Source: an uncultured Acidobacteriota bacterium (GTDB taxonomy: Bacteria; Acidobacteriota; Thermoanaerobaculia; Gp7-AA8). Taken from it: a stretch of 64,000 nucleotides of DNA. Below, in pieces: positions 1 through 64,000 of the stretch. Location: contig CALMZP010000083.1 in assembly GCA_937870635.1 (NCBI GenBank), positions 5,100 through 69,099 of the forward strand, given 5' to 3'. Position 1 is the first letter of the stretch, and each line of letters opens with the position of its first letter. The position numbers and the translations under genes were made by a program. Under the pieces are notes generated by a model that searched no databases, was not told the DNA's origin, and saw only the letters and a list, made by a program, of their open reading frames with translations.

Positions 1-485
1 ACGATGATCGTCGTCAGAGCGATGGCGATCGCCAGAACCAGGGACATGTCGGCGCGCCCGAGGGTGCGCGTACGGTAATTCGTGAAGAGATGCGCGAAGC
101 CGCGTGCTACGAGCGGAATCGCCTTGCCCCAGTTCTGCTGGTCCGCGGCGCGATCCGCCAGCGCGAACGTGACGGCAGAGTTTCTGGAATCCAGCGCGGC
201 CGCGGCATCCGTTGCCCACTTCGCGAGATCAGCGTTTCCTTCGCGCGAGGCGCGATTTCCCATCGACGCCGCTGCCGATGCGTACACGGGAAACGTCTTC
301 AGGCCGTAGGCGCGTCCAGCCGTCACGAGCTCGCCAACTTTGGTCGCACCGCTCTCGAGATCACCGTCGCGGGCCGAGTTCGTGGCCTGTGGCCAGATGT
401 CCCGCGGAGGCAGCTCTTCGGCGTTCACCGCGGAAGCGGCGAGCGCGAGGATTGTGAGCACTGTCGCGATGAGGCGCGCTCTCAT
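1..485 (-). CDS. hypothetical secreted protein, partial (continues past window start)
   Basis: Reverse-strand ATG at 483-485 opens an ORF to the window edge with no stop, so it is missing from the ORF track. It begins MRARLIATVLTILALAASAVNA (signal peptide). The start abuts the DUF1844 stop, suggesting translational coupling. Confidence 0.5.
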   Translation of the reverse strand, partial: MRARLIATVLTILALAASAVNAEELPPRDIWPQATNSARDGDLESGATKVGELVTAGRAYGLKTFPVYASAAASMGNRASREGNADLAKWATDAAAALDSRNSAVTFALADRAADQQNWGKAIPLVARGFAHLFTNYRTRTLGRADMSLVLAIAIALTTII

Positions 486-965
486 CTAGATGCTCTTCGT
501 CCGTTTCACGAACGCCAACTTCAGTTCTCCGATGTGCGTGTTCAAGAAATCGTCTTCGTCGGGTGTGAGGTTGCCGGCCGTCTTCTCCTGAAGCAGTGTG
601 AGGATGTCGATCATCTGCCGCGCCGCTGCCACGTCGGGCTTGGCCTGCGGCGCGTAAGGGTTCGAGAGCATCCCGAGACTCATGTAGGCCTGGGCGATCA
701 ATGGCTCGACAAAATTGGCGAACGGAGTTCCAGGACTCGCCGCTTTCTCCGCCACGGATCGACGGCGATCATGCTGCCCCTCGGGCTGTGGCCGCTGCTC
801 GGTCCGCCGCTCCACCGGCGGAGCAGGGGCTGCCGCGGGCGCCGGGCCCGGAGCTGACGCCTTGATCTGTTCACGGAACTCCTCCCGGATCTCCCCTTCG
901 GAAGTGAAGATGCGTTTGTCCGTGACCTTGATGTGTTCCCTCTGCGGTTGCGATTCCTTGGGCAA
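486..965 (-). CDS. DUF1844 domain-containing protein
   Basis: N-terminus (VTDKRIFTSEGE) and C-terminal block (FANFVEPLIAQAYMSLG...IDILTLLQEKTAGNL) match the DUF1844 family pattern from memory. Confidence 0.7.
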   Translation of the reverse strand: MPKESQPQREHIKVTDKRIFTSEGEIREEFREQIKASAPGPAPAAAPAPPVERRTEQRPQPEGQHDRRRSVAEKAASPGTPFANFVEPLIAQAYMSLGMLSNPYAPQAKPDVAAARQMIDILTLLQEKTAGNLTPDEDDFLNTHIGELKLAFVKRTKSI

Positions 966-1145
966 ACCAGCCTCCGCCCATCCCGATGTCGTGTGTAATC
1001 AAGGATTTGGGATATTACCACGCAACTAAGCAATCTTCGAAATGACCAAACGACGCCGTCGGCCCGCCGAATCCGGCAGTCGCGATGTTCCCGTGGGGCG
1101 GAACGATACTGCAACGCGGAAGAGTTTGGCTACCGGCCTCTGAGC

Positions 1146-1177
1146 CTGGACCTTGGACTTTGGACCTTGGACCTTGG
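1146..1177. repeat. tandem GGACCTTG octamer repeat (4 units)
   Basis: Visible in sequence. The same unit forms inverted arms at 42476-42603 and occurs at 34234-34257. Confidence 0.7.
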
Positions 1178-1233
1178 GATCGGGGACGCATGGACCTGAG
1201 GTTAGGCATCGCATCAGGCTAAGATCGCGCGCC

Positions 1234-2355
1234 GTGCGCATTTTCCAGGTCCTCGAGTTCAACCAGTTCACCACCGGTTCGGTCCACCAGATGTTCCAGG
1301 CTGCCGCCGGCCTTCGCGAGCACGGCCATGACGTGACGATCATTACGAGGCCCGGCAAAGTCATGGAGGAGAAGGCTGCGTTGCATGGTGTGGGATTTCG
1401 CGCGCTTCCGATGCGGCATCAATTCGACCTGGCAAGCATTGGCGGCCTGCGGCGCCTCATCGGCGATCTGCGGCCCGACGTCATCCACGTCCACAAGGGG
1501 ATCGCCCATGCGCTGGCACTCGCGGCGACGCTGCGCGATCCGGAGCCCGCATTCGTGGTGAACCGGGGCGTCTCGTTTCCGCTCGACATCTGGAATCGCG
1601 GGAAGTACCGGACGTCGCGGGTCGATCGGATCGTTGCCGTCTGCAGGCAGGTGAAGGACGTCGTTGTGGCCAGCGGCAGGCTGCCCCCGGAGAAGGTGGA
1701 AGTCATCTACGCAGGGACCGACGTCACGCTGTTCGATCCTGCGCGTCACGACCGCCGCGCGTTCCGCCGGGAGAAATCGATTGCCGAGGACAGGTTTCTC
1801 ATCGCGCAGGTGGGCATTCGCGACTGGAAGGGATGGCGGGAAGTGATCGACGCGGTCGCCGAGATCGCGCCGGTCCACGATCGAGTGCACGTCGCACTCA
1901 TCGGCAATCTCACGCGCGTTGCAGAGCTGAGACAGTACGCGGAAGAACGCGGCGTCGCCGGCCGCGTGACGCCCGTGGAATATCGAATGGACATGCCGAA
2001 TGTCTTCGCGTCGTGCGATCTGGTCGTCGACGCCTCGTGGGCAGGCACAGGCGTGACGGGGACGATTCGCGAGGCGATGGCAATGCAAAAGCCCGTCATC
2101 GCGACGAACGCCGGCGGAAACGACGAGCTGCTGTCCACTCCCGAAGTCGGATGGCTCGTGCCGGTGCGCGATCACGCCGCGCTGACGCGCGCGATTACAG
2201 AGGTCATCGAAAATCCCGACCGCGCTGCCGCAGTGGGGAAGAACGCGCGCAAGCACGTCGTGGAAGGCTTCTCGAAGGAGCGCCGGATCACGCGCCTGCA
2301 GGATCTGTACGGGGAGATTCTGGAGGCGAAACGCCGGGCTCGAGCAGATCGATAG
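1234..2355 (+). CDS. glycosyltransferase family 4 (GT1/GT4 fold)
   Basis: N-terminal MRIFQVLEF...GG motif region and C-terminal EX7E-type region (GTIREAMAMQKPVIAT, GGNDELL). A GTG at 1234 is the likely start, because the upstream part of the ORF runs through the octamer repeat. Confidence 0.8.
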   Translation: MRIFQVLEFNQFTTGSVHQMFQAAAGLREHGHDVTIITRPGKVMEEKAALHGVGFRALPMRHQFDLASIGGLRRLIGDLRPDVIHVHKGIAHALALAATLRDPEPAFVVNRGVSFPLDIWNRGKYRTSRVDRIVAVCRQVKDVVVASGRLPPEKVEVIYAGTDVTLFDPARHDRRAFRREKSIAEDRFLIAQVGIRDWKGWREVIDAVAEIAPVHDRVHVALIGNLTRVAELRQYAEERGVAGRVTPVEYRMDMPNVFASCDLVVDASWAGTGVTGTIREAMAMQKPVIATNAGGNDELLSTPEVGWLVPVRDHAALTRAITEVIENPDRAAAVGKNARKHVVEGFSKERRITRLQDLYGEILEAKRRARADR

Positions 2356-2781
2356 GATCGCCGCTCCCGGTCTCGACTGACATGCGCGTGTAGGTCCAGC
2401 GGCCTTCCTTCGCTGAACCTTCGACGGCGATGAATCCGTCGCCTTTCGGTCCCGAGATCGGGATCTTGAAGTCCGCTGCACCCTCGTTGCTCAGGTCGAC
2501 GCTTCCGGTAAGCCACCATCGCGGTTGGATGGGCGTTCCCAGACGCTCGACGACAGCCGGATTGGCTCGTGCGCGTTCGAGCGCTTCGCTGTATGGCTCG
2601 CTGGACCGGATCGCCGAGACGGCAAACCAGGCGATGCCGGCCACACAGCCGCCGAAAAGGATGATGGGCAGGAGACATCCCACCGGTACAACCCACTTCC
2701 AGTTGCGCGACCACCAGCCGCCGCGAGGAGGCGGAGGGGGAGGCGACATCGGGGACTGAGGTTTCGTGTAGTCGATCGTCA
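2288..2781 (-). CDS. membrane-anchored Coa1/DUF1783-like protein (Pro-rich N-term, single TM)
   Basis: Pattern WWSRNWKWVVPVGCLLPIILFGGCV then ...PISGPKGDGFIAVEGSAKEGRWTY resembles cytochrome oxidase assembly Coa1-like proteins. Start taken at the internal Met MTIDYTK, because the upstream extension overlaps the palindromic element. Confidence 0.5.
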
Positions 2782-2808
2782 TGATGTTTCCCGGTGAATT
2801 CGCAACTG

Positions 2809-2907
2809 TGTCATCTCGAGCGTGAGCGAGGGACCTGGGGGTGGGAGGTACGAACGTCGTGCCTCGTGCCACCCGTTCCCCCAGGTCCCTCGCTCACGTC
2901 GGGATGA
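2809..2907. repeat. palindromic element (gtcatctcgagcgtgagcgagggacctggggg ... cccccaggtccctcgctcacgtcgggatgac)
   Basis: Near-perfect inverted repeat with about 30-nt arms. A half-copy of the right arm recurs at 61277-61327. Confidence 0.7.
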
Positions 2908-2922
2908 CGGGCTTTCTAAGCG

Positions 2923-3871
2923 TTATGCGCCCTCTGCCAGGGCCACCACATGTTCCGCCACACTGGAGGCCAGACCTTCCATATCGTAACCCCCTTCCAG
3001 CAGAGAGAGGACGCGCCCGTCGCAATGACGCTCGGCCGCCTCGACGATGCGGCGCGTGATCTCTCCGTAGGCGTGCTCGGTGACTTTCATGCCGCCGAGC
3101 GGATCGCGGCGGTGGGCGTCGAAGCCGGAAGAAAGAAGGATCGCGTTCGGACGGAAATGGTCGATGACGCGCACGATGCGATCCTCTACGGCGCGCATGT
3201 ATGCCGTGTCACCTTCGCCTTCCTCCATTGGAAGGTTCAGCGTGAAACCCCGTCCCGATCCGGTTCCGATCTCATCGGCACCTCCCGTTCCGGGATAGAA
3301 CGGGTAGCGGTGCATCGAAGCGTAAAACACGTCCTGGCGCTCTTCGAACAGCGACTGAGTGCCGTTGCCGTGGTGAACGTCGAAGTCGAAGACGAACACG
3401 CGCTCGATCCCTTCGATCTCGCGCAGCCATTCCGCGACGCAGGCCACGGTGTTGAAGAAACAGAATCCCATCGCCCGCGAGCGCTCCGCGTGGTGTCCGG
3501 GCGGACGCGCAACGATGAACGCTCGTTTCGACGCCTTCCTCTCCCAGATGTCTTCGGCCGCTGCAATCGAGGTGGCGACCGCCGCGCGCGCCGCGGCGAA
3601 CGTCGCCGAGGAGATGGGATTGTCGAGCGAATGGAAGAGGCGCATGCCGCCGCGGCACGCCTCGTCGAGTTCGCGCTCGTAATCGCGTGAATGGGTCTTC
3701 GCGATGATCCGGCCGCTGTCGGGGTGAATGTCGATGTCGCGGATCAGGGTTCCGGTCTGCCCCGCTCGGCCGACGCCGCTCAGTGCCGCGTCGAGGCGGG
3801 TCGCCGACTCGGGATGTCCGATTCCGGTATCGTGTCGATAGAACACGCTGTTGGTGTAGGTCTTGAGCATC
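2923..3871 (-). CDS. histone deacetylase-family protein (AcuC/HDAC-like)
   Basis: Motifs ARPPGHHA, FCFFN, FDFDVHHGNG, FYPGTGG, SSGFDAHRRDPLG. Start at MLKTYTNS (cat at 3869-3871). Confidence 0.85.
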
Positions 3872-3885
3872 ACTGATCGCTGATC

Positions 3886-4938
3886 GTGAAGAAAACAAAA
3901 CAACCCTGGAAGCGCTTCCTGCAGATTAGCGCGATCGCGGCTCTGACGATTTTTTTCCTGTGGCTGTTCCTGCGGAACGCGAACCTGCGGGAGGTCTGGC
4001 AGATCATCCGGAAAACGAGCGTGTTCTGGCTGTCGGTCGCCCTCGTCACGAATCTCGCGGCGCTTTTCTTCCGTACGTTCCGGTGGCGGATCATCCTCGA
4101 TCCGGATGACCCTCCGCCGTTCTATCCGACGTTCTTTGCGAACACCGTCGGGTACATGCTCTCCACGATTCTTCCCATCCGTGCCGCCGATGTGGCGCGT
4201 CCCGCGCTTCTGGCGCGGCGCACCACGCATCGATTCTCGGGCGCACTGGGCACGGTGCTGACCGAGCGGGTCCTCGATCTCTGTACGATCCTCCTTCTCT
4301 TCGTCTATTTCGCGGCGAGGCGGTGGAACGAGTTCTCGCACGATCCGGAGACTGCCCGGTGGTTCTTCGTCGTCAAGGCCGGCGCAATTGCGTCGGGCGT
4401 GCTTCTCACCGCGATGACTGTGCTGCTGGTCGGGGTGTTCTTCTTCCGGGAAAACATCCGGCGCGTGCACGCGATCCTCGGCCGCCTGATTCCGCATCGG
4501 TTTCGCGAATCGTGGATGCACTTCTTCGATTCCTTTGCGGCGACGTTGACGATCGCCAGCCACCGGTCGGCATTCGTCAAAGTGCTGTTGTGCACGGCAG
4601 GTATCTGGGGTTGTCTCACCGGACAGTTCTATTTCACCGTGCGGGCGCTCGACAGGCCGCTGCCGTGGGACGCGAGCATCTTCGTGACCGGCGTGACGAC
4701 CGTCGGTCTGGCCATCCCGACACCGGGCGGTGTCGGAGGGTTTCACAAGGCCTGTCAGCTCGTTCTGACGCGCTTCTATGCGTTCGACATCGACCTGTCC
4801 GTCGCCACGGCGGTGCTGTTCCACGTCGTCGGCACGGCGCCGGTCATCATCACCGGCCTCCTGCTTTTTGCCAGGGAAGGTCTCCGCTGGAGGGATGTGA
4901 CGCGCAGCGTGGAGACGACCGCCGAAACCGACGTGTGA
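3886..4938 (+). CDS. flippase-like / lysylphosphatidylglycerol-synthase TM-domain (UPF0104) membrane protein
   Basis: Polytopic membrane protein with the family-typical GG...PTPGGVGG block near the C-terminus. GTG start at 3886. Confidence 0.7.
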   Translation: MKKTKQPWKRFLQISAIAALTIFFLWLFLRNANLREVWQIIRKTSVFWLSVALVTNLAALFFRTFRWRIILDPDDPPPFYPTFFANTVGYMLSTILPIRAADVARPALLARRTTHRFSGALGTVLTERVLDLCTILLLFVYFAARRWNEFSHDPETARWFFVVKAGAIASGVLLTAMTVLLVGVFFFRENIRRVHAILGRLIPHRFRESWMHFFDSFAATLTIASHRSAFVKVLLCTAGIWGCLTGQFYFTVRALDRPLPWDASIFVTGVTTVGLAIPTPGGVGGFHKACQLVLTRFYAFDIDLSVATAVLFHVVGTAPVIITGLLLFAREGLRWRDVTRSVETTAETDV

Positions 4939-4973
4939 GCGGCGCGCACACGAGGCTGTGATATACGGGCGCC

Positions 4974-5420
4974 ATGCGTTGCCCGTTCTGCGGGACTACG
5001 GAGGATCGGGTGGTCGACTCGCGGGAGAGCCGCGAGGGCGACGTCATTCGCCGTCGGCGGGAGTGCACGTCGTGCGGGCGCCGTTTCACCAGCTACGAGA
5101 AGATCGAGCAGCTGCCGTTTCAGGTCATCAAGCGCGACCAGCGCCGCGAGCCGTACGATCGGGACAAGCTGATGCGCGGACTGCAGGTTGCGTGTCGAAA
5201 ACGAGCCATCTCGCAGGCGGATCTGGACCGGATCGCCGACGCCATCGAGGCAGGCATGCAGGAGTCGGGAGAGCGGGAGATCGCCAGCCAGAACATCGGC
5301 CGCAGCGTGATGGAGAAGCTGAAGGATCTCGATCCGGTCGCGTATGTCAGGTTTGCCTCCGTTTACCGCGGGTTCGAGGATGTCGACGCGTTCGTGAAAG
5401 AGTTGCATCAACTGAAATGA
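4974..5420 (+). CDS. nrdR: transcriptional repressor NrdR
   Basis: MRCPFCG...Zn ribbon followed by an ATP-cone; classic NrdR N-terminus. Confidence 0.95.
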   Translation: MRCPFCGTTEDRVVDSRESREGDVIRRRRECTSCGRRFTSYEKIEQLPFQVIKRDQRREPYDRDKLMRGLQVACRKRAISQADLDRIADAIEAGMQESGEREIASQNIGRSVMEKLKDLDPVAYVRFASVYRGFEDVDAFVKELHQLK

Positions 5421-5484
5421 GAGCCAATCCCGGGAACAGCCGTTGCAGGGATTGCCACATGGTCCCTTTCCTTGTGAGGTCGAA

Positions 5485-7950
5485 ATGACTGACGCGAACG
5501 AAACCGCGAAAGAAGAGGCAATCAAGATCCCCGACGTGCTTCCGGTCCTTCCGCTGAAGGACCTGGTGATCTTTCCGTTCATCATCGTGCCGCTGTCCGT
5601 GTCGCGGGAGAAGTCGATCAACGCCGTGGACCAGGCGCTCGCCGAAAACCGCGTGATCATGCTGACCGCGCAGAAGGACTTCCAGAACGAGGATCCGGGA
5701 GAGGAGGATCTCTATCGGGTCGGAACCGTCGCCATCATCATGCGGATGCTCAAGCTGCCCGACGGGCGCATTCGCATCCTCGTCCAGGGTCTGTCGCGCG
5801 CACGCATCGATTACTTCATCCAGACCGCGCCGTTCTTCAAGGCGAAGATCACCCGGATCGAGGAGCCGATCACCAAGGATCGTCCGCTGGAAGTGGAAGC
5901 TCTGATCCGCTCCGTGAAGCAGAACCTCGATCGTGCCGTCTCTCTCGGCAAGAACATCTCGCCGGAAGTGATGGTCATCGCCGCGAATCTCGACGATCCG
6001 GCGCGCCTCACCGACCTCGCTGCATCGAATCTCGATCTCAAGCTCGAAGAGGCGCAATCGATCCTCGAGACCATCGATCCGATCGAGCGCCTCAAGCGCG
6101 TGAACGAAATGCTGACGCGTGAGATCAACCTCCTCACGATGCAGCAGGAGATCTCCACCGCCGCCCAGGGCGAGATGAACAAGAGTCAGCGCGAATACTT
6201 CCTGCGCCAGCAGCTCAAAGCCATCCAGTCCGAGCTGGGCGAAGGCGAAGAGCTGGCCGAAGAGGTCGAGAACTATCGCAAGAAGATCGAGGAAAAGCAG
6301 ATCCCGCAGGAAGCGCGCGAGGAAGTCGAGAAGCAGATCAAGCGTCTGGAGCGCTCGCATCCCGATTCAGCAGAGACGTCGATCATCCGCACGTACCTCG
6401 ACTGGATGACCGGTCTGCCGTGGGGAGTTCATTCGCAGGACAACCACGATCTGGCCCGCGCCCGCGAGATCCTCGACGAAGACCACTACGACCTCGAGAA
6501 GATCAAGGAGCGCATCCTCGAGTATCTCGCCGTGCGCAAGCTCAAAGGCACGAAGATGAAGGGGCCCATCCTCTGCTTCGTCGGCCCCCCTGGTGTCGGA
6601 AAGACGTCGCTGGGACGCTCCATCGCCCGCGCCCTCGACCGCAAATTCGTCCGCATCTCCCTCGGTGGCGTGCGTGACGAAGCGGAAGTGCGCGGACACC
6701 GCCGCACCTACGTCGGCGCCCTGCCCGGCCGCATCATCCAGGGCATCAATCAGGCGCAGACCGGAAACCCCGTCTTCATGCTGGACGAGGTGGACAAGAT
6801 CGGCGCGGACTATCGCGGCGATCCTTCATCGGCTCTGCTCGAAGTCCTCGATCCCGAGCAGAACTTCTCATTCCGCGACCACTATCTCGGCGTTCCGTAC
6901 GACCTGTCGAACGTCATGTTCATCGTCACGGCGAACGTGCTCGACACCATTCAGCCGGCGTTTCTCGACCGCATGGAAGTCATCCGCCTCTCCGGCTACA
7001 CCGATGAAGAGAAGCTGATGATCGCCAAGCAGCACATCATCCCGAAGCAGATGGAAGAGAACGGCATCAGCAAGGTCGATGTGGTGTGGACCGACTCCGG
7101 AATCATGCGCATCACCACCGGCTATACGAAGGAAGCCGGGCTGCGAAACCTCGAGCGCGAGATCGGCACCGTCTGCCGCAAGATCGCCGTTCGCGTTGCA
7201 GAGGGGAAGGACGACAAGACCTACAAGATCACCGACGCCAACGTCGACCAGTTCCTCGGCCCCATGAAGCATTTCGCCGAAGAGCTGCTCGAGCGCGATC
7301 AGGTCGGCGTGGCCACGGGCCTCGCCTGGACGGCCGTCGGCGGCGACATCCTCTTCATCGAAGTCACGGCCGTGCGCGGCAAGGGCAAGTTGTCACTGAC
7401 CGGCCAGCTCGGCGACGTGATGAAAGAGTCGGCGCAGGCCGCACTGACCTACGCGCGCGCTCATGCCGACGAGAACGGAATTCCGCCGGACTATTTCGAG
7501 ACGCACGACATCCACATTCACGTGCCCGCGGGCGCCATTCCGAAGGATGGCCCCTCCGCCGGCATCACGATCACGACGGCCATCATCTCCGTTCTGACGG
7601 GACACCCGGTCCGGCGCAACGTGGCCATGACCGGCGAGGTCACGTTGCGCGGCGATGTTCTCCCGATCGGCGGGGTGAAGGAAAAGGTCCTCGCCGCTCG
7701 CGCGGCGAAGATCGCCACCGTCATCCTGCCGAAGCTCAACGAGCGCGATCTCGTCGACGTTCCAGAGCCGATCAAACGCGACATGACGTTCTACTTCGTC
7801 GAGCACGTCGAGGACGTACTGAAGATCGCGTTGCTAGAGCCGACGGCCGCCGAACAGAAGACGACCGAGCGTCAGGGACGAGAGTCGAAACCGCTCGCCA
7901 CGCCGGAAGCTCCGTCCGAGCACCCGGTGCCGGTCGGTCAGCCCGGATAG
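5485..7950 (+). CDS. lon: ATP-dependent Lon protease
   Basis: Lon N-domain, Walker A GPPGVGKTS, and protease active site PKDGPSAGIT. Start at the MTDANE Met. Confidence 0.95.
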   Translation: MTDANETAKEEAIKIPDVLPVLPLKDLVIFPFIIVPLSVSREKSINAVDQALAENRVIMLTAQKDFQNEDPGEEDLYRVGTVAIIMRMLKLPDGRIRILVQGLSRARIDYFIQTAPFFKAKITRIEEPITKDRPLEVEALIRSVKQNLDRAVSLGKNISPEVMVIAANLDDPARLTDLAASNLDLKLEEAQSILETIDPIERLKRVNEMLTREINLLTMQQEISTAAQGEMNKSQREYFLRQQLKAIQSELGEGEELAEEVENYRKKIEEKQIPQEAREEVEKQIKRLERSHPDSAETSIIRTYLDWMTGLPWGVHSQDNHDLARAREILDEDHYDLEKIKERILEYLAVRKLKGTKMKGPILCFVGPPGVGKTSLGRSIARALDRKFVRISLGGVRDEAEVRGHRRTYVGALPGRIIQGINQAQTGNPVFMLDEVDKIGADYRGDPSSALLEVLDPEQNFSFRDHYLGVPYDLSNVMFIVTANVLDTIQPAFLDRMEVIRLSGYTDEEKLMIAKQHIIPKQMEENGISKVDVVWTDSGIMRITTGYTKEAGLRNLEREIGTVCRKIAVRVAEGKDDKTYKITDANVDQFLGPMKHFAEELLERDQVGVATGLAWTAVGGDILFIEVTAVRGKGKLSLTGQLGDVMKESAQAALTYARAHADENGIPPDYFETHDIHIHVPAGAIPKDGPSAGITITTAIISVLTGHPVRRNVAMTGEVTLRGDVLPIGGVKEKVLAARAAKIATVILPKLNERDLVDVPEPIKRDMTFYFVEHVEDVLKIALLEPTAAEQKTTERQGRESKPLATPEAPSEHPVPVGQPG

Positions 7951-8046
7951 TGGAGAGCGGGCGATCCCGCCCCCGTTCCTGATAAGGAAAGTGGAGCGCG
8001 GGCGGCCTCGCCCGCGTTCCTATCCGCGCGGGGAGATCGCTCGCTG
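7951..8046. terminator. pair of GC-rich hairpins between convergent lon and bioY
   Basis: Two imperfect about 38-nt units, each with the stem gcgggcg(a/g)(t/c)c(c/t)cgccc(gc), followed by gttcct. No clean U-tract, so this is weak. Confidence 0.35.
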
Positions 8047-8601
8047 TGCGAACGGCAGCATCGCCGCTGCCAGCGCAATCTTCACCACGTCCGCGAGAAT
8101 GAACGGCGCGACGCCGGCGACGAATGCGGTGCGCCCGTCGGTGAGTGCCGCGAACCAGCTCCACCCGCCGGCATAGACCACGGCCAGCGCGATCAGCATT
8201 CCCGTCACCGCGCGCATTGCCGAGCTTCCCCATCCGCGCTCCGAGAACCACCCGGCGATGAAGGCCGCGAAGGGATAGGAGAAGAGATATCCGGCCGTCG
8301 GTCCGGCCAGCCACATCGCTCCGCCGCGTCCCATCGCGAACACAGGCAAGCCGCTCGCGCCCTCCAGAAGATAGAGGACCGCCGCGGCCGCTCCGCGGCT
8401 GGCTCCCAGAACCACACCGACCAGGAGGACGGCGATGGGCTGCAGAGTGAGCGGAACCGGTGAGAACGGCACCGGTATTGAAACCTGTGCGGCGATGGCG
8501 ATCAGCGCAGATCCTGCGAGGACGAAGAGGGCGTCGAAAGCGACGCGTCCGCGAACCAGGCGCTCATTCAGTGTGTACGGGATCGTCAGTGCTCGATTCA
8601 T
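8020..8601 (-). CDS. bioY: biotin transporter BioY
   Basis: BioY-like membrane protein (LVGVVLGASRGAAAAVLYLLEGASGLPVFA). Start at MNRALTIPY. Confidence 0.8.
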   Translation of the reverse strand: MNRALTIPYTLNERLVRGRVAFDALFVLAGSALIAIAAQVSIPVPFSPVPLTLQPIAVLLVGVVLGASRGAAAAVLYLLEGASGLPVFAMGRGGAMWLAGPTAGYLFSYPFAAFIAGWFSERGWGSSAMRAVTGMLIALAVVYAGGWSWFAALTDGRTAFVAGVAPFILADVVKIALAAAMLPFAQRAISPRG

Positions 8602-8640
8602 GGAGCAAAGCATAACCTCTTTGGTTCGTCGCGAGGTAGA

Positions 8641-9249
8641 GTGACCGTGATGACGAGAAGCCCCCTGCTTTCTGGCCTTTGCCTGCTGCTGACGGCGGTC
8701 GTCCTCGCTTCGTGCGACCCCGGAACGCTGACCGCTGAGAAGGCGGAAAGCATCCTCCGCGTCAAGGAGCTCCGCCCCGAGCCCGTCTACGCCGAGGTGC
8801 CGCAACGCGTCTGGTGGAATGCGAAGGCGCCGAGGGACGACTACGACGGGAAGGCACTCAAGACTCTGCGGAATCTCGAGGCAGCCGGCCTGCTCACCGT
8901 CACCGGCGGCGAAAACCCCGATGGCTCAGCTGAGTATCGCGCGAAGGTCACGGAGAAGGGTTTCCGCATTCTCGGTACGTCGCCGAGCAATCGCGGCCCC
9001 GCTTTCCGGGCGCAGGTTGCGCTGAAGGTATACGACGGCATCCGGAACTTTCAGCGTCATCCCAACGAGAAGACCACCGGCAGCGCGGAGCTGATCTGGC
9101 ACTACGAGAAGCCGACTGCTCTCTATCCTCTCTTCGAGACGAAGATCAACAAGCCGCTCAACAAGCCGTTCATCTCCCAGGTCTCGTTCTTCTTCAAGGA
9201 CAACGCCTGGCGGTTTGACGTGACGGTGCCGAAGCTGGAAGCGGAGTAG
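8641..9249 (+). CDS. hypothetical lipoprotein
   Basis: Signal peptide and lipobox (LLLTAVVLASC). No recognisable domain. Confidence 0.55.
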   Translation: MTVMTRSPLLSGLCLLLTAVVLASCDPGTLTAEKAESILRVKELRPEPVYAEVPQRVWWNAKAPRDDYDGKALKTLRNLEAAGLLTVTGGENPDGSAEYRAKVTEKGFRILGTSPSNRGPAFRAQVALKVYDGIRNFQRHPNEKTTGSAELIWHYEKPTALYPLFETKINKPLNKPFISQVSFFFKDNAWRFDVTVPKLEAE

Positions 9250-9280
9250 CAGTCCAGCAGGCTTCGCTCAGGATAAACTT

Positions 9281-9955
9281 CTACCGTCGCATCCAGCGGA
9301 TGCCGCCGGCTCCCGCGATGACCGCTTCGGTCGCTTCGGTCGGAAAGAAGCCGGTCTCGACGACACCGGCGAGTGCGCGCATTTCGTCGACGACCTGGGC
9401 GATGTCCTTTGACGCCGGCACACGCACATCGAGGATGACGTTGCCTTCGTCTGTGATCCGCATCGAGCCGTCGCGCATCCGCAGGACGGGATCGAGTCCC
9501 ATCTCAGCGAAACGTTTCGTCAGCACTTCGCGGGCGAACGGCGTAACTTCCACCGGAAGAAGTCCCGCCCCCAGCCGCTCGACGATTTTCGATTCGTCGG
9601 CGATGACGATGAACCGCCGCGCCTGCTGCTCGACGATCTTCTCGCGCAGCAGAGCGCCGCCCCGCCCCTTGATGAGCCGCAGCTTCGCGTCGATCTCATC
9701 GGCACCGTCGACCGCGAGATCGAGCGGCGCCACATCGGCGAGCGCAAACATCGGAATGCCGGCTTCGCTCGCGACCTTTTCCGTCTGCTCGGATGTGGAT
9801 GTGCAGCGGATGTCCTTCAGCACCCCGTTCCGCATCGATTCACCGAGCAGCTTCACGAACTCCGACGCCGTCGTCCCCGTACCGAGGCCGAGGCGCATTC
9901 CGCTGCGGACTTGATCGAGCGCGGCGCGTGCCGCTGCCACTTTGAGATCGGACAT
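9281..9955 (-). CDS. rpiA: ribose-5-phosphate isomerase A
   Basis: GLGTGTT, DGADE and KGRGGALLREK motifs. Confidence 0.9.
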   Translation of the reverse strand: MSDLKVAAARAALDQVRSGMRLGLGTGTTASEFVKLLGESMRNGVLKDIRCTSTSEQTEKVASEAGIPMFALADVAPLDLAVDGADEIDAKLRLIKGRGGALLREKIVEQQARRFIVIADESKIVERLGAGLLPVEVTPFAREVLTKRFAEMGLDPVLRMRDGSMRITDEGNVILDVRVPASKDIAQVVDEMRALAGVVETGFFPTEATEAVIAGAGGIRWMRR

Positions 9956-11754
9956 CAGTATCCTCCAGCCGATCCGCCGCGGCGCGGATCCGCCACGGCG
10001 ATGAGTCTGCCTTCCTCGAACGCAATGGCGTGAACGTCGCCGATCGGGCCGCGCGGATGAGTGCCGTGTCCCATCGCGTTCAGCGCCTCCAGGAGAGTTT
10101 CCGGCGGCCGCCCGCGCTCGACGTCGATCCTCTCGGGTAATCCCTGATGGTGATACCGCGGTGCGGCGACGGCGTCGGCCAGCGTCTTGCCGTGAACGAC
10201 CATGTGAAGGAAGACCTGCAGGATCGTGGTTGGGATGGTGGGGCCGCCGCGTGTCCCGATCGCGAGAAATGGACGGGAATCTCTGAAGATGATCGTCGGG
10301 GTCATCGAGGAGGCCATCCGTTTGCCCGGCTCGATCGCGTTCGGCGCATCCTGAACGAGGCCCGCTGCGTTCGGACGGCCGGGTGCGGAGGCGAAGTCGT
10401 CCATCTCGTTGTTCAGAAAGAAACCCGTGCCCGGTACGACGAAGCCGCTGCCGAACGTGCCATTGATCGTGGTGGTCAGCGATGCGATGTTTCCGCGATC
10501 GTCGACGATTGTGAAATGCGTCGTCTCACTCCGCTCCCTGAGCGTCACCTCCGGCGCGCCGAGGCTGACCGTGGGTGTGGCGCGATCCACGTCGATCGAC
10601 TTTCGCCACATCTCGGCGCGTGCGGCGGACAGCAGATCAGCGAGCGGAATGCGCGTCGACGCCGGATCGCCGATGTAGCGATTTCGATCGATGTATGCGC
10701 GGCGCCATGCTTCCGCGTAGACGTGGATTGCTTTTGCCGTTTGAAATCCCGCCGACCGCAGATCGAAGCCCGCCAGGATGTTCAATGCCTCGGCCATCGC
10801 CAGGCCACCACCGGAAGGCGGTGCCATCGTGTAGATCTCAAAGTCGCGGAACCTGATTTTCAGCGGCGCGCGCCAGATCGCGCGGTACTCCCGCAGATCG
10901 CGGTCACCGAGGATTCCTCCGCCGGCGCGGACGCCGTCGACGAGACGTTTCGCGGTCTCACCGCGATAGAAGTCGTCAGCGCCGCCTTCGGCGATCCGCT
11001 CGAGCGTCGCTGCGAGATCGCTCTGCACGATCGTGGAGCCGCGGGCTGCCGGTTTCCCGTCGGGAAAGAAGATCGCCGCCGTGGATGGGAACTGATCGAT
11101 CTTGCGATCGTCGCGCTGTGCGGCGAGCTCAGATTCGAGCTCGGCATCGACGACGATTCCTGCGCGCGCAGCGGCGATCGCGGGCGTCAGCAGATCCTTC
11201 CACGGCTGCGTTCCGAACCGTTCGTGTGCGGCGGCGAGGCCTGCCACGGTGCCGGGAACTCCACCGGCGCGCGGGCCTGTCCGGCTGCCGGCAGGCACTT
11301 CCACGTACATGTCACGTGTCGCTGCGCCGGGTGCGGTCTCGCGATAGTCGAGAGTCCAGAAGCCTTTGGTGGCCGCATCGTAGTAGACGAGGAATCCCCC
11401 TCCGCCGATGTTGCCAGCCTGCGGGTGAACGGCGGCGAGCGCGAACGACACGGCGACCGCGGCGTCGATGGCGTTCCCGCCGCGGCGAAGCACGTCGAGC
11501 CCGACCTTGGTCGCGTACGGAGAAGCAGTCGAGAGCGCGGCTTTGGACGCGATGACGGTGGAGCCGGCGTGGAGGGGGAGGGAGAAGAGCGCAAGGAGAA
11601 GAGGGATGAACCTCGTGGCAATCGATCGCAGCCTTCGGTGTCCGATTTTGGATTTTCGATTTTGGATTTTGGATTTTGAGGTCAATCCAAAATCCAAAAT
11701 CCAAAATCCAAAATGGGCCCGACTGGCGACAGGCCGTAAGCCGGGGGTGGTCAC
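9955..11754 (-). CDS. ggt: gamma-glutamyltransferase
   Basis: GGT signature including the autocatalytic Thr region (TTHFTIVDDRGNIASLTTTINGTFGSG). The ORF start (GTG at 11754) overlaps the coaX stop by GTGA. The N-terminal region contains the TTTTGGA palindrome in frame, so the true start is uncertain. Confidence 0.8.
   Translation of the reverse strand: MTTPGLRPVASRAHFGFWILDFGLTSKSKIQNRKSKIGHRRLRSIATRFIPLLLALFSLPLHAGSTVIASKAALSTASPYATKVGLDVLRRGGNAIDAAVAVSFALAAVHPQAGNIGGGGFLVYYDAATKGFWTLDYRETAPGAATRDMYVEVPAGSRTGPRAGGVPGTVAGLAAAHERFGTQPWKDLLTPAIAAARAGIVVDAELESELAAQRDDRKIDQFPSTAAIFFPDGKPAARGSTIVQSDLAATLERIAEGGADDFYRGETAKRLVDGVRAGGGILGDRDLREYRAIWRAPLKIRFRDFEIYTMAPPSGGGLAMAEALNILAGFDLRSAGFQTAKAIHVYAEAWRRAYIDRNRYIGDPASTRIPLADLLSAARAEMWRKSIDVDRATPTVSLGAPEVTLRERSETTHFTIVDDRGNIASLTTTINGTFGSGFVVPGTGFFLNNEMDDFASAPGRPNAAGLVQDAPNAIEPGKRMASSMTPTIIFRDSRPFLAIGTRGGPTIPTTILQVFLHMVVHGKTLADAVAAPRYHHQGLPERIDVERGRPPETLLEALNAMGHGTHPRGPIGDVHAIAFEEGRLIAVADPRRGGSAGGY
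11645..11714. repeat. TTTTGGA x4 / TCCAAAA x4 inverted-arm palindrome
   Basis: Visible in sequence. Same family at 40246-40312, 48861-48928 and 50699-50810. Confidence 0.75.
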
Positions 11755-12542
11755 TTCTTTCCCCGCCGCGGGCTGAGGTTGCGGTCGTGGATGATCTTGA
11801 GCCCTTTGAGCGTGAGCTCGGGATCGACGAGGTCGATGTGCTCGCTGTCATCCTTGAAAAGCACGGCGAGGCCGCCGGTGGCGATCACCCGTTTCACGTC
11901 GCCGATCTCCCGCTTCATGCGGGTAAGCAGCCCATCCACGAGGCTCAGGTATCCGAAGAAGATACCGGACTGCATGTTGACGACCGTGTTCGTTCCGATG
12001 ACGGTGGGCGGCCGACGGATGTCGACTCGCGGCAGACGCGCCGCTCGCGCGAACAGCGCCTCGGATGAAATCGTCAGGCCCGGGGCGATGACGCCGCCAA
12101 CGTATTCGCCGTTCGCGGTTACGACGTCAAACGTCGTCGCCGTTCCGAAGTCGACGATGATGGTCGGTCCGCCAAACTCGTCGAACGCGGCGACACAGTT
12201 GATGATGCGGTCTGCGCCGACCTCCTGGGGGTTGTCCACGTGGATCGCGATTCCGGTCTTGATGCCGGGCTCGACGAACACCGGCTCGACCCCGAAGTAC
12301 TGCCGGACCATCTGGGCCATCGGTCCGTTGAGCGGGGGAACCACCGATCCGATGATGGCCCCGTCGAGAGGACCGAGAATCACGCCGTTGAGAAGCTGGC
12401 GGGCGAGGATGCCGTATTCATCGGCCGTTCGATCGCGAGCCGTCGCCAGCCGCCACGAGCTGACGAGTTTGTCGTCCTGATAGATACCGAGGACGACGTT
12501 GGTGTTCCCGACGTCGAGGACGAGGAGGGTGGACGCCATCAC
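11751..12542 (-). CDS. coaX: type III pantothenate kinase
   Basis: LVLDVGNTN start, and CoaX family motifs GGPTIIVDFGTATTFD and GGL. Confidence 0.9.
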   Translation of the reverse strand: MMASTLLVLDVGNTNVVLGIYQDDKLVSSWRLATARDRTADEYGILARQLLNGVILGPLDGAIIGSVVPPLNGPMAQMVRQYFGVEPVFVEPGIKTGIAIHVDNPQEVGADRIINCVAAFDEFGGPTIIVDFGTATTFDVVTANGEYVGGVIAPGLTISSEALFARAARLPRVDIRRPPTVIGTNTVVNMQSGIFFGYLSLVDGLLTRMKREIGDVKRVIATGGLAVLFKDDSEHIDLVDPELTLKGLKIIHDRNLSPRRGKK

Positions 12543-12553
12543 GGGAAAGATTA

Positions 12554-13318
12554 CTACGACGTGATGAGGTCTCCGGCGGAGATCGCGACCTCGCCGCCGG
12601 GAGTGGAGATCACGGCCCGGCCGTGGTCATCGATCCGCGACCATGCTCCGGCCACGGTTCTCTCGCCGATTGTCGAACTGATCGCGTCGCCCGGTTTGTG
12701 AACCGTGAGCTCCCGCCAGTCCGCGAGAACCTTCTGTTTCGAATCATGCCGCGCCAGCCCGGCGTCGACGTGTTCGATGAAGGCGACGATGGCGTCGTCC
12801 ACTCCGGAGTATCTTTGCGAGGCGACCTCGCTCACCGTCGTGGCATTCGGCCGGTTGTCATCGTGAACGGGTTCCAGGTTCACGCCGGTTCCAATGGCCA
12901 GGTAGGCGCGGCCTTCCTGCACTCTGCCTTCGATGAGAATTCCGGCGAGCTTTCTGCCGCCGGCGAGTATGTCGTTCGGCCACTTGATCTGCGCCGCCAC
13001 GCCGAAGACGTCGATCAGGTACCGCGCGATGATCGTCGCCATGTTCAGCGGCATGAGTCCCATCTCGTCCGCGGTGCGGGTGACGAGAGTGGTTGCGTAG
13101 ATGCCTTTGCCCGGAGGCGACGACCACGAGCGCTGATTGCGCCCGTGGCCGGCGAGCTGCTCGCGAGCCACGATCATGGCCTGGGGAAGCGACAGCTCGT
13201 TCTCGATGCACTCGTTGACGATCCTGCGCGCGACGAGATTGGTCGAGGCCACGCGCGGGATGATCGCGAGCGACTCGATGGCCTTCAGCCGTGGAATGAT
13301 GTCTCGCGTGCGGATCAC
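12554..13318 (-). CDS. birA: biotin--[acetyl-CoA-carboxylase] ligase
   Basis: GRGRNQRSWSSPPGKG and KWPNDIL motifs. No N-terminal HTH (group I BirA). Confidence 0.85.
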   Translation of the reverse strand: MIRTRDIIPRLKAIESLAIIPRVASTNLVARRIVNECIENELSLPQAMIVAREQLAGHGRNQRSWSSPPGKGIYATTLVTRTADEMGLMPLNMATIIARYLIDVFGVAAQIKWPNDILAGGRKLAGILIEGRVQEGRAYLAIGTGVNLEPVHDDNRPNATTVSEVASQRYSGVDDAIVAFIEHVDAGLARHDSKQKVLADWRELTVHKPGDAISSTIGERTVAGAWSRIDDHGRAVISTPGGEVAISAGDLITS

Positions 13319-15951
13319 TGGTTCTGTTGAAGCTTTTCCAGCCGGGCCTCGAGTTCGGCGCGGCGCGTTTCTGCTCCCTGCACGATCGCGGCCGGAGCGT
13401 TCGACGTGAACTGCTCGTTGGAGAGGCGGGCAACCACCGCGGCGAGTTCGCTCTGTGTCTTCTCGATCTCGCGTCTGGTCCGCTCGGCCTGTTCCGGGGT
13501 GATGACCTTTTCCGGGAACTCGATGGCGATGTGGAACCCTTCCACGACATCCTGATGCGCGCCCGCCGGCGGCTGACCGTCGATGACGACCTCGTTCAGC
13601 CGGGCCAGCTCGATCAATAGATATGCATACGCACGAAAGAAGTTCGCGTCGCGGGCTCCGTCACCCTGAACGAACAGGCGGAAGCGGTCCTTCGGGGTGA
13701 ATCCGCGCTCGGCCCGGACATTTCTGACCGTGGTGATCATCGCCTTCATCGCCGCCATCATCCTCTCCGCTTCGGGATCTTCGAGGACGTCCTCTGCAAT
13801 CGGATACGGCGAGATCATGATCGACGGTTCGACGCCGCCCAGTTTCAGCCAGATCTCCTCGGTCACGAACGGCATGAAGGGGTGAAGGAGCCGCAGCGAG
13901 CGATCGAGAACCTCCAGGAGGACGCGTCGGGCCTTTTTCTGTTCGGCTTCATCGCCCTGCCGGCCCAGAAGGACCGGCTTCGCCATTTCGATGTACCAGT
14001 CACAGAATTCGTGCCAGAAAAACTGATACAGCGCCTTGGCTGCCTCATCGAATCGGAAGATCGAGAGCGACCTGTTGACGGTCTTCGTGGTCTCGTTGAG
14101 GCGCGAGAGGATCCAGCGCTCCACGGTCCGCAGGCTGTCGCGATCGATCGGCTTCGCGTTCTTCAGGTCGACGTCGACGTGCATCATCGCGAACCGCGCC
14201 GCGTTCCAGATCTTGTTCACGAACGCGGAGTAACCCTGGATGCTGTTGCGGCCCAGGGGGATATCGCGGCCGCTGGTGTTGATGGCGAGCGTGAAGCGGA
14301 GCGCGTCGGCGCCGACTTCGTCGACGACGTCGAGCGGATCGATGACGTTGCCCTTCGTCTTCGACATTTTCTGGCCCTGCTCGTCTCGGACCAGACCATT
14401 GAGGAAGACTCGGGTGAATGGAACCTTTCCCGTGAAGCGAAGGCCCATCATGATCATCCGCGCCACCCAGAAGAAAAGGATGTCGAATCCGGTGATCAGC
14501 GTATCGGTGGGATAGAAGCTGCGATAGTCGGGCGTGTCGTCCGGCCATCCCATCGTGGAAAACGGCCAGAGTCCCGAGGAGAACCACGTGTCGAGAACGT
14601 CGGTCTCCTGGCGCATCGGCGACGCCCCGCAGTCGCCGCACTTCGACGGTTCATCCATCGTGACGGTGATGTGGTTGTTTGGACAGTAGAACGCCGGAAT
14701 GCGATGGCCCCACCACAGCTGCCGGGAGATCGTCCAGTCATGGATGTTCTCCATCCAGTTGAAGTACGTCGCTTCCCAGCTCGGGGGGGTGATGGAAATG
14801 CTTCCATTGCGTACCGCTTCGATGGCCGGCGTGGCCAGCGGTTCGATTCGTACGAACCACTGCGTGGAGACCATCGGCTCGATGTCCGTGTCGCATTTCC
14901 CATGGACGCCGACTGAGTGCGTATACGGTTTCGTCTCGCCGAGTGCACCGAGCGACTCGAGCCGCGCGAGAACTTCCTGCCGTGCCTCGAATCGATCCTT
15001 TCCTTCGAAGCCGGATCCGGCCGCCGCGGTCATCCGGCCGTCTTCCCCGATCACCTGGATCTGTGGGAGTCCGTTCCGTATGCCCGCTTCGTAGTCGTTC
15101 TTGTCGTGTGATGGAGTCACCTTCACCACGCCTGTTCCGAACTCTCGATCGACGAGGATCGGATCGGCCACGACCGGGATGCGCCGGTTCATGATCGGCA
15201 GCACGACGTGGCCGCCGATCAGATCGCGATAACGATCGTCTTCGGGGTGCACGGCCACCGCGGTATCGCCGAGCATCGTCTCCGGGCGCGTCGTCGCCAC
15301 CGTCAGCTTCTTGTCCGAGCCTTCCACCGGATAGTCGATGTGATACAGCTTCGAAGCGCGTTCGCGGAACTCGACCTCGATGTCGCTGATGGCGGTACGG
15401 CAGTTCGGGCACCAGTTGACCATCGCCACGCCGCGATAGATCAGACCGTCCTCGTACAGCTTCACGAACACGTAGCGAACCGCGCGCGACAGTCCCTCGT
15501 CGAGCGTGAATCGTTCACGCGACCAGTCGGCGGAGGCGCCGAGGCGTGTGAGCTGATCCTTGATCTCGGTGCTGTGCTGTTCTTTCCATTCCCAGATCTT
15601 CTCGACGAACTTCTCCCGGCCGAGCTCGAAGCGCGAGATGCCCTGCTTCTGCAGGTGCCGCTCGACGATCATCTGCGTGGCGATGCCGGCGTGGTCGGTC
15701 CCGGGAACCCAGAGCGTGTTGAATCCGCTCATCCGTTTCCACCGGACGACGATGTCCTGCAGCGTGTTGACCAGGGCGTGGCCGATGTGGAGGCGCCCGG
15801 TGACGTTAGGGGGCGGGATGACGATCGAGAACGTCGGCCGCTCCGGGTCGGATTCGGGCGTGAAGTACCCGGCGCTCTCCCACATCTGATAGAGACGCTG
15901 TTCGAAGGCCTTCGGGTCGTACCGCTTGTCGAGTTCTTCCTTCATGGGCAA
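13315..15951 (-). CDS. valS: valine--tRNA ligase
   Basis: HIGH (PNVTGRLHIGHA) and KMSKS (KMSKTKGN) motifs, plus a C-terminal coiled coil. Overlaps the birA start by 4 nt. Confidence 0.95.
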   Translation of the reverse strand: MPMKEELDKRYDPKAFEQRLYQMWESAGYFTPESDPERPTFSIVIPPPNVTGRLHIGHALVNTLQDIVVRWKRMSGFNTLWVPGTDHAGIATQMIVERHLQKQGISRFELGREKFVEKIWEWKEQHSTEIKDQLTRLGASADWSRERFTLDEGLSRAVRYVFVKLYEDGLIYRGVAMVNWCPNCRTAISDIEVEFRERASKLYHIDYPVEGSDKKLTVATTRPETMLGDTAVAVHPEDDRYRDLIGGHVVLPIMNRRIPVVADPILVDREFGTGVVKVTPSHDKNDYEAGIRNGLPQIQVIGEDGRMTAAAGSGFEGKDRFEARQEVLARLESLGALGETKPYTHSVGVHGKCDTDIEPMVSTQWFVRIEPLATPAIEAVRNGSISITPPSWEATYFNWMENIHDWTISRQLWWGHRIPAFYCPNNHITVTMDEPSKCGDCGASPMRQETDVLDTWFSSGLWPFSTMGWPDDTPDYRSFYPTDTLITGFDILFFWVARMIMMGLRFTGKVPFTRVFLNGLVRDEQGQKMSKTKGNVIDPLDVVDEVGADALRFTLAINTSGRDIPLGRNSIQGYSAFVNKIWNAARFAMMHVDVDLKNAKPIDRDSLRTVERWILSRLNETTKTVNRSLSIFRFDEAAKALYQFFWHEFCDWYIEMAKPVLLGRQGDEAEQKKARRVLLEVLDRSLRLLHPFMPFVTEEIWLKLGGVEPSIMISPYPIAEDVLEDPEAERMMAAMKAMITTVRNVRAERGFTPKDRFRLFVQGDGARDANFFRAYAYLLIELARLNEVVIDGQPPAGAHQDVVEGFHIAIEFPEKVITPEQAERTRREIEKTQSELAAVVARLSNEQFTSNAPAAIVQGAETRRAELEARLEKLQQNQ

Positions 15952-16026
15952 GGGGGGCGATTATAGAGGGCCGGGGGCGGGGGAGAAGAAAAGGGGGGCC
16001 GGGCGCGTTACCCGACAGACGAACGA

Positions 16027-17049
16027 ATGCTCCTCGCGATCGAAACCTCCTGCGATGAAACGTCAGTCGCGCTCCTCGAGCGCAACGGGACGGTTCGCGC
16101 CAACCTGATCGCATCGCAGATCGAAAGGCATCAGCCGTTCGGCGGCGTCGTTCCGGAGATCGCTTCCCGCGAGCACCTGCAGCATCTCTTTCCCCTGCTC
16201 ACGCGCGCGCTCGGCCATGCCGGTGCGAAATGGAGCGATGTCGAGGGCATCGCCGTGACCGCCGGGCCGGGCCTCATCGGCGCGCTCCTCGTCGGCGTGG
16301 CTGGCGCCCAGGGACTCGCCTACGGACTCGGCGTGCCGCTGATTCCGGTCAATCACCTCGAGGGTCACCTCTTCTCCGCCTATCTTCAGAAGGAAGGCGC
16401 GGCGATTCCGATGCCCGCTCGCTTTCTGAGCATGGTCATATCGGGTGGCCATTCTTCGATCTACGACGTCAAAGCGGGTGTCTCGACGATGCTGAACCGC
16501 ACGCGCGACGACGCCATCGGCGAAACGTTCGACAAGGTTGCGAAGTTCATCGGTCTGCCCTATCCCGGCGGACCGCAGATCGAGAAATTTGGACGCGAAG
16601 GATCCGCTGATCCGAAGCGGTTTCCCTTTCCGGTTCCTCAGTTCAAGGAAGAGTCGCTCGACTTCTCGTACTCCGGGATCAAAGCCGGTGCAATCCGCCT
16701 CGCGCGGGAGCACGGCATCACAGCGACCGGTGATGCGAAGAGCCTCGCAGACTTCTGCGCTACCTTCCAGGACGCGCTCATCGCCCAGCTCATCGACCGC
16801 CTCGACGCGGTGTGGCGCCGCATCGATGAGCCGAAGCCGACCGAGATCGCCATTGCCGGAGGCGTCGCGGCCAACGGAGTTCTCCGCGATCGCGTCGCGC
16901 GGTGGGGCGGCGAGCGGGGATTGATCGTGCGGCTCCCGGAGAAGCGTTACTGCACCGACAACGCGGCGATGATCGGGTTCGCAGCATTGCAGCGCGAGGG
17001 CAGTGCCACCGATCCGCGTCGTGTGATTGCGCGGTCCCGTGTTCACTGA
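16027..17049 (+). CDS. tsaD: tRNA N6-adenosine threonylcarbamoyltransferase TsaD
   Basis: LAIETSCDETSVAL start and Kae1/TsaD fold motifs. Confidence 0.95.
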   Translation: MLLAIETSCDETSVALLERNGTVRANLIASQIERHQPFGGVVPEIASREHLQHLFPLLTRALGHAGAKWSDVEGIAVTAGPGLIGALLVGVAGAQGLAYGLGVPLIPVNHLEGHLFSAYLQKEGAAIPMPARFLSMVISGGHSSIYDVKAGVSTMLNRTRDDAIGETFDKVAKFIGLPYPGGPQIEKFGREGSADPKRFPFPVPQFKEESLDFSYSGIKAGAIRLAREHGITATGDAKSLADFCATFQDALIAQLIDRLDAVWRRIDEPKPTEIAIAGGVAANGVLRDRVARWGGERGLIVRLPEKRYCTDNAAMIGFAALQREGSATDPRRVIARSRVH

Positions 17050-17295
17050 GCGGTTTTCGCCGAGATCCCTCCACCGCGCTGATGGCCGCGGGTATTGCTG
17101 AGGCTGTCGGCGAGGACCGACTCGCAACCGCCTGGCGGGGCCGCGCCGGGTCCCGAAACCTTTCCGCTTCACCTCCGTCCAAACAATGAGCGCTGCGAGA
17201 ACCCTAGAGAAGAACCTGAGATCTCCTACCTCTCCTTACTTCTCGGCCGCCGTCCTCGCTCAGACGGCGGCCTTTTTCGTGCAGGTCGAGTCCTC

Positions 17296-18195
17296 ATGAG
17301 AGTGACGATCGCCGGGGGTTCGGGCTTCATCGGCGAAGCCGTGGTGCGTGAGCTCCTGTCGCGGGGCCATGATGTAGCAGTCCTCACGCGGAATCCACAG
17401 AAGACAGACGCGGGGCGGCCGCTCGTCTGGGACGGAAAAACGCAGGGTTCATGGTCGAAGGATGTCGCCGCGGCCGACGTCGTCGTCAATCTTGCGGGCG
17501 AGAACATCGGCCAGCGATGGACCAAGACGCGAAAGGTCCGGCTGATTGAAAGCCGCGTCGGTGCGACGCGAGCGCTCGTGGCGGCGATCGCCGCCGAGCC
17601 GCGGCGCAAGCGTACCTTCATCAATGCATCGGCCATCGGCTTCTATGGGCCGCGCGGAGACGAGATTCTCGACGAGACCGCGGCGCGCGGAGATGGCTTC
17701 CTCGCCGATCTGGCCGCGAGGTGGGAAGAGGAAGCCCGCGCAGCGGAGACCTGCGCGCGACTCGTGATTTTCCGCTTCGGAGTCGTTCTCGGAAGCGGAG
17801 GCGGTGCGCTCGGGAAGATGCTCCTCCCATTCAAGCTCGGTGTTGGCGGACGGATCGGAAGCGGGCGCCAGTGGTTCTCATGGGTGGCCCTCGACGACGT
17901 GACACGCGCGATTCTCTGGGCGATCGGCGACGAGAGCGTGCGCGGAGTCTTCAACGTCACCGCGCCGAATCCTGTGACGAACGCGGATTTCACCCGAGCG
18001 CTCGGCCGCGCGCTGCACCGGCCGACGGTGATCCCCATTCCGTCGTCCGGGTTGAAGATTCTGTTCGGACAGATGGCCGGCGAAACCTTGCTCCGAGGTC
18101 AGCGGGTGATCCCGTCACGGATGAGCGAGAGGGGTTTCCGATTCGTTCACGATAAGGTAGAGTCCGCGCTGCGACGAGCCCTCACGCGTTCGTGA
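17296..18195 (+). CDS. TIGR01777-family epimerase (YfcH-like, DUF1731 C-term)
   Basis: MRVTIAGGSGFIG Rossmann motif, C-terminal DUF1731-like region. Start at the internal ATG, because the upstream ORF portion is not protein-like. Confidence 0.75.
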   Translation: MRVTIAGGSGFIGEAVVRELLSRGHDVAVLTRNPQKTDAGRPLVWDGKTQGSWSKDVAAADVVVNLAGENIGQRWTKTRKVRLIESRVGATRALVAAIAAEPRRKRTFINASAIGFYGPRGDEILDETAARGDGFLADLAARWEEEARAAETCARLVIFRFGVVLGSGGGALGKMLLPFKLGVGGRIGSGRQWFSWVALDDVTRAILWAIGDESVRGVFNVTAPNPVTNADFTRALGRALHRPTVIPIPSSGLKILFGQMAGETLLRGQRVIPSRMSERGFRFVHDKVESALRRALTRS

Positions 18196-18397
18196 TTTGT
18201 AACCGCCCGGCCTGCTAGGCGTTCAATCGGCGGGATGCGTAAATTCAATCCATTGAACATCACGTGTCGGGAGAGAAGCGTCGTTGTTGATCCGTAACGA
18301 CTTACGGGCTGGCACTTGTGGCCGTCCCTTCGCACAACGTAACCGTTGTACGGAGTGTCGTGTTTCGTTTCTGTCACAGAATTCATAGGAGGTAAGG

Positions 18398-21307
18398 ATG
18401 AAGTTGAATCGCTTCTGGGCATTACTCGCCGTCGCGTTGCTCATCAGCACAAGCGCCTTCGCCCAGGTCAGCTCGAATCTGACTGGCCGCGTGTTGATGG
18501 ACGGCAACCCGCTCCCTGGTGTCACGGTGACAATCTCGTCGCCGGCGCTGCAGGGAACGCGCACAGCCGTCACCGACGTGAACGGCAACTACAACTTTGC
18601 AGCTCTTCCGCCGGGGGACTACACGGTCCGGTTCGAGATGGAGAGCATGCAGACGGTGACCCGCACGCAGCGTGTCGGCCTTGGTCAGACCGGCCGCGTC
18701 GATGCGGAGATGCGGCTGACCGCGGTGGCGGAAGCCATCACCGTCACGGCGAGCGCTCCGGCCGTCCTCGAGACGACCGAAGTGCAGACCAACATCACCG
18801 GCGAGCTGATCGACGATCTGCCGATCGCGCGGACTCTGATCGCCACCTCGACGCTCGCACCGGGCGTCAACAGCAACGGCCCGAACCCGGGAGCCATCAC
18901 GATCTCCGGCGCTCTGGCCGCCGACAACCTCTTCCTCGTGAACGGCGCCGTCACGAACGAGAACCTGCGCGGGCAGCCGCACAATCTCTTCATCGAAGAC
19001 GCCATTCAGGAGACGACGGTCCAGACGGCCGGCATCTCGGCCGAGTACGGCCGTTTCCTCGGCGGCGTGGTCAGCGCGATCACGAAGTCGGGTGGCAACG
19101 AGTTCAGCGGATCGCTTCGCGATTCCATCGTCAACGACGCCTGGACGGAAGAGAGCCCGAAGCAGACCTTCGAGAACAAAGACGAGATGCTTCATACGTA
19201 TGAAGGAACGCTCGGCGGCCGCATCATCCGCGACCGCCTGTGGTTCTTCGGCGCCGGCCGCTTTTTCGAGCAGCAGCAGCAGCGCACCTTCACCGAAAGC
19301 AGTATCCCTTTCGTGGCCGGTAACGAAGAGCTGCGCCTCGAAGGCAAGCTCACCGGACAGATCACCCCGCGTCATAACCTGATGGGGTCATACCTGACTC
19401 TGGAGACGAAGCAGACCAACAACTGCTTCATTTCCTGCTTTGAAGAGTCGAACCTCGACCTGGCGCGTGCGCTGCCGAATGACTTCACCGTCATTCGCTA
19501 CAACGGCATTCTCACCGACCAGTTCCTGCTCGAGGCGAGCTACACCCAGAAGAACTTCGCATTCGAGGGCAGCGGCGGCGACGCCGTCGGCGATCGCGTT
19601 CGCGGTACCTGGGCCTACGACGTGAATACGGGCGGCTTCTATGGTGCGCCGGTGTTCTGCGGTGTCTGCGATCCTGAAGAGCGCAACAACAGCACGTATG
19701 GGCTGAAGGCCACGTACTACCTCGCCACCGGTGCCACCGGTACGCACAACCTCGTGGCCGGTTATGAGAACTGGGCGGAGACCCGCCTTTCGAACAACTA
19801 TCAATCGGCCAGCAACTACGGCCTGATCACCTATCAGGAAGTGACGCGCAACGCGCAGGGTGTGATCACGCCGACCATCGCCGCCGGCGACCTGATCGGC
19901 TACTTCCCGATCGATGTCCTTTCGAAGGGTTCCGACTTCGTCACCGACTCCTTCTTTATCAACGACAAGTGGGACCTCAACCGCCACTTCCAGTTCAACA
20001 TCGGCCTCCGCTATGACATGAACAACGGCAAGGACAGCCTTGGTGTCAAGCGCGCCGACGACAGCCTGTTCAGCCCTCGCCTCGGTGTCATGTATGACAT
20101 CGGAGGCAACGGCCGTGCGCGCCTGAATGCGAGCTACAGCAAGTACGTCAACCGCATTGCCGAGACGATCGGCGGCTCCGCGTCCCCGGCGGGCAATCCC
20201 GCGTCGTTCTACTACTACTACGACGGCCCGACGATCTCCGGTCTTCCCACGTTCCAGGCATTCGAGCAGGTCTTTGCATGGTTTGATTCCGTGGGTGGTC
20301 TCAATGCCGACGACTACCTGATCTTCGCCAGCGTGCCGGGTGTGAACGCGCAGATCCGCAAGTCACTCATCTCGCCGAGCGTCGACGAGATGACGGTCGG
20401 CGCCGGTTTCCAGCTGGGCCCCACCGGCTTCTTCCGCGCGGATTACATCCATCGCAAGTGGAACGATTTCTTCGTCACTGTGGCCAATCGTGAGATCGGA
20501 ACGATCACCGCTCCGACGGGAACGTTCCAGCTCAAGCTCACGGAAAATACCGACGCCCTCACCCGCGAGTACGATGCGCTCCAGTTCCAGCTGGCTTATC
20601 GCATCTTCCAGCGGCTGAACCTCGGCGCCAATTACACCTGGTCCGAGACGGTCGGCAACCAGGTCGGCCAGACCGGCGGCAGCGGGCCGATCGCCGACGA
20701 GACGTCCGCACCGTTCGCGTATCCGGAGCTGAAGCAGTTCGCTCAGTTCAACCCCACCGGCTTCCTGCCGCAGGACCAGACGCACAAGGTCCGGGCATGG
20801 CTGTCGTGGGATCAGCCGACTCCCATCGGCAACTTCAACTTCAGCGTCCTGCAGCGCTTCGATTCCGGTACGCCGTATTCGGCGGTCGGAACCATCAACG
20901 TGCGGCCGTACGTTGATCCGGCCATCCTCGCCGAGTACCGGCAGGTGCCCTCCGGGATCAACTACTACTTCAGCGAGCGTGGCGAGTTCCGTTGGGACGA
21001 CGTCATGGCCACGGATCTGGCGCTCAACTACCAGCTCCCGATCCAGCGGCTCGGCCTTTTCGTGGCGGCCGATCTGATCAACGCGTTCAACACTGACGCC
21101 GTGACTGGCGGGAACACGGCCGTCCTCACGGCTTCGCAGGATGCGTCGCTCAAGCCGTTCAACCCCTTCACCGAGACGCCCGTCGAAGGCGTTCACTGGC
21201 GGCGCGGCTCGAACTTCGGCAAGGCCACGAATCCGACGACGCCCGGCGCGGCGGGTCACTATGCGCTGCCGCGCACGTTCCGTGTGTCCCTCGGCCTGCG
21301 GTTCTAA
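18398..21307 (+). CDS. TonB-dependent receptor-like outer-membrane protein with N-terminal carboxypeptidase-regulatory-like domain
   Basis: Signal peptide, CarbopepD_reg motif (GRVLMDGNPLPGVTVTI...DVNGNYNF), plug and long beta-barrel ending in an aromatic residue (LGLRF). RBS ggaggtaagg lies upstream. Confidence 0.8.
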   Translation: MKLNRFWALLAVALLISTSAFAQVSSNLTGRVLMDGNPLPGVTVTISSPALQGTRTAVTDVNGNYNFAALPPGDYTVRFEMESMQTVTRTQRVGLGQTGRVDAEMRLTAVAEAITVTASAPAVLETTEVQTNITGELIDDLPIARTLIATSTLAPGVNSNGPNPGAITISGALAADNLFLVNGAVTNENLRGQPHNLFIEDAIQETTVQTAGISAEYGRFLGGVVSAITKSGGNEFSGSLRDSIVNDAWTEESPKQTFENKDEMLHTYEGTLGGRIIRDRLWFFGAGRFFEQQQQRTFTESSIPFVAGNEELRLEGKLTGQITPRHNLMGSYLTLETKQTNNCFISCFEESNLDLARALPNDFTVIRYNGILTDQFLLEASYTQKNFAFEGSGGDAVGDRVRGTWAYDVNTGGFYGAPVFCGVCDPEERNNSTYGLKATYYLATGATGTHNLVAGYENWAETRLSNNYQSASNYGLITYQEVTRNAQGVITPTIAAGDLIGYFPIDVLSKGSDFVTDSFFINDKWDLNRHFQFNIGLRYDMNNGKDSLGVKRADDSLFSPRLGVMYDIGGNGRARLNASYSKYVNRIAETIGGSASPAGNPASFYYYYDGPTISGLPTFQAFEQVFAWFDSVGGLNADDYLIFASVPGVNAQIRKSLISPSVDEMTVGAGFQLGPTGFFRADYIHRKWNDFFVTVANREIGTITAPTGTFQLKLTENTDALTREYDALQFQLAYRIFQRLNLGANYTWSETVGNQVGQTGGSGPIADETSAPFAYPELKQFAQFNPTGFLPQDQTHKVRAWLSWDQPTPIGNFNFSVLQRFDSGTPYSAVGTINVRPYVDPAILAEYRQVPSGINYYFSERGEFRWDDVMATDLALNYQLPIQRLGLFVAADLINAFNTDAVTGGNTAVLTASQDASLKPFNPFTETPVEGVHWRRGSNFGKATNPTTPGAAGHYALPRTFRVSLGLRF

Positions 21308-21333
21308 GTCGTTTTCTTAAGCTGTATCCTTGA

Positions 21334-21365
21334 AAGCCCCGGCGACGAGCCGGGGCTTTCGTTTT
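21334..21365 (+). terminator. rho-independent terminator
   Basis: aaagccccggcgacgagccggggctttcgtttt immediately after the receptor stop. Confidence 0.65.
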
Positions 21366-21378
21366 ACCGGTCGTTACC

Positions 21379-23430
21379 TTGCGAACCTTTCTCGTCCTCT
21401 CATGCGTTCTGGTTCTGGCGTGCGGCAGCGAACGCGCCGAGCGCGAGCGGCGCGACGTCCCTGTCTTCATCATCTCGATCGACACGCTCCGCGCCGACCG
21501 TCTGCCGGCGTACGGTTACGACAAAGGATCCACGCCAGCCATCGATGCGCTCCGGCAGGATTCAATCCTCTACCGCTGGGCCTTCAGTCACTGCCCGCAG
21601 ACTCTTCCATCGCATGCGTCGATCTTCACCGGCACGCTGCCGCCCACGCACGGAGTGCGTGATAACGTCGGCTACCAGCTGGACGCGAAGATTCCCACCC
21701 TGGCGACGCGGTTGCGCCAGCTTGGCTACGCCACCGGCGCGGCTGTCTCGACGTACGTCCTCCGGCGCGCCACCGGAATTCACGAAGGTTTCGACTTCTA
21801 CGATGACCGGGTCCGAAGCTCGGGCGCGCGCCCGACAGCCGCGGAGCGCGACGGCGAGGAATCGCGGATCGTCCTGACGTCGTGGTTGGAGACCATCGCC
21901 GAACCAAGGGTCTTCGGCTTTCTGCATCTTTATGAGCCACATGCGCCGTACGAGGCACCGCGGCAGTTCCGGCGGGTGGCCGACGAGTACGACAACGAAG
22001 TCTCGTATGCAGACGCGGTCGTCGGCCGTTTCGTCAGTACGCTCAAGGAACGGCAGCTCTACGACGATGCCCTGATCATCGTCCTGTCCGACCACGGCGA
22101 GGGCCTCGGCGACCACGGCGAGGACGAGCATGGCCTGTTTGTCTACCGGGAATCGATTCAGGTCCCTCTGCTCATCAAGCTGCCTGGAAACGACCGTGCC
22201 GGTGAGACGGTCACGCCCCCCGTCGGCCTCAACCAGGTTTTCGCCACCGTGCTCAACGTAGTCGGGGCGGGGGACGGTAAGCCGGATCTTCTCGACCGCG
22301 AAGCGGCGCCGCGACCCGTCTACAGTGAAAGCTACTACCCGCGACTGCACTTCGGCTGGAGCGAGCTCCGGTCCCTCGTCAAGGGGCAGCGCCATTTCAT
22401 CGACGCGCCGTCGCGTGAGCTGTACGACTACATTCGCGATCCGGCCGAGTTGCGGAACCTTGCCGGAGCCGAGCGCCGCGAGCTCCACGCGCTGACGAAG
22501 ACAGTCCGCGACATCGACGCCGCTTTTCAACCACCTTCGCAGCTCGACCTGGAGGACCGCCGTAAGCTCGCCGCTCTCGGATATATCGGCTCCGCCGCCG
22601 GCGGGGCGAAAAACATGGCAGATCCGAAAGACAAAGTGCAGACGGTCCGCGATCTCCGCCGTGCGTTTCTGTTCTACGAAGCAAAGCGCTATCGCGACGC
22701 GATTCCGCTGGCAGAGCGCGTCGTGTTTGCGGAACCGGAAATCGTAGACGGCTGGGCGCTGCTTGGCCGCAGCAGGTCGGCAGCGGGCCAGCGCGGCCTC
22801 GCACTCGAATCGTATCGGGAGGGCCTGCGGAGGTTCCCTGAGAGCACCGACCTCGCCTTGCTGGCCGCGGACGAATACGCGAACGCCGGAAACTGGCCGC
22901 AGGCTGAGCAGCACGCCGCGCTCGTCTTGCGTCAGGATCCTGTCCTGGCCCACGAGACCCTGGCCCGGTTCGCGGCCCGGCGAGGCAACGACGAAGTGGC
23001 TCGGCGCCACGCCGAGGAGGCCGTGAAACTCGTGCCGGGAAGGATACCGACGCTGATGTTGCTGGCCGACCTGGCCCGCCGCGCGAATCATCCGGCGGAA
23101 CAATTGATGTGGCTCGATCGGGCCGAGCAGGAAGTCAGCGTGCGCGCGGTGCCTCCAGTGGAGAACCTCTCCTTCCTCCGGGGCCAGGCCCTTCTCTCGC
23201 TCCGCCGGGTCGCTGAGGCGGAGACGGCGTTTCGCACGGAAATCCGGCTCTTCCCCAATAACATGCGCGCCTGGAGCAGCCTGGCTGTCGTCGTCAGCGC
23301 CCAGGGACGTCGCGACGAAGCGCGATCGATCCTGAACGACGCGGTGAGAGCCAACGACAACGACACGATGCGTGCTCTCGTGCGCGAAGCGCTCGAGGTC
23401 ACCGGCGACCGAAATGCGCCGGCTCCGTGA
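21379..23430 (+). CDS. sulfatase-like (alkaline-phosphatase superfamily) lipoprotein with C-terminal TPR repeats
   Basis: Lipobox LACGS. IISIDTLRADRL and FSHCPQTLPSHASIFTG form an AP-superfamily active-site region with non-canonical spacing. C-terminal half carries TPR repeats. TTG start. Confidence 0.75.
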   Translation: MRTFLVLSCVLVLACGSERAERERRDVPVFIISIDTLRADRLPAYGYDKGSTPAIDALRQDSILYRWAFSHCPQTLPSHASIFTGTLPPTHGVRDNVGYQLDAKIPTLATRLRQLGYATGAAVSTYVLRRATGIHEGFDFYDDRVRSSGARPTAAERDGEESRIVLTSWLETIAEPRVFGFLHLYEPHAPYEAPRQFRRVADEYDNEVSYADAVVGRFVSTLKERQLYDDALIIVLSDHGEGLGDHGEDEHGLFVYRESIQVPLLIKLPGNDRAGETVTPPVGLNQVFATVLNVVGAGDGKPDLLDREAAPRPVYSESYYPRLHFGWSELRSLVKGQRHFIDAPSRELYDYIRDPAELRNLAGAERRELHALTKTVRDIDAAFQPPSQLDLEDRRKLAALGYIGSAAGGAKNMADPKDKVQTVRDLRRAFLFYEAKRYRDAIPLAERVVFAEPEIVDGWALLGRSRSAAGQRGLALESYREGLRRFPESTDLALLAADEYANAGNWPQAEQHAALVLRQDPVLAHETLARFAARRGNDEVARRHAEEAVKLVPGRIPTLMLLADLARRANHPAEQLMWLDRAEQEVSVRAVPPVENLSFLRGQALLSLRRVAEAETAFRTEIRLFPNNMRAWSSLAVVVSAQGRRDEARSILNDAVRANDNDTMRALVREALEVTGDRNAPAP

Positions 23431-23656
23431 CGTTGCCGGATGGTGACACTGCTGGACCCTCGCTCTCCGGTTCTAAGTTTCCCATTGAGCGTGGACCGTT
23501 CATGCCGCCCGCGATGGTTGGGACGCCGCGTGGAGGGGCGGGCGATCCGCCCGCCTGGCGATCACGAAATGCGCGGGCGAGATCGCCCGCGGCTCCACCG
23601 AGCCTTGCCATCGCTACGTTAACGGTTTTAACCGCAGACGGTAAACTCCCTCCCCG

Positions 23657-25771
23657 ATGCGTCTGCCCCTGTTCGCGGTCCTTTCGGTGCTCCTTCTCTT
23701 CGCGTGCAGCCAGCCGGCGGAGACGCCGGTGGCCGTTTACACGAATGCTCCGGTCATCATCGTATCGATCGACACGCTCCGGGCTGATCGCCTTCCGATG
23801 TTCGGCTATGGCCGCGTCGAGACGCCGCATCTCGACCGGTTCCGTGCCGACGGCATTCTGTTCCGCAATGCCTATACGCATGCGCCGCTCACGTTGCCGG
23901 CGCACACGTCACTGCTGACCGGACTCCTTCCGCACGAGCACAAGGTGCGCAACAACATCGGATACGTGCTTTCCGAGGCGATCCCGACTCTTCCACGGAT
24001 CCTCAAGGCCAGGGGATACGCGACCGGAGCCGCGGTTTCGGCGTATGTCCTGCGCGGGTCGAGCGGTCTGGCGCGTGACTTCGACGAGTATGAAGATCGG
24101 ATCGCCGGGACCGGCAGCAGCGCGGTCGGCCAGCTTCAGCGGCCGGGCGCAGTGACGACCGCGATCGCCGCGCGATGGATTGAAACGCACTCCGCGCAGC
24201 CGTTCTTCTACTTTCTCCATCTCTTCGAGCCCCACTCGCCGTATGAGCCGCCGGAGCCGTTTCGGTCGAAGTACCGCGACCGCTACGATGGGGAGATCGC
24301 CGCCGTGGATGCCATCGTCGGCGAGTTTTTCGACGGATTGCGCCGGAGCGGCGTCTACGACAAAGCGATGATCATCGTTCTGTCGGATCACGGTGAAGGG
24401 CTCGGCGATCATGGTGAGCCGGAGCACGGAATCTTCGTCTATCGGGAGACGATCCACGTTCCGCTCCTGGTGAAGCTCCCCGGGAACGAGCGCAGGGGCG
24501 AAACGCTCGACGGCCCCGTCGGATTGATCGATATCGCTCCCACCGTTGCCACGTTTTCAGGTGTTGCCGCGCCGACCGCGATGAGCGGGAAACCGCTTCT
24601 GCAGCCCGATCCGAGTGGCCGTCGCATTTACAGCGAATCGCTCTATCCGCGCATCCATCTCGGATGGAGTGAACTGAGGTCGCTCGTCGACTCGCGCTAT
24701 CACTACATAGAGGCGCCGCGCGCCGAGCTGTATGACATCACCACCGACGCTCACGAAAAAGCGAACGTCATCAGTGATCAGAGGCGTGTTGCGTCGCGGA
24801 TGCGCGACGACCTCGCCCGCTACGGAACGGAGATCGAGAACCCTCAGAACATCGATCCGGAAGAGGCAAAGAAGCTCGCCGCGCTCGGTTATCTGTCGTC
24901 TCCCGCCGGAGCGGCGGCGGGGCCGCTTCCCGATCCCAAGGACAGGATCGGAGAGATCGCGGAGATGGTGCGGGCGAGCGACCTGCTGAGGAAACGGCGC
25001 TGGGATGCGGCCATCGAAGCCTTTCAGAAGATCGTCGAGAAGAATCCACGTCTCGCCGACGCATGGAACCAGCTCGGCGACGCCTTCGAAGGAGCGGGAC
25101 GTTACGAGGAAGCCTCGAACACCTATCAGCGGGCCATCGAGATGACTCCACAGCTTGCAGGCGAGTTTGGATTGCGCCGAGGATCCGTTTTCCTCAAGCT
25201 GGAAAAGTATGAAGAGGCGGTGGAGCATGCCCGGCTGGCGGAAGCGACGAACCCAGGCGCCATGCACGTGCTTCTGGCGCGGGTCGAAATGGCTCGAAAG
25301 AACTTTGGGGCGGCGGAAGCGCAGGCTCGCGCAGCCGCAAATGACCCCAACTATCGCATTGCCGGCGAGCTTCTTCTGGCTCAGATCCTGGCGCAGCAGG
25401 AGAAGGCCGCGGAGGCTCTGCCGATCGTCGATCGTATCGGTGCGGAGATCGAGAAGGACGGTCTCGGCCCGGTCGAAGCGTACGAGTTTATCCGGGGGGA
25501 CATCCTGGCGCGGCTCGAGCGGTACGACGAAGCGATTGCGGCGTTCCAGCGGGAGATCACGCACTTCCCGGGTAACCAGCAGGCGTATGCGAATCTCTAT
25601 CTGGTCTACATGGTGACCGATCGTCCGCGTGAAGCGCAGCGGACCATTGAGGCGATGGTGCGGGCGAATCCGGGGAAGCGCACGATGATGTTCGCGGCGC
25701 GGACCGTGGAGGCGCTCGGCGATACGCGCGGCGCCGAACAGTGGCGCCGACGCGCCGGACAGACGAAGTGA
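23657..25771 (+). CDS. sulfatase-like lipoprotein with C-terminal TPR repeats (paralog of 21379-23430)
   Basis: Lipobox FACSQ. IIVSIDTLRADRL and YTHAPLTLPAHTSLLTG. Roughly 45-50% identity to the upstream paralog by eye, with the same domain order. Confidence 0.75.
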   Translation: MRLPLFAVLSVLLLFACSQPAETPVAVYTNAPVIIVSIDTLRADRLPMFGYGRVETPHLDRFRADGILFRNAYTHAPLTLPAHTSLLTGLLPHEHKVRNNIGYVLSEAIPTLPRILKARGYATGAAVSAYVLRGSSGLARDFDEYEDRIAGTGSSAVGQLQRPGAVTTAIAARWIETHSAQPFFYFLHLFEPHSPYEPPEPFRSKYRDRYDGEIAAVDAIVGEFFDGLRRSGVYDKAMIIVLSDHGEGLGDHGEPEHGIFVYRETIHVPLLVKLPGNERRGETLDGPVGLIDIAPTVATFSGVAAPTAMSGKPLLQPDPSGRRIYSESLYPRIHLGWSELRSLVDSRYHYIEAPRAELYDITTDAHEKANVISDQRRVASRMRDDLARYGTEIENPQNIDPEEAKKLAALGYLSSPAGAAAGPLPDPKDRIGEIAEMVRASDLLRKRRWDAAIEAFQKIVEKNPRLADAWNQLGDAFEGAGRYEEASNTYQRAIEMTPQLAGEFGLRRGSVFLKLEKYEEAVEHARLAEATNPGAMHVLLARVEMARKNFGAAEAQARAAANDPNYRIAGELLLAQILAQQEKAAEALPIVDRIGAEIEKDGLGPVEAYEFIRGDILARLERYDEAIAAFQREITHFPGNQQAYANLYLVYMVTDRPREAQRTIEAMVRANPGKRTMMFAARTVEALGDTRGAEQWRRRAGQTK

Positions 25772-25806
25772 GGGAGCGCGGGCCGTACGCCCGCGCTCCG
25801 TATTGA

Positions 25807-26229
25807 TCAGTTCCTGGCGTTCAGCATGTGCCACTCCGGGTTGTCGCGGACATAGGCGGGCCGCTTGTCCCGGAACTGGTTGACTTCCGATGCCGTCTCC
25901 AGCATGAGCTGGAACTTTGCGATCATGGAACGCTGCAGGGGCTTGGGAAGATTTTTCAGATCGTCAACGAGGCGCGAGGTAGCGAATTCGTCCTCGCCGA
26001 GCTCCCACGGCGCGATCTGCTTCTCGACCGAGCCGCCGAAGAACTGCGCCTCGGTCAGCCCGTAGACACTGAGCAGGCGCTTGAGCTGAGACAGCTTCAG
26101 CGCTCCGATCCTCTGTCCGGTTTCGAACGAGCTGATCGTCTTCTCACCGACGCCGGAAAGCTTCGCAACATCTTTCTGACTGAGGCCGCGCATGCGGCGG
26201 ATTTCACGTAGTTTCAGAACGAGATCCAT
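25807..26229 (-). CDS. XRE-family helix-turn-helix transcriptional regulator
   Basis: LREIRRMRGLSQKDVAKLSGVGEKTISSFETG is a classic HTH_XRE motif. Immediately downstream of lexA on the same strand. The ATG at 26229 is preceded by gaggaag. Confidence 0.7.
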   Translation of the reverse strand: MDLVLKLREIRRMRGLSQKDVAKLSGVGEKTISSFETGQRIGALKLSQLKRLLSVYGLTEAQFFGGSVEKQIAPWELGEDEFATSRLVDDLKNLPKPLQRSMIAKFQLMLETASEVNQFRDKRPAYVRDNPEWHMLNARN

Positions 26230-26246
26230 CTGCTTCCTCACATTTC

Positions 26247-26858
26247 TCAGAAACGCCGCATCAATCCGACGACCACCCCCTGCACCGCCACATCGCGGGC
26301 AGAGGCGAAGATCGGGCTCATCATCGAGTTCGCCGGTTGCAGACGTACACGTTCGCCCTCCCGATAAATCCGCTTGAGGGTCACTTCGCCATTCACGTTG
26401 GCCACGACCATCTCGCCGTTGTCGGCGCGCTCGCGCCGCGCGATGATCACCAGATCCCCGTCCAGGATCCCGTCGTCGATCATCGAGTCGCCGCGAACCT
26501 TCAGGACGTAGTTCTCGCCGCGCGTGGTCATGTGCTCCGGCACGGCGATGGTCTCATCCTGAACGTCGACATCGAGTGGCCGCCCGGCAGCGATGTAGCC
26601 GAACAACGGAAGCTCGCGGATTCCGGAATCACGCGCCTCTTCCTTCTGATCGACTACCTCCACCCCGCGCTTCTGGTTCCAGTCGCGCCGGATCAACCCC
26701 TTCTTCTCCAGGAGCGACAGGTGCTTGTAGACCGTCCCGTACGACGAGAACCCGAAGTGGTCGCAGATCTCGCGGTGTGTGGGAGCGACTCCTCGCTCCT
26801 GCTGGAACTCCTGGATGAACCTCAGGATGTCTCGCTGCCGTTCCGTCACGTACTTCAT
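26247..26858 (-). CDS. lexA: LexA repressor
   Basis: N-terminal winged HTH, the Ala-Gly cleavage site (YIAAGRP) and S24 peptidase Ser/Lys (GDSM...KRI). Confidence 0.9.
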   Translation of the reverse strand: MKYVTERQRDILRFIQEFQQERGVAPTHREICDHFGFSSYGTVYKHLSLLEKKGLIRRDWNQKRGVEVVDQKEEARDSGIRELPLFGYIAAGRPLDVDVQDETIAVPEHMTTRGENYVLKVRGDSMIDDGILDGDLVIIARRERADNGEMVVANVNGEVTLKRIYREGERVRLQPANSMMSPIFASARDVAVQGVVVGLMRRF

Positions 26859-26882
26859 TCGACCCTCGTATCGCCAACATAG

Positions 26883-26920
26883 GCGGTAATGGGGCGAAAG
26901 TCAAGCGGTAGTGGGGCGAA
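26883..26920. promoter_or_regulatory. 16-bp direct repeat (gcggtaatggggcgaa / gcggtagtggggcgaa, spacing 22 bp) in the lexA upstream region
   Basis: Seen in sequence, about 25-60 bp upstream of the lexA start. Candidate operator pair; function is inferred only. Confidence 0.3.
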
Positions 26921-27039
26921 TACCCTGATCTCGGGATAGTGGTAGCGTTTGGTGGCCGGGCTGTAACAGCACCGCTATGCCGTGTTAGGAATGCCATCAT
27001 TCCGGCATCGAATGGACGTTTCTCATATCTCCGTCATTA

Positions 27040-27252
27040 TTGCGGCAGCCGTCCTTTATCAACTACGTTGGCGGTCAAATGGCCGTGTTCGCCACCAGCA
27101 GCGTCTTAGGCGTTGACCTGATCTTTTCATTCCTTATTTTGCTGATGATGAAGAACAAAAACTTCACCGCACGATATGGCACGGCAGCCGTAAGTCTCGG
27201 TATGCTTGCCGTATCGGTACCCTGCGGTTTACTCATGTGGAGATGGTTATGA
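27040..27252 (+). CDS. small hydrophobic protein (2 predicted TM), hypothetical
   Basis: ORF in a low-GC islet. Its stop overlaps the next ATG (ATGA). Confidence 0.3.
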   Translation: MRQPSFINYVGGQMAVFATSSVLGVDLIFSFLILLMMKNKNFTARYGTAAVSLGMLAVSVPCGLLMWRWL

Positions 27253-27380
27253 ACCCGATCCTGGCAGTGCTGCTGATTTCACTCATTCCGACGATTCTCG
27301 GCGCGGTCGGGTTTAATTTGGCTGCCAAATACTTTTCCCACGGCGAAGATACCGGAAAGTTTCACCGGCACGCGCTCTGA
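27249..27380 (+). CDS. 43-aa hydrophobic micro-protein, hypothetical
   Basis: MNPILAVLLISLIPTILGAVGFNLAAKYF... Translationally coupled to the upstream ORF and followed by a strong terminator. Confidence 0.3.
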   Translation: MNPILAVLLISLIPTILGAVGFNLAAKYFSHGEDTGKFHRHAL

Positions 27381-27410
27381 GAACAATCAACCAGAAAGCA
27401 ACAACGCAAC

Positions 27411-27439
27411 AGGGGCCGCGCAAGCGGCCCTGTTCTTTT
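27411..27439 (+). terminator. rho-independent terminator
   Basis: aggggccgcgcaagcggccctgttctttt. Confidence 0.65.
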
Positions 27440-28240
27440 AGGCAGCTTTGGCATCTGTCCAAAGGTCGAGCGCCAGCAAGTCACTTGCCGTCCACACGTA
27501 CTCCGTCAGACCGGCCACCATCGCCGGAGTCTTGCCACCGAGTGATTTGTGCTTGCGGCAGAAGTTGTAGAAAACCACGTTGAGCGCGAGCATGTGTCGG
27601 TGATTCTCGAACTTCTTCGAGAATCCATTTGTGAGGCGCGTGAAACGCCGATTCTGCATACGAAGGGTCAGGTTCCAACGCTCCATGTATGCGGTCGAGA
27701 TGTTCTTGTCGCGGCTGCCGGTATTCGTGCTCGATGATGGAACCCGCGTTCTGAGAGATCCCGCGTCGTTGATGCAACTTGGTTTCCATGGGGAAGAATC
27801 GGTACTCCGTCGATCGGATGGTCGCGGGTCCGAACCCCGTGCTGACGTGGCGGACTCCGATGAACGCGATAAGTCATCAGCACGACGAAGAGTCGGTAAG
27901 AACTCGATCCGACGCGCAGAACGCACGCGAAGCCGTCACGCGTGGTCCGCATTTCAGCTTGCGCCGCGTTCTTGTTTGGCACCACGGTCGCCACCGGCAT
28001 CGCGACGGGTGGCCTCTTGATTGGCCTGGGTCTGGCCGCCGCGACCATCGTCGGCGCCGTTGCTGGAACCGGCACCATTGCCGCCATGACGGTGCGGCAT
28101 GACGTTAAGTCGCTACGCTGCCTCCCTCTCGGCCCACATGTCCAGCGCGAGCATGTTACTCGCGGTCCAGACGTAATCAGTCAGACCAGTGACCATCGCC
28201 GGAAGTCTTGCCTGCGAGTGACTTGTAGTTACCCGTCACT
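27438..28240 (-). pseudogene. decayed IS transposase remnants (IS1/IS1595-like DDE transposase 3' end, two copies, frameshifted)
   Basis: 27438-27700 encodes ...ERWNLTLRMQNRRFTRLTNGFSKKFENHRHMLALNVVFYNFCRKHKSLGGKTPAMVAGLTEYVWTASDLL*. A second, 1-nt-frameshifted copy of the same C-terminus (KSLAGKT..PAMVTGLTDYVWTASNMLALDMW) lies at 28118-28232. Upstream portions are broken into three frames. Confidence 0.6.
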
Positions 28241-28268
28241 CGTCACTCCCAAGGTCAGGTTCCAGAGG

Positions 28269-28643
28269 CTACGAGGACGACTTCCGAATGACCTGGGCCA
28301 TCGTGGCCGCCATCGTCTTCGCCGAGAACGGCTTCGGCGCGACCAGGCGCACTTCCGGGAAGTAGTCGACCAGTTCCGACTGGTAATCCTTCAGGAAGCG
28401 GGTCATGACGATGACAGGCACCTTGTGGCTGTTCGCGCGAAGGACGTCGAGAATCTGCAGGCCATGTCCGTCGGGGAGAAGAAGATCGAGGAGGATGCCG
28501 TCGAACTTGCCATGCTCGAGAGCCATCACGGCTGCAGTCGCCGTAGGCGCGAACTCGGTGTCCAGCGACTGAGCGCGAAACGCGTCGTCGATTTCGGCTA
28601 CGAGCGTGGAATCGTCTTCCACGACGAGAACATGCGGGCTCAT
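28269..28643 (-). CDS. single-domain response regulator (CheY-like receiver)
   Basis: VLVVEDD...DGILLDLLLPDGHG...K: phospho-acceptor Asp and conserved Lys present. Confidence 0.8.
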   Translation of the reverse strand: MSPHVLVVEDDSTLVAEIDDAFRAQSLDTEFAPTATAAVMALEHGKFDGILLDLLLPDGHGLQILDVLRANSHKVPVIVMTRFLKDYQSELVDYFPEVRLVAPKPFSAKTMAATMAQVIRKSSS

Positions 28644-28661
28644 CCGGAGTCCCCTTATAGC

Positions 28662-28690
28662 AAAAAAAAGCGCCCGCGGGGCGGGCGCTT
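28662..28690 (-). terminator. rho-independent terminator (A-tract/T-tract on both sides, possibly bidirectional)
   Basis: aaaaaaaagcgcccgcggggcgggcgctt, downstream of the CsgG-like gene on the minus strand. Confidence 0.55.
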
Positions 28691-28714
28691 GTCGAAGTTC
28701 ATTGCTGGTGCGGA

Positions 28715-29419
28715 TCAGTCGAGTTTGATCGACTTCTTGGTCTTCTCGCGGCGGGAGGTGTCCTTCTGGTCGAACTCCTCCATGCAGTCGTCCTGGTCGA
28801 CCATGGCGCAGGTGAGGTAATCCGCGATCTCGATGATCACGCCGCGGATCGCCTTGCCGGCCGGCGTCTTCTCGTGCTTCGCGAGGTTGCCGCCGAATCC
28901 ACCGCGATAGAGGCCAAGGTTAATGCCCTTCCCGGTGGAGCGCGCTTCGACGCTACGCGAATACTCGATGTCGCCGGTGGTCGTGTCGACGACGCGCAGG
29001 TCGACTGCGATGTAGGCGTCCTGCTTCTTGCCGCCGACGTTGATGCCGCGGAAGCTGATTCCGCCGCCCGTGCCCGCGGTGTTTTCCTCGAACGAGGAGA
29101 CCGTTGCGAAGATGAGGTATTTCGCGCCGGTGACTTTGCCGGCCTTCACTCGCGTGGCTTTGTTGACCCGGCCGGACTCGGAGAGGTCCTGCTCGGCGAG
29201 GATCTTGTCGAGTTTCTCGCGCTCGACGACACGGAACTTGCCCGTGGCCGCGAGCTCGTTGCTCAGCATGCCCGCCAGTTCCCGACCCACGCCGCCATAC
29301 CACCAGCCGGCGCTCGTCTCGTTGGTGAATTCCGCGACGCCTACCGCAGGATCAGCGGCAAACGCAGAAAAAGACATCAGAAGAAGAAGCAGGGACACAG
29401 AAAGCACGGACGTACGCAT
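28715..29419 (-). CDS. CsgG-family lipoprotein (curli-type secretion channel fold)
   Basis: Signal peptide, then VAEFTNETS...LSNELAATGKFRVVEREKLDKILAEQDLSESG matches the CsgG family pattern. GAGGAG RBS before the MRTSVL start. Confidence 0.75.
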   Translation of the reverse strand: MRTSVLSVSLLLLLMSFSAFAADPAVGVAEFTNETSAGWWYGGVGRELAGMLSNELAATGKFRVVEREKLDKILAEQDLSESGRVNKATRVKAGKVTGAKYLIFATVSSFEENTAGTGGGISFRGINVGGKKQDAYIAVDLRVVDTTTGDIEYSRSVEARSTGKGINLGLYRGGFGGNLAKHEKTPAGKAIRGVIIEIADYLTCAMVDQDDCMEEFDQKDTSRREKTKKSIKLD

Positions 29420-29535
29420 TTGATCTCCTCGGTTGTAAATGGATGGACCCCGAAATTGGAAATAACAGTATAACCCGACCCCCGGCCCGGCCGTGAGCCC
29501 CCTCACGGTCTGTGGTCAGCTTCAGTGATCAGCGG

Positions 29536-30402
29536 TCAGTGATCCGTGGTCTGCCCACGGCCCAGTCCGCTCATGGCGTCGTCCCAGAACTCGACCCGGT
29601 TCCGACCATGCTCCTTGGCGATGTACAGCGCCTTGTCGGCGCGGTCGATGAGCCCCGCGCCCGTGATGACGGTGTCGCTCGATTCGATGCCGGCCACGCC
29701 GATCGACGCCGTGACGACGACGGACGCGCCCGGCACGTCGACGCCCGTCATCTCGAGCCGTTCACGGATCCGGTTTGCGACGACGGACGTGTTGTCGAGC
29801 TTCGTCTCCGGCAGAAGGATGCAGAATTCCTCGCCGCCGTATCGCCCCGGCACGTCGTAGACACGGCAGCTTTCCCGAAGCAGCTTTCCGACCGATTGCA
29901 GGACCTGGTCGCCGGCCATGTGTCCGTACGTGTCGTTCACGTTCTTGAAATGATCGATGTCCAGCATCATCAGGGAGAGCGGTGCGCCATGGCGCAGCGA
30001 CCGGTTGATCTCGGCCTCGATCTTGTCCATCACGTACCAGCGGTTGTACAGACCGGTGAGCGAGTCGCGCGACGAGTTTTCGGAAAGAATCCGGTGCTTG
30101 ACGATCAGGTCGAGATTCTCGCGCTCGAGCCGGTTGACCCGGACCTGGAGCTCCTGCACGCGCACGGTGTTCTCTTCGGCGTGCCGGATCAGGTCGAAAA
30201 TCTCGTAGATGAGGTGGCGTTCGGCTTCGCTGAATGGCGCCCCACCCGCGGAGACCACGCTCAGATGGGGCAGCGGAAGGTGAACGGTGAATGCATCGGT
30301 TCGTTCCGCGCTCTGGCTGTCCACCACACGGAGCGGTTTCCTGAGCAGCGACGAAAGGGGGGCGAGGATGCGCGCGCCTGCCACATCGATGTCACGGGAC
30401 AT
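29536..30402 (-). CDS. diguanylate cyclase (GGDEF domain)
   Basis: GGDEF active site RYGGEEF, with DxLTGLYNR and HxxGD upstream motifs. Confidence 0.9.
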   Translation of the reverse strand: MSRDIDVAGARILAPLSSLLRKPLRVVDSQSAERTDAFTVHLPLPHLSVVSAGGAPFSEAERHLIYEIFDLIRHAEENTVRVQELQVRVNRLERENLDLIVKHRILSENSSRDSLTGLYNRWYVMDKIEAEINRSLRHGAPLSLMMLDIDHFKNVNDTYGHMAGDQVLQSVGKLLRESCRVYDVPGRYGGEEFCILLPETKLDNTSVVANRIRERLEMTGVDVPGASVVVTASIGVAGIESSDTVITGAGLIDRADKALYIAKEHGRNRVEFWDDAMSGLGRGQTTDH

Positions 30403-30478
30403 TGTTTGTCTCCTGGGAGGCCGCGAAGTATATGCGACGCTCGAGGCCGCCGCCAGCCTTCGATTTTGGTGAAAGGAA

Positions 30479-31432
30479 TCAGGCCCGCTGCTCGATGCGA
30501 AACCGGTTCACGCCCGCGCGGATCTCGTCCCCGCGCTGCACCTTCGTGTTCCGTGCAGGAAGTGTGTTGAGAAAGGTCCCGTTGCGGCTGCCGAGGTCGC
30601 GGACGCGAACCGTGCCGTCGGGATCGGCGATCACTTCGAAATGCTTGCGCGAGAGGAATTCGTCAGGAACCTGTACGTGACCTTCGCGGCCTACGATGAG
30701 GCCCGTCGCCGGAATCTCGAACTCCTGTCCGACGAGAGGCCCGTCGACGCAGACGAGCATGTTGCGTTTGCCGGCCCCCCCCTCGCGGGCCTTGCGCTCC
30801 AGCACGCGAAGGACCGAATCGTCGAACACATCGCTGTCGGCCAGCGCGATCGGCTCGACGGCCTTTCCGGGTTCCTCCGTGGGCTCGATGCTCACCAGAG
30901 CCGATCCGCAGCGCAGGAGATGCACTCCTTCGGCGAGGGTCGCTTCGGTGATCCGCTCGCCATCGAGGAACGTGCCCATGTGCGAGTCGGCATCGCGCAC
31001 GACGATCTCTCCGTTGCGGAGTGAGATCGAGCAGTGACGGATGTCGAGCTCTGCTTCCTCCAGCTCGATGTGCGATCCCTTCCGGCCGATCCACAGCGGA
31101 TGCTGACCGAGCGTGAACACGGTACTCATCGATTCGTTGACACCGCGCGCGACGATGCGCACCGAGCGGCTCACCATCTCGGCAGCGCTCATCGCCTCGG
31201 GCTCGTCGGAGATCTCCTCGAACGGCGAGGACTTCTGTTCGTCGACGCGGTAACCCTGCAGATCGACTTCCTTGATCTTGCCGGGATCGAGCATGCGCGC
31301 CAGGAGGGCCGCCTTGTTGCCGGCGATCCATTCGCCGCAATGACAGGTGGCGATGGAGTTGGGCAGCCGGACTGCGACCACGCCCGGAACGTCGTAGGCC
31401 TGGCCGCATTTCGGACAGCGGATGAGCGGCAT
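30479..31432 (-). CDS. Zn-ribbon plus tandem FHA-domain protein
   Basis: MPLIRCPKCG...C.C zinc ribbon. Two FHA cores (LWIGRKG...SISLRNGEIVVRDADSHMGTFLDGERI and IVGREG...SRKHFEV...VRVRDLGSRNGTFLN). ATG at 31432 preferred over the GTG that lies inside the repeat arm. Confidence 0.8.
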   Translation of the reverse strand: MPLIRCPKCGQAYDVPGVVAVRLPNSIATCHCGEWIAGNKAALLARMLDPGKIKEVDLQGYRVDEQKSSPFEEISDEPEAMSAAEMVSRSVRIVARGVNESMSTVFTLGQHPLWIGRKGSHIELEEAELDIRHCSISLRNGEIVVRDADSHMGTFLDGERITEATLAEGVHLLRCGSALVSIEPTEEPGKAVEPIALADSDVFDDSVLRVLERKAREGGAGKRNMLVCVDGPLVGQEFEIPATGLIVGREGHVQVPDEFLSRKHFEVIADPDGTVRVRDLGSRNGTFLNTLPARNTKVQRGDEIRAGVNRFRIEQRA

Positions 31433-31452
31433 GGGCGAATGATAGAACACCG

Positions 31453-31620
31453 GGTGCTTGGTGCTTGGTGCTTGGTGCTGCGATGCGGGTCAGCCACGTC
31501 ATCCCGAGGCGCGAAGACGCCGAAGGACCCCCAGGATGCGAAGATCGCGTCGATCGAGGCCCTTCTCTGTCTACGCGGCTCAGGGTGACGTGATCACCAA
31601 GCACCAAGCACAAAGCACCG
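31453..31620. repeat. composite palindrome: GGTGCTT x4 arms flanking a cacgtcatcc...gaaggacc core
   Basis: Left arm 31453-31481, right arm 31594-31620 (inverted). The core is related to the 56569-56668 palindrome. Confidence 0.7.
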
Positions 31621-31655
31621 AGACTCAGCACCTGCGCTACACTCCCGGTGGTCTC

Positions 31656-33743
31656 ATGCTGGTACCGGAAGAACAGGGGCAGGGGGCGGTTGGCGCCGGG
31701 ATGCGCACGAAGTTCATCGTGGCCTTCGCGGTGCAAACGATCTTCATCGCGGTCGCCATCGTTGTCCTTCAGCAGTGGCTCGTCAGGCGCGCGATGCAGC
31801 GGCAGACGGTCGACCAGGGGCGGGCCATCGCCAACACGGTCGACTCCACCGCTTCGTACTACGTTCTTTTCGGTCTCACCGACGATCTGAAGAACATCAC
31901 CACGGAACTGAAACGGAACACATCGATCGAGTATGCCGACTTCATCGGCGCCGACCGCTCGATCTTCGCCGCGACGCATCCCGAGGTTCCCGAGAGCGTG
32001 AAGACCGCGCCGGTCCGGAGGACCGACGGCCTGCCCGTCGGTGGCGGCCTTCATTACTTCATCGTCCCTTTCTACGAATCGCGTGCTGATGCCGCGAATC
32101 CGGCGACGCTGCCGCGCGGCTACTTCAGGCTTCTCACCAATGACAGCCACGCGACCGCGGCGATCGCCGATCTGCAGAAGTGGACGATCGGCACGGTGGT
32201 TGGCGCACTGGCGCTTTCCATCGCCCTGGCCTACTTCGCCGCGACGTTTTTCATCCGCCCCATTCTCAGCCTGGCCGGAACCGCGCAGCAGATCGCCCAG
32301 GGCGATCTGACGCAGCGCGCGGCCGTGCCTTCGACCGACGAAGTCGGAATTCTGGCCGAGGCGTTCAACTCGATGTCGGCGAATCTCGAACGGACCGTGC
32401 GGAGCGTCCTTCAGTCGCAGGCTAAGCTGAAATCGGTCGTCGAGACGGTCGACAGCCGTTCGCGCACGATGATCGATCGTGTCGACGAGCAGCGTTCCAT
32501 CATCGACGAGACGTCTCACTCGATCGACCGCCTCAACAGCGGTGTCCGCAAGATCACGGACAACGTCGAGGCGCTTTCTGCATCTTCGGAGGAGACATCG
32601 TCCTCGATGCTGGAGATGGTTGCTTCGATGGAAGAAGTCAGCCGGCATACGGACACGCTCTGGAGCTCCGTCGAGGAGACGGCCTCCGCCACTCACGAAA
32701 TGGTGTCGAGCATCAACGAGGTCGATCAGAACGTGGTCTACCTCCGCAACTTCGTCACCGAGACCTCGTCGTCGATGGTCGAGATGAGCGCGTCGATCGC
32801 CGAGGTGGAGTCGAACGCGGCGACGTCGTACGATCTGGCGCTCGCCGTTGCCGACGCGGCCGAATCGGGAATGAAGGCCGTTCGCGAGACCATCGAAGGG
32901 ATGGAGCAGATCCGCCGCTCCGTCGCTGAATCCAACGCGGTCGTCTCCCGCCTCGGCGACCGCTCCCTCGCCATCGGCAGGATCCTCAACGTCATAGAAG
33001 ACATCGCCGAGCAGACGAACCTGCTGGCACTGAACGCGGCGATCCTCGCTGCCCAGGCCGGCGAGTACGGCAAAGGGTTCTCGGTGGTGGCCGCGGAGAT
33101 TCGCGAGCTCTCCGAACGGACCGCGTCATCGACGCGCGACATCGGCGCGCTGATCAAGTCCGTGCAGGAAGAAGTCGGCAACGCGTCGAAGACGATGACC
33201 TCCGGATCGGGCCTCGTCGAAGAAGGCGTGAAGCTCTCCCACGAGGCGGGCCGCGCCCTCACACGCATCCTCGACTCCGCATCCAAAGCTTCGGGCATGG
33301 GCAAGGAGATCGCCAACGCGACGCGCGAGCAGGCCGTCGGAAGCGAGACCGTGACCCGCTCGGTCGAGCGGCTGCAGGAAATGGTGCGGCAGATCAGCGC
33401 CGCCACGGCGCAGCAGGCCGCCGGCTCGGACCATATCCTCAAGGCCGTCGAATCGATGCGCGAGGTGACGAAGTACGTGCGCCAGGCGATGGTCGAGCAG
33501 AAATCGGGTTCGACGATGATCTCGACAGCGACCGAGCGGATGATCGAGATGATCCACGAGATCTTCCAGGTCGCCGCCAATCAGGCCGGTGAGAGCGAGA
33601 AGATCGTCTCGATCATGGAGCAGGTGAAGATGATCGCCGAGGGGAATCGGACTTCGGCAGGCGACATGAGCGAGGCCATCTCGCTGCTCAACGAGGCCAT
33701 TCGCAGCCTCGACGACGAAGTGCGCAAGTTCCGGGTGCACTGA
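31656..33743 (+). CDS. methyl-accepting chemotaxis protein (TM-HAMP-MCP signal domain)
   Basis: HAMP (IAQGDLTQRAAVPSTDEVGILAEAFNSM) and the highly conserved MCP hairpin (EQTNLLALNAAILAAQAGEYGKGFSVVAAEIRELSERT). Confidence 0.85.
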   Translation: MLVPEEQGQGAVGAGMRTKFIVAFAVQTIFIAVAIVVLQQWLVRRAMQRQTVDQGRAIANTVDSTASYYVLFGLTDDLKNITTELKRNTSIEYADFIGADRSIFAATHPEVPESVKTAPVRRTDGLPVGGGLHYFIVPFYESRADAANPATLPRGYFRLLTNDSHATAAIADLQKWTIGTVVGALALSIALAYFAATFFIRPILSLAGTAQQIAQGDLTQRAAVPSTDEVGILAEAFNSMSANLERTVRSVLQSQAKLKSVVETVDSRSRTMIDRVDEQRSIIDETSHSIDRLNSGVRKITDNVEALSASSEETSSSMLEMVASMEEVSRHTDTLWSSVEETASATHEMVSSINEVDQNVVYLRNFVTETSSSMVEMSASIAEVESNAATSYDLALAVADAAESGMKAVRETIEGMEQIRRSVAESNAVVSRLGDRSLAIGRILNVIEDIAEQTNLLALNAAILAAQAGEYGKGFSVVAAEIRELSERTASSTRDIGALIKSVQEEVGNASKTMTSGSGLVEEGVKLSHEAGRALTRILDSASKASGMGKEIANATREQAVGSETVTRSVERLQEMVRQISAATAQQAAGSDHILKAVESMREVTKYVRQAMVEQKSGSTMISTATERMIEMIHEIFQVAANQAGESEKIVSIMEQVKMIAEGNRTSAGDMSEAISLLNEAIRSLDDEVRKFRVH

Positions 33744-34225
33744 TGGCCGACGGAGCGAACGGGCTTCGCCTCATCACGTTCAGGGTCGGGCCGGAGACCT
33801 TCGTCGTGGACATCATGGCCGTCCGCCAGATCATTCCTTACAGTGGATCGACCTCCGTCCCCACTGCACCGTCGTTCGTGGAGGGAGTGATCATCGTGAG
33901 GAACGACGTCATCCCCGTCGTCGACCTCCGCCGTCGTCTCTATCCGGATCTCGGCACAACCGACCGGGAGCCGCTTGTGCTCATCACGCATTCGACCGCC
34001 GGCACGATCGGCCTGAAGGTCGATGCGGTGCGGCGCATCATCAACGTCTCTCGCGACAAGCTGCTGCCGCCGCCGCCGCTGATCCGCGGTATCCGCGGAG
34101 AGCTGCTCATCGCGCTCATTCCGCACGGCGAAGAGGTCTACCTGCTCATCGATCTCGAAAGCGTGCTGACGGGCGACGAGCGCAGGGAGCTGGCCGATGC
34201 GCGGCTGCAGGGGAAGGCGGACTAG
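33743..34225 (+). CDS. cheW: chemotaxis coupling protein CheW
   Basis: CheW fold (FRVGPETFVVDIMAVRQII...VIPVVDLRRRL...GLKVDAV). The ATG overlaps the MCP stop (TGATG). Confidence 0.9.
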   Translation: MADGANGLRLITFRVGPETFVVDIMAVRQIIPYSGSTSVPTAPSFVEGVIIVRNDVIPVVDLRRRLYPDLGTTDREPLVLITHSTAGTIGLKVDAVRRIINVSRDKLLPPPPLIRGIRGELLIALIPHGEEVYLLIDLESVLTGDERRELADARLQGKAD

Positions 34226-34233
34226 GCCGTTTG

Positions 34234-34316
34234 GATCCTGGACCCTGGACCTTGGAATTGAGAGTCGAATGAGTACTCACGTCATCCTCGGCCGCGAAGA
34301 CGGTCGAAGGACCTCC
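34234..34316. repeat. GGACCTTG-like units plus a half copy of the cacgtcatcc...gaaggacc core
   Basis: gatcctggaccctggaccttgg, then cacgtcatcctcggccgcgaagacggtcgaaggacctcc. Confidence 0.45.
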
Positions 34317-34384
34317 GGTTCCGCTCTGGATTGTTTCACAGCCTCTCAGTGTGGCGCCGGCGCCCTCGCCGGCGCCCGAGAAGC

Positions 34385-35254
34385 TCACTCGCGAATGGCC
34401 TGAACGATCCACCCGTCGCCGGTCAGGTTGTCAACAGTGGCGCCGTAGGCACTCCACATGCCGGGCGTTCCCTGCGGAATCACGCTGGCCAGGAGTGGTC
34501 CCCAATTTCCAGCGGGAACGCCCACCTGGGCCATCGAGCAGCTCGGAACATCGAATGTCGCCGTTCCCGGCCCCTGCGTTGTGAGACCGTAGATTTCAGC
34601 TACAAATCTCTGCGGCACGCCTGAGCTGTCGAGGTTCACGACCCCGACATTCGTTCGATATTGCGCGTCGTGGCGGAGACCGATGATGTAGGTGCGAACC
34701 GCGCCGGAGAGGTCGCTCGCCGATACACCGGGGAAAGGCATGGAAACGGATCCGGAGGCGTTCGGCTGCAGCGTCCAGATTCGGGAAACAGCATCGATCC
34801 GAGCGTTCGGATCGACGGCGCCGGCGGCCGTAACTCCGACGATGAGCAGCGCTCCAAGCCCGCTGGCATTCAGCGTCTTGCCGACGAAGTCATCGTAATA
34901 CCGCCAACCCGAACCGAGGTCGATGATCCTCGTCGGATTATTGCAGTTGTTCGCGCCGCTCGGCATCCAGGCGACTTCGACTCGTTGAGACGTCCGGTAA
35001 TTGATCAGCGAAAGGTCCGTTCGGAAGTGTGTCCCGCCCGCGCCGGGCGTGTTGCCGGCCGCCGGAATCAGGACGGCCCCGGCGGGACGATTCGTCGAAA
35101 CGACCGCCGCTCGGAACGAGGCGTCGAAATCGCGGAGCTCGTCGACGAGTTCTCCGACGGTTCTGCCACTGTGAGCGAATTGCGCCTCCGATGGGAACGC
35201 CCAGCCGGCGATGAAGACGAAAACAACGTAGAGCGATGCGCGTTTTGAGGTCAT
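34385..35254 (-). CDS. secreted hypothetical protein (no recognisable domain)
   Basis: Signal peptide MTSKRASLYVVFVFIAGWAFPSEAQ. Gly/Thr/Asn-rich mature part. Divergent from the ECF sigma operon. Confidence 0.5.
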   Translation of the reverse strand: MTSKRASLYVVFVFIAGWAFPSEAQFAHSGRTVGELVDELRDFDASFRAAVVSTNRPAGAVLIPAAGNTPGAGGTHFRTDLSLINYRTSQRVEVAWMPSGANNCNNPTRIIDLGSGWRYYDDFVGKTLNASGLGALLIVGVTAAGAVDPNARIDAVSRIWTLQPNASGSVSMPFPGVSASDLSGAVRTYIIGLRHDAQYRTNVGVVNLDSSGVPQRFVAEIYGLTTQGPGTATFDVPSCSMAQVGVPAGNWGPLLASVIPQGTPGMWSAYGATVDNLTGDGWIVQAIRE

Positions 35255-35387
35255 TCCTGTTCTCCTCGCTGCGAATTTGGGCAGCTATCAACAACTCCCA
35301 TGCAGCGAATACGTGCGGCATGGCATTTCGGAATAACTTGACGTCATCGCTTCATGAGCATACTTTTTCGGAAACCACAATCAATCA

Positions 35388-35885
35388 ATGTTGTTCCGTG
35401 CCGCCGCCTCGCACGTATCCGCCATGGGAGACTTTGAAGATCTCTACGAACAGCACGTGAATGCCGTCTTCCGGTTCAGCCTGAGCTGCGTCGGTCGCCG
35501 GGACGTCGCCGAAGACATCACCAGCGAAGCCTTTCTCGCTCTTTATCGAAAGCTGGACGAGATCGATCGGAATCAATTGCCGGCATGGCTGCTCACGGTG
35601 GCGAAGAATCGGGCCCGCGACTACTGGCGGCATCGCCAGGTGGAGGAGCGGCACACCCAGCAGCCGGCGACGACGCAGGAGCCTTCCATCACATCTCTGG
35701 AGAAGCTGTTGGCCGATGCGACTGTGCTCAAACCGGTTCACCGGCTTTGCCTCAAGCTTCGCTATGTCTACGGCATGTCGCTGTCCGAGATTACAGTGCA
35801 GACGGGCTTGTCCGAAACACAGGTGAAGGGTCACCTCCAGTACGGACGCCGGCTGCTGCGAGAGCAGTATCGGAAGGTGTCGTGA
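35388..35885 (+). CDS. ECF-type RNA polymerase sigma factor
   Basis: Sigma-70 region 2 (DLYEQHVNAVFRF...EDITSEAFLALYRK...AWLLTVAKNRARDYWR) and region 4 (MSLSEITVQTGLSETQVKGHLQYGRRLLRE). The alternative start is ATG 35424. Confidence 0.85.
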   Translation: MLFRAAASHVSAMGDFEDLYEQHVNAVFRFSLSCVGRRDVAEDITSEAFLALYRKLDEIDRNQLPAWLLTVAKNRARDYWRHRQVEERHTQQPATTQEPSITSLEKLLADATVLKPVHRLCLKLRYVYGMSLSEITVQTGLSETQVKGHLQYGRRLLREQYRKVS

Positions 35886-36649
35886 TGGTGAACCGCGCAC
35901 CGGTCTTCGATCCTGACGAGCAGCAATTCATGGAGGAGTTCGGCTTGAGGCCGCGTGAGGGCAGTTGTCCTCCGCTCGACCAGCTGCTCGCTGCGAACGC
36001 CGGCGCGATGTCCGGCGCTCATCTCGAGACCTGCGCCTCGTGCGCTGCGCTGGTCCGCGATTTCACGTCGAGCGAAGCGGCTGATCTGCAACCGCCGGAG
36101 AAGGAGCGAATTCGCACTCGCGTCCGCGACCGCATCAGGACCGACCGCCGCCGCGCCCTCGCCATACCGCTCGCCATCGCCGCGGCCGTGGCGATCGTCG
36201 TCATCGGTCTCTCGCTCTGGTCGCCGCCTCGCCCCGCGGATGCCCCGCCCCGATCGACACCCGTCGCGGCAACGGCCGGCGAGGGCGCCGTCGCCACACG
36301 GAGAACGCCGCCGTCCGTGCCCGCTCGAGCGCTCGAGCCCGCGCCGGTGCGATTGCCGGCGGCGATGCTCACCTGGCGCAACGATGCCGATCGCCAGTTC
36401 GCCGGCGACTTCGGCCCCGCCATCGCGCTCTACCGCGACGCAAAATACGCCGAGGCGGCGGAGCAATTCGAGCAGGTCTCCAGACGCCATCCCTCCTCCG
36501 CTGAGGCCTTCTTCTACCTTGGCGTCTCACAACTGTTCCTGCGACGTCACGCCGATGCGATCGCAAACCTGCAGCGCGCGAGACAGCTCGATCGCGGTGC
36601 ACTGTCGGATCTCATCGACCGGTATCTCGCATTTGCGCACCAAAGGTGA
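35885..36649 (+). CDS. anti-sigma factor (ZAS-like HxxxCxxC, single TM, periplasmic TPR-like domain)
   Basis: The start overlaps the sigma stop (TGATG). Motif HLETCASCAAL, TM segment ALAIPLAIAAAVAIVVIGLSLW, C-terminal TPR-like helices. Confidence 0.65.
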   Translation: MVNRAPVFDPDEQQFMEEFGLRPREGSCPPLDQLLAANAGAMSGAHLETCASCAALVRDFTSSEAADLQPPEKERIRTRVRDRIRTDRRRALAIPLAIAAAVAIVVIGLSLWSPPRPADAPPRSTPVAATAGEGAVATRRTPPSVPARALEPAPVRLPAAMLTWRNDADRQFAGDFGPAIALYRDAKYAEAAEQFEQVSRRHPSSAEAFFYLGVSQLFLRRHADAIANLQRARQLDRGALSDLIDRYLAFAHQR

Positions 36650-36655
36650 AACCCC

Positions 36656-39043
36656 ATGTCGATACCCCTGATCCTCGCGGCCGTTCTGATCAGTGGCAGT
36701 GAACCCGATTGTCTGATGGCTGCGCGCGCTCAGTACAAGGAAGCAACGGCGGCATTCAAGGCCAGTGATACGGATCGCGCGCGGAAGCTCTATCGCGAGG
36801 CGATCATGGCCTTCACAGAGTTGGAAGCATGGCCCGACTTGCTCAGGTCGTATCACGCCTATCTGTTCGTCGTACCTCATTCCGAGGAACACGACACGTT
36901 CACACGAGGCCTCGATCTCGCCCGCCGCCTGGGCAGTGAGCTTTTCGAAGGCCAGATCCTCCACGCGCACGCTGACAAAGTCTTCGGTCGCGGTGACTAT
37001 GCGCAATCAGCCGAGATCCTCGAAACGGCGATCGTTCTGCTCGAACGATCCGATGGCTCGATGTACCTCGCAGACGCTCTCACGAGTCTGGGACGTCTCC
37101 ACCGCGCTCACGGCCGGCCGGACCTTGCGTTGCCGATCTACGACCGAGCGTTGCGCATCCAGGAAGGGCTCGGCGCAGACCTGGCTGCGATCCAGACGAT
37201 CAACGCCATCGGCATCGCGTATCTGCATCTGGACCAACCGGAAAAGGCGCTCGAACAGTCCGAGCTCGGCTTGCGTAAAGCGCTTGAAACGAACTCCGCA
37301 CGCCACATCAACTTCATGCGCGGATCCGTAGCCGCCGCTCACATTTCGCTCCAGCAATACGAGAAGGCCATTCCGCTGCTGCAGCAGGTTCTCGCGGAAC
37401 CGATCACTCCGTATCTCGCCGCGTACCGCAACTTGAGTCTCGCGCAGGCGTACCTCGGTCTGGGCAGGTACACCGAAGCGATCGACGCGGCGGACAAAGC
37501 CATCGAGCTGTCAAAGGCTGCCGGAGTTGGAGTGGAACCGAAGCTCCCAGCGCTGTTTGCCCGCGCGAGGGCGAAGGCGAGGCTCGGGCGCCAGGCCGAG
37601 GCCATGGCCGACGTCGAGGAGAGTCTCCTCTCCATCGAGAACATACAGGCCAGGCTCGTCCCCGAGGATTTCATGAAGCGAGGATTCATCGATACGTATC
37701 AGACGGTCTTCGGACTCGCGATCGAGCTGCAGAGCGATCGCGGTGCGCATGCCGAGGCATTGCAGACGGCCGAGCAGGCGCGGGCGCGATCGTTTCTCGA
37801 CCTCCTGGCGACGCGCCAGATCGACCCTTCCCCTCTGGTCATGCGGAGCAGTTCCTCGCAGCCGGTGCTGCCGAGCTTCGTGTCCGCCGAGGCTCTGTCC
37901 GGCGAGGAGATCGCCGTCACCGCGCGCGATCTGCGATCCACATTGCTCATCTACTGGGTCAATGAAGACAAGACCTTCATCTGGGTCGTCGACCCCGATG
38001 GAACCATCCACGGCCGAACCGTGCGCATACGTGCGCAGCGTCTCGCCAGTCTGGTGCGACAGAGCTGGGAACAGACCGCTTCCACGCCGACACGCGGGCT
38101 TCTTCTCCGCGGCGGAGAGACGATGACGATCGCGAGGATGGAGCGAACGGCGTGGGCCGAGCTCTATCGCCATCTGATCCTGCCGGTGCGGGACCTCCTT
38201 CCGTCGCAGCGCGGAAGCCTGCTGACCGTCATTCCACATGGGCCATTGTTTCGCCTCTCCTTCGCCGGTCTTCTGGATGAGAAGGACCGCTACCTGGTCG
38301 AGTCGTACGCGATTCACTCCGCGCCGGCGGTCTCGGTTCTGCGATTCATCGCCTCGCGAACGGACGATCGGGACGCGGATGGATACCTGCTTCTCTCGAA
38401 TCCTCGCTTCGGCGCGCCGCCCGACACGAAGGCGCTACCGGCGCTCCCCGGATCAGAGCGCGAAGTGAAATCGATCGCACGACTCCTTAGCAACGAAACA
38501 CGGACGATCCTCAACGGCGGCAACGCCTCGGAGAAAGAGCTTCGAAAGTCGATCGAGGGAAAAGCGGTCCTTCATTTCGCCACACATGGGATCGTGCGGG
38601 ACGATCAGACGCTCGATTCCTTTCTGGCGCTTGCCGCCGGCGACGGTGACAAGAGCAATGACGGCCGCCTCACCGCTGAAGAGATCTACACGCTGAACCT
38701 CGACGCTGATCTCGTCGTCCTCAGCGCCTGCCGGAGCGCGCTCGGAAAAGTATCGGGTGACGGCGTAGCCGGCTTCACCCGGGCGTTCTTCTACGCCGGA
38801 GCGGCGTCGGTGGTGGCAACGCTGGGGGACGTGGCCGACGAGCCGACGTCCTCGCTGCTGCGCGACTTCTATCAGGCGCTGCGCAACGGTTGGTCAAAGA
38901 GCCGCGCCCTTCGCAGCGCGCAACTGGCCATGCTGCGGCGCCTGCGCGCGGGCGAGGTGACCGTCCAGACCATGGCCGGCCCGGCCACACTTCCCGAACA
39001 CCCGATTTTCTGGGCGAGTTTTGTCCTGCAGGGGAGGCCTTGA
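36656..39043 (+). CDS. TPR-repeat plus CHAT-domain (caspase-like) protein
   Basis: N-terminal about 450 aa of TPR repeats. The C-terminal CHAT domain has a His (HFATHGI) and Cys (LVVLSACRSALG) dyad. RBS aaggtga before the ATG. Confidence 0.85.
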   Translation: MSIPLILAAVLISGSEPDCLMAARAQYKEATAAFKASDTDRARKLYREAIMAFTELEAWPDLLRSYHAYLFVVPHSEEHDTFTRGLDLARRLGSELFEGQILHAHADKVFGRGDYAQSAEILETAIVLLERSDGSMYLADALTSLGRLHRAHGRPDLALPIYDRALRIQEGLGADLAAIQTINAIGIAYLHLDQPEKALEQSELGLRKALETNSARHINFMRGSVAAAHISLQQYEKAIPLLQQVLAEPITPYLAAYRNLSLAQAYLGLGRYTEAIDAADKAIELSKAAGVGVEPKLPALFARARAKARLGRQAEAMADVEESLLSIENIQARLVPEDFMKRGFIDTYQTVFGLAIELQSDRGAHAEALQTAEQARARSFLDLLATRQIDPSPLVMRSSSSQPVLPSFVSAEALSGEEIAVTARDLRSTLLIYWVNEDKTFIWVVDPDGTIHGRTVRIRAQRLASLVRQSWEQTASTPTRGLLLRGGETMTIARMERTAWAELYRHLILPVRDLLPSQRGSLLTVIPHGPLFRLSFAGLLDEKDRYLVESYAIHSAPAVSVLRFIASRTDDRDADGYLLLSNPRFGAPPDTKALPALPGSEREVKSIARLLSNETRTILNGGNASEKELRKSIEGKAVLHFATHGIVRDDQTLDSFLALAAGDGDKSNDGRLTAEEIYTLNLDADLVVLSACRSALGKVSGDGVAGFTRAFFYAGAASVVATLGDVADEPTSSLLRDFYQALRNGWSKSRALRSAQLAMLRRLRAGEVTVQTMAGPATLPEHPIFWASFVLQGRP

Positions 39044-39044
39044 G

Positions 39045-39191
39045 GATTCACCACAGAGGCACAGAGGACACAGAGTTCGTTCCGAAAGGCCATGCGTTTT
39101 ACGAAGGGATCCGTCACTCGTCACTCGTCACTCGTCACTCGTCACTCGTCACTCGTCACTCGTCACCCAAAGGTCCAAGGTCCGAGGTCAC
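39045..39191. repeat. mixed tandem repeats: CACAGAGG x3, CGTCACT x7, then (C)AAGGTCC units
   Basis: Visible in sequence immediately after the CHAT gene stop. The CGTCACT-AAGGTC combination also occurs at 28226-28250. Confidence 0.6.
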
Positions 39192-39231
39192 GGGGTCCAG
39201 CCGAGAGGTGAAAGCCGGTTAAGATGCGCCC

Positions 39232-40245
39232 GTGTTCTCGCGCGACCGCCTTCTCCAGCTCACTGAAGCCATGCAGGGGAAGCTCGTGGTCGTCTACGGC
39301 GACATCGTGGCGGACCGCTTCATCTACGGAACACCGAAGCGGATCTCTCGCGAAGCGCCGGTGCTCATCCTCCGTCAGTATCGCGACGACGTGCTTCTGG
39401 GCGGTGCGGGCAACGCGATGAACAACATCCTCGCGCTCGGCGGACTCCCGATCCCGGTCTCCGTGGTCGGCGCCGACGCGGAAGGCGATGCGCTGATCGA
39501 GCGCCTGACCGCGCAAGGCATCGACTGCAGCGGCGTCCTGCGGGTCGAGCGCTACAAAACTCCCACGAAAGTGCGCATCCTCGGCGGCATGCCTCACGCG
39601 GCGCGGCAGCAGATCGTGCGCTATGACATCGAGGATTCACTCACGATCACCGAACAGGAAGCCGATCGCTTCGCGTGGCTGCTGCGCGATCAGATCTCGA
39701 TCTGTCACGCGGGACTCATCAGCGACTACGGTTATGGGGTCGTCACGCCGTCGCTCGCCTCGAACCTCACCGGATACTCGAGGGGAAAACCGGTGACGCT
39801 CGATTCGCGGTATGACCTGTTGCGGTATCCCGATGTCACCGCCGCCACGCCAAACGAAGAGGAGGCGGCGGCCGCGGCTGGAATGTCCCTCGCGGAGGAT
39901 GACGGCGGCGAGAATGCGGAGTTCGTGGGACAGACGCTGCAGCAGAGCCTCGATTGCGAAGCGATTCTGATCACGCGCGGAAGCCGCGGGTCAATGCTGC
40001 TCGAGCGCGGCGGGAGGCCGGTGTTCCTTCCCGTTCACGGCACCGACCAGGTGGCGGATGTCACCGGCGCCGGGGACACGGTCATTGCCTCGTTTACGCT
40101 CGCACTCGCCGCCGGTGGCTCGTACCTCGAGGCCGCGAAGCTGGCCAATTACGCCGGCGGCATCGTGGTCATGAAGATGGGAACGGCCACCGCATCGAAC
40201 GAAGAGCTTCGCCACGCGATCGAGCGCGACGAGGGGCTGGAGTAA
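39232..40245 (+). CDS. hldA: D-glycero-beta-D-manno-heptose-7-phosphate kinase (RfaE domain I / HldA-like, PfkB family)
   Basis: PfkB ribokinase-like signature (GGAGNAMNN; DVTGAGDTVIASFTLALAAG). GTG start. Confidence 0.85.
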   Translation: MFSRDRLLQLTEAMQGKLVVVYGDIVADRFIYGTPKRISREAPVLILRQYRDDVLLGGAGNAMNNILALGGLPIPVSVVGADAEGDALIERLTAQGIDCSGVLRVERYKTPTKVRILGGMPHAARQQIVRYDIEDSLTITEQEADRFAWLLRDQISICHAGLISDYGYGVVTPSLASNLTGYSRGKPVTLDSRYDLLRYPDVTAATPNEEEAAAAAGMSLAEDDGGENAEFVGQTLQQSLDCEAILITRGSRGSMLLERGGRPVFLPVHGTDQVADVTGAGDTVIASFTLALAAGGSYLEAAKLANYAGGIVVMKMGTATASNEELRHAIERDEGLE

Positions 40246-40312
40246 TTTTGGATTTGCGATTTTGGATTTTGGATTGAACCCCAAATCCAAAATCCAAAAT
40301 CCAAAATCGAAA
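40246..40312. repeat. TTTTGGA/TCCAAAA inverted-arm palindrome between hldA and hldC
   Basis: ttttggatttgcgattttggattttggattg aacccc aaatccaaaatccaaaatccaaaatcgaaaa. Confidence 0.75.
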
Positions 40313-40801
40313 ATGACAACAAACGCTCCTATCGTCGAAGAAGCTGAGTTGACCCGAATCGTCGAAGAAGAACGCCGGGCCGGACGCACGATTGCATTCG
40401 CCAACGGCGTCTTCGACATCCTCCACGTCGGCCATGTGCGTTATCTCCAGGGAGCGGCCGCGGTCGCGGACCGGCTGATCGTGGCGGTCAACAGCGACGA
40501 ATCGGTCCGCGAGCTCAAGGGCGCGGGCCGCCCGGTGACGGGTGAGCGGGAACGCGCCGAGATCATCTCCGCGATCCGCGGTATCTCCTGGGTCACCATC
40601 TTCCGGGAGAAGAGTCCGGCGCGCCTTCTCGCCGTGCTGCGCCCCGACTTTCAGGCGAAGGGGACTGATTACACGCCCGACACCGTGCCGGAGGCCTCCA
40701 TCGTGCGAGGGTACGGCGGGAAGGTCGTGATCGTGGGCGATCCGAAGGATCACTCGACGACCGATCTCCTCCATCGGATGAAGAAGAGCCCGGGGAACTG
40801 A
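40313..40801 (+). CDS. hldC: D-glycero-beta-D-manno-heptose-1-phosphate adenylyltransferase (RfaE domain II / HldC-like)
   Basis: Cytidylyltransferase-like motif (FANGVFDILHVGHVRYLQ...ISW). Start at MTTNAP, because the upstream ORF part lies in the palindrome. Confidence 0.85.
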   Translation: MTTNAPIVEEAELTRIVEEERRAGRTIAFANGVFDILHVGHVRYLQGAAAVADRLIVAVNSDESVRELKGAGRPVTGERERAEIISAIRGISWVTIFREKSPARLLAVLRPDFQAKGTDYTPDTVPEASIVRGYGGKVVIVGDPKDHSTTDLLHRMKKSPGN

Positions 40802-40805
40802 CGCG

Positions 40806-41726
40806 GTGCGTATTCTCGTCACGCGCCTCTCAGCTCTCGGCGACGTCATTCACACGATTCCGGCAGTCTCGCTTCTCACGCCGGTTGCAGAGGTGTCATG
40901 GGTCATCGAGGAGCCATACGCGGAGCTCGTCGAGCTCGTGACCGGCGTCAAGCCCATTCCCGTCCGGCTGCGCCGCTGGTCACGGGCACCGCTCGCGTCG
41001 CGCGAGGCGGCGAGCCATGCGCTGCGGAGCATGCGCGGCTTCGACGTGGCTGTCGATTTTCAGGGATTGATCAAGTCGGCCGGGCTCGCATGGCTTTCGC
41101 GCGCACCGGTCCGTTACGGGTTCGATGCGGAGGCAGTTCGTGAGAAAGCGGCTCTGGCATTCACGAACCGCAGGATCTCCGTCGATCGAACCCGGCACGT
41201 CGTCGACTGGAACCGCCAGCTCGCCGAGGCCGTGACGGCGAATCGCGAAGCGTCGCCGGAGCGATGGACGTCGTTCGCGTCCGACCCTCACGGCAAAACA
41301 GATCGGTACGCGGGGCGCATCGTCCTCCTTCCCGGCGCCGGAAAGCCGAACAAGCTGTGGTCATCAGCGGGCTTCCGCGCGATCGTCGACCGTTATCCGG
41401 GACGGACCGTCGTCGCCTGGGGTCCCGGCGAACGGCATCTTGCAGACGCGATCGGAGGCGACATCGCCCCCGACACCAGCCTGCGCGAGCTGGCCGCACT
41501 CCTGGGCAAGGCTGTCGCGGTCGTGGGCGCCGACACGGGACCGATTCATCTCGCGGCGGCGATGGGTGTGAAGGTCATAGGACTTTATGCGCCGACCGAC
41601 CCGCGGAGGAATGGACCGTATGGGCAGATTGATTCAACTATCGACCACTACCGCATCGATCAGCGTGCGATGGACACGATCCGGGTGGAAGAAGTGCTGG
41701 CGAAGCTCGAGGAGGTGCTGGGATGA
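40806..41726 (+). CDS. ADP-heptose:LPS heptosyltransferase (GT9, WaaC/WaaF family)
   Basis: MRILVTRLSALGDVIHTIPA N-terminus and C-terminal TGPIHLAAAMGVKVIGLYAPT are typical GT9 motifs. Confidence 0.85.
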   Translation: MRILVTRLSALGDVIHTIPAVSLLTPVAEVSWVIEEPYAELVELVTGVKPIPVRLRRWSRAPLASREAASHALRSMRGFDVAVDFQGLIKSAGLAWLSRAPVRYGFDAEAVREKAALAFTNRRISVDRTRHVVDWNRQLAEAVTANREASPERWTSFASDPHGKTDRYAGRIVLLPGAGKPNKLWSSAGFRAIVDRYPGRTVVAWGPGERHLADAIGGDIAPDTSLRELAALLGKAVAVVGADTGPIHLAAAMGVKVIGLYAPTDPRRNGPYGQIDSTIDHYRIDQRAMDTIRVEEVLAKLEEVLG

Positions 41727-42475
41727 GGGGAACGTTCGCTGCGATGCTCGTGGTGCTCATCGCCACCGCTGCCACGGCCGGGGTCGATGACATCTTCCGC
41801 GAAGGGGAAACCCTTGATTACACCCTTCAGTGGACGCGGATCTCCGGTGGCTCGGCGCGGATGACCATCTCCCCCCTGAACGGCGACCGCTATCGCATCA
41901 CCTCGGTCGGAAAGTCCGGTGCCTTCTTCTCGCGCTTCTTCAAGGTCCGCGACGAGATCGAAGCCATCGTCACCCGCGACACGTTCTCCACCCTTCAGTA
42001 CCACAAGGTGCTCGACGAGCGCGGCAGGAAGAAGGACGAGCTGACCGTCATCGACCGTCAGAAAAACGCCGCCACGCGCCAGGGGAAGATCATCGAGGTC
42101 CCCGAGCGTGTTTACGATCCGCTCTCGCTGATCTACCACCTCCGTACGCTGGACCTGAAGCCCGGGACGAGCCATGAGTTCACGATCATCGCGGACGGAA
42201 AGATCTACGTCGTGCACGCCAACGTGACAGGGCGCGAGACCATCACGACACCGGCCGGCAAATACGACTGTGTCATCGTCGAGCCGAAGATGGCGTCGAC
42301 GGCCGGCGTGTTCCGGGACGACCAGAATCGCATGCTCATCTGGTACACGAACGATGACCGCCGGATCCCGGTCCGGATCCGGTCGGATGTCAACATCGGG
42401 TCGATCACAGCCACGCTCCGAGCGATCACGCCCGGCGTCACGTCGACGGAACCGGTGACCCAGAGGGGACAGTGA
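41723..42475 (+). CDS. DUF3108-like secreted protein
   Basis: Signal peptide and all-beta pattern resembling DUF3108. This is a weak assignment from memory. Confidence 0.5.
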   Translation: MRGTFAAMLVVLIATAATAGVDDIFREGETLDYTLQWTRISGGSARMTISPLNGDRYRITSVGKSGAFFSRFFKVRDEIEAIVTRDTFSTLQYHKVLDERGRKKDELTVIDRQKNAATRQGKIIEVPERVYDPLSLIYHLRTLDLKPGTSHEFTIIADGKIYVVHANVTGRETITTPAGKYDCVIVEPKMASTAGVFRDDQNRMLIWYTNDDRRIPVRIRSDVNIGSITATLRAITPGVTSTEPVTQRGQ

Positions 42476-42603
42476 CTGGACCTTGGACCTTGGATCTTCG
42501 ATCTTGGGAGAGGCGGCCGCACGGGGTGGTGTCGCTGGCTCGATCGCGCGAATCACGTTCTGCAGATTTCCAAGGTCCAAGGTCCAGGGTCCAAGGTCCA
42601 CCA
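42476..42603. repeat. GGACCTTG inverted-arm palindrome with about 55-nt spacer
   Basis: tggaccttggaccttggatcttcgatcttgg ... ccaaggtccaaggtccagggtccaaggtcca. Confidence 0.7.
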
Positions 42604-42817
42604 CGATAGAACCCGGATTTCCCGGAGTGGCGAACCGCGCCTAGGCATCCCCCTCTGAATGTGTCAAAATAACTCCCAAAGGGCTTCGTGCGTCACTTTG
42701 CGGGTGCTACACTCGCCGGACTCGACGTTCCAGAAACTACGGTTAGTCAGAGCGTTCCGACTGAATGCACCCCGAGGCACGAATTCCGTCTGGTCCAATC
42801 GGAGTAGGTGACAGCGT

Positions 42818-44533
42818 ATGAGCGTACGCCTCGGCGAACTGCTGACTAAAGCCGGGCTGATCAATCAGGATCAGCTCAAAGATGCACTCAAGGTGCAGAA
42901 GGAAACGGGCAGCAAGCTCGGTGAGACCCTCATCAAGCTGGCCTTCGTGACCGAAGAAGACATCACCGAATGCCTTTCCCAGCAGTTCGGCGTTCCTTCG
43001 ATCAACCTCTCTCACTTCGAGATCGATCCCAGCGTCATCAAGCTGATCCCGGCTGACGTCGCGCGTAAGTACAACATCCTTCCGGTCAACAAGCCGGGGG
43101 CGACGATCACCATCGCCATGGCCGATCCGACGAACGTGTTCGCCATGGACGACATCAAGTTCATGACCGGCTACAACGTCGAGCCGGTCGTGGCCTCGGA
43201 ACTGGGGATCAAGGCCGCCATCGACAACTACTACGGGTCGACGTCATCGCTCGAGCTGAAGAAGGTCATGGAAGACCTTCAGCAGACCGAGGCCGCGGAC
43301 CTCGAGGTTCTCGAAGAGGAAGAAGAGCTGGATGTAGCGGCTCTGGCGGAAGGCGCGGAAGAGGCGCCGGTCGTCAAGCTCTGCAACCTGATCCTGACCG
43401 ACGCCATCAAGCGCGGCGCGTCGGACATTCACATCGAGCCTTACGAGAAGGAGTACCGCGTCCGGTTCCGCGTCGACGGCACGCTGTACGAGATCATGAA
43501 CCCGCCGCTCAAGCTGCGCGACGCCATCACCTCGCGCATGAAGATTCTGGCGAAGCTCGACATCTCGGAGAAGCGCCTCCCGCAGGACGGGCGCATCAAG
43601 CTGAAGATGAAGCTCAACGACAAGAACAAAGAGCTCGACTTCCGCGTGTCGGTGCTGCCGACGCTCTTCGGCGAAAAGATCGTCATGCGTCTTCTCGACA
43701 AGGACAACCTTCGTCTGGACATGACCAAGCTCGGCTTCGAGCCGGAGTCGCTGGCGGTTTTCGAAGAGGCGATTTTCAAGCCGTGGGGCATGGTGCTCGT
43801 GACCGGGCCGACAGGATCGGGCAAGACCAATACGCTCTATTCGGCGCTGTCGAAGGTGAACTCGCCCGAAGTGAACATCATGACCGCCGAGGATCCGGTG
43901 GAGTTCAACCTTCCGGGGATCAATCAGGTGCAGATGAAGGAGTCGATCGGGCTGAATTTCGCCGCGACGCTCCGGTCGTTCCTCCGGCAGGATCCGAACA
44001 TCATCCTGGTGGGCGAGATCCGCGACTTCGAAACGGCGGAGATCGCGATCAAGGCCGCACTCACGGGGCACCTCGTGCTCTCCACGCTTCACACGAACGA
44101 CGCCCCCTCGACGATCAACCGTCTGATGAACATGGGGATCGAGCCGTTCCTGGTGGCTACGTCCGTGCAGCTGATCGCCGCGCAGCGCCTGGCGCGGCGC
44201 ATCTGCGGCGCCTGCAAAGAGGTGGTGGACGTGTCGCCGCAGGCGCTCATCAACCTCGGATACAAGAAGGATGAGGTGGGGACGTTCACCGTCTACAAGG
44301 GGCGGGGCTGCGACAAGTGCAACAACACCGGTTACAAGGGGCGGGTGGGCCTGATCGAGGTCATGAAGATCGACGACGACCTCCGGGAGCTCATTCTCTC
44401 GGGCGGGACGGCCATCGACATCAAAAAGAAAGCGGCGGAAAACGGCATGATCAGCCTTCGCCGTTCGGGTTTGGTTAAAATCAAGGACGGTGTCACGACG
44501 ATTGAAGAAGTCGTCCGGGAGACCGTGCTGTAG
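42818..44533 (+). CDS. pilB: type IV pilus assembly ATPase PilB (GspE family)
   Basis: N-terminal GSPII domain, Walker A GPTGSGKT, and the tetracysteine motif C..C...C..C. Confidence 0.9.
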   Translation: MSVRLGELLTKAGLINQDQLKDALKVQKETGSKLGETLIKLAFVTEEDITECLSQQFGVPSINLSHFEIDPSVIKLIPADVARKYNILPVNKPGATITIAMADPTNVFAMDDIKFMTGYNVEPVVASELGIKAAIDNYYGSTSSLELKKVMEDLQQTEAADLEVLEEEEELDVAALAEGAEEAPVVKLCNLILTDAIKRGASDIHIEPYEKEYRVRFRVDGTLYEIMNPPLKLRDAITSRMKILAKLDISEKRLPQDGRIKLKMKLNDKNKELDFRVSVLPTLFGEKIVMRLLDKDNLRLDMTKLGFEPESLAVFEEAIFKPWGMVLVTGPTGSGKTNTLYSALSKVNSPEVNIMTAEDPVEFNLPGINQVQMKESIGLNFAATLRSFLRQDPNIILVGEIRDFETAEIAIKAALTGHLVLSTLHTNDAPSTINRLMNMGIEPFLVATSVQLIAAQRLARRICGACKEVVDVSPQALINLGYKKDEVGTFTVYKGRGCDKCNNTGYKGRVGLIEVMKIDDDLRELILSGGTAIDIKKKAAENGMISLRRSGLVKIKDGVTTIEEVVRETVL

Positions 44534-44551
44534 GGCTCTGGGAGAAGATCA

Positions 44552-45679
44552 ATGGCAGTCACACTGCATCAGTTGCTGAAGACCATGGTCGAGCGTGGAG
44601 GAAGCGATCTTCACGTGACGACCAATTCCGCGCCGCAGATCCGCATCGACGGCAAGCTCGTTCCGCTGGACATGCCGGCGCTGACGGCTCCGGAGACCAA
44701 GCAGCTGGCGTATTCGGTGCTCACGGACGCGCAGAAGCACCGCTTTGAAGAGAACCTCGAGCTCGATCTTTCGTTCGGCATCAAGGGACTGGCGCGGTTC
44801 CGGGCCAACATTTTCAACCAGCGCGGCGCGACCGCCGCTGTCTATCGTCAGATTCCCTACGAGATCCTCAGCTTCAAAGATCTGGGACTTCCCGCCGTCG
44901 TCGAGGAGATCTGCGCGAAGCCGCGCGGGCTCGTCCTCGTGACGGGGCCGACCGGCTCCGGCAAATCGACGACGCTCGCCGCGATGATCGACAAGATCAA
45001 CCGAGAGACGCATCAGCACATCATCACGATCGAGGATCCGGTGGAGTTTCTCCACTCGCACAAGAACTGCGTGGTGAACCAGCGCGAGCTGCACGCCGAC
45101 ACGCATTCGTTCGGCAACTCGCTCAAGTCCGCGCTGCGCCAGGATCCGGACGTGGTGCTCATCGGTGAGATGCGCGACCTCGAGACCATCGAGTCCGCGC
45201 TGCGCATCGCCGAGACGGGCCACCTGACCTTCGGCACGCTCCACACGAACTCCGCCGCACAGACGATCAACCGCGTCGTCGACGTTTTTCCCGCTCACCA
45301 GCAGCCGCAGATTCGCGCGCAGCTGTCGTTTGTTCTGGAAGGGATCATGTGCCAGGCCCTTCTTCCGAAGGCGAACGGCAAGGGCCGCGTGATGGCCATG
45401 GAGATCCTGGTTCCGAACGCCGCCATCCGCAATCTCATCCGCGAGGACAAGGTCCACCAGATCTACTCGATGATGCAGACCGGCCAGGCGAAGTACGGGA
45501 TGCAGACCTTCAATCAGTCTTTGGCCACGCTGTACTTCAAGAAGCACATCTCGCTACAGACGGCGCTCAGCCGTTCATCGAATCCCGACGAGTTGCAGGA
45601 AATGATCTCGCGCGGGGCAGGAGCCATTCAGCAACAGCAGCCGGGCGGCGGTCCCGCGCGGCCGCAGCGGCCAGCGTAA
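44552..45679 (+). CDS. pilT: twitching-motility retraction ATPase PilT
   Basis: GSDLHV N-terminus, Walker A GPTGSGKST, and the PilT C-terminal region. Confidence 0.9.
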   Translation: MAVTLHQLLKTMVERGGSDLHVTTNSAPQIRIDGKLVPLDMPALTAPETKQLAYSVLTDAQKHRFEENLELDLSFGIKGLARFRANIFNQRGATAAVYRQIPYEILSFKDLGLPAVVEEICAKPRGLVLVTGPTGSGKSTTLAAMIDKINRETHQHIITIEDPVEFLHSHKNCVVNQRELHADTHSFGNSLKSALRQDPDVVLIGEMRDLETIESALRIAETGHLTFGTLHTNSAAQTINRVVDVFPAHQQPQIRAQLSFVLEGIMCQALLPKANGKGRVMAMEILVPNAAIRNLIREDKVHQIYSMMQTGQAKYGMQTFNQSLATLYFKKHISLQTALSRSSNPDELQEMISRGAGAIQQQQPGGGPARPQRPA

Positions 45680-45693
45680 CGCCGGCCGGAAGC

Positions 45694-45897
45694 GAGTAGG
45701 AGGAAGCAATGCCGACATTCGAGTGGAAGGTCGGCAAGTTCATGCCGAGCGTAGCGAGGCATCAGCGGTACCGGGCGGAGCAGGCGCGACCTGCTGGAAG
45801 GTAATGAGTCAGGGCTTCGGGTTCCGGAGATCCCTCGCTTCGCTCGGGATACAGTCGTTGGAGTAGGAGGAAGCAATGCCGACATTCGAGTGGAAGG
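45694..45897. repeat. 37-bp perfect direct duplication of the pilC RBS, start and first 7 codons, flanking a 130-bp insert with a ccctcgcttcgctcggga hairpin
   Basis: gagtaggaggaagcaatgccgacattcgagtggaagg at 45694-45730 and again at 45861-45897. The upstream copy opens a 31-codon decoy ORF. Confidence 0.7.
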
Positions 45898-47078
45898 GCA
45901 GAGGGCGGAACGGGCAGGACCAGACGGGTATGCTGGTCGCCGACTCGAAGGAAGCCGTGATCGCGATGATGCGGCGGCAGCAGGTCGTCGTCACCGCGGT
46001 CAAAGAGAAAGGGAAGGAGATCGCGCTGCCGAAGTTCGGCGGCAAGGTTCCACCCCAGCTCATCGCAATCTTCACCCGCCAGTTCTCGGTCATGATCGAC
46101 GCGGGCCTGCCGCTCGTGCAGTGCCTGGAGATTCTCGGCTCGCAGCAGGAACACAAGAATTTCAAGCGCTCGCTCATCCAGATCCGGCAGGACGTCGAAG
46201 CGGGTTCGAGCCTCGCCGACGCGATGCGCAAGCATCCCAAGACGTTCAACGATCTCTACACGAACATGGTGGCCGCCGGCGAGGCGGGCGGTATTCTCGA
46301 CACGATCCTGCAGCGCCTCGCGGCCTACATCGAAAAGGCCGTGAAGCTGAATTCGCAGGTCAAGTCGGCCATGATCTACCCGGTGGCCGTCATCTCGATC
46401 GCGGTCATCGTCGTGGCAGTCATTCTCTGGAAGGTCATCCCGGTGTTCGCCTCTCTCTTCGCCGGCCTCGGTGCAGAGCTGCCCACGCCGACCCTGATCG
46501 TCATCGCTCTCTCGAATTTCATCGGTGACTGGTGGTGGGCAATCGGCCTTGGCGGCATCATCACGACGTTCTCGCTGCGGCGGTATCACGATACTTACAA
46601 GGGCAAGCGCGTCCTCGACGGTCTCCTGCTGAAAGCGCCGGTCTTCGGCCTGCTTCTCCGCAAGATTGCCGTGGCCCGGTTCTGCCGCACGCTCTCGACG
46701 CTGACGTCCTCCGGTGTTCCCATCCTCGACGGCCTGCAGATCACGGCGAAGACCGCCGGCAACTCCGTCGTCGAAGACGCGATCATGTCCACCCGCAAGT
46801 CGGTCGAAGAAGGCAAGACGATCAGTGAGCCTCTCGGCGACACCGAAGTGTTCCCGTCGATGGTCATCCAGATGATCGCCGTCGGTGAGCAGACCGGTGC
46901 TCTCGACACGATGCTCTCCAAGATCGCCGACTTTTACGAAGACGAAGTCGACCTCGCGGTCGCCGGCCTGATGAAACTCCTAGAGCCGATTCTCATCGCC
47001 TTCCTCGGCGTGGCGATCGGCGGCATCGTCATCGCCATGTACATGCCGATGTTCTCGCTCATCGGTCAGATGGGATAA
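45876..47078 (+). CDS. pilC: type IV pilus inner-membrane platform protein PilC (GspF family)
   Basis: Two GspF repeats and 3 TM segments. A GGAGG RBS is present in the duplicated leader. Confidence 0.9.
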   Translation: MPTFEWKGRGRNGQDQTGMLVADSKEAVIAMMRRQQVVVTAVKEKGKEIALPKFGGKVPPQLIAIFTRQFSVMIDAGLPLVQCLEILGSQQEHKNFKRSLIQIRQDVEAGSSLADAMRKHPKTFNDLYTNMVAAGEAGGILDTILQRLAAYIEKAVKLNSQVKSAMIYPVAVISIAVIVVAVILWKVIPVFASLFAGLGAELPTPTLIVIALSNFIGDWWWAIGLGGIITTFSLRRYHDTYKGKRVLDGLLLKAPVFGLLLRKIAVARFCRTLSTLTSSGVPILDGLQITAKTAGNSVVEDAIMSTRKSVEEGKTISEPLGDTEVFPSMVIQMIAVGEQTGALDTMLSKIADFYEDEVDLAVAGLMKLLEPILIAFLGVAIGGIVIAMYMPMFSLIGQMG

Positions 47079-47107
47079 CACCCGGCGACAGAAGCATGCA
47101 TTCGGAA

Positions 47108-47138
47108 GGGGCGACGGAAACGTCGCCCCGATTTTTTG
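47108..47138 (+). terminator. rho-independent terminator after pilC
   Basis: ggggcgacggaaacgtcgccccgatttttt, followed by a second small hairpin catccctcgcttcgctcgggatg. Confidence 0.65.
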
Positions 47139-47206
47139 CATCCCTCGCTTCGCTCGGGATGTGCGTATGCTTAATACGAGCAGCACCAGGCACCAGGCAC
47201 ACGATC

Positions 47207-48868
47207 ATGAACACCATGCCCACAGATGCCCGGATGATGATGGCCATCCGGGTCATCGTCGTGACGACGCTCCTCCTCGTCACGCTGATCATTCAGTACA
47301 CCGTCACCGAGATCCTGCCCATCAACTATCTCTATCTCGTCGCAGGTCTCACTTACCTTCTCACGCTCACTTACATCGCTCTCGGGCGGCTCATCCGGTC
47401 GCGCGAGATCAACCTGCTGATCCAGATCGGCGGCGATCTCCTGGTGGAGACGCTCCTGGTGTACTTCACGGGCGGCCTCGATTCGCCCTTCTCCTTTCTC
47501 TATCTCGTCTCGATCATCGCCGCGTCGATGCTTCTCTATCGCCGTGGCGGCCTTCTGGCTGCTTCCGGGGCGGTCATCCTCTACGGCCTGCTCGGAGACC
47601 TGATGTACTACGGGATTCTTCCTCTTCCGGAGCAGACCTGGTTCATCCCCACGCCGTGGACGTCGTCTCGTCTCTACTTCAACATGGCCACGAACTTCGC
47701 GGGCTTTTACGCCACGGCGCTGCTGACGTCGCTCATCTCGGAAAAACTTCAGAAGACCTTCAAGGAGCTCGACGCCAACCGTCAGAACCTGGCCGAACTC
47801 CGCGCGCTCAACCAGAACGTCATCGAGTCGATCCCCTCCGGCCTCATCACGATCTCGACTTACGGGTCGGCGTCGTTCATCAATCCCGCCGGCTGTCAGA
47901 TCCTTCAGACCCAGGCGCACGAAGTCCTCGGCCGTCACGTCACCGAGCTGGCGTTCTTCACGGTCGAAGAGTGGAGTGAGGTCCGCGAGGCGCTCGACGG
48001 CGGCGCGCTCGTGCGCCGCGAGAAGGAGGTCGATGTTCCTGGCGGCCGCCGCACGATTGGATTCGCTCTGACGCCGTTGCGGACGCTCGACGGGAAGGCG
48101 TCCGGGTACACGCTCATCTTTCAGGACCTCACCGAGATGAAGAAACTGGAAGGGGAGATTCGACTCAAGGACCGCATGGCCGCGGTGGGCGAGCTGTCGG
48201 CCGGCATCGCCCACGAGATCCGGAATCCGCTCGCCGCGATCGCGGGATCCGTCCAGGTTCTCAAGAACTCGAAAGCGCTCACGCCACAGGAAGAGCGTCT
48301 GATGTCGATCGTGCTCAAGGAGTCGGAGCGGCTCAACAAGACCATCGCCGACTTCCTCCGCTTCGTCCGTCCCCAGGAAAAGCGCGCGGCGGAATTCGAC
48401 GTCGCTGCGTCGCTCTCCGAAACGCTCGATCTCCTGGCGAACTCTCCCGAACTGCAGAAGCACGAGATCCGGCGCGAGATCGAGCCGCCTTCGTTCCATA
48501 TCGTCGGCGATGCCGATCAGATCCGTCAGGTGTTCTGGAATCTCGTCCGCAATGCCGTGCAGGCGATGCCTGAGGGCGGCGTCATGACGGTGAGGACCGA
48601 GGTGGAGGCCGAGACGTATCGGATCGTGTTTGCGGACAGCGGACGCGGGATGTCGCGTGGCGAGCTGCAGCGCCTCTTTCAACCGTTCCGAACTTCGTTC
48701 CCTTCGGGCACCGGTCTCGGCATGGCAATCTGCTATCGCATCGTGCAGGAGCACGGCGGCTCGATCGAAGTGCAATCGTGGCAGGGCGGGGGGACGGCGG
48801 TGACCGTCGTTCTGCCAGCGACGGTGTCGGAGCAGGGAGCCCGTCCCCTGCCTGCAGCTAGATTTTAG
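47207..48868 (+). CDS. PilS-like sensor histidine kinase (polytopic membrane N-term, PAS, HisKA, HATPase_c)
   Basis: Six-TM N-terminal domain like PilS, H-box GIAHEIRNPL, and N/G1/G2 boxes. Start at MNTMPTD. Confidence 0.8.
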   Translation: MNTMPTDARMMMAIRVIVVTTLLLVTLIIQYTVTEILPINYLYLVAGLTYLLTLTYIALGRLIRSREINLLIQIGGDLLVETLLVYFTGGLDSPFSFLYLVSIIAASMLLYRRGGLLAASGAVILYGLLGDLMYYGILPLPEQTWFIPTPWTSSRLYFNMATNFAGFYATALLTSLISEKLQKTFKELDANRQNLAELRALNQNVIESIPSGLITISTYGSASFINPAGCQILQTQAHEVLGRHVTELAFFTVEEWSEVREALDGGALVRREKEVDVPGGRRTIGFALTPLRTLDGKASGYTLIFQDLTEMKKLEGEIRLKDRMAAVGELSAGIAHEIRNPLAAIAGSVQVLKNSKALTPQEERLMSIVLKESERLNKTIADFLRFVRPQEKRAAEFDVAASLSETLDLLANSPELQKHEIRREIEPPSFHIVGDADQIRQVFWNLVRNAVQAMPEGGVMTVRTEVEAETYRIVFADSGRGMSRGELQRLFQPFRTSFPSGTGLGMAICYRIVQEHGGSIEVQSWQGGGTAVTVVLPATVSEQGARPLPAARF

Positions 48869-48928
48869 ATTTTGGATTTTGGATTTTGAGACGAATCCAA
48901 AATCCAAAATCCAAAATCTAAAATCCAA
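48861..48928. repeat. TTTT(A/G)GA inverted-arm palindrome
   Basis: gattttagattttggattttggattttgag acg aatccaaaatccaaaatccaaaatctaaaatcc. Confidence 0.75.
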
Positions 48929-48958
48929 TCGAGTCGCCAAGAGCTAGACTAACTCCCA

Positions 48959-49981
48959 GTGACCGACCGCATCCTGACTCCCACCGCCGATCCCGAAGAG
49001 CTCCAGACCGAACTTTCCCTCCGCCCCAAGAAGCTCCGCGAGTACATCGGGCAGCAGAAGGTGAAAGCCAATCTGGAGATCTCGATCGCGGCCGCGCGGA
49101 AACGGGGTGAGGCGCTCGACCACGTCCTTCTCTTCGGCCCGCCCGGACTCGGCAAGACCACGCTCGGAAACATCATCGCCAACGAGATGGACGCGAATAT
49201 CCGGACGACTTCCGGCCCGGCGCTCGAGCGTCCGGGAGATCTGGTCGCCATCGTCACGAATCTGGAGGCCGGCGAAGTGCTCTTCATCGACGAGATCCAC
49301 CGTCTGCCGGCTCAGGTTGAAGAAGTCCTGTACTCGGCGATGGAAGACTTCTACGTCGATGTGGTGATCGGTCAGGGCCCGGCTGCGCGCACGCTCAAGG
49401 TCGAGGTTCCGCGGTTCACGCTGATCGGTGCGACGACCCGGGCCGGACTTCTCACCGCCCCGCTGCGCGCGCGCTTCGGGATCGTTCACCGTCTCGACTT
49501 CTATGACGTCGATTCGCTGGAGGTCATCGTCCGGCGGTCCGCGGAGATCCTGAACATCCCCATTACGCTCGAAGGTTCGAAGGAGATCGCCCGCCGGTCG
49601 CGCGGTACGCCGCGAATCGCGAACCGCCTGCTGCGCCGCGTCCGTGATTACGCCGAAGTGAAGCGCGAAGGTCGCATCGACGTGGAGATCGCGCGCGAAG
49701 CGCTGCACATGCTCGAAGTCGATGACTACGGCCTCGATGACGTCGATCGCAAGCTGCTGACCGCAATCATCGAGCGCTTCAGTGGCGGCCCCGTCGGCCT
49801 CAACGCCCTAGGATCATCCGTCGCCGAAGATCGGGGAACGATCGAAGATCTCTATGAGCCCTACCTGATCCAGATCGGCTTCCTGCAGCGAACCCCCCGA
49901 GGCCGCGTCGCGACGAAGCTCGCCTACGATCACCTCGGTTACAAACTGGGGGCGACGAGAAAGCAGGAGGAGTTGTTTTGA
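48959..49981 (+). CDS. ruvB: Holliday junction branch-migration helicase RuvB
   Basis: LRP..L..YIGQ, Walker [10 protein letters not shown], and the RuvB C-terminal winged helix. Confidence 0.95.
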
Positions 49982-50092
49982 AGTTTGTTCCCCAGTTCAT
50001 GCTGAGCGAAGCGAAGCATCTCCGGTGCACCTGCTGCCATGAACTTTGTTCCGCGTCAGTGCACCGGAGATCCTTCGCTTCGCTCAGGATAG
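49981..50092. repeat. nested palindrome (catgctgagcgaagcgaagcatctccggtgcac ... gtgcaccggagatccttcgcttcgctcaggata)
   Basis: Visible in sequence between ruvB and the convergent methyltransferase. Confidence 0.65.
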
Positions 50093-50677
50093 ACTCGTGT
50101 CCCTCAAGTACCACTCGAGCGGTTCGGCAAGGTAACCCGGTGCCGTGCCCCCGCGGCCCCATGCTTCGACGATGAGGATGTGCGAGAGGCTGTCGAAGTC
50201 GGGATTCTGCTCGTGGCTCTCCAGACCCCGCAGTTCCGGATGCTCGCTCTCGCCGTAGCTGCACCGCACCACTTCGGCGAAACCGGCGGCGCGCAGCGTT
50301 GCTGACAGCGTTCCCCAGTTGTAGAGGAACTGGTGTCCCCATCCACGAAAGGCCCGGTTGATGCCGAACGCGCCGAGGACCTGCTGCTCCTCGGTGAGGA
50401 CGCGACGGTAGTGGGACGCCCAGACCCAGTCGAGATTCGGCGTGGAGAGGCGCAGAACACCGTCATCGCGCAGAGCGCGCCGGCATTCGCGGAACAGCGA
50501 GGCCGCATCCGCGTAGTGCAGATGCTCGATGAAGTGCTCGGCGAAGATGAACGCAACGTTCTCGAAGGGAAAGCCTGTCGTGACGTCCAGAACCTGGTCG
50601 ACCCCGGGGTGAGGGTCACGGTCGATGTTGACCCAGCCGTCGAGGTGATGGGGTCCCGATCCGATGTGAAGGCGCAT
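50084..50677 (-). CDS. class I SAM-dependent methyltransferase
   Basis: Motif I near the N-terminus (LHIGSGPHHLDGWVNID), RDDGVLRLSTPN. The ATG at 50677 is preferred; the longer ORF runs through the TTTTGGA palindrome. Confidence 0.7.
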   Translation of the reverse strand: MRLHIGSGPHHLDGWVNIDRDPHPGVDQVLDVTTGFPFENVAFIFAEHFIEHLHYADAASLFRECRRALRDDGVLRLSTPNLDWVWASHYRRVLTEEQQVLGAFGINRAFRGWGHQFLYNWGTLSATLRAAGFAEVVRCSYGESEHPELRGLESHEQNPDFDSLSHILIVEAWGRGGTAPGYLAEPLEWYLRDTSLS

Positions 50678-50698
50678 GTGGGGCGGTATGATGGCAGT

Positions 50699-50810
50699 GA
50701 TTTTAGATTTTGGATTTTGGATTTTGGATTTTGGATTGGTATTTCTTCGATCCATCATGCGGAATCCAGGTCGAAGAGAAATCCAAAATCCAAAATCCAA
50801 AATCCAAAAT
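50699..50810. repeat. TTTTGGA inverted-arm palindrome with 40-nt spacer
   Basis: gattttagattttggattttggattttggattttggattgg ... gaaatccaaaatccaaaatccaaaatccaaaa. Confidence 0.75.
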
Positions 50811-52173
50811 GATTCTCCTGGTCGTCGTGTTGCTCGCAGTGGGTGTGCCGGTCGCAGCGCAGGCGGCCCAGGATCCCTATCAACTTCCTGAGACACTTGC
50901 CGCCGCTCGGCGGTTCGACGAGGCGGAGGCCGCGTACAGGCGGGGGCTTCGTGAGCGTCCGAACGACTGGCGCCTTCGGCTCGGCCTGGCGCGAGTTATC
51001 CTGTGGGACGGCCGTTACCGGGAGGCGGACAAGGCATTCGCAGCTCTCGTCGCCGAGCGGCCTGCTGACGACGATGCGCTACTTGGATATGCCCAGGCGG
51101 CCTACTGGAGCGGCGATTTTCGCCGTGCGCGCCGGAGGTACGAGCGTCTTCTCGAAGTCGATCCCGCGCATGCGGAAGCGAAGAAAGCACTCTCCGATAT
51201 CGCGCTGCTGAGCGCTCCCGGGTATGAGGTCGGCGCAACCTTTCGCGACGATTCGCAGCCCTATCGGGTATCGATGATGCGTGCGAAGGTCTCATACTTC
51301 TCCGACCCGCTCGTGAGATGGGACGTGATCGGCGGAGTGGGCCAGGTTCCCGACGGCGGGAGCTCGATGGCCAGCGTGGGAGCGGGAGTCTCCGCCACCT
51401 TCCCGCGGGTGCGATCGAGGGTCGAGGCGAGTGGCGAGCGATTCCGATTCCCCGACGGATTCAGCGCGACCCTCGGCGAAGTCACGCTCACCCGCACCCT
51501 GCCGGCCCAGAGCGCGCTGGTCCTGTCGGCCCGACGCACGCCATTGCTCGGAACGGTTTTTTCCGTCGACGACCACGAGACGGTGTCCCAGTACTCGCTT
51601 TCGTGGCGGCGCGATCCCGCGGCGCGCTGGCTGGCCGCGGTGGGCGCGCACTCGCTCGATTACTCCGACGGCAACAGAGGCTCGGGTGCCGATGCCTGGT
51701 TCGTGGCTCCGGTCTTCGAGCGCGACTCGCTGATGCTTCGCGCGGGCGTATCCGCCGCATGGCGCGACACGGAGCTCGACCGCTTCCGCTTCACGACGTT
51801 CCGCTCGGAACAGGCGAGTCCCGGCGTCTGGCGGTACACGTACACCGGTGTGTACGATCCGTACTGGACGCCACACGAGCTGAAGGAGGGGAGGGTAGTG
51901 GTGGTGGCCGAGATACCGCGTCTGAAGATCCACGCGGATGCCGGCTACGCACGAGACCGCGCCCTCGGGTTCGGGCCGCGCACGGGAGCGGCACCCAACC
52001 CGCTCTTCATCCATCCGAGCATGCAGGAGCGGTCGTTCCGGCCCTGGCGTGCCGGTGCCGAAATCACGTGGCCCCTCGCGACCGGGATCGAGTTACGCGC
52101 GCGGTATGCGCACGAAGTGACCGCCTTCTACAACGCGAATGAGTTCGAAGCGAGCCTGGTCGGACGACTCTGA
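50809..52173 (+). CDS. TPR-repeat protein with predicted C-terminal beta-barrel (PgaA/BcsC-like exopolysaccharide export candidate)
   Basis: Signal peptide MILLVVVLLAVGVPVAAQA, about 150 aa of TPR helices, then alternating-hydrophobic beta-rich region ending in an aromatic residue. The functional call is inferred from domain order and the downstream GT2. Confidence 0.5.
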   Translation: MILLVVVLLAVGVPVAAQAAQDPYQLPETLAAARRFDEAEAAYRRGLRERPNDWRLRLGLARVILWDGRYREADKAFAALVAERPADDDALLGYAQAAYWSGDFRRARRRYERLLEVDPAHAEAKKALSDIALLSAPGYEVGATFRDDSQPYRVSMMRAKVSYFSDPLVRWDVIGGVGQVPDGGSSMASVGAGVSATFPRVRSRVEASGERFRFPDGFSATLGEVTLTRTLPAQSALVLSARRTPLLGTVFSVDDHETVSQYSLSWRRDPAARWLAAVGAHSLDYSDGNRGSGADAWFVAPVFERDSLMLRAGVSAAWRDTELDRFRFTTFRSEQASPGVWRYTYTGVYDPYWTPHELKEGRVVVVAEIPRLKIHADAGYARDRALGFGPRTGAAPNPLFIHPSMQERSFRPWRAGAEITWPLATGIELRARYAHEVTAFYNANEFEASLVGRL

Positions 52174-52207
52174 GATCTTCCGGCATCGGCGCGCTGCGCC
52201 GATCCGG

Positions 52208-53710
52208 ATGTGGGAGCGGGTGCTCATCGCCGTGCTCATTTTTCTCGCGCTGCAGAGCGTCGTCTTTTTCGGCGCGTGGTGGTTCCAGCTCCGCAACGTC
52301 AGCAACGTCGCGCTGTTTGTTCTCCTGTCGATCGCCACGTGGTACGGCATCTTCCGGATGTTCGTCGGCTGGTACAACCTCTTCCATCTTGAACACCCGC
52401 CGGAAAAGGCCGCGCCCGAAGGTCTGTCGGTTGCAATCTTCACGACCTCCTCTCCCGGTGAGCCGTACGACATGTTCGTGCGCACACTCGATGCCGCGCG
52501 GCGGATCCGCTATCCGCACACCACGTATCTTCTCGACGACACGCGCGACCCGCGCTTTGCGGCGCTTGCCGCCGAGATGGGCGCGGTCCATCTCGAGCTG
52601 GTCGGCTTTCCCGGCGCGAAGGCGGGAAAAATCAACGAAGCGCTCAAGATGACGAAAGAGGATTTCATCCTGGTCCTCGATCCTGACCACATCCCCTTCC
52701 CCGAGTTCCTCGACCGCGTCCTCGGTTACTTCGAAAACGAATCGGTCGGCTTCGTCCAGGTCTCGCAGGCGTACTACAACCCGCCGGAATCATTCGTTGC
52801 GCGTGGTGCCGCGGAGCAGACGTTCACTTTCTACGGTCCGATCATGCAGGGCATGCACGGAACCGGAACGGCAGTGGCGATCGGTGCGAACTGCACGTTC
52901 CGCCGGACGGCGCTCGAGTCCATCGGCGGCCATGGCATCGGCCTGGCCGAGGATCTGGTGACGTCGATTCGCCTGCATGCGGGTGGGTGGGAGTCTGTGT
53001 ACGTCCCCGAGATCGTGTCGCGCGGGCTCGTTCCGTCCGACCTCGGATCGTTTCTCAAACAGCAGCTCAAATGGTCGCGCGGAGTGCATGAGGTTCTCTT
53101 CCATGAGTACCCGCGCGCGTTTCGCCGGCTGTCGTTCCACCAGAAGATCTCCTACTTCATGATCGGCAGTTATTACCTGGTCGGTCTCACTTCGCTCATC
53201 TACTTCACCATTCCGCTCCTTTACCTGTGGGTCGGGGCCCAGCCGGCAGCGATGATCCTGGCCGAGTATCTGGAGCATGCCATTCCGCTGGCCCTGCTGG
53301 GTCTGGCGATCTATCGTCTGTCTCAGCGCTGGCTCTGCGATCCTGTGCGCGAGCGCGGGTGGCACTGGCGGGGTACTCTGCTCAAGATCGGCGCCTGGAA
53401 CGTCTTCCTGCGCGGACTCTGGTTCGCGATCCGGGGAATTGACGTTCCTTACATTCCGACGGCCAAGGAGCGCAAGTTTGGCGAATTCTGGCGGCTGGCC
53501 AGACTTCCGCTCGGAGTGATAGCAATCTCTGCCGCGACGGTTGGGATCGTGGTATATCAACGGTTATTCGTACTGGACGAGACCCACGTTCGCATCACCA
53601 CGGAAGCAACCTGGGCGATGGCTGGTTTCCTGATCATCAACTCGATTTTCATGAGCGGGAGACTGTGGGCGGCCTGGCAGGACCGGGTGCGCAGGGAACC
53701 TGAAGATTGA
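52208..53710 (+). CDS. GT2-family processive polysaccharide synthase (cellulose-synthase/PgaC-like)
   Basis: DDT(RD) and DPDH acidic motifs, QQLKWSRG (QxxRW), and TM helices on both sides of the catalytic domain. Confidence 0.8.
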   Translation: MWERVLIAVLIFLALQSVVFFGAWWFQLRNVSNVALFVLLSIATWYGIFRMFVGWYNLFHLEHPPEKAAPEGLSVAIFTTSSPGEPYDMFVRTLDAARRIRYPHTTYLLDDTRDPRFAALAAEMGAVHLELVGFPGAKAGKINEALKMTKEDFILVLDPDHIPFPEFLDRVLGYFENESVGFVQVSQAYYNPPESFVARGAAEQTFTFYGPIMQGMHGTGTAVAIGANCTFRRTALESIGGHGIGLAEDLVTSIRLHAGGWESVYVPEIVSRGLVPSDLGSFLKQQLKWSRGVHEVLFHEYPRAFRRLSFHQKISYFMIGSYYLVGLTSLIYFTIPLLYLWVGAQPAAMILAEYLEHAIPLALLGLAIYRLSQRWLCDPVRERGWHWRGTLLKIGAWNVFLRGLWFAIRGIDVPYIPTAKERKFGEFWRLARLPLGVIAISAATVGIVVYQRLFVLDETHVRITTEATWAMAGFLIINSIFMSGRLWAAWQDRVRREPED

Positions 53711-54873
53711 CGCCGAAACGACTCTATCTGACCGTGTTTTTTGCGCTTGGCTGGCTGCTGGCCATCGGCGTCGCATTTCAGTTCGGCCTTGCCAGTGCAG
53801 TCGGGGCTGCCTACCGGAAAGCGGCTTCGAGGCTCGACTGGATCAGCCAGAAGGCATCCGACGCCGAAGGGGCCGCTCTCACGAGCGTCCGTCAGAACGC
53901 GCGGCGGGATTATCTCGAGCCGCTGAAACCGACTCTCACGTCGGTGGCCGCGCTGAAGAACCCCCCGAAGATGCTGTTCGGCGCGTACGACGGCGGGTTT
54001 CCTCACGACACCTCCGGATTCGCGAAGCTCGAGAGCGATGTCCGCTATCGGTTTCCCATCATCTCCTTCTACTCCGCCTGGGGCGATCAACCGGACCAGC
54101 AGTTTCCCGTGAGGATGGTCGAGACAATCGACCGGCTCGGCTCGGTGCCGATGATCACGTGGGAGCCGTGGGTGACGGACTTCGACCCCCGCCTTCGCCC
54201 GAATCTGCCATCGAAGTCGGATCGCGAGTACGCCAGTCTCGCCGCGATCGGGAAGGGTGAGTACGACTTCTACATCTCACCGTGGGCCGAAGCGGCGGCG
54301 CGGTTCGGCAAGCCGATCTTCCTGCGCTTCGCTCACGAGATGAACGATCCTTATCGCTATCCGTGGGGACCGCAGAACGGGAACCGCCCCGACGACTTCA
54401 TCGCCGCGTGGCGCCGCGTTCACGACATTTTCCAGAAGAGAGGCGCCACCAACGTCATCTGGGTTTGGTCGCCTCACATCTCGATGCCATGGTTCGAGTA
54501 CTACTATCCCGGCGACCACGTCGTCGACTGGGTCGGTATGGGCATTCTCAATTACGGAACGGTGGCGTCCTGGTCTCGGTGGTGGAGCCTTCACCAGATC
54601 CTGGACAAGGCGTATCCGACGCTCGCCAAGTTCAACAAACCAATGATGATCGCGGAAATGGGCACGCTGGCCCAGGGTGGAGACGTCCTCGTCTGGTATC
54701 AGCAGGCGTTCTACCAGCTCGAGCACACGTACGGCCGCGTCCGCTCGATCATCTTCTTCAACCAGGCCAACGATGTCACAATGTCCACTTATCCGTTGAA
54801 CTGGACGGTCGGCCAGGATCCCCGCGCTGCAGAATTCATCGCGAAAGAACTGGCCAGGCTGTCAGCTCAGTGA
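53707..54873 (+). CDS. glycoside hydrolase, GH26-like (clan GH-A)
   Basis: FLRFAHEMN (acid/base region) and MMIAEMG (nucleophile region). TTG start overlaps the GT2 stop. Confidence 0.55.
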   Translation: MTPKRLYLTVFFALGWLLAIGVAFQFGLASAVGAAYRKAASRLDWISQKASDAEGAALTSVRQNARRDYLEPLKPTLTSVAALKNPPKMLFGAYDGGFPHDTSGFAKLESDVRYRFPIISFYSAWGDQPDQQFPVRMVETIDRLGSVPMITWEPWVTDFDPRLRPNLPSKSDREYASLAAIGKGEYDFYISPWAEAAARFGKPIFLRFAHEMNDPYRYPWGPQNGNRPDDFIAAWRRVHDIFQKRGATNVIWVWSPHISMPWFEYYYPGDHVVDWVGMGILNYGTVASWSRWWSLHQILDKAYPTLAKFNKPMMIAEMGTLAQGGDVLVWYQQAFYQLEHTYGRVRSIIFFNQANDVTMSTYPLNWTVGQDPRAAEFIAKELARLSAQ

Positions 54874-54887
54874 AAGGTCCCGGTCCC

Positions 54888-56504
54888 ATGTCCCGTCGGC
54901 TCGTAGCCATAGCTCTCTTCGCAGCAATTCTTCCCCTCACCGCGGCAGCTCAGACCGCGTACATATCGGGCGTGGTTCGCAACACTGCTGGTGCTGCGCT
55001 CGGAGATGTGACTGTGCAGGCTTACAGTCCTGCGGGCTTCGCGGTCAACACTGCGACAACAACGCCGCAAGGCGACTACACGCTGGTGGTCCCGAGCGGG
55101 TCTTATCGCGTGCTCGCCTACGATAACAGCGGTACGTGGGCCGTCAGCTATTACGGCAACGCTCTGTCTTACGAAGCATCTGAGGCGATCAACGTCACCG
55201 ATGGTCAGCGAATCACGGTGAATTTCGTTCTGAGTCCCGGTCGGAGCATCTCCGGGTTCGTCGGGAACGCCGCAACGGGTGCTCCTCTGGCCGGCGCGGT
55301 CGTCGCCGCCTATAACCTCGATGGATCGCGTCGCACGTTCGTCCGTACGAACAACGACGGGTCCTTCAACCTCACGGTTCCCGCTGGTTCGTACAAGATC
55401 GCCGCATACCACGAGGTCGCGCCCTACATTCCGACGTTCTTCCGGAATGAGCGTCTTTTCGGTCTCGCGGACACGGTGACGCCGCCCGCCAACAACATCA
55501 ATTTCGGCCTCGGGCCGGGCACGAAGCTCCTCGGATCGGTGAAGGAAAAAGTCACGGGGCTTGCACTTCCGTCCATGCAGGTGGTTGCCTACGACCTTCA
55601 AGGGAACGTGCAGTTCCGCACGGAGACGAATCCGGCGGGGAACTTCGCGTTCGTCCTTCCTCCGGGATCATTCAAATTTGCGGTCGAGGATCGCGGTGGT
55701 AACTATCAGACGACGTTCTTCCGCGACTCGACGTCGTTCGCATCCGCGGCCAGCGTCGTCGCCGATGCGTCGGCTCCGCTGCTGAATTTCACGGTTGCGC
55801 GCGTGCCGGATGCGACCCCGCTCACGACGTTGTTCATCCCCGGGATCATCCACGCAGAGAACAGCGCCGCGGGAACCTTCTTCAAGACCGACGTCTGGAT
55901 CCAGAACCCCGGCGACGCACCGCTGACGGTCACGGCCGTTTACCTTCCAGGCGGTCAGGACAATTCCGCCGCGACCGGCCTGCCGGTCATCGTTCCAGCC
56001 CGTGGTCAGCTGGCTCTCACCGATATCGTGCCGAGCTTGTTCGGCACGACCGGCGCGGGTGCCCTCCGTCTAGAAGCCGAAAGAGCGTTCCGCGCGACGA
56101 GCCGCACTTACAACGTCCCCTCGAACTCGGCACAGATCGGTACCTTCGGCCTCTCGATTCCGGGGCAGTCGCTCGGTGCATCGCTCGGCCGGGCAACGCT
56201 GGCCGGTCTCGCGTACAACTCCGCCAGCCGGACCAATATCGGACTCATGAACCCTCAGCCGATATCGCTTGACATCAAAGTGGAGGTTTTCTCGTCCACT
56301 GGCGCGCTCCTCGGATCGCGGACCTTCACGCTGAAGCCCGGTCAGTGGGATCAGCCCAACGTCACCGCCGTGGTTGGTGAAGGCGCGAACTTCAATCAGG
56401 CCTACGCGGTCATCAGCTCATCGCAGGGATCGTTCTTCTCGTACGCCGCCGTGGTCGACTCGAAGAGCGGCGACGGAACGTTCATCCTGCCGAGCGGAGA
56501 CTGA
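54888..56504 (+). CDS. secreted protein with repeated carboxypeptidase-regulatory-like (CarbopepD_reg) domains
   Basis: Signal peptide, then at least 4 repeats of the G.V....G.PL.GA.V.A...G motif. Confidence 0.6.
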   Translation: MSRRLVAIALFAAILPLTAAAQTAYISGVVRNTAGAALGDVTVQAYSPAGFAVNTATTTPQGDYTLVVPSGSYRVLAYDNSGTWAVSYYGNALSYEASEAINVTDGQRITVNFVLSPGRSISGFVGNAATGAPLAGAVVAAYNLDGSRRTFVRTNNDGSFNLTVPAGSYKIAAYHEVAPYIPTFFRNERLFGLADTVTPPANNINFGLGPGTKLLGSVKEKVTGLALPSMQVVAYDLQGNVQFRTETNPAGNFAFVLPPGSFKFAVEDRGGNYQTTFFRDSTSFASAASVVADASAPLLNFTVARVPDATPLTTLFIPGIIHAENSAAGTFFKTDVWIQNPGDAPLTVTAVYLPGGQDNSAATGLPVIVPARGQLALTDIVPSLFGTTGAGALRLEAERAFRATSRTYNVPSNSAQIGTFGLSIPGQSLGASLGRATLAGLAYNSASRTNIGLMNPQPISLDIKVEVFSSTGALLGSRTFTLKPGQWDQPNVTAVVGEGANFNQAYAVISSSQGSFFSYAAVVDSKSGDGTFILPSGD

Positions 56505-56509
56505 CTTTT

Positions 56510-56775
56510 GAAGGATGAAGGATGAAGGATGAAGGATGAAGGATGAAGGATGAAGTGGAAACGACGAGCCACGTCATCCTGAGCCGCGCAGACGGCGAAG
56601 GACCTCAGAGTACGTAACTTGAGGTCCTTCGCTGTCTGCGCAGCCCAGGATGACGTGGTGAACTTCCTTCATCCTTCGTCCTTCATCCTTCATCCTTCAT
56701 CCTTCATCCTTCATCCTTCATCCTTCATCCTTCATCCTTCATCCTTCATCCTTCGTCCTTCATCCTTCATCCTTC
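56510..56775. repeat. composite palindrome: GAAGGAT x8 / ATCCTTC x13 arms around a cacgtcatcctgagccgcgcagacggcgaaggacctcaga ... tgaggtccttcgctgtctgcgcagcccaggatgacgtg core
   Basis: Visible in sequence; the largest element in the window (about 265 bp). Confidence 0.8.
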
Positions 56776-59293
56776 ATCCTTTCTTGTGCACCTTGTTCTG
56801 CGCTACGAACGCTGCCAGCGCTTCGGCTTTCAGGGGGCGGCTGACGTAGTAGCCCTGCATTTCCGAGCAGCCGCGCGACGCCAGGAACTCCCACTGCTCG
56901 GCGGTCTCGATGCCTTCGGCCACGGTGCGCAGTTTCAGGCTCGCTGCCAGATGGAGGACCGCTTCGACAATCGGCGGATCGATGACGGCTTTCGTTGCGC
57001 CGGACACGAATGAACGGTCTATCTTGACCGTGCTGATCGGAAACCTCTTCAGGTACGTCAACGAGGACTGGCCGGTCCCGAAGTCGTCGAGGGCAATCCC
57101 GATCCCGCGGTCCCGCAGGCGCTGCAGCGTGGCGATCGTCCATTCCGATTTCTGCATCGCCATCGTCTCGGTGATCTCCAGTTCGAGTGATTCCGGAGGA
57201 AGACCGGTCTCTTCGAGCGCGCGGTCGATCATGCCGAGGAAGTCGCGCTGGTGGAACTGGCGGGCGGAGACGTTGACGCCTACACGCAGCGGGATCATCC
57301 CCATCTGATGCCACTCCCGGGTCTGTCGCGCCGCTTCGCGCAGAACCCATTCGCCGATCGGAACGATGAGTCCGGTGTATTCAGCGAGGGAGATGAAACC
57401 GGAGGGCTCGATCAGGCCGGCATCGGGATGATTCCAGCGCACGAGAGCTTCCACGGCCACGACCTGGCGCGTTTTCGAGTCGACCTGCGGCTGGTAGTAG
57501 ACGACGAACTCTTCGCGCTCGATGGCGTGCTTGAGGCTTTCTTCCATCGACATGCGGCCGAGCGCCTTGCGCGTGATCGCGCCGCTGCTGAAGAACTGGT
57601 ACGACGCGCCGCCACGCTCCTTGACGCGGTACATCGTTCCGTCGGCGTTCTCGAGCAGGGTTTCCGGATCTTCGCCGTCGGCGGGATACATGGCCACGCC
57701 GATACTCGTCGTGACGCGCACTTCATCCTCACCGATGACGAACGGCTGCTGAATCTGCTCGATCACCTTCGCCGCAACAGCCTCGGCATCCTCGGGCGTG
57801 TTGATGTCCGGAATGAGGATCGTGAATTCGTCGCCGCCGATGCGACCCAGTGTGTCTTCCTGACGCAGGCAGCCTCCGAGGCGCTCGGCAACCATCTGCA
57901 GGAGCTGGTCGCCGGCGGCATGTCCCAGGGTGTCGTTGACGACCTTCAGATCATCGAGATCGAGGAACATGACGGCCAGCGTCTGCTGCCGCCGCCGCGC
58001 GTGCGCGACCGCCACGGTCAGGCGGTCGAGGAACAGCATCCGGTTCGGCAGTCCGGTCAGGGCATCGTGATACGCCTGATACTCGACTTCCTGCTCCGTG
58101 CGCTTTCGATCGGTGATGTCGAGGACGATCCCTTCGATGACAGGGTTCTCGTCGTGTTCCGTGGTCGAAGCGGTGAGGGTTTCCAGCACCCAGATCACGT
58201 CGCCGTCGCGGCGGAGCAATCGCGCTTCGTGGTTGACCGCGGCGCCCTTCTCGAGGAGCTGATCCATGACCTGCTGCCGTTCGGCAGGGTCGAAGTACTG
58301 GATCGACCCGTTGTCGTCCATCAGCTCATCCGCCGATTCGTAGCCGAGCATCCGCGCGGCTGAGTCATTGCAGCTGATGATCCGTCCGTCGACGCTGGAG
58401 ATGTAGACCCCGGAGAGGTTGCGCTCGAAGAGCATCCGGTAGCGCCGCTCGGCGCGCCGCCGCTCCGTCATCTCCTCGCGGAGCTCACGCGTGCGCACTT
58501 CCACCCGTTCTTCGAGCGTCTTGTTCCATGAGGCCAGCTCGTCCTGGGCCTGTTCGAGCCGGCCGATCATCGTGTTGAATGCGCGCGCGAGCTGAGAGAC
58601 TTCGTCGCGGCCGGACACGTGGGCGCGCTCGCTGAGGTTCCCGCCGGCGATGCGCTTGGCGGTCTCGGCGATATGCCGCAACGGCCTGATGATCGCGCCG
58701 CTGATGGCGATGGCGAACAGCATCCCGATCGCGAAGATCCCGATTGCGACCGTCGTCACCGTGCGGCGGTTGGCGGCGACCTCCTGCTGCAGGCGATCCG
58801 TGGTGAGGCCGAGGTACATGACGCCGATGTTTCCGCCCTCGATGCGGAGCGGCACGCGCATCTGGTAGATCCGGCCATCCTGCGTCAGGCCGCCGCGAGG
58901 CCGTTCGCCAATGGCTTGATATCGCCGGCCCACGACCTCGCGGGGGATCATCGTGATCTGCCTGTAGTTCACCGCATCGGCGAGCTGGACGTTGTAGACG
59001 GCGAATGGTTGATCGCCGGTGCGCTCGAACACGACGATGTATGCGACATCGGGATTTTCCCGAAGGGCATTCAAAGCGCGATAGACGCCGCTGGAATCGC
59101 CCGTGGCCAGCGTGGGTGCGATGTTCAGCGCGGCCATCTGGGAGACCGCCCAGGCTTCGTCCGTCGTGATTCGCGCGGCCTGCTCGCGCAGGCGTGCCGG
59201 AAAGTAGATATAGATGAAGACCGAGATGAGGCCGATGAGTAGAGTGGTCGCCAGCGCGACCTTCGTCTGGATCGAGGAGCCGGGGATTCTCAT
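56774..59293 (-). CDS. sensor diguanylate cyclase/phosphodiesterase (periplasmic sensor, HAMP, PAS, GGDEF, EAL)
   Basis: TM-HAMP, PAS, GGDEF (RIGGDEF) and EAL (EALVRW, DDFGTG) motifs. Confidence 0.9.
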   Translation of the reverse strand: MRIPGSSIQTKVALATTLLIGLISVFIYIYFPARLREQAARITTDEAWAVSQMAALNIAPTLATGDSSGVYRALNALRENPDVAYIVVFERTGDQPFAVYNVQLADAVNYRQITMIPREVVGRRYQAIGERPRGGLTQDGRIYQMRVPLRIEGGNIGVMYLGLTTDRLQQEVAANRRTVTTVAIGIFAIGMLFAIAISGAIIRPLRHIAETAKRIAGGNLSERAHVSGRDEVSQLARAFNTMIGRLEQAQDELASWNKTLEERVEVRTRELREEMTERRRAERRYRMLFERNLSGVYISSVDGRIISCNDSAARMLGYESADELMDDNGSIQYFDPAERQQVMDQLLEKGAAVNHEARLLRRDGDVIWVLETLTASTTEHDENPVIEGIVLDITDRKRTEQEVEYQAYHDALTGLPNRMLFLDRLTVAVAHARRRQQTLAVMFLDLDDLKVVNDTLGHAAGDQLLQMVAERLGGCLRQEDTLGRIGGDEFTILIPDINTPEDAEAVAAKVIEQIQQPFVIGEDEVRVTTSIGVAMYPADGEDPETLLENADGTMYRVKERGGASYQFFSSGAITRKALGRMSMEESLKHAIEREEFVVYYQPQVDSKTRQVVAVEALVRWNHPDAGLIEPSGFISLAEYTGLIVPIGEWVLREAARQTREWHQMGMIPLRVGVNVSARQFHQRDFLGMIDRALEETGLPPESLELEITETMAMQKSEWTIATLQRLRDRGIGIALDDFGTGQSSLTYLKRFPISTVKIDRSFVSGATKAVIDPPIVEAVLHLAASLKLRTVAEGIETAEQWEFLASRGCSEMQGYYVSRPLKAEALAAFVAQNKVHKKG

Positions 59294-59328
59294 TGGTGAG
59301 AGGCCGATTCTACGCCCGGACGGAAGTG

Positions 59329-60984
59329 TCAGTCTTTCCGGAAGTGAGCGCCGCGCGACGTTGGGTTTCGGATGGCGGCGGAAGCAACGATCGCGGCCAT
59401 GCGCTGCCCGTGAAACAGCTCAACGATCGATTTGCTGATCGAGGCCTCGTGGTAGAACTTTTCGAGGCGATAGCCGAGCTGGCTCATGTCCGCCGCGGCC
59501 CGTTTGAGGCGCTCATAGGTTCGGACGATGCCAACGTAGTTCCACATCGTGTTCTGGATTGCAGTCCAGTCCTGGAGGATCAGGGCCGGGTCCTCGAGAT
59601 TGGCCGAGCCGGAGGGCTGCCAGTCGGGAATGGTTGCCACCGTCGACGGGGCGACGGCCCCGATTCCGGCAGGACGCGACGAGAGTGCGCGCCGTATGCC
59701 TGGCTCGGCCACGGGCGCCGCGCTCTGCAGCTTCTCGCGAATCGAATGAGCGGCGTAGTACCCCCAGGTCAGGCCCTCGAGAAGGGACGTCGAAGCGAGG
59801 CGATTCGCGCCGTGCAGCCCGGAGCACGAGGTTTCCCCGACAGAGAAGAGCCGGCTCAGGGTCGTTTCGCCCGCCGTGTTCACCAGCACGCCGCCGCAGA
59901 AGTAGTGCGCCGCGGGGACGACGGGAATGGGATCGCGCTCGATGTCGACGCCGATCTCCGCACAGGCCTTGCGGATGTTCGGGAAGCGATCAGCGATCGG
60001 CTCGTGTCCGTTGTAGAAATTCGCCAGGTCGAGATAGACGAACTCATCCTTGTTCGTCGTCATCTCCTCGACGATCGCGCGCGCGACCACGTCGCGAGGT
60101 GCGAGGTCCTTCAGCTCCGGCGCGTACTTCTCCATGAAGTACTCGCCCTTCTGGTTCCTGAGGCGCGCGCCTTCGCCACGCAGCGCTTCCGAGATCAGAA
60201 AGTGATTCGCCTTTTTGTCGGCAAGTGCGGTCGGGTGAAACTGCACGTACTCGGCGTTCATGATCCGCGCGCCCGCGCGATGCGCCATGACGATGCCGTC
60301 GCCGATGGCGTGACGCGTGTTCGTGCTGTGCAGGTAGATCTGGCCGATTCCGCCGGTGGCGAGGACCGTATAGTCGGCGAAGATCGTGTAGACCTCTTTG
60401 GTCTGGTTGTCGAGGATGTATGCACCGACACACTCGTTGGCCAGCCGGTAGCGGATCTGAATGTCACCCGGATGATGGTGCGTCGTCAGAAGGTCGATCG
60501 CCGTCACTTCCGTTGCCAGCGTGACGTTGGGCTCCTCCTTCACGCGATTGAGCAGCGAGACTTCGATCGCGCGGCCCGTGGCGTCGCCGGCGTGGATGAT
60601 CCTCGGCAGCGAGTGCGCGCCCTCCTGCGTCAGGTCGAGCTCTCCCTCTTCCGTCGTCGAGAAGGGGACGTCGATCTCATCGAGGAGCAGCTCCTTGACC
60701 ACCCGCGGCCCTTCCGAAGCGAGAAACCGGACGGCTTCTTCGTTCGAGATTCCGGCGCCGGCGCGCAGGATGTCCGCGATGAGCGAGTCGGGGCTGTCGC
60801 CTTCCCCCTCATAGATGATTCCGCCCTGCGCCCAGAAGGTGTTGCAATCGCGCGGGTCGGCCGCTTTCGTGACCAGGAGTACGCGAACGCCGGCGCTCGC
60901 GAGGACAAATGCCGTGGTCAGTCCAGCGATGCCGGTTCCGATCACGAGGACCGGGAAGTGCTCGCGGTTCTTGAGTCTGGTCAC
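59329..60984 (-). CDS. nadB: L-aspartate oxidase
   Basis: FAD-binding GTGIAGL, HYFCGG and the succinate-dehydrogenase-flavoprotein-like fold. GTG start at 60984 (VTRLKNREHFPVLVIGTG). The longer ORF continues through the repeat region. Confidence 0.85.
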   Translation of the reverse strand: MTRLKNREHFPVLVIGTGIAGLTTAFVLASAGVRVLLVTKAADPRDCNTFWAQGGIIYEGEGDSPDSLIADILRAGAGISNEEAVRFLASEGPRVVKELLLDEIDVPFSTTEEGELDLTQEGAHSLPRIIHAGDATGRAIEVSLLNRVKEEPNVTLATEVTAIDLLTTHHHPGDIQIRYRLANECVGAYILDNQTKEVYTIFADYTVLATGGIGQIYLHSTNTRHAIGDGIVMAHRAGARIMNAEYVQFHPTALADKKANHFLISEALRGEGARLRNQKGEYFMEKYAPELKDLAPRDVVARAIVEEMTTNKDEFVYLDLANFYNGHEPIADRFPNIRKACAEIGVDIERDPIPVVPAAHYFCGGVLVNTAGETTLSRLFSVGETSCSGLHGANRLASTSLLEGLTWGYYAAHSIREKLQSAAPVAEPGIRRALSSRPAGIGAVAPSTVATIPDWQPSGSANLEDPALILQDWTAIQNTMWNYVGIVRTYERLKRAAADMSQLGYRLEKFYHEASISKSIVELFHGQRMAAIVASAAIRNPTSRGAHFRKD

Positions 60985-61124
60985 CCGAGCGTATGGTAAT
61001 GGAGAAACTTTGGATCGGACCGGAATGACGTGGCGCGTCGGCTCGTGCGGCAAATTGCTGCCGCTCCACTGTCGTCCCGAGCGTAGGAACGGCGCGGGCG
61101 ACGTGCCTGAGACGGAGAAACGAG

Positions 61125-61327
61125 CCACGTCACCCTGAGGCGCGAACACGCCGAAGGGCCGCAGGATGCGTGACATGAGGTCCTTCGCCCGCGCTTCGCC
61201 GGCAGGATGACGTGAACAGCGAGCGCCGCGACCTTCAGGTTTCTTAGAAGCGTAGGCTGGGTGGCGCCAAACATCATGCCTCGTGCCGCCCATCCCCCAG
61301 GTCCCTCGCTCACGCTCGGATGACAGG
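61125..61327. repeat. two palindromic-element copies (cacgtcaccctgagg...caggatgacgtg, and a half copy of the 2809-2907 element)
   Basis: Visible in sequence upstream of nadB. Confidence 0.55.
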
Positions 61328-61340
61328 TTTCGAGACAGAA

Positions 61341-62462
61341 TCATTTCCCCAGGAACTTCCTCACCGCGGCGCCGCATAGCCTCGCATCTCCCCTGATATT
61401 GAACAGGGCCCCCGTTGAGTCGTAGTTGTGTCCCACGAAAAACAGCCCGGGCTGGTCGGCACTGCAGATCCGGTCTGTGCGGTGAGCAAAACCACGGTCG
61501 TCAGCCGTGACCATCGAGCCGAGAAATCCCAGAGCGGCGCGATAGCCCGTCGCCAGGATGATCTCGTCGAAACGTTCTTCCTTGCCATCGGCGAACAGCA
61601 CCCCGTCCCTGGTCACGCGCTCGATCCGTCCGCGCAGTCGCACCTGCCCCGCTCGAATGGCGTCGCTCAGGTGAAACCCGATCATCGGTATGGCGTCGAG
61701 GGGGCTGTGCGGCGCCCGCGGAATCACAGGCGGCCCCTTCAGGAGGTTCACGACTCGATTCATAGCGGCGGTGATCGCTTCCTGGCCCTTTCGGGGAAGC
61801 TTTCGCACCGCCCAGGAAACGTACTGGATGGGAACTCCGAAAAGTCGCAGCGGCACGACGTTCGCGCCGGAACGGATGGAGATCGCGGTGTCGACGCCGG
61901 CGCGTCCCAGCTCGCTGGCGATCTCGCCGGCCGAGTTCCCGGCGCCTACAACGAGGACGCCGCGCCCACGGCATTCCTCGGGAGTCCGGTACGTACAGCT
62001 GTGCCGGATCTTTCCTTGAAAATCTCCTTGTCCCGGGAGTTGCGGCGCGACCGGATTCGGCACGATTCCGGTCGCGATGACGACCGCGGCCGCTTGGAAC
62101 GTCCCTTCGCTCGAGTCGATCACCCAGCCGCCGTCCTCTCGCCGGACCGCCGTCACGTTCACGCCAGCGCGGACCGGGAGTCTGAAGTGGCCGGCATATC
62201 GGCGCAGGTACTCGACGAGCTCATTGCGGGGAAGGAAAAGCGGCGCGCTCCAGCCGAAGCCCATGCCGGGCAGGCCGGACATGTGCTTGCCCGTGTGGAG
62301 AACCAGCGAGTCGTAGGCGCGGGACCAGCTCTCGCCCGGCTGGCCGCGCTCGAGGACGATGTGACGGATCCCGAGCCGTGAGAGCTCACGGGATGTTGCC
62401 AGGCCCGCGGCGCCGGCACCGATCACGGCTGCGTCGAGCTCTCGGCCTTCAGTGTCCAGCAT
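61341..62462 (-). CDS. flavin-containing monooxygenase-like FAD/NAD(P)-binding oxidoreductase
   Basis: Two dinucleotide-binding motifs (AAVIGAGAAGLA and VLVVGAGNSAGE), and the FMO-like ATGY motif. Confidence 0.75.
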   Translation of the reverse strand: MLDTEGRELDAAVIGAGAAGLATSRELSRLGIRHIVLERGQPGESWSRAYDSLVLHTGKHMSGLPGMGFGWSAPLFLPRNELVEYLRRYAGHFRLPVRAGVNVTAVRREDGGWVIDSSEGTFQAAAVVIATGIVPNPVAPQLPGQGDFQGKIRHSCTYRTPEECRGRGVLVVGAGNSAGEIASELGRAGVDTAISIRSGANVVPLRLFGVPIQYVSWAVRKLPRKGQEAITAAMNRVVNLLKGPPVIPRAPHSPLDAIPMIGFHLSDAIRAGQVRLRGRIERVTRDGVLFADGKEERFDEIILATGYRAALGFLGSMVTADDRGFAHRTDRICSADQPGLFFVGHNYDSTGALFNIRGDARLCGAAVRKFLGK

Positions 62463-62493
62463 CAGCGGAGCGTGGGCGGACTCGCCCGCCGGA

Positions 62494-63318
62494 TTACACC
62501 GCGGGAGCAGCGAAGCCGGTGATCACGTACGTTCCCGACTTCACATCTTTCTTGATCTTGATGATGTTGTTGGTCTGCGCGTCCTCGAGGAGATCGCTGA
62601 AGGTGTTGTAGCCGTAGTACTCCTCGTTGAAGGTCGGCTTCTTCCGCTGCATCGTCTGCTTGACCATCGATCCCCAGAGGATTTCCTTGTTCTCGCGCAT
62701 CAGCGCCTTGATGGAATCGATCAGGAGCTTGAACACCTCGGCCTGCTTCTTGTCCTTGAAAGCGACCGCGGGCACCTTCGTGCTCCGGACGAGGTCCTCG
62801 TAGAAGATGAACTCGTCGCAGTTGTCGATGAGCAGGTCGCTCGACGAATTCTTCACGCCCACGCCGATGACGTACTTGTCGTTCTCCTTCAGCTTGGACA
62901 CCAGAGGGGAGAAGTCGGAGTCGCCCGAGGCAACGACGAAGACGTCGATGTGCTCCTTGGACCAGCACATGTCCATCGCGTCGACGGCCATGCGGATGTC
63001 GGCCGAGTTCTTTCCCGAGTAGGCTCTGCCGGGGATCTCGATCAGCTCGATGGCCGACTCGTGCAATTCCCGTTTGTAGTCGGGGAACTTGTCCCAGTCG
63101 CAGTAGGCGCGCTTGACGACGATCTTGCCCTTCTCGAGGAGGCGTTCCAGGAGAAGCTCGATTTCAAACTTCTTGTACTTTGCGTCTTTGACGCCGATGG
63201 CGATGTTCTCGAAGTCGATGAACAGCGCGATTTTGCTTTCACTCATAGTCCGGCTCGATGACGGCGCGGCGGGCATATCGTCTTCGGATTCGTTGTCGAA
63301 GCGGGGTTTGCGCGTCAT
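62494..63318 (-). CDS. NYN-domain (LabA-like) protein with C-terminal OST-HTH-like region
   Basis: IALFIDFENI...VVASGDSDFSPLV is the NYN nuclease-fold signature. The start is uncertain: 63318, 63246 or 63432. Confidence 0.65.
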   Translation of the reverse strand: MTRKPRFDNESEDDMPAAPSSSRTMSESKIALFIDFENIAIGVKDAKYKKFEIELLLERLLEKGKIVVKRAYCDWDKFPDYKRELHESAIELIEIPGRAYSGKNSADIRMAVDAMDMCWSKEHIDVFVVASGDSDFSPLVSKLKENDKYVIGVGVKNSSSDLLIDNCDEFIFYEDLVRSTKVPAVAFKDKKQAEVFKLLIDSIKALMRENKEILWGSMVKQTMQRKKPTFNEEYYGYNTFSDLLEDAQTNNIIKIKKDVKSGTYVITGFAAPAV

Positions 63319-63445
63319 GGCGTCGCGGCGCAGTCTAGCAAACCCGGCCGGGAGGCAGTTTTCGGTGACTACCGGGCTCGACCGTTCATAATCTGTCCGG
63401 TACCCCAGCCGGAGTTGGCTGTAGTGCTGCAACCGGACAGGGCCG

Positions 63446-64000
63446 ATGCCGTCGGACTTACCGCACCTTCACCTCGAACAACAGCTTCGGGACACCGAGG
63501 AACGCTACAGGCTTCCGTTCGAGAACGCGCACGTGGGGATGGCCATCGCCGACCCCGGCGGACGCTTCGTCCGCGTGAACGCGCGGTTCAGCGAGATCGT
63601 CGGCTGGTCGAAGGAGGAACTGCTCGCGAGGTCGGTCTCCGACATCAGTCGTCCTGCCGACGACGCCGTCGCTCTTGCGGCGCACGGCCGCCTCCGCGCC
63701 GGGCAATCGGACTTCGAGGCTTACGAGCGCCGCTACATCAGGAAAGATTCATCGACCGTCTGGGCGAACGTCACGCTGTCGGCCGTTCGTGATGCCGATC
63801 AGAAGCTCGCCTACGTAGTCGGCGTCATCGAGGACATCACCGATCTTCGCGCCTCGCAGCAGAAGCACAGTGAGCTGGCGCGGCTCGGTTCGATCGCGCT
63901 GAGTACAGCGAGCCTTGGCTCGTTGTTCACCAGCGCCGCCGAAGTCATCCGGGATACCTTCGATGCGGATGTCGCCAAGGTCGTCAAATGGACCGATGGC
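63446..64000 (+). CDS. PAS-domain sensor protein, partial (continues past window end)
   Basis: No stop before the window end, so it is not in the ORF track. Classical PAS pattern (PFENAHVGMAIADPGGRFVRVNARFSEIVGWSKEELL...RYIRKDSSTVWANVTLSAVRD...IEDITD). Confidence 0.6.
   Translation, partial: MPSDLPHLHLEQQLRDTEERYRLPFENAHVGMAIADPGGRFVRVNARFSEIVGWSKEELLARSVSDISRPADDAVALAAHGRLRAGQSDFEAYERRYIRKDSSTVWANVTLSAVRDADQKLAYVVGVIEDITDLRASQQKHSELARLGSIALSTASLGSLFTSAAEVIRDTFDADVAKVVKWTDG

Follow-up and report, generated by a model that had tools for sequence, protein, structure and literature searches.

Nested palindromic repeats in an acidobacterial genome: inverted heptanucleotide arrays of many different units, with REP-like doublets between some of them

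How can one genome hold many intergenic palindromes which share a single architecture while being built from different short units? The question is raised by a locus in a 64,000-nt stretch of DNA from an uncultured soil Acidobacteriota bacterium of class Thermoanaerobaculia (hereafter the window, i.e., the whole stretch analysed). At positions 56509-56781, the spacer between two convergent genes is filled by one composite element, with (GAAGGAT)6.7 on the left, (ATCCTTC)16.7 on the right and, between these arms, a 37-nt REP-like unit present as a head-to-head doublet. Its parts are the following:

56509..56555, + strand: 5' arm, (TGAAGGA)6.7, every copy perfect (TRF, own scan, sequence)
56570..56606, + strand: REP-like unit of the long type, left half of the doublet (covariance model, 61.9 bits), with an internal hairpin showing covariation
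56621..56657, - strand: REP-like unit of the long type, right half of the doublet (covariance model)
56663..56781, + strand: 3' arm, (TCCTTCA)16.7, including two CCTTCGT variants (TRF, own scan)

This element is two nested palindromic repeats, i.e., outer inverted heptanucleotide arrays and an inner REP-like doublet. The 5' arm begins 5 nt past the stop of a gene with a CarboxypepD_reg domain (54282-56504; Pfam), and the TGA stop of the GGDEF/EAL gene on the other side (56774-59293, - strand) is part of the last unit of the 3' arm. A preliminary description of this DNA, made from its letters alone, had located the element well at its left side and ended it at 56775; its right arm actually has 16.7 copies and reaches 56781, the exact copy number being uncertain because short-read contigs end inside arrays. 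The DNA fold of 56505-56785 amounts to -108 kcal/mol (z = -20.7), that of the REP doublet alone (56570-56657) to -79.5 kcal/mol (z -13.7). The junction between the GGDEF/EAL gene and the array was seen in four independent samples, and in contigs of other samples which encode a 100% identical GGDEF/EAL protein the fourth array unit differs, so that the array varies between strains even with an identical flanking protein, in line with the unit variation foreseen in the preliminary description. Exact-protein look-ups for strain variants returned only short contigs ending inside arrays, with this one strain-level difference and no copy-number series.

Using TRF together with a scan of our own, we found 15 tandem arrays of period 7 with at least 3 copies in the window, none of period 5, 6, 8 or 9, and none in 20 shuffles of the window. 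Both approaches confirmed the arrays at the positions where they had been reported. Their units, described earlier as 7-8-mers, are 7-mers ('GGACCTTG' is GGACCTT plus G). Besides the flagged element, the window contains:

31453..31619 (arms 31453-31479/31593-31619): composite of (GGTGCTT)3.9, REP doublet 31495-31531(+)/31556-31592(-) and (CACCAAG)3.6 (TRF, covariance model), between divergent FHA(-) and MCP(+) genes
11644-11678/11684-11714: (GATTTTG)5, 5-nt loop, (AATCCAA)4.4 (TRF; z -8.1), between the coaX stop and the ggt start, both genes on the - strand
40247-40275/40280-40314: (TTTTGGA)4, loop, (AAATCCA)4.6 (TRF, fold), squeezed between the pfkB stop and the next start codon
42477-42507/42569-42600: (TGGACCT)4.4, 61-nt structured spacer, (TCCAAGG)4.6 (TRF; z -7.7)
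48859-48888/48894-48925: (GATTTTG)4.3, 5-nt loop, (AATCCAA)4.6 (own scan; z -10.8), between the stop of a PilS-like kinase gene and the ruvB start, both arms mirroring one variant unit
50699-50737/50779-50810: (GATTTTG)5.6, 41-nt palindromic spacer, (AAATCCA)4.6 (TRF; z -8.2)
28215..28248: small hairpin GAGTGAC / (GTCACTC)2 of the CGTCACT family (fold z = -3.7)
1145..1177, + strand: (CTTGGAC)4.7 without a clear inverted partner (own scan), upstream of a GT4 glycosyltransferase gene
34232..34315, + strand: (TGGACCC)3.6 array (34232-34256), then a single REP-like unit at 34278-34315 (50.9 bits; TRF, covariance model)
39052..39189, + strand: mosaic of three direct arrays, (CACAGAGG)2.8, (CGTCACT)7.9 and (AAGGTCC)3, with sub-arrays including 39112-39166 and 39168-39189 (TRF, own scan)

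Most of these arrays form inverted pairs whose hairpins are highly stable (the inverted heptamer pairs other than the flagged one have z from -7.7 to -10.8), and the families TTTTGGA and GGACCTT occupy 4 loci each. The inverted-arm architecture first attributed to all of them thus holds for the majority; for the arrays at 1145 and 34232 and the mosaic at 39052-39189, no clear inverted partner was found. The same description was right that one architecture is made from many 7-mer units, and that the elements are abundant, intergenic and neither a MITE of fixed sequence nor CRISPR. A CRISPR array has direct repeats of 24-48 nt with unique spacers of similar length, and the units here are 7 nt long, contiguous and arranged in inverted blocks. 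A search for tRNAs found none.

The palindrome enclosed by the arms had been described as one conserved core, distinct from a classical REP. We found that it is REP/REPIN-like, with CGTC as a 5' tag and covariation in its internal hairpin, and that its copies, which do recur, split into three subtypes: long (31495, 34278, 56570, 61126), short (45742/45830, 47140, 49999/50070) and third (2807/2882, 61298). A regular expression anchored on GAGC...GCGA was too unspecific in GC-rich DNA and was replaced by nhmmer and a covariance model, which recovered 54 units across 1.17 Mb (14 belong to the window), mostly as +/- pairs 15-100 nt apart, with singletons at 34278 and 47140. Those of the window not yet listed are the following:

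2807..2911: REP-like doublet of the third subtype (GTCATCTCGAGCGTGAGCGAGGGACC; z -8.8, covariance model)
45694..45897: short-type REP doublet, 45742-45762 (+) and 45830-45850 (-), in a 130-nt insertion
47140..47200: single short-type REP unit at 47140-47160 (-) with (GCACCAG)2.6, adjoining a plain terminator-like hairpin
49999..50090: short-type REP doublet straight after the ruvB stop (z -10.4)
61126..61327: long-type REP doublet, 61126-61162 (+)/61177-61214 (-), with a half unit of the third type at 61298-61327 (-)

The palindromic cores fold with z from -3.0 to -13.7. In an alignment which had been fitted to the model, 92.2% of the cells of the interrupted 9-bp stem are paired; the figure is 79.7% for shuffles and does not exceed 54% when the stem is slid. 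Of the 9 pairs, 8 show changes on both sides. G4, T5 and C6 are invariant in alignment A1 of the core; the tag reads CGTC in 9 of 12 long-type units, and GGTC, AGTC or TGTC in the remainder. A literature search with the core sequence gtcatcctgagc returned unrelated primer sequences only, and a scan of about 40 ORFs of the window showed no transposase, RAYT or other candidate enzyme. This core is close to the CGTC-tagged REP class and to REPINs (Di Nocera et al. 2013, PMC3733652; Bertels and Rainey 2011, PMC3116915), with which it shares a short extragenic hairpin, a 5' CGTC (or TGTC) tag, a predominance of head-to-head doublets, several subtypes, heterodimers, a location downstream of genes and the lack of an adjacent transposase. 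A cognate RAYT (Y1 transposase) flanked by the repeats defines GTAG REPINs and is reported absent for CGTC REPs. Unlike the latter, the core has a stem which contains a conserved internal loop of tandem G-A and exceeds the 8-9 bp of CGTC-1 to 4, and Acidobacteriota are absent from the phyla listed for CGTC repeats.

Core doublets were found within arms of at least 8 different units, which makes the REP core a separate element. The suggestion that the GAAGGAT arm derives from the GAAGGAC of the core itself does not generalise, as composites with the same core have unrelated arm units (GGTGCTT, AATTCAG, AATGACG, AACGCAG, AAGCCAG). We propose that the REP doublet is a separate mobile element which inserts into hairpin loops, on account of the presence of one core in arms of different units, of the uneven and non-complementary spacers between arm and core, and of a fresh flanking duplication at one insertion. 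In this last case, the insertion at 45694..45897 is bracketed by a perfect 37-nt direct duplication (45694-45730 = 45861-45897) which corresponds to the pilC ribosome-binding site and first 8 codons. Such landings are one part of the reading that we tentatively favour, and to which we give nearly an even chance of being correct, i.e., that the heptamer pairs are hypermutable hairpin repeats of the DNA level, as opposed to dedicated RNA genes or sites bound by proteins, and that they spread in families and receive REP doublets in their loops.

The behaviour of the elements in related genomes bears directly on this proposal. In a clade sample of 786 kb we counted 133 period-7 arrays (about 17 per 100 kb), compared with 6, 23, 17 and 1 arrays of periods 5, 6, 8 and 9, and with 5 period-7 arrays in 318 kb of an outgroup. 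An inverted partner lies within 350 nt of 118 of 153 arrays (77%), versus 3 and 6 in two controls. The 51 inverted pairs of the clade sample fall into 36 unit classes, of which at least 5 may be present in one genome; the comparative loci all belong to one syntenic region around ruvB, so that these family counts are not independent genome-wide samples. It could be argued that arrays of this kind are artefacts of assembly or sequencing, i.e., collapsed or chimeric repeats, since short-read contigs terminate inside them. We consider this chance negligible: the same architecture exists in dozens of independent metagenome-assembled genomes, among them multi-megabase contigs and an assembled chromosome which are most likely long-read (L023, L027, L038), and in unrelated metagenome contigs, and the gene-array junction described above was confirmed by four independent samples.

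Rather than identical elements, orthologous spacers of syntenic genomes carry one of at least 10 different units, a plain GC hairpin or a REP doublet, and some carry no element. Between the window and the related locus L005 (RuvB 88% identical), an element is common to only 1 of 6 compared spacers: the ortholog of 40247..40314 has an identical unit with another loop, and the element 42477..42600 is missing from the orthologous site. Many relatives are devoid of the 40247..40314 element, and the flanking genes overlap there. Element 50699..50810 forms the left edge of an 8.7-kb segment which most relatives lack. On the other side, unit families recur: arrays of the AGCTCTC type ending ...CAGGG occupy differing spacers of L016, L018, L020, L027, L036 and L042, and the same unit family is often present in neighbouring spacers. 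Neither are the elements copies of one fixed sequence, since the loops of (GATTTTG)n, i.e., TTTTGGA-type, elements all differ, in the 4 window copies as in 14 metagenome copies. Both outcomes which would have refuted the preliminary description are thus at odds with the data. In the metagenome sample, the inverted form was found only in contigs of at least 55% GC. TTTTGGA was considered as a special universal unit and rejected: viral contigs gave 37 matches versus 14 for a scrambled unit, a modest difference, and its wide occurrence is treated as general heptamer-array abundance.

These distributions could also be produced by MITEs whose terminal inverted repeats happen to be tandem heptads and which are moved by an insertion sequence located elsewhere in the genome. 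Arm sequences common to families, inner boundaries common to subsets, a defined arm length and presence/absence polymorphism at orthologous sites would all fit, as would the fixed distance between such arrays and ISGme8/9 in Geobacter (PMC2700814). However, the internal sequences are not conserved (the loops just mentioned), the spacers vary from 4 to 320 nt, arm copy number is variable, also between strains, and neither a target-site duplication nor, among the scanned ORFs of the window, a transposase was found, which renders this explanation quite unlikely. We also looked for an autonomous element between inverted arrays 0.4-5 kb apart; the matches were separate elements of the same family in neighbouring spacers, with no insertion sequences. 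For the DNA-level families that we favour, the observed distribution suggests that a unit family may outlast species and reach further spacers within a genome, frequently adjacent ones, by hairpin transposition or by recombination. As the scanned ORFs contain no transposase and no target-site duplications were seen flanking heptamer hairpins, spread by transposition is a proposal only.

How would the arms themselves be built? Arm copy number has a median of 4.1-4.3, with 4-5 copies in 53 of 102 arms, and 71 of 129 metagenome (GATTTTG)n arrays have 4 full copies. The latter, in contigs of 30-71% GC, have a fixed phase, starting with GATTTTG and ending with GATT-G. Across spacers of 4-320 nt, the lengths of the left and right arms are correlated (rho 0.50, p = 1.6e-4), and variants are mirrored between arms 15 times versus 0.74 expected, a count which the choice of the best-scoring register inflates somewhat. 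The copy and variant differences between strains and species lead us to suppose that arms gain, lose and homogenise units through replication slippage. The mirrored variants and the absence of strand asymmetry suggest that the likeness of both arms may be maintained by within-hairpin copying (template switching or quasipalindrome correction). Indeed, the folding energies of the two strands differ on average by +0.35 kcal/mol (sense minus antisense; n = 34, p = 0.83), and G-U pairs number 72 in the sense and 76 in the antisense orientation, in a test whose power is limited by few mismatches and rough gene calls. The generative mechanism invoked in the preliminary description, either slippage on a hairpin template or a dedicated nicking/priming enzyme, is retained in part: one core with differing arm units in one genome points to a local generative component, and no dedicated enzyme was found among the scanned ORFs of the window.

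The same data weigh on the possibility that the elements function as RNA, i.e., as terminators or attenuators, as 3' stem-loops protecting mRNA, or as duplexes cut by RNase III to uncouple cistrons, slippage building and tuning them. According to rough gene calls, elements usually start 0-40 nt past the upstream stop codon, and 35 lie between co-oriented, 7 between convergent and 2 between divergent gene pairs (n = 44), both the closeness to stop codons and the rarity of divergent settings being in favour of such a role. The folds are highly stable, and the stems of 28-35 bp exceed the length that RNase III needs. GC hairpins with a T-run, i.e., terminators, are found elsewhere at the same orthologous spacer (window 47105-47135, L045, L008), most Xanthomonas arrays are transcribed (PMC4692102), and the G-first polarity described below could be an RNA-level constraint. 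But a T-run is missing from most elements, folding energy and G-U pairs show no sense/antisense asymmetry, element 31453 lies between divergent genes, and some elements separate genes which overlap (ATGA/GTGA) in relatives lacking the element, where a terminator would be unwanted. Moreover, the recurrence of one unit at many loci per genome is left unexplained. The structured RNA put forward earlier found no echo in Rfam 15: 0 matches at gathering score and, below it (E < 5), nothing but generic miRNA-precursor hairpin models. We therefore regard a role in RNA as possible but doubtful. Under the DNA-level reading, the elements would persist only in positions that tolerate a hairpin, abutting stop and start codons; transcription there would yield stable stem-loops, which may happen to serve as terminators or processing sites.

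Four regularities, namely the peak at about 4 copies, the fixed phase, the period of 7 and the G-first polarity, are not predicted by plain slippage; they could reflect a protein-binding or enzymatic constraint. Concerning polarity, 31 of 35 unit classes have their G-rich arm on the 5' side. All hairpins of these genomes show a weak G-first tendency (48 vs 30, p = 0.054), and the polarity rule is thus specific to heptamer pairs. Being general, it must be accounted for by any mechanism, and its validity on both strands suggests a filter, which, speculatively, might be selection against an exposed C-rich, Rho-loading arm in operon transcripts.

A protein-level constraint would exist if each heptad bound one subunit of a DNA-binding or single-strand-binding protein and the paired arrays organised DNA or regulated neighbouring genes. 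Omega repressor, a ribbon-helix-helix protein, recognises 7-bp heptads which are contiguous and either direct or inverted; omega-type proteins, a nucleoid protein or OB-fold cold-shock proteins covering about 7 nt each are candidates here. The heptamer binding of CspB is a further precedent (cited in PMC4679880). The strict 7-nt period and the fixed phase agree with such binding, as does the sharp optimum near 4 units in each arm; so do the 4-unit preference in Xanthomonas and Geobacter and the IHF/HU sites proposed by the Geobacter authors (PMC2700814). However, 36 unit classes among 51 pairs would need many specific binders, or none; the unit at one orthologous spacer changes between close relatives while the flanking genes remain constant; many spacers contain no element; and no candidate binder was identified. 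We judge this explanation unlikely. An enzymatic constraint would be a dedicated process which, in place of passive slippage, writes the arms: at a break or nick of an intergenic hairpin, templated, telomerase-like or reiterative synthesis would add about 4 G-rich units to 3' ends. This is very improbable; if true, it would account for the constancy of copy number and phase and for the 'fused-telomere' polarity, in which the G-rich sequence of either strand points 5' to 3' at the centre, and the same process would stand behind cyanobacterial STRRs and behind the paired heptamers of Xanthomonas and Geobacter.

Bacterial heptamer tandem arrays have been known since 1990 (STRRs), and their over-representation has been noted since 2007. 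The cyanobacterial STRRs (Mazel 1990; Elhai 2008) comprise several heptamer units per genome, intergenic and in mosaic heptamer blocks, and reportedly contain small mobile palindromic repeats nested in the heptamer tracts. The absence of an obvious counterpart, asserted in the preliminary description, is contradicted by close matches in Xanthomonas (PMC4692102), in Geobacter metallireducens (PMC2700814) and in these STRRs. The inverted heptamer pairs are the acidobacterial counterpart of the STRRs, of the Xanthomonas GGGAATC pairs and of the paired 7-9-mers of G. metallireducens. With STRRs our elements share multiple units, intergenic location, mosaics and nested small palindromic repeats; unlike them, STRRs are mostly direct arrays with few inverted pairs (Nostoc, PMC4692102) and lie in low-GC genomes.

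In many respects, our elements resemble the GGGAATC repeats which Rehm et al. (2015, PMC4692102) described in Xanthomonas campestris and X. axonopodis. Those repeats occur in a high-GC genome, prefer 4 units and adjoin or overlap stop codons, and about three quarters of them belong to convergent inverted pairs with the G-rich array 5' on each strand. Most lie in spacers whose flanking genes have the same orientation; convergent settings make up about 16% and divergent ones 7-8% (vs 7/44 and 2/44 here), and close species differ in array length and presence. Xanthomonas has essentially one unit, read via G-quadruplex formation, whereas the acidobacterial pairs have dozens of units, most of them quadruplex-incapable: runs of at least 3 G are absent from most units (TTTTGGA, GGACCTT, CGTCACT, GAAGGAT, GGTGCTT, AGCTCTC and others). 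The same architecture with so many quadruplex-incapable units makes quadruplexes unlikely as the common cause. A nested REP doublet is undescribed in Xanthomonas.

G. metallireducens has three classes, GTTGCTYN x4, TCTCCGTS(Y) x3 and MTYCTGA x5 (Aklujkar et al. 2009, PMC2700814). Alike are the several unit classes per genome, the opposite-strand pairs at variable distance and the sister species without arrays; unlike are the additional 8- and 9-mer units, the fixed distance of some arrays from ISGme8/9, the annotation as putative IHF/HU sites and the lack of an orthologous-site comparison in that study (PMC2700814). The TAACTGA repeats of Beggiatoaceae and cyanobacteria (MacGregor 2015, PMC4679880) are also intergenic arrays, of 2-6 copies and sometimes mixed heptamers, where assemblies break and close relatives differ, but they are nearly all direct (one inverted in 170), located just upstream of start codons and built from a single unit. 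A recent tandem-repeat survey (PMC12418385) had nothing on heptamers.

The kind of repeat is hence already known; here it is represented by an acidobacterial member with fast turnover between related genomes. Dozens of sequenced relatives with conserved gene order and differing spacer contents constitute a natural experiment: as the same spacer varies across relatives, a tree allows one to trace how elements are born, die and spread and how their units drift. In practice, the elements end short-read contigs and so fragment the metagenome-assembled genomes of the clade, and they mark the edges of insertions and deletions. They also create spurious ORF extensions, as had been suspected from the outset: the GGT, FAD-oxidoreductase and GT4 ORFs of the window extend through elements ahead of their Pfam domains.

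In the window, 15 period-7 arrays of at least three copies were found by TRF and our own scan, and none of period 5, 6, 8 or 9; shuffled window sequence gave no arrays. Together with strong folds, this confirms the palindromic repeat family reported in the preliminary description, except that the arm units read there as 8-mers are 7-mers plus one base. Fold z-scores are −7.7 to −10.8 for the inverted heptamer pairs, −3.0 to −13.7 for the palindromic cores and −3.7 for the small hairpin at 28215. It was also correct that the elements produce spurious ORF extensions, since the gamma-glutamyltranspeptidase, FAD oxidoreductase and GT4 transferase ORFs cross elements before reaching their Pfam domains.

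Heptamer arrays of the window
11644, 31453, 40247, 42477, 48859, 50699 and 56509: inverted pairs (an array and its reverse-complement array), seven loci
28215: miniature inverted pair
1145 and 34232: arrays for which no inverted partner was found
39052-39189: mosaic of three arrays, (CACAGAGG)2.8, (CGTCACT)7.9 and (AAGGTCC)3, adjoining and in direct orientation; no inverted partner found

The mosaic resembles those of cyanobacterial STRR regions. The largest composite element lies at 56509-56781, where it occupies the spacer between two convergent genes.

Organization of the 56509-56781 element and its flanks
56504: stop codon of the CarboxypepD_reg-domain gene, one flank
56509, start of element: 5' arm, (TGAAGGA)6.7
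14-nt spacer
Palindrome: CACGTCATCCTGAGCCGCGCAGACGGCGAAGGACCTC, loop, GAGGTCCTTCGCTGTCTGCGCAGCCCAGGATGACGTG
5-nt spacer
3' arm, (TCCTTCA)16.7, ending at 56781
56774-59293, minus strand: HAMP-PAS-GGDEF-EAL gene, other flank

As single-stranded DNA, this stretch folds at −108 kcal/mol, for a shuffle mean of −32 kcal/mol (z = −20.7). The TGA stop of the GGDEF/EAL gene (56774-56776) is supplied by the outermost heptamer, which is the first unit from the gene. The 839-aa protein is 100% identical in contigs from four other samples (L001-L004), all four of which end inside the array. The fourth unit of the array 56663-56781 reads GAAGGAC in the window and in two of these contigs, and GAAGGAT in the other two, which is a strain-level change within the array. 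In the related locus L005 (16750-16830), the GGDEF/EAL ortholog has a different C-terminal end, and the spacer is short, at about 50 nt, containing just a small hairpin of the plain kind.

The most informative result of the analysis is the comparison of orthologous spacers. Gene order is kept in relatives for window positions 39-50 kb and 59-63 kb, and the RuvB of the window (48959-49981) reaches no more than 88% identity to proteins of MAGs labelled Thermoanaerobaculia or Acidobacteriota. One of the spacers compared runs from the pilC stop to the start of a PilS-like kinase gene (window 47079-47095).

Content of orthologous spacers in the window and in related loci (L numbers)
pilC/PilS-like kinase, inverted arrays: L005, GGGCTCA
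pilC/PilS-like kinase, units of other arrays: L009 and L011, AGTGCTG; L010, GAGTGAC/T; L016, L018, L027 and L036, AGCTCTC-type; L020, L034 and L042, GGGCCGA; L025, GAGGATT; L047, GTTCTTA; L049 and L052, GTTGCTG
pilC/PilS-like kinase, plain GC hairpin and T-run: window, L008, L045
pilC/PilS-like kinase, REP doublet: L033, L059
After ruvB stop, REP doublet: window, L006, L022
After ruvB stop, arms: L005, GCCGGAA; L019, GTTGTCC; L054 and L058, AATTCAG; L055, AACGCAG; L056, AAGCCAG
After ruvB stop, simple hairpins: L007, L010
pfkB/next gene, TTTTGGA element with differing loops: window, L005
pfkB/next gene, GTTGTCG-type arrays: L027, L033, L051
pfkB/next gene, no element, stop and start overlapping: six genomes

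The window and L005 have an element in common at only one of the six spacers compared. Within the close pairs L009/L011 and L049/L052, the unit is kept while copy number, point variants and loop differ. At the pfkB spacer of the window (40243-40318), the hairpin lies exactly between the stop and the next start, leaving no Shine-Dalgarno sequence, and its base would draw the two codons together; in L011, L020, L036 and L045, where the element is lacking, they overlap (ATGA/GTGA).

The elements are abundant in the closer relatives. The comparison took in 80 loci, each with flanks of 10 kb, for a total of 1.1 Mb; the 59 whose RuvB is at least 74% identical contain 133 period-7 arrays (16.9 per 100 kb), and 6, 23 and 17 arrays of periods 5, 6 and 8; the 21 more distant loci contain five period-7 arrays (1.6 per 100 kb). 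For 118 of 153 arrays, two or more inverted units were found no farther than 350 nt away, versus 3 with reversed and 6 with complemented control patterns. These counts and this pairing make the inverted-pair architecture a lineage-wide rule rather than a local oddity. Many contigs of related MAGs and single-run assemblies (L045, L036, L059, L085 and others) stop no more than some tens of bases from ruvB, where these hairpins lie, and the elements seem to break up short-read assemblies in the clade.

Across 51 inverted pairs, the median copy number per arm is 4.1-4.3, with 4-5 copies in 53 of 102 arms, and the spacers between arms span 4-320 nt. Left and right arm lengths are correlated (rho 0.50, p = 1.6e-4). 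Variant units mirrored in both arms number 15 for 0.74 expected, a count somewhat inflated by the best-score register, and one-sided deviations number 78. With genes called only roughly, the flanking genes point the same way for 35 elements, converge for 7 and diverge for 2, and the start of an element is usually no more than 40 nt from a stop codon. At the RNA level, the elements could plausibly also act, as a by-product, as terminators or stabilisers or as sites for RNase III. In 34 elements flanked by genes of one orientation, the two strands fold equally well (mean sense-minus-antisense difference +0.35 kcal/mol, p = 0.83), and G-U pairs number 72 on the sense and 76 on the antisense strand, so we see no sign that pairing is kept on one strand's RNA.

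The arms are polarized. In inverted pairs of the window and L005-L084, G exceeds C in the 5' arm in 31 of 35 unit classes (p = 3.5e-6), and since the element is palindromic, the rule holds on both strands. The G-first tendency of ordinary hairpins is weak (48 versus 30). This polarity, G-rich 5' and C-rich 3', is that of head-to-head telomere fusions and of the 'convergent' pairs of Xanthomonas.

The preliminary description had set the repeat family apart from classical REPs of fixed sequence, but its central palindrome is REP/REPIN-like and resembles the repeats with a CGTC tag described in PMC3733652 (Di Nocera et al.). Each half is a small hairpin, a5-GA-b-loop-b'-GA-a', which carries a CGTC or TGTC tag at its 5' end and an internal loop of tandem G-A. 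A covariance model built on 12 units matched 54 sites in 1.17 Mb (14 in the window), mostly as plus/minus pairs 15-100 nt apart. In the alignment, which was fitted to the model, 92.2% of cells are paired, versus 79.7% in shuffles and no more than 54% when partners are slid, and eight of nine pairs show changes on both sides. In at least eight cases a REP doublet is enclosed by heptamer arms, and the arm units are different each time. The arm-to-core spacers are uneven and non-complementary; we infer that doublets insert into hairpin loops that were already present. On either side of a 130-nt insertion (45731-45860) with a short-type doublet, the ribosome-binding site and first 8 codons of pilC (T2SSF) stand as a perfect direct duplication of 37 nt (45694-45730 = 45861-45897). 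This points to a recent, probably very recent, insertion, and the flanking duplication is unusually long. Right-hand REP arms (50085-50100, 45845-45860) end in GGGATAAACT, GGATAGACT or GGATACAGT, resembling a −10 box (TAnnnT), and such an end is found a short way upstream of ruvB in many relatives (L005, L010, L012, L013, L018). From this resemblance, short-type REPs may contain a putative promoter element or give rise to one.

TTTTGGA and GGACCTT each occupy four loci of the window, adjacent spacers often share one unit family, and AGCTCTC-type arrays with a ...CAGGG end occur in six species, in spacers that are not the same. Loops all differ among the four window TTTTGGA elements and 14 inverted metagenome ones, and no flanking duplications were seen at them. 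Hence, unit families outlive species and move between spacers, and are not fixed-sequence MITEs. Loop divergence alone is compatible with movement of whole hairpins, because the loops of orthologous copies differ too. Beyond the clade, (GATTTTG)n occurs in at least 120 metagenome contigs (GC 30%-71% among the matches listed). Among these listed matches (L086-L205), inverted pairing was seen in only 14 of 80 arrays examined; the contigs of these 14 all have a GC content of 55% or more, and the 5' arm is always the G/T-rich one. The phase is fixed (start GATTTTG 71%, end GATT-G 47%), the copy-number peak is at four complete units (71 of 129), and many arrays adjoin others built on a different heptamer, among them, in L138, the cyanobacterial STRR unit TTGGTCA. 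TTTTGGA was rejected as a special unit, a scrambled unit being only 2.6 times rarer in viral contigs.

The elements fit best as DNA-level, hypermutable hairpin repeats. Slippage would alter the arms, copying within the hairpin would keep both alike, unit families would spread from spacer to spacer, REP doublets would insert into hairpin loops, and selection would only filter the sites and polarity at which elements are tolerated. The initial interpretation holds in part, in that unit diversity, turnover and a local generative component are real. This DNA-level reading does not predict period 7, the four-copy optimum, the fixed phase or the G-first polarity, and these leave room for both a protein-binding constraint and a dedicated mechanism writing the arms; no transposase or other candidate enzyme was found in about 40 ORFs of the window.

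The claim that such elements have no counterpart does not hold. Matching arrays are known in Xanthomonas (GGGAATC, with species differences; Rehm et al., PMC4692102) and in Geobacter metallireducens, where several classes of 7-9-mers in 3-5 tandem copies were guessed by the authors to be IHF/HU sites; most of these arrays form pairs, one on each strand, and the distance between them varies (Aklujkar et al., PMC2700814). TAACTGA arrays were described by MacGregor (PMC4679880), and bacterial heptamer excess and cyanobacterial STRRs are older observations, as cited in PMC4692102. From these reports, the architecture had already been described, though unnamed and unexplained; our literature search found no paper on it in Acidobacteriota. 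The comparative resolution of this clade raises the interest of these heptamer elements.

Two segments of the window are absent from most syntenic relatives. The first (34181-39225; ECF sigma factor, CHAT-TPR protein) has an array or REP unit at both edges (34232/34278; 39052-39189), and the second (50640-59328; TPR, GT2, GH26, CarboxypepD_reg and GGDEF/EAL genes) has a heptamer array at its left edge (50699). Finally, at 29506-29548, between a GGDEF gene and one that is CsgG-like, the unit of a 13-14-nt tandem repeat (CGGTCAGTGATCAG x2.9) may represent two heptamers joined into one, comparable to the GAGTGAC/GAGTGAT alternation in L010.
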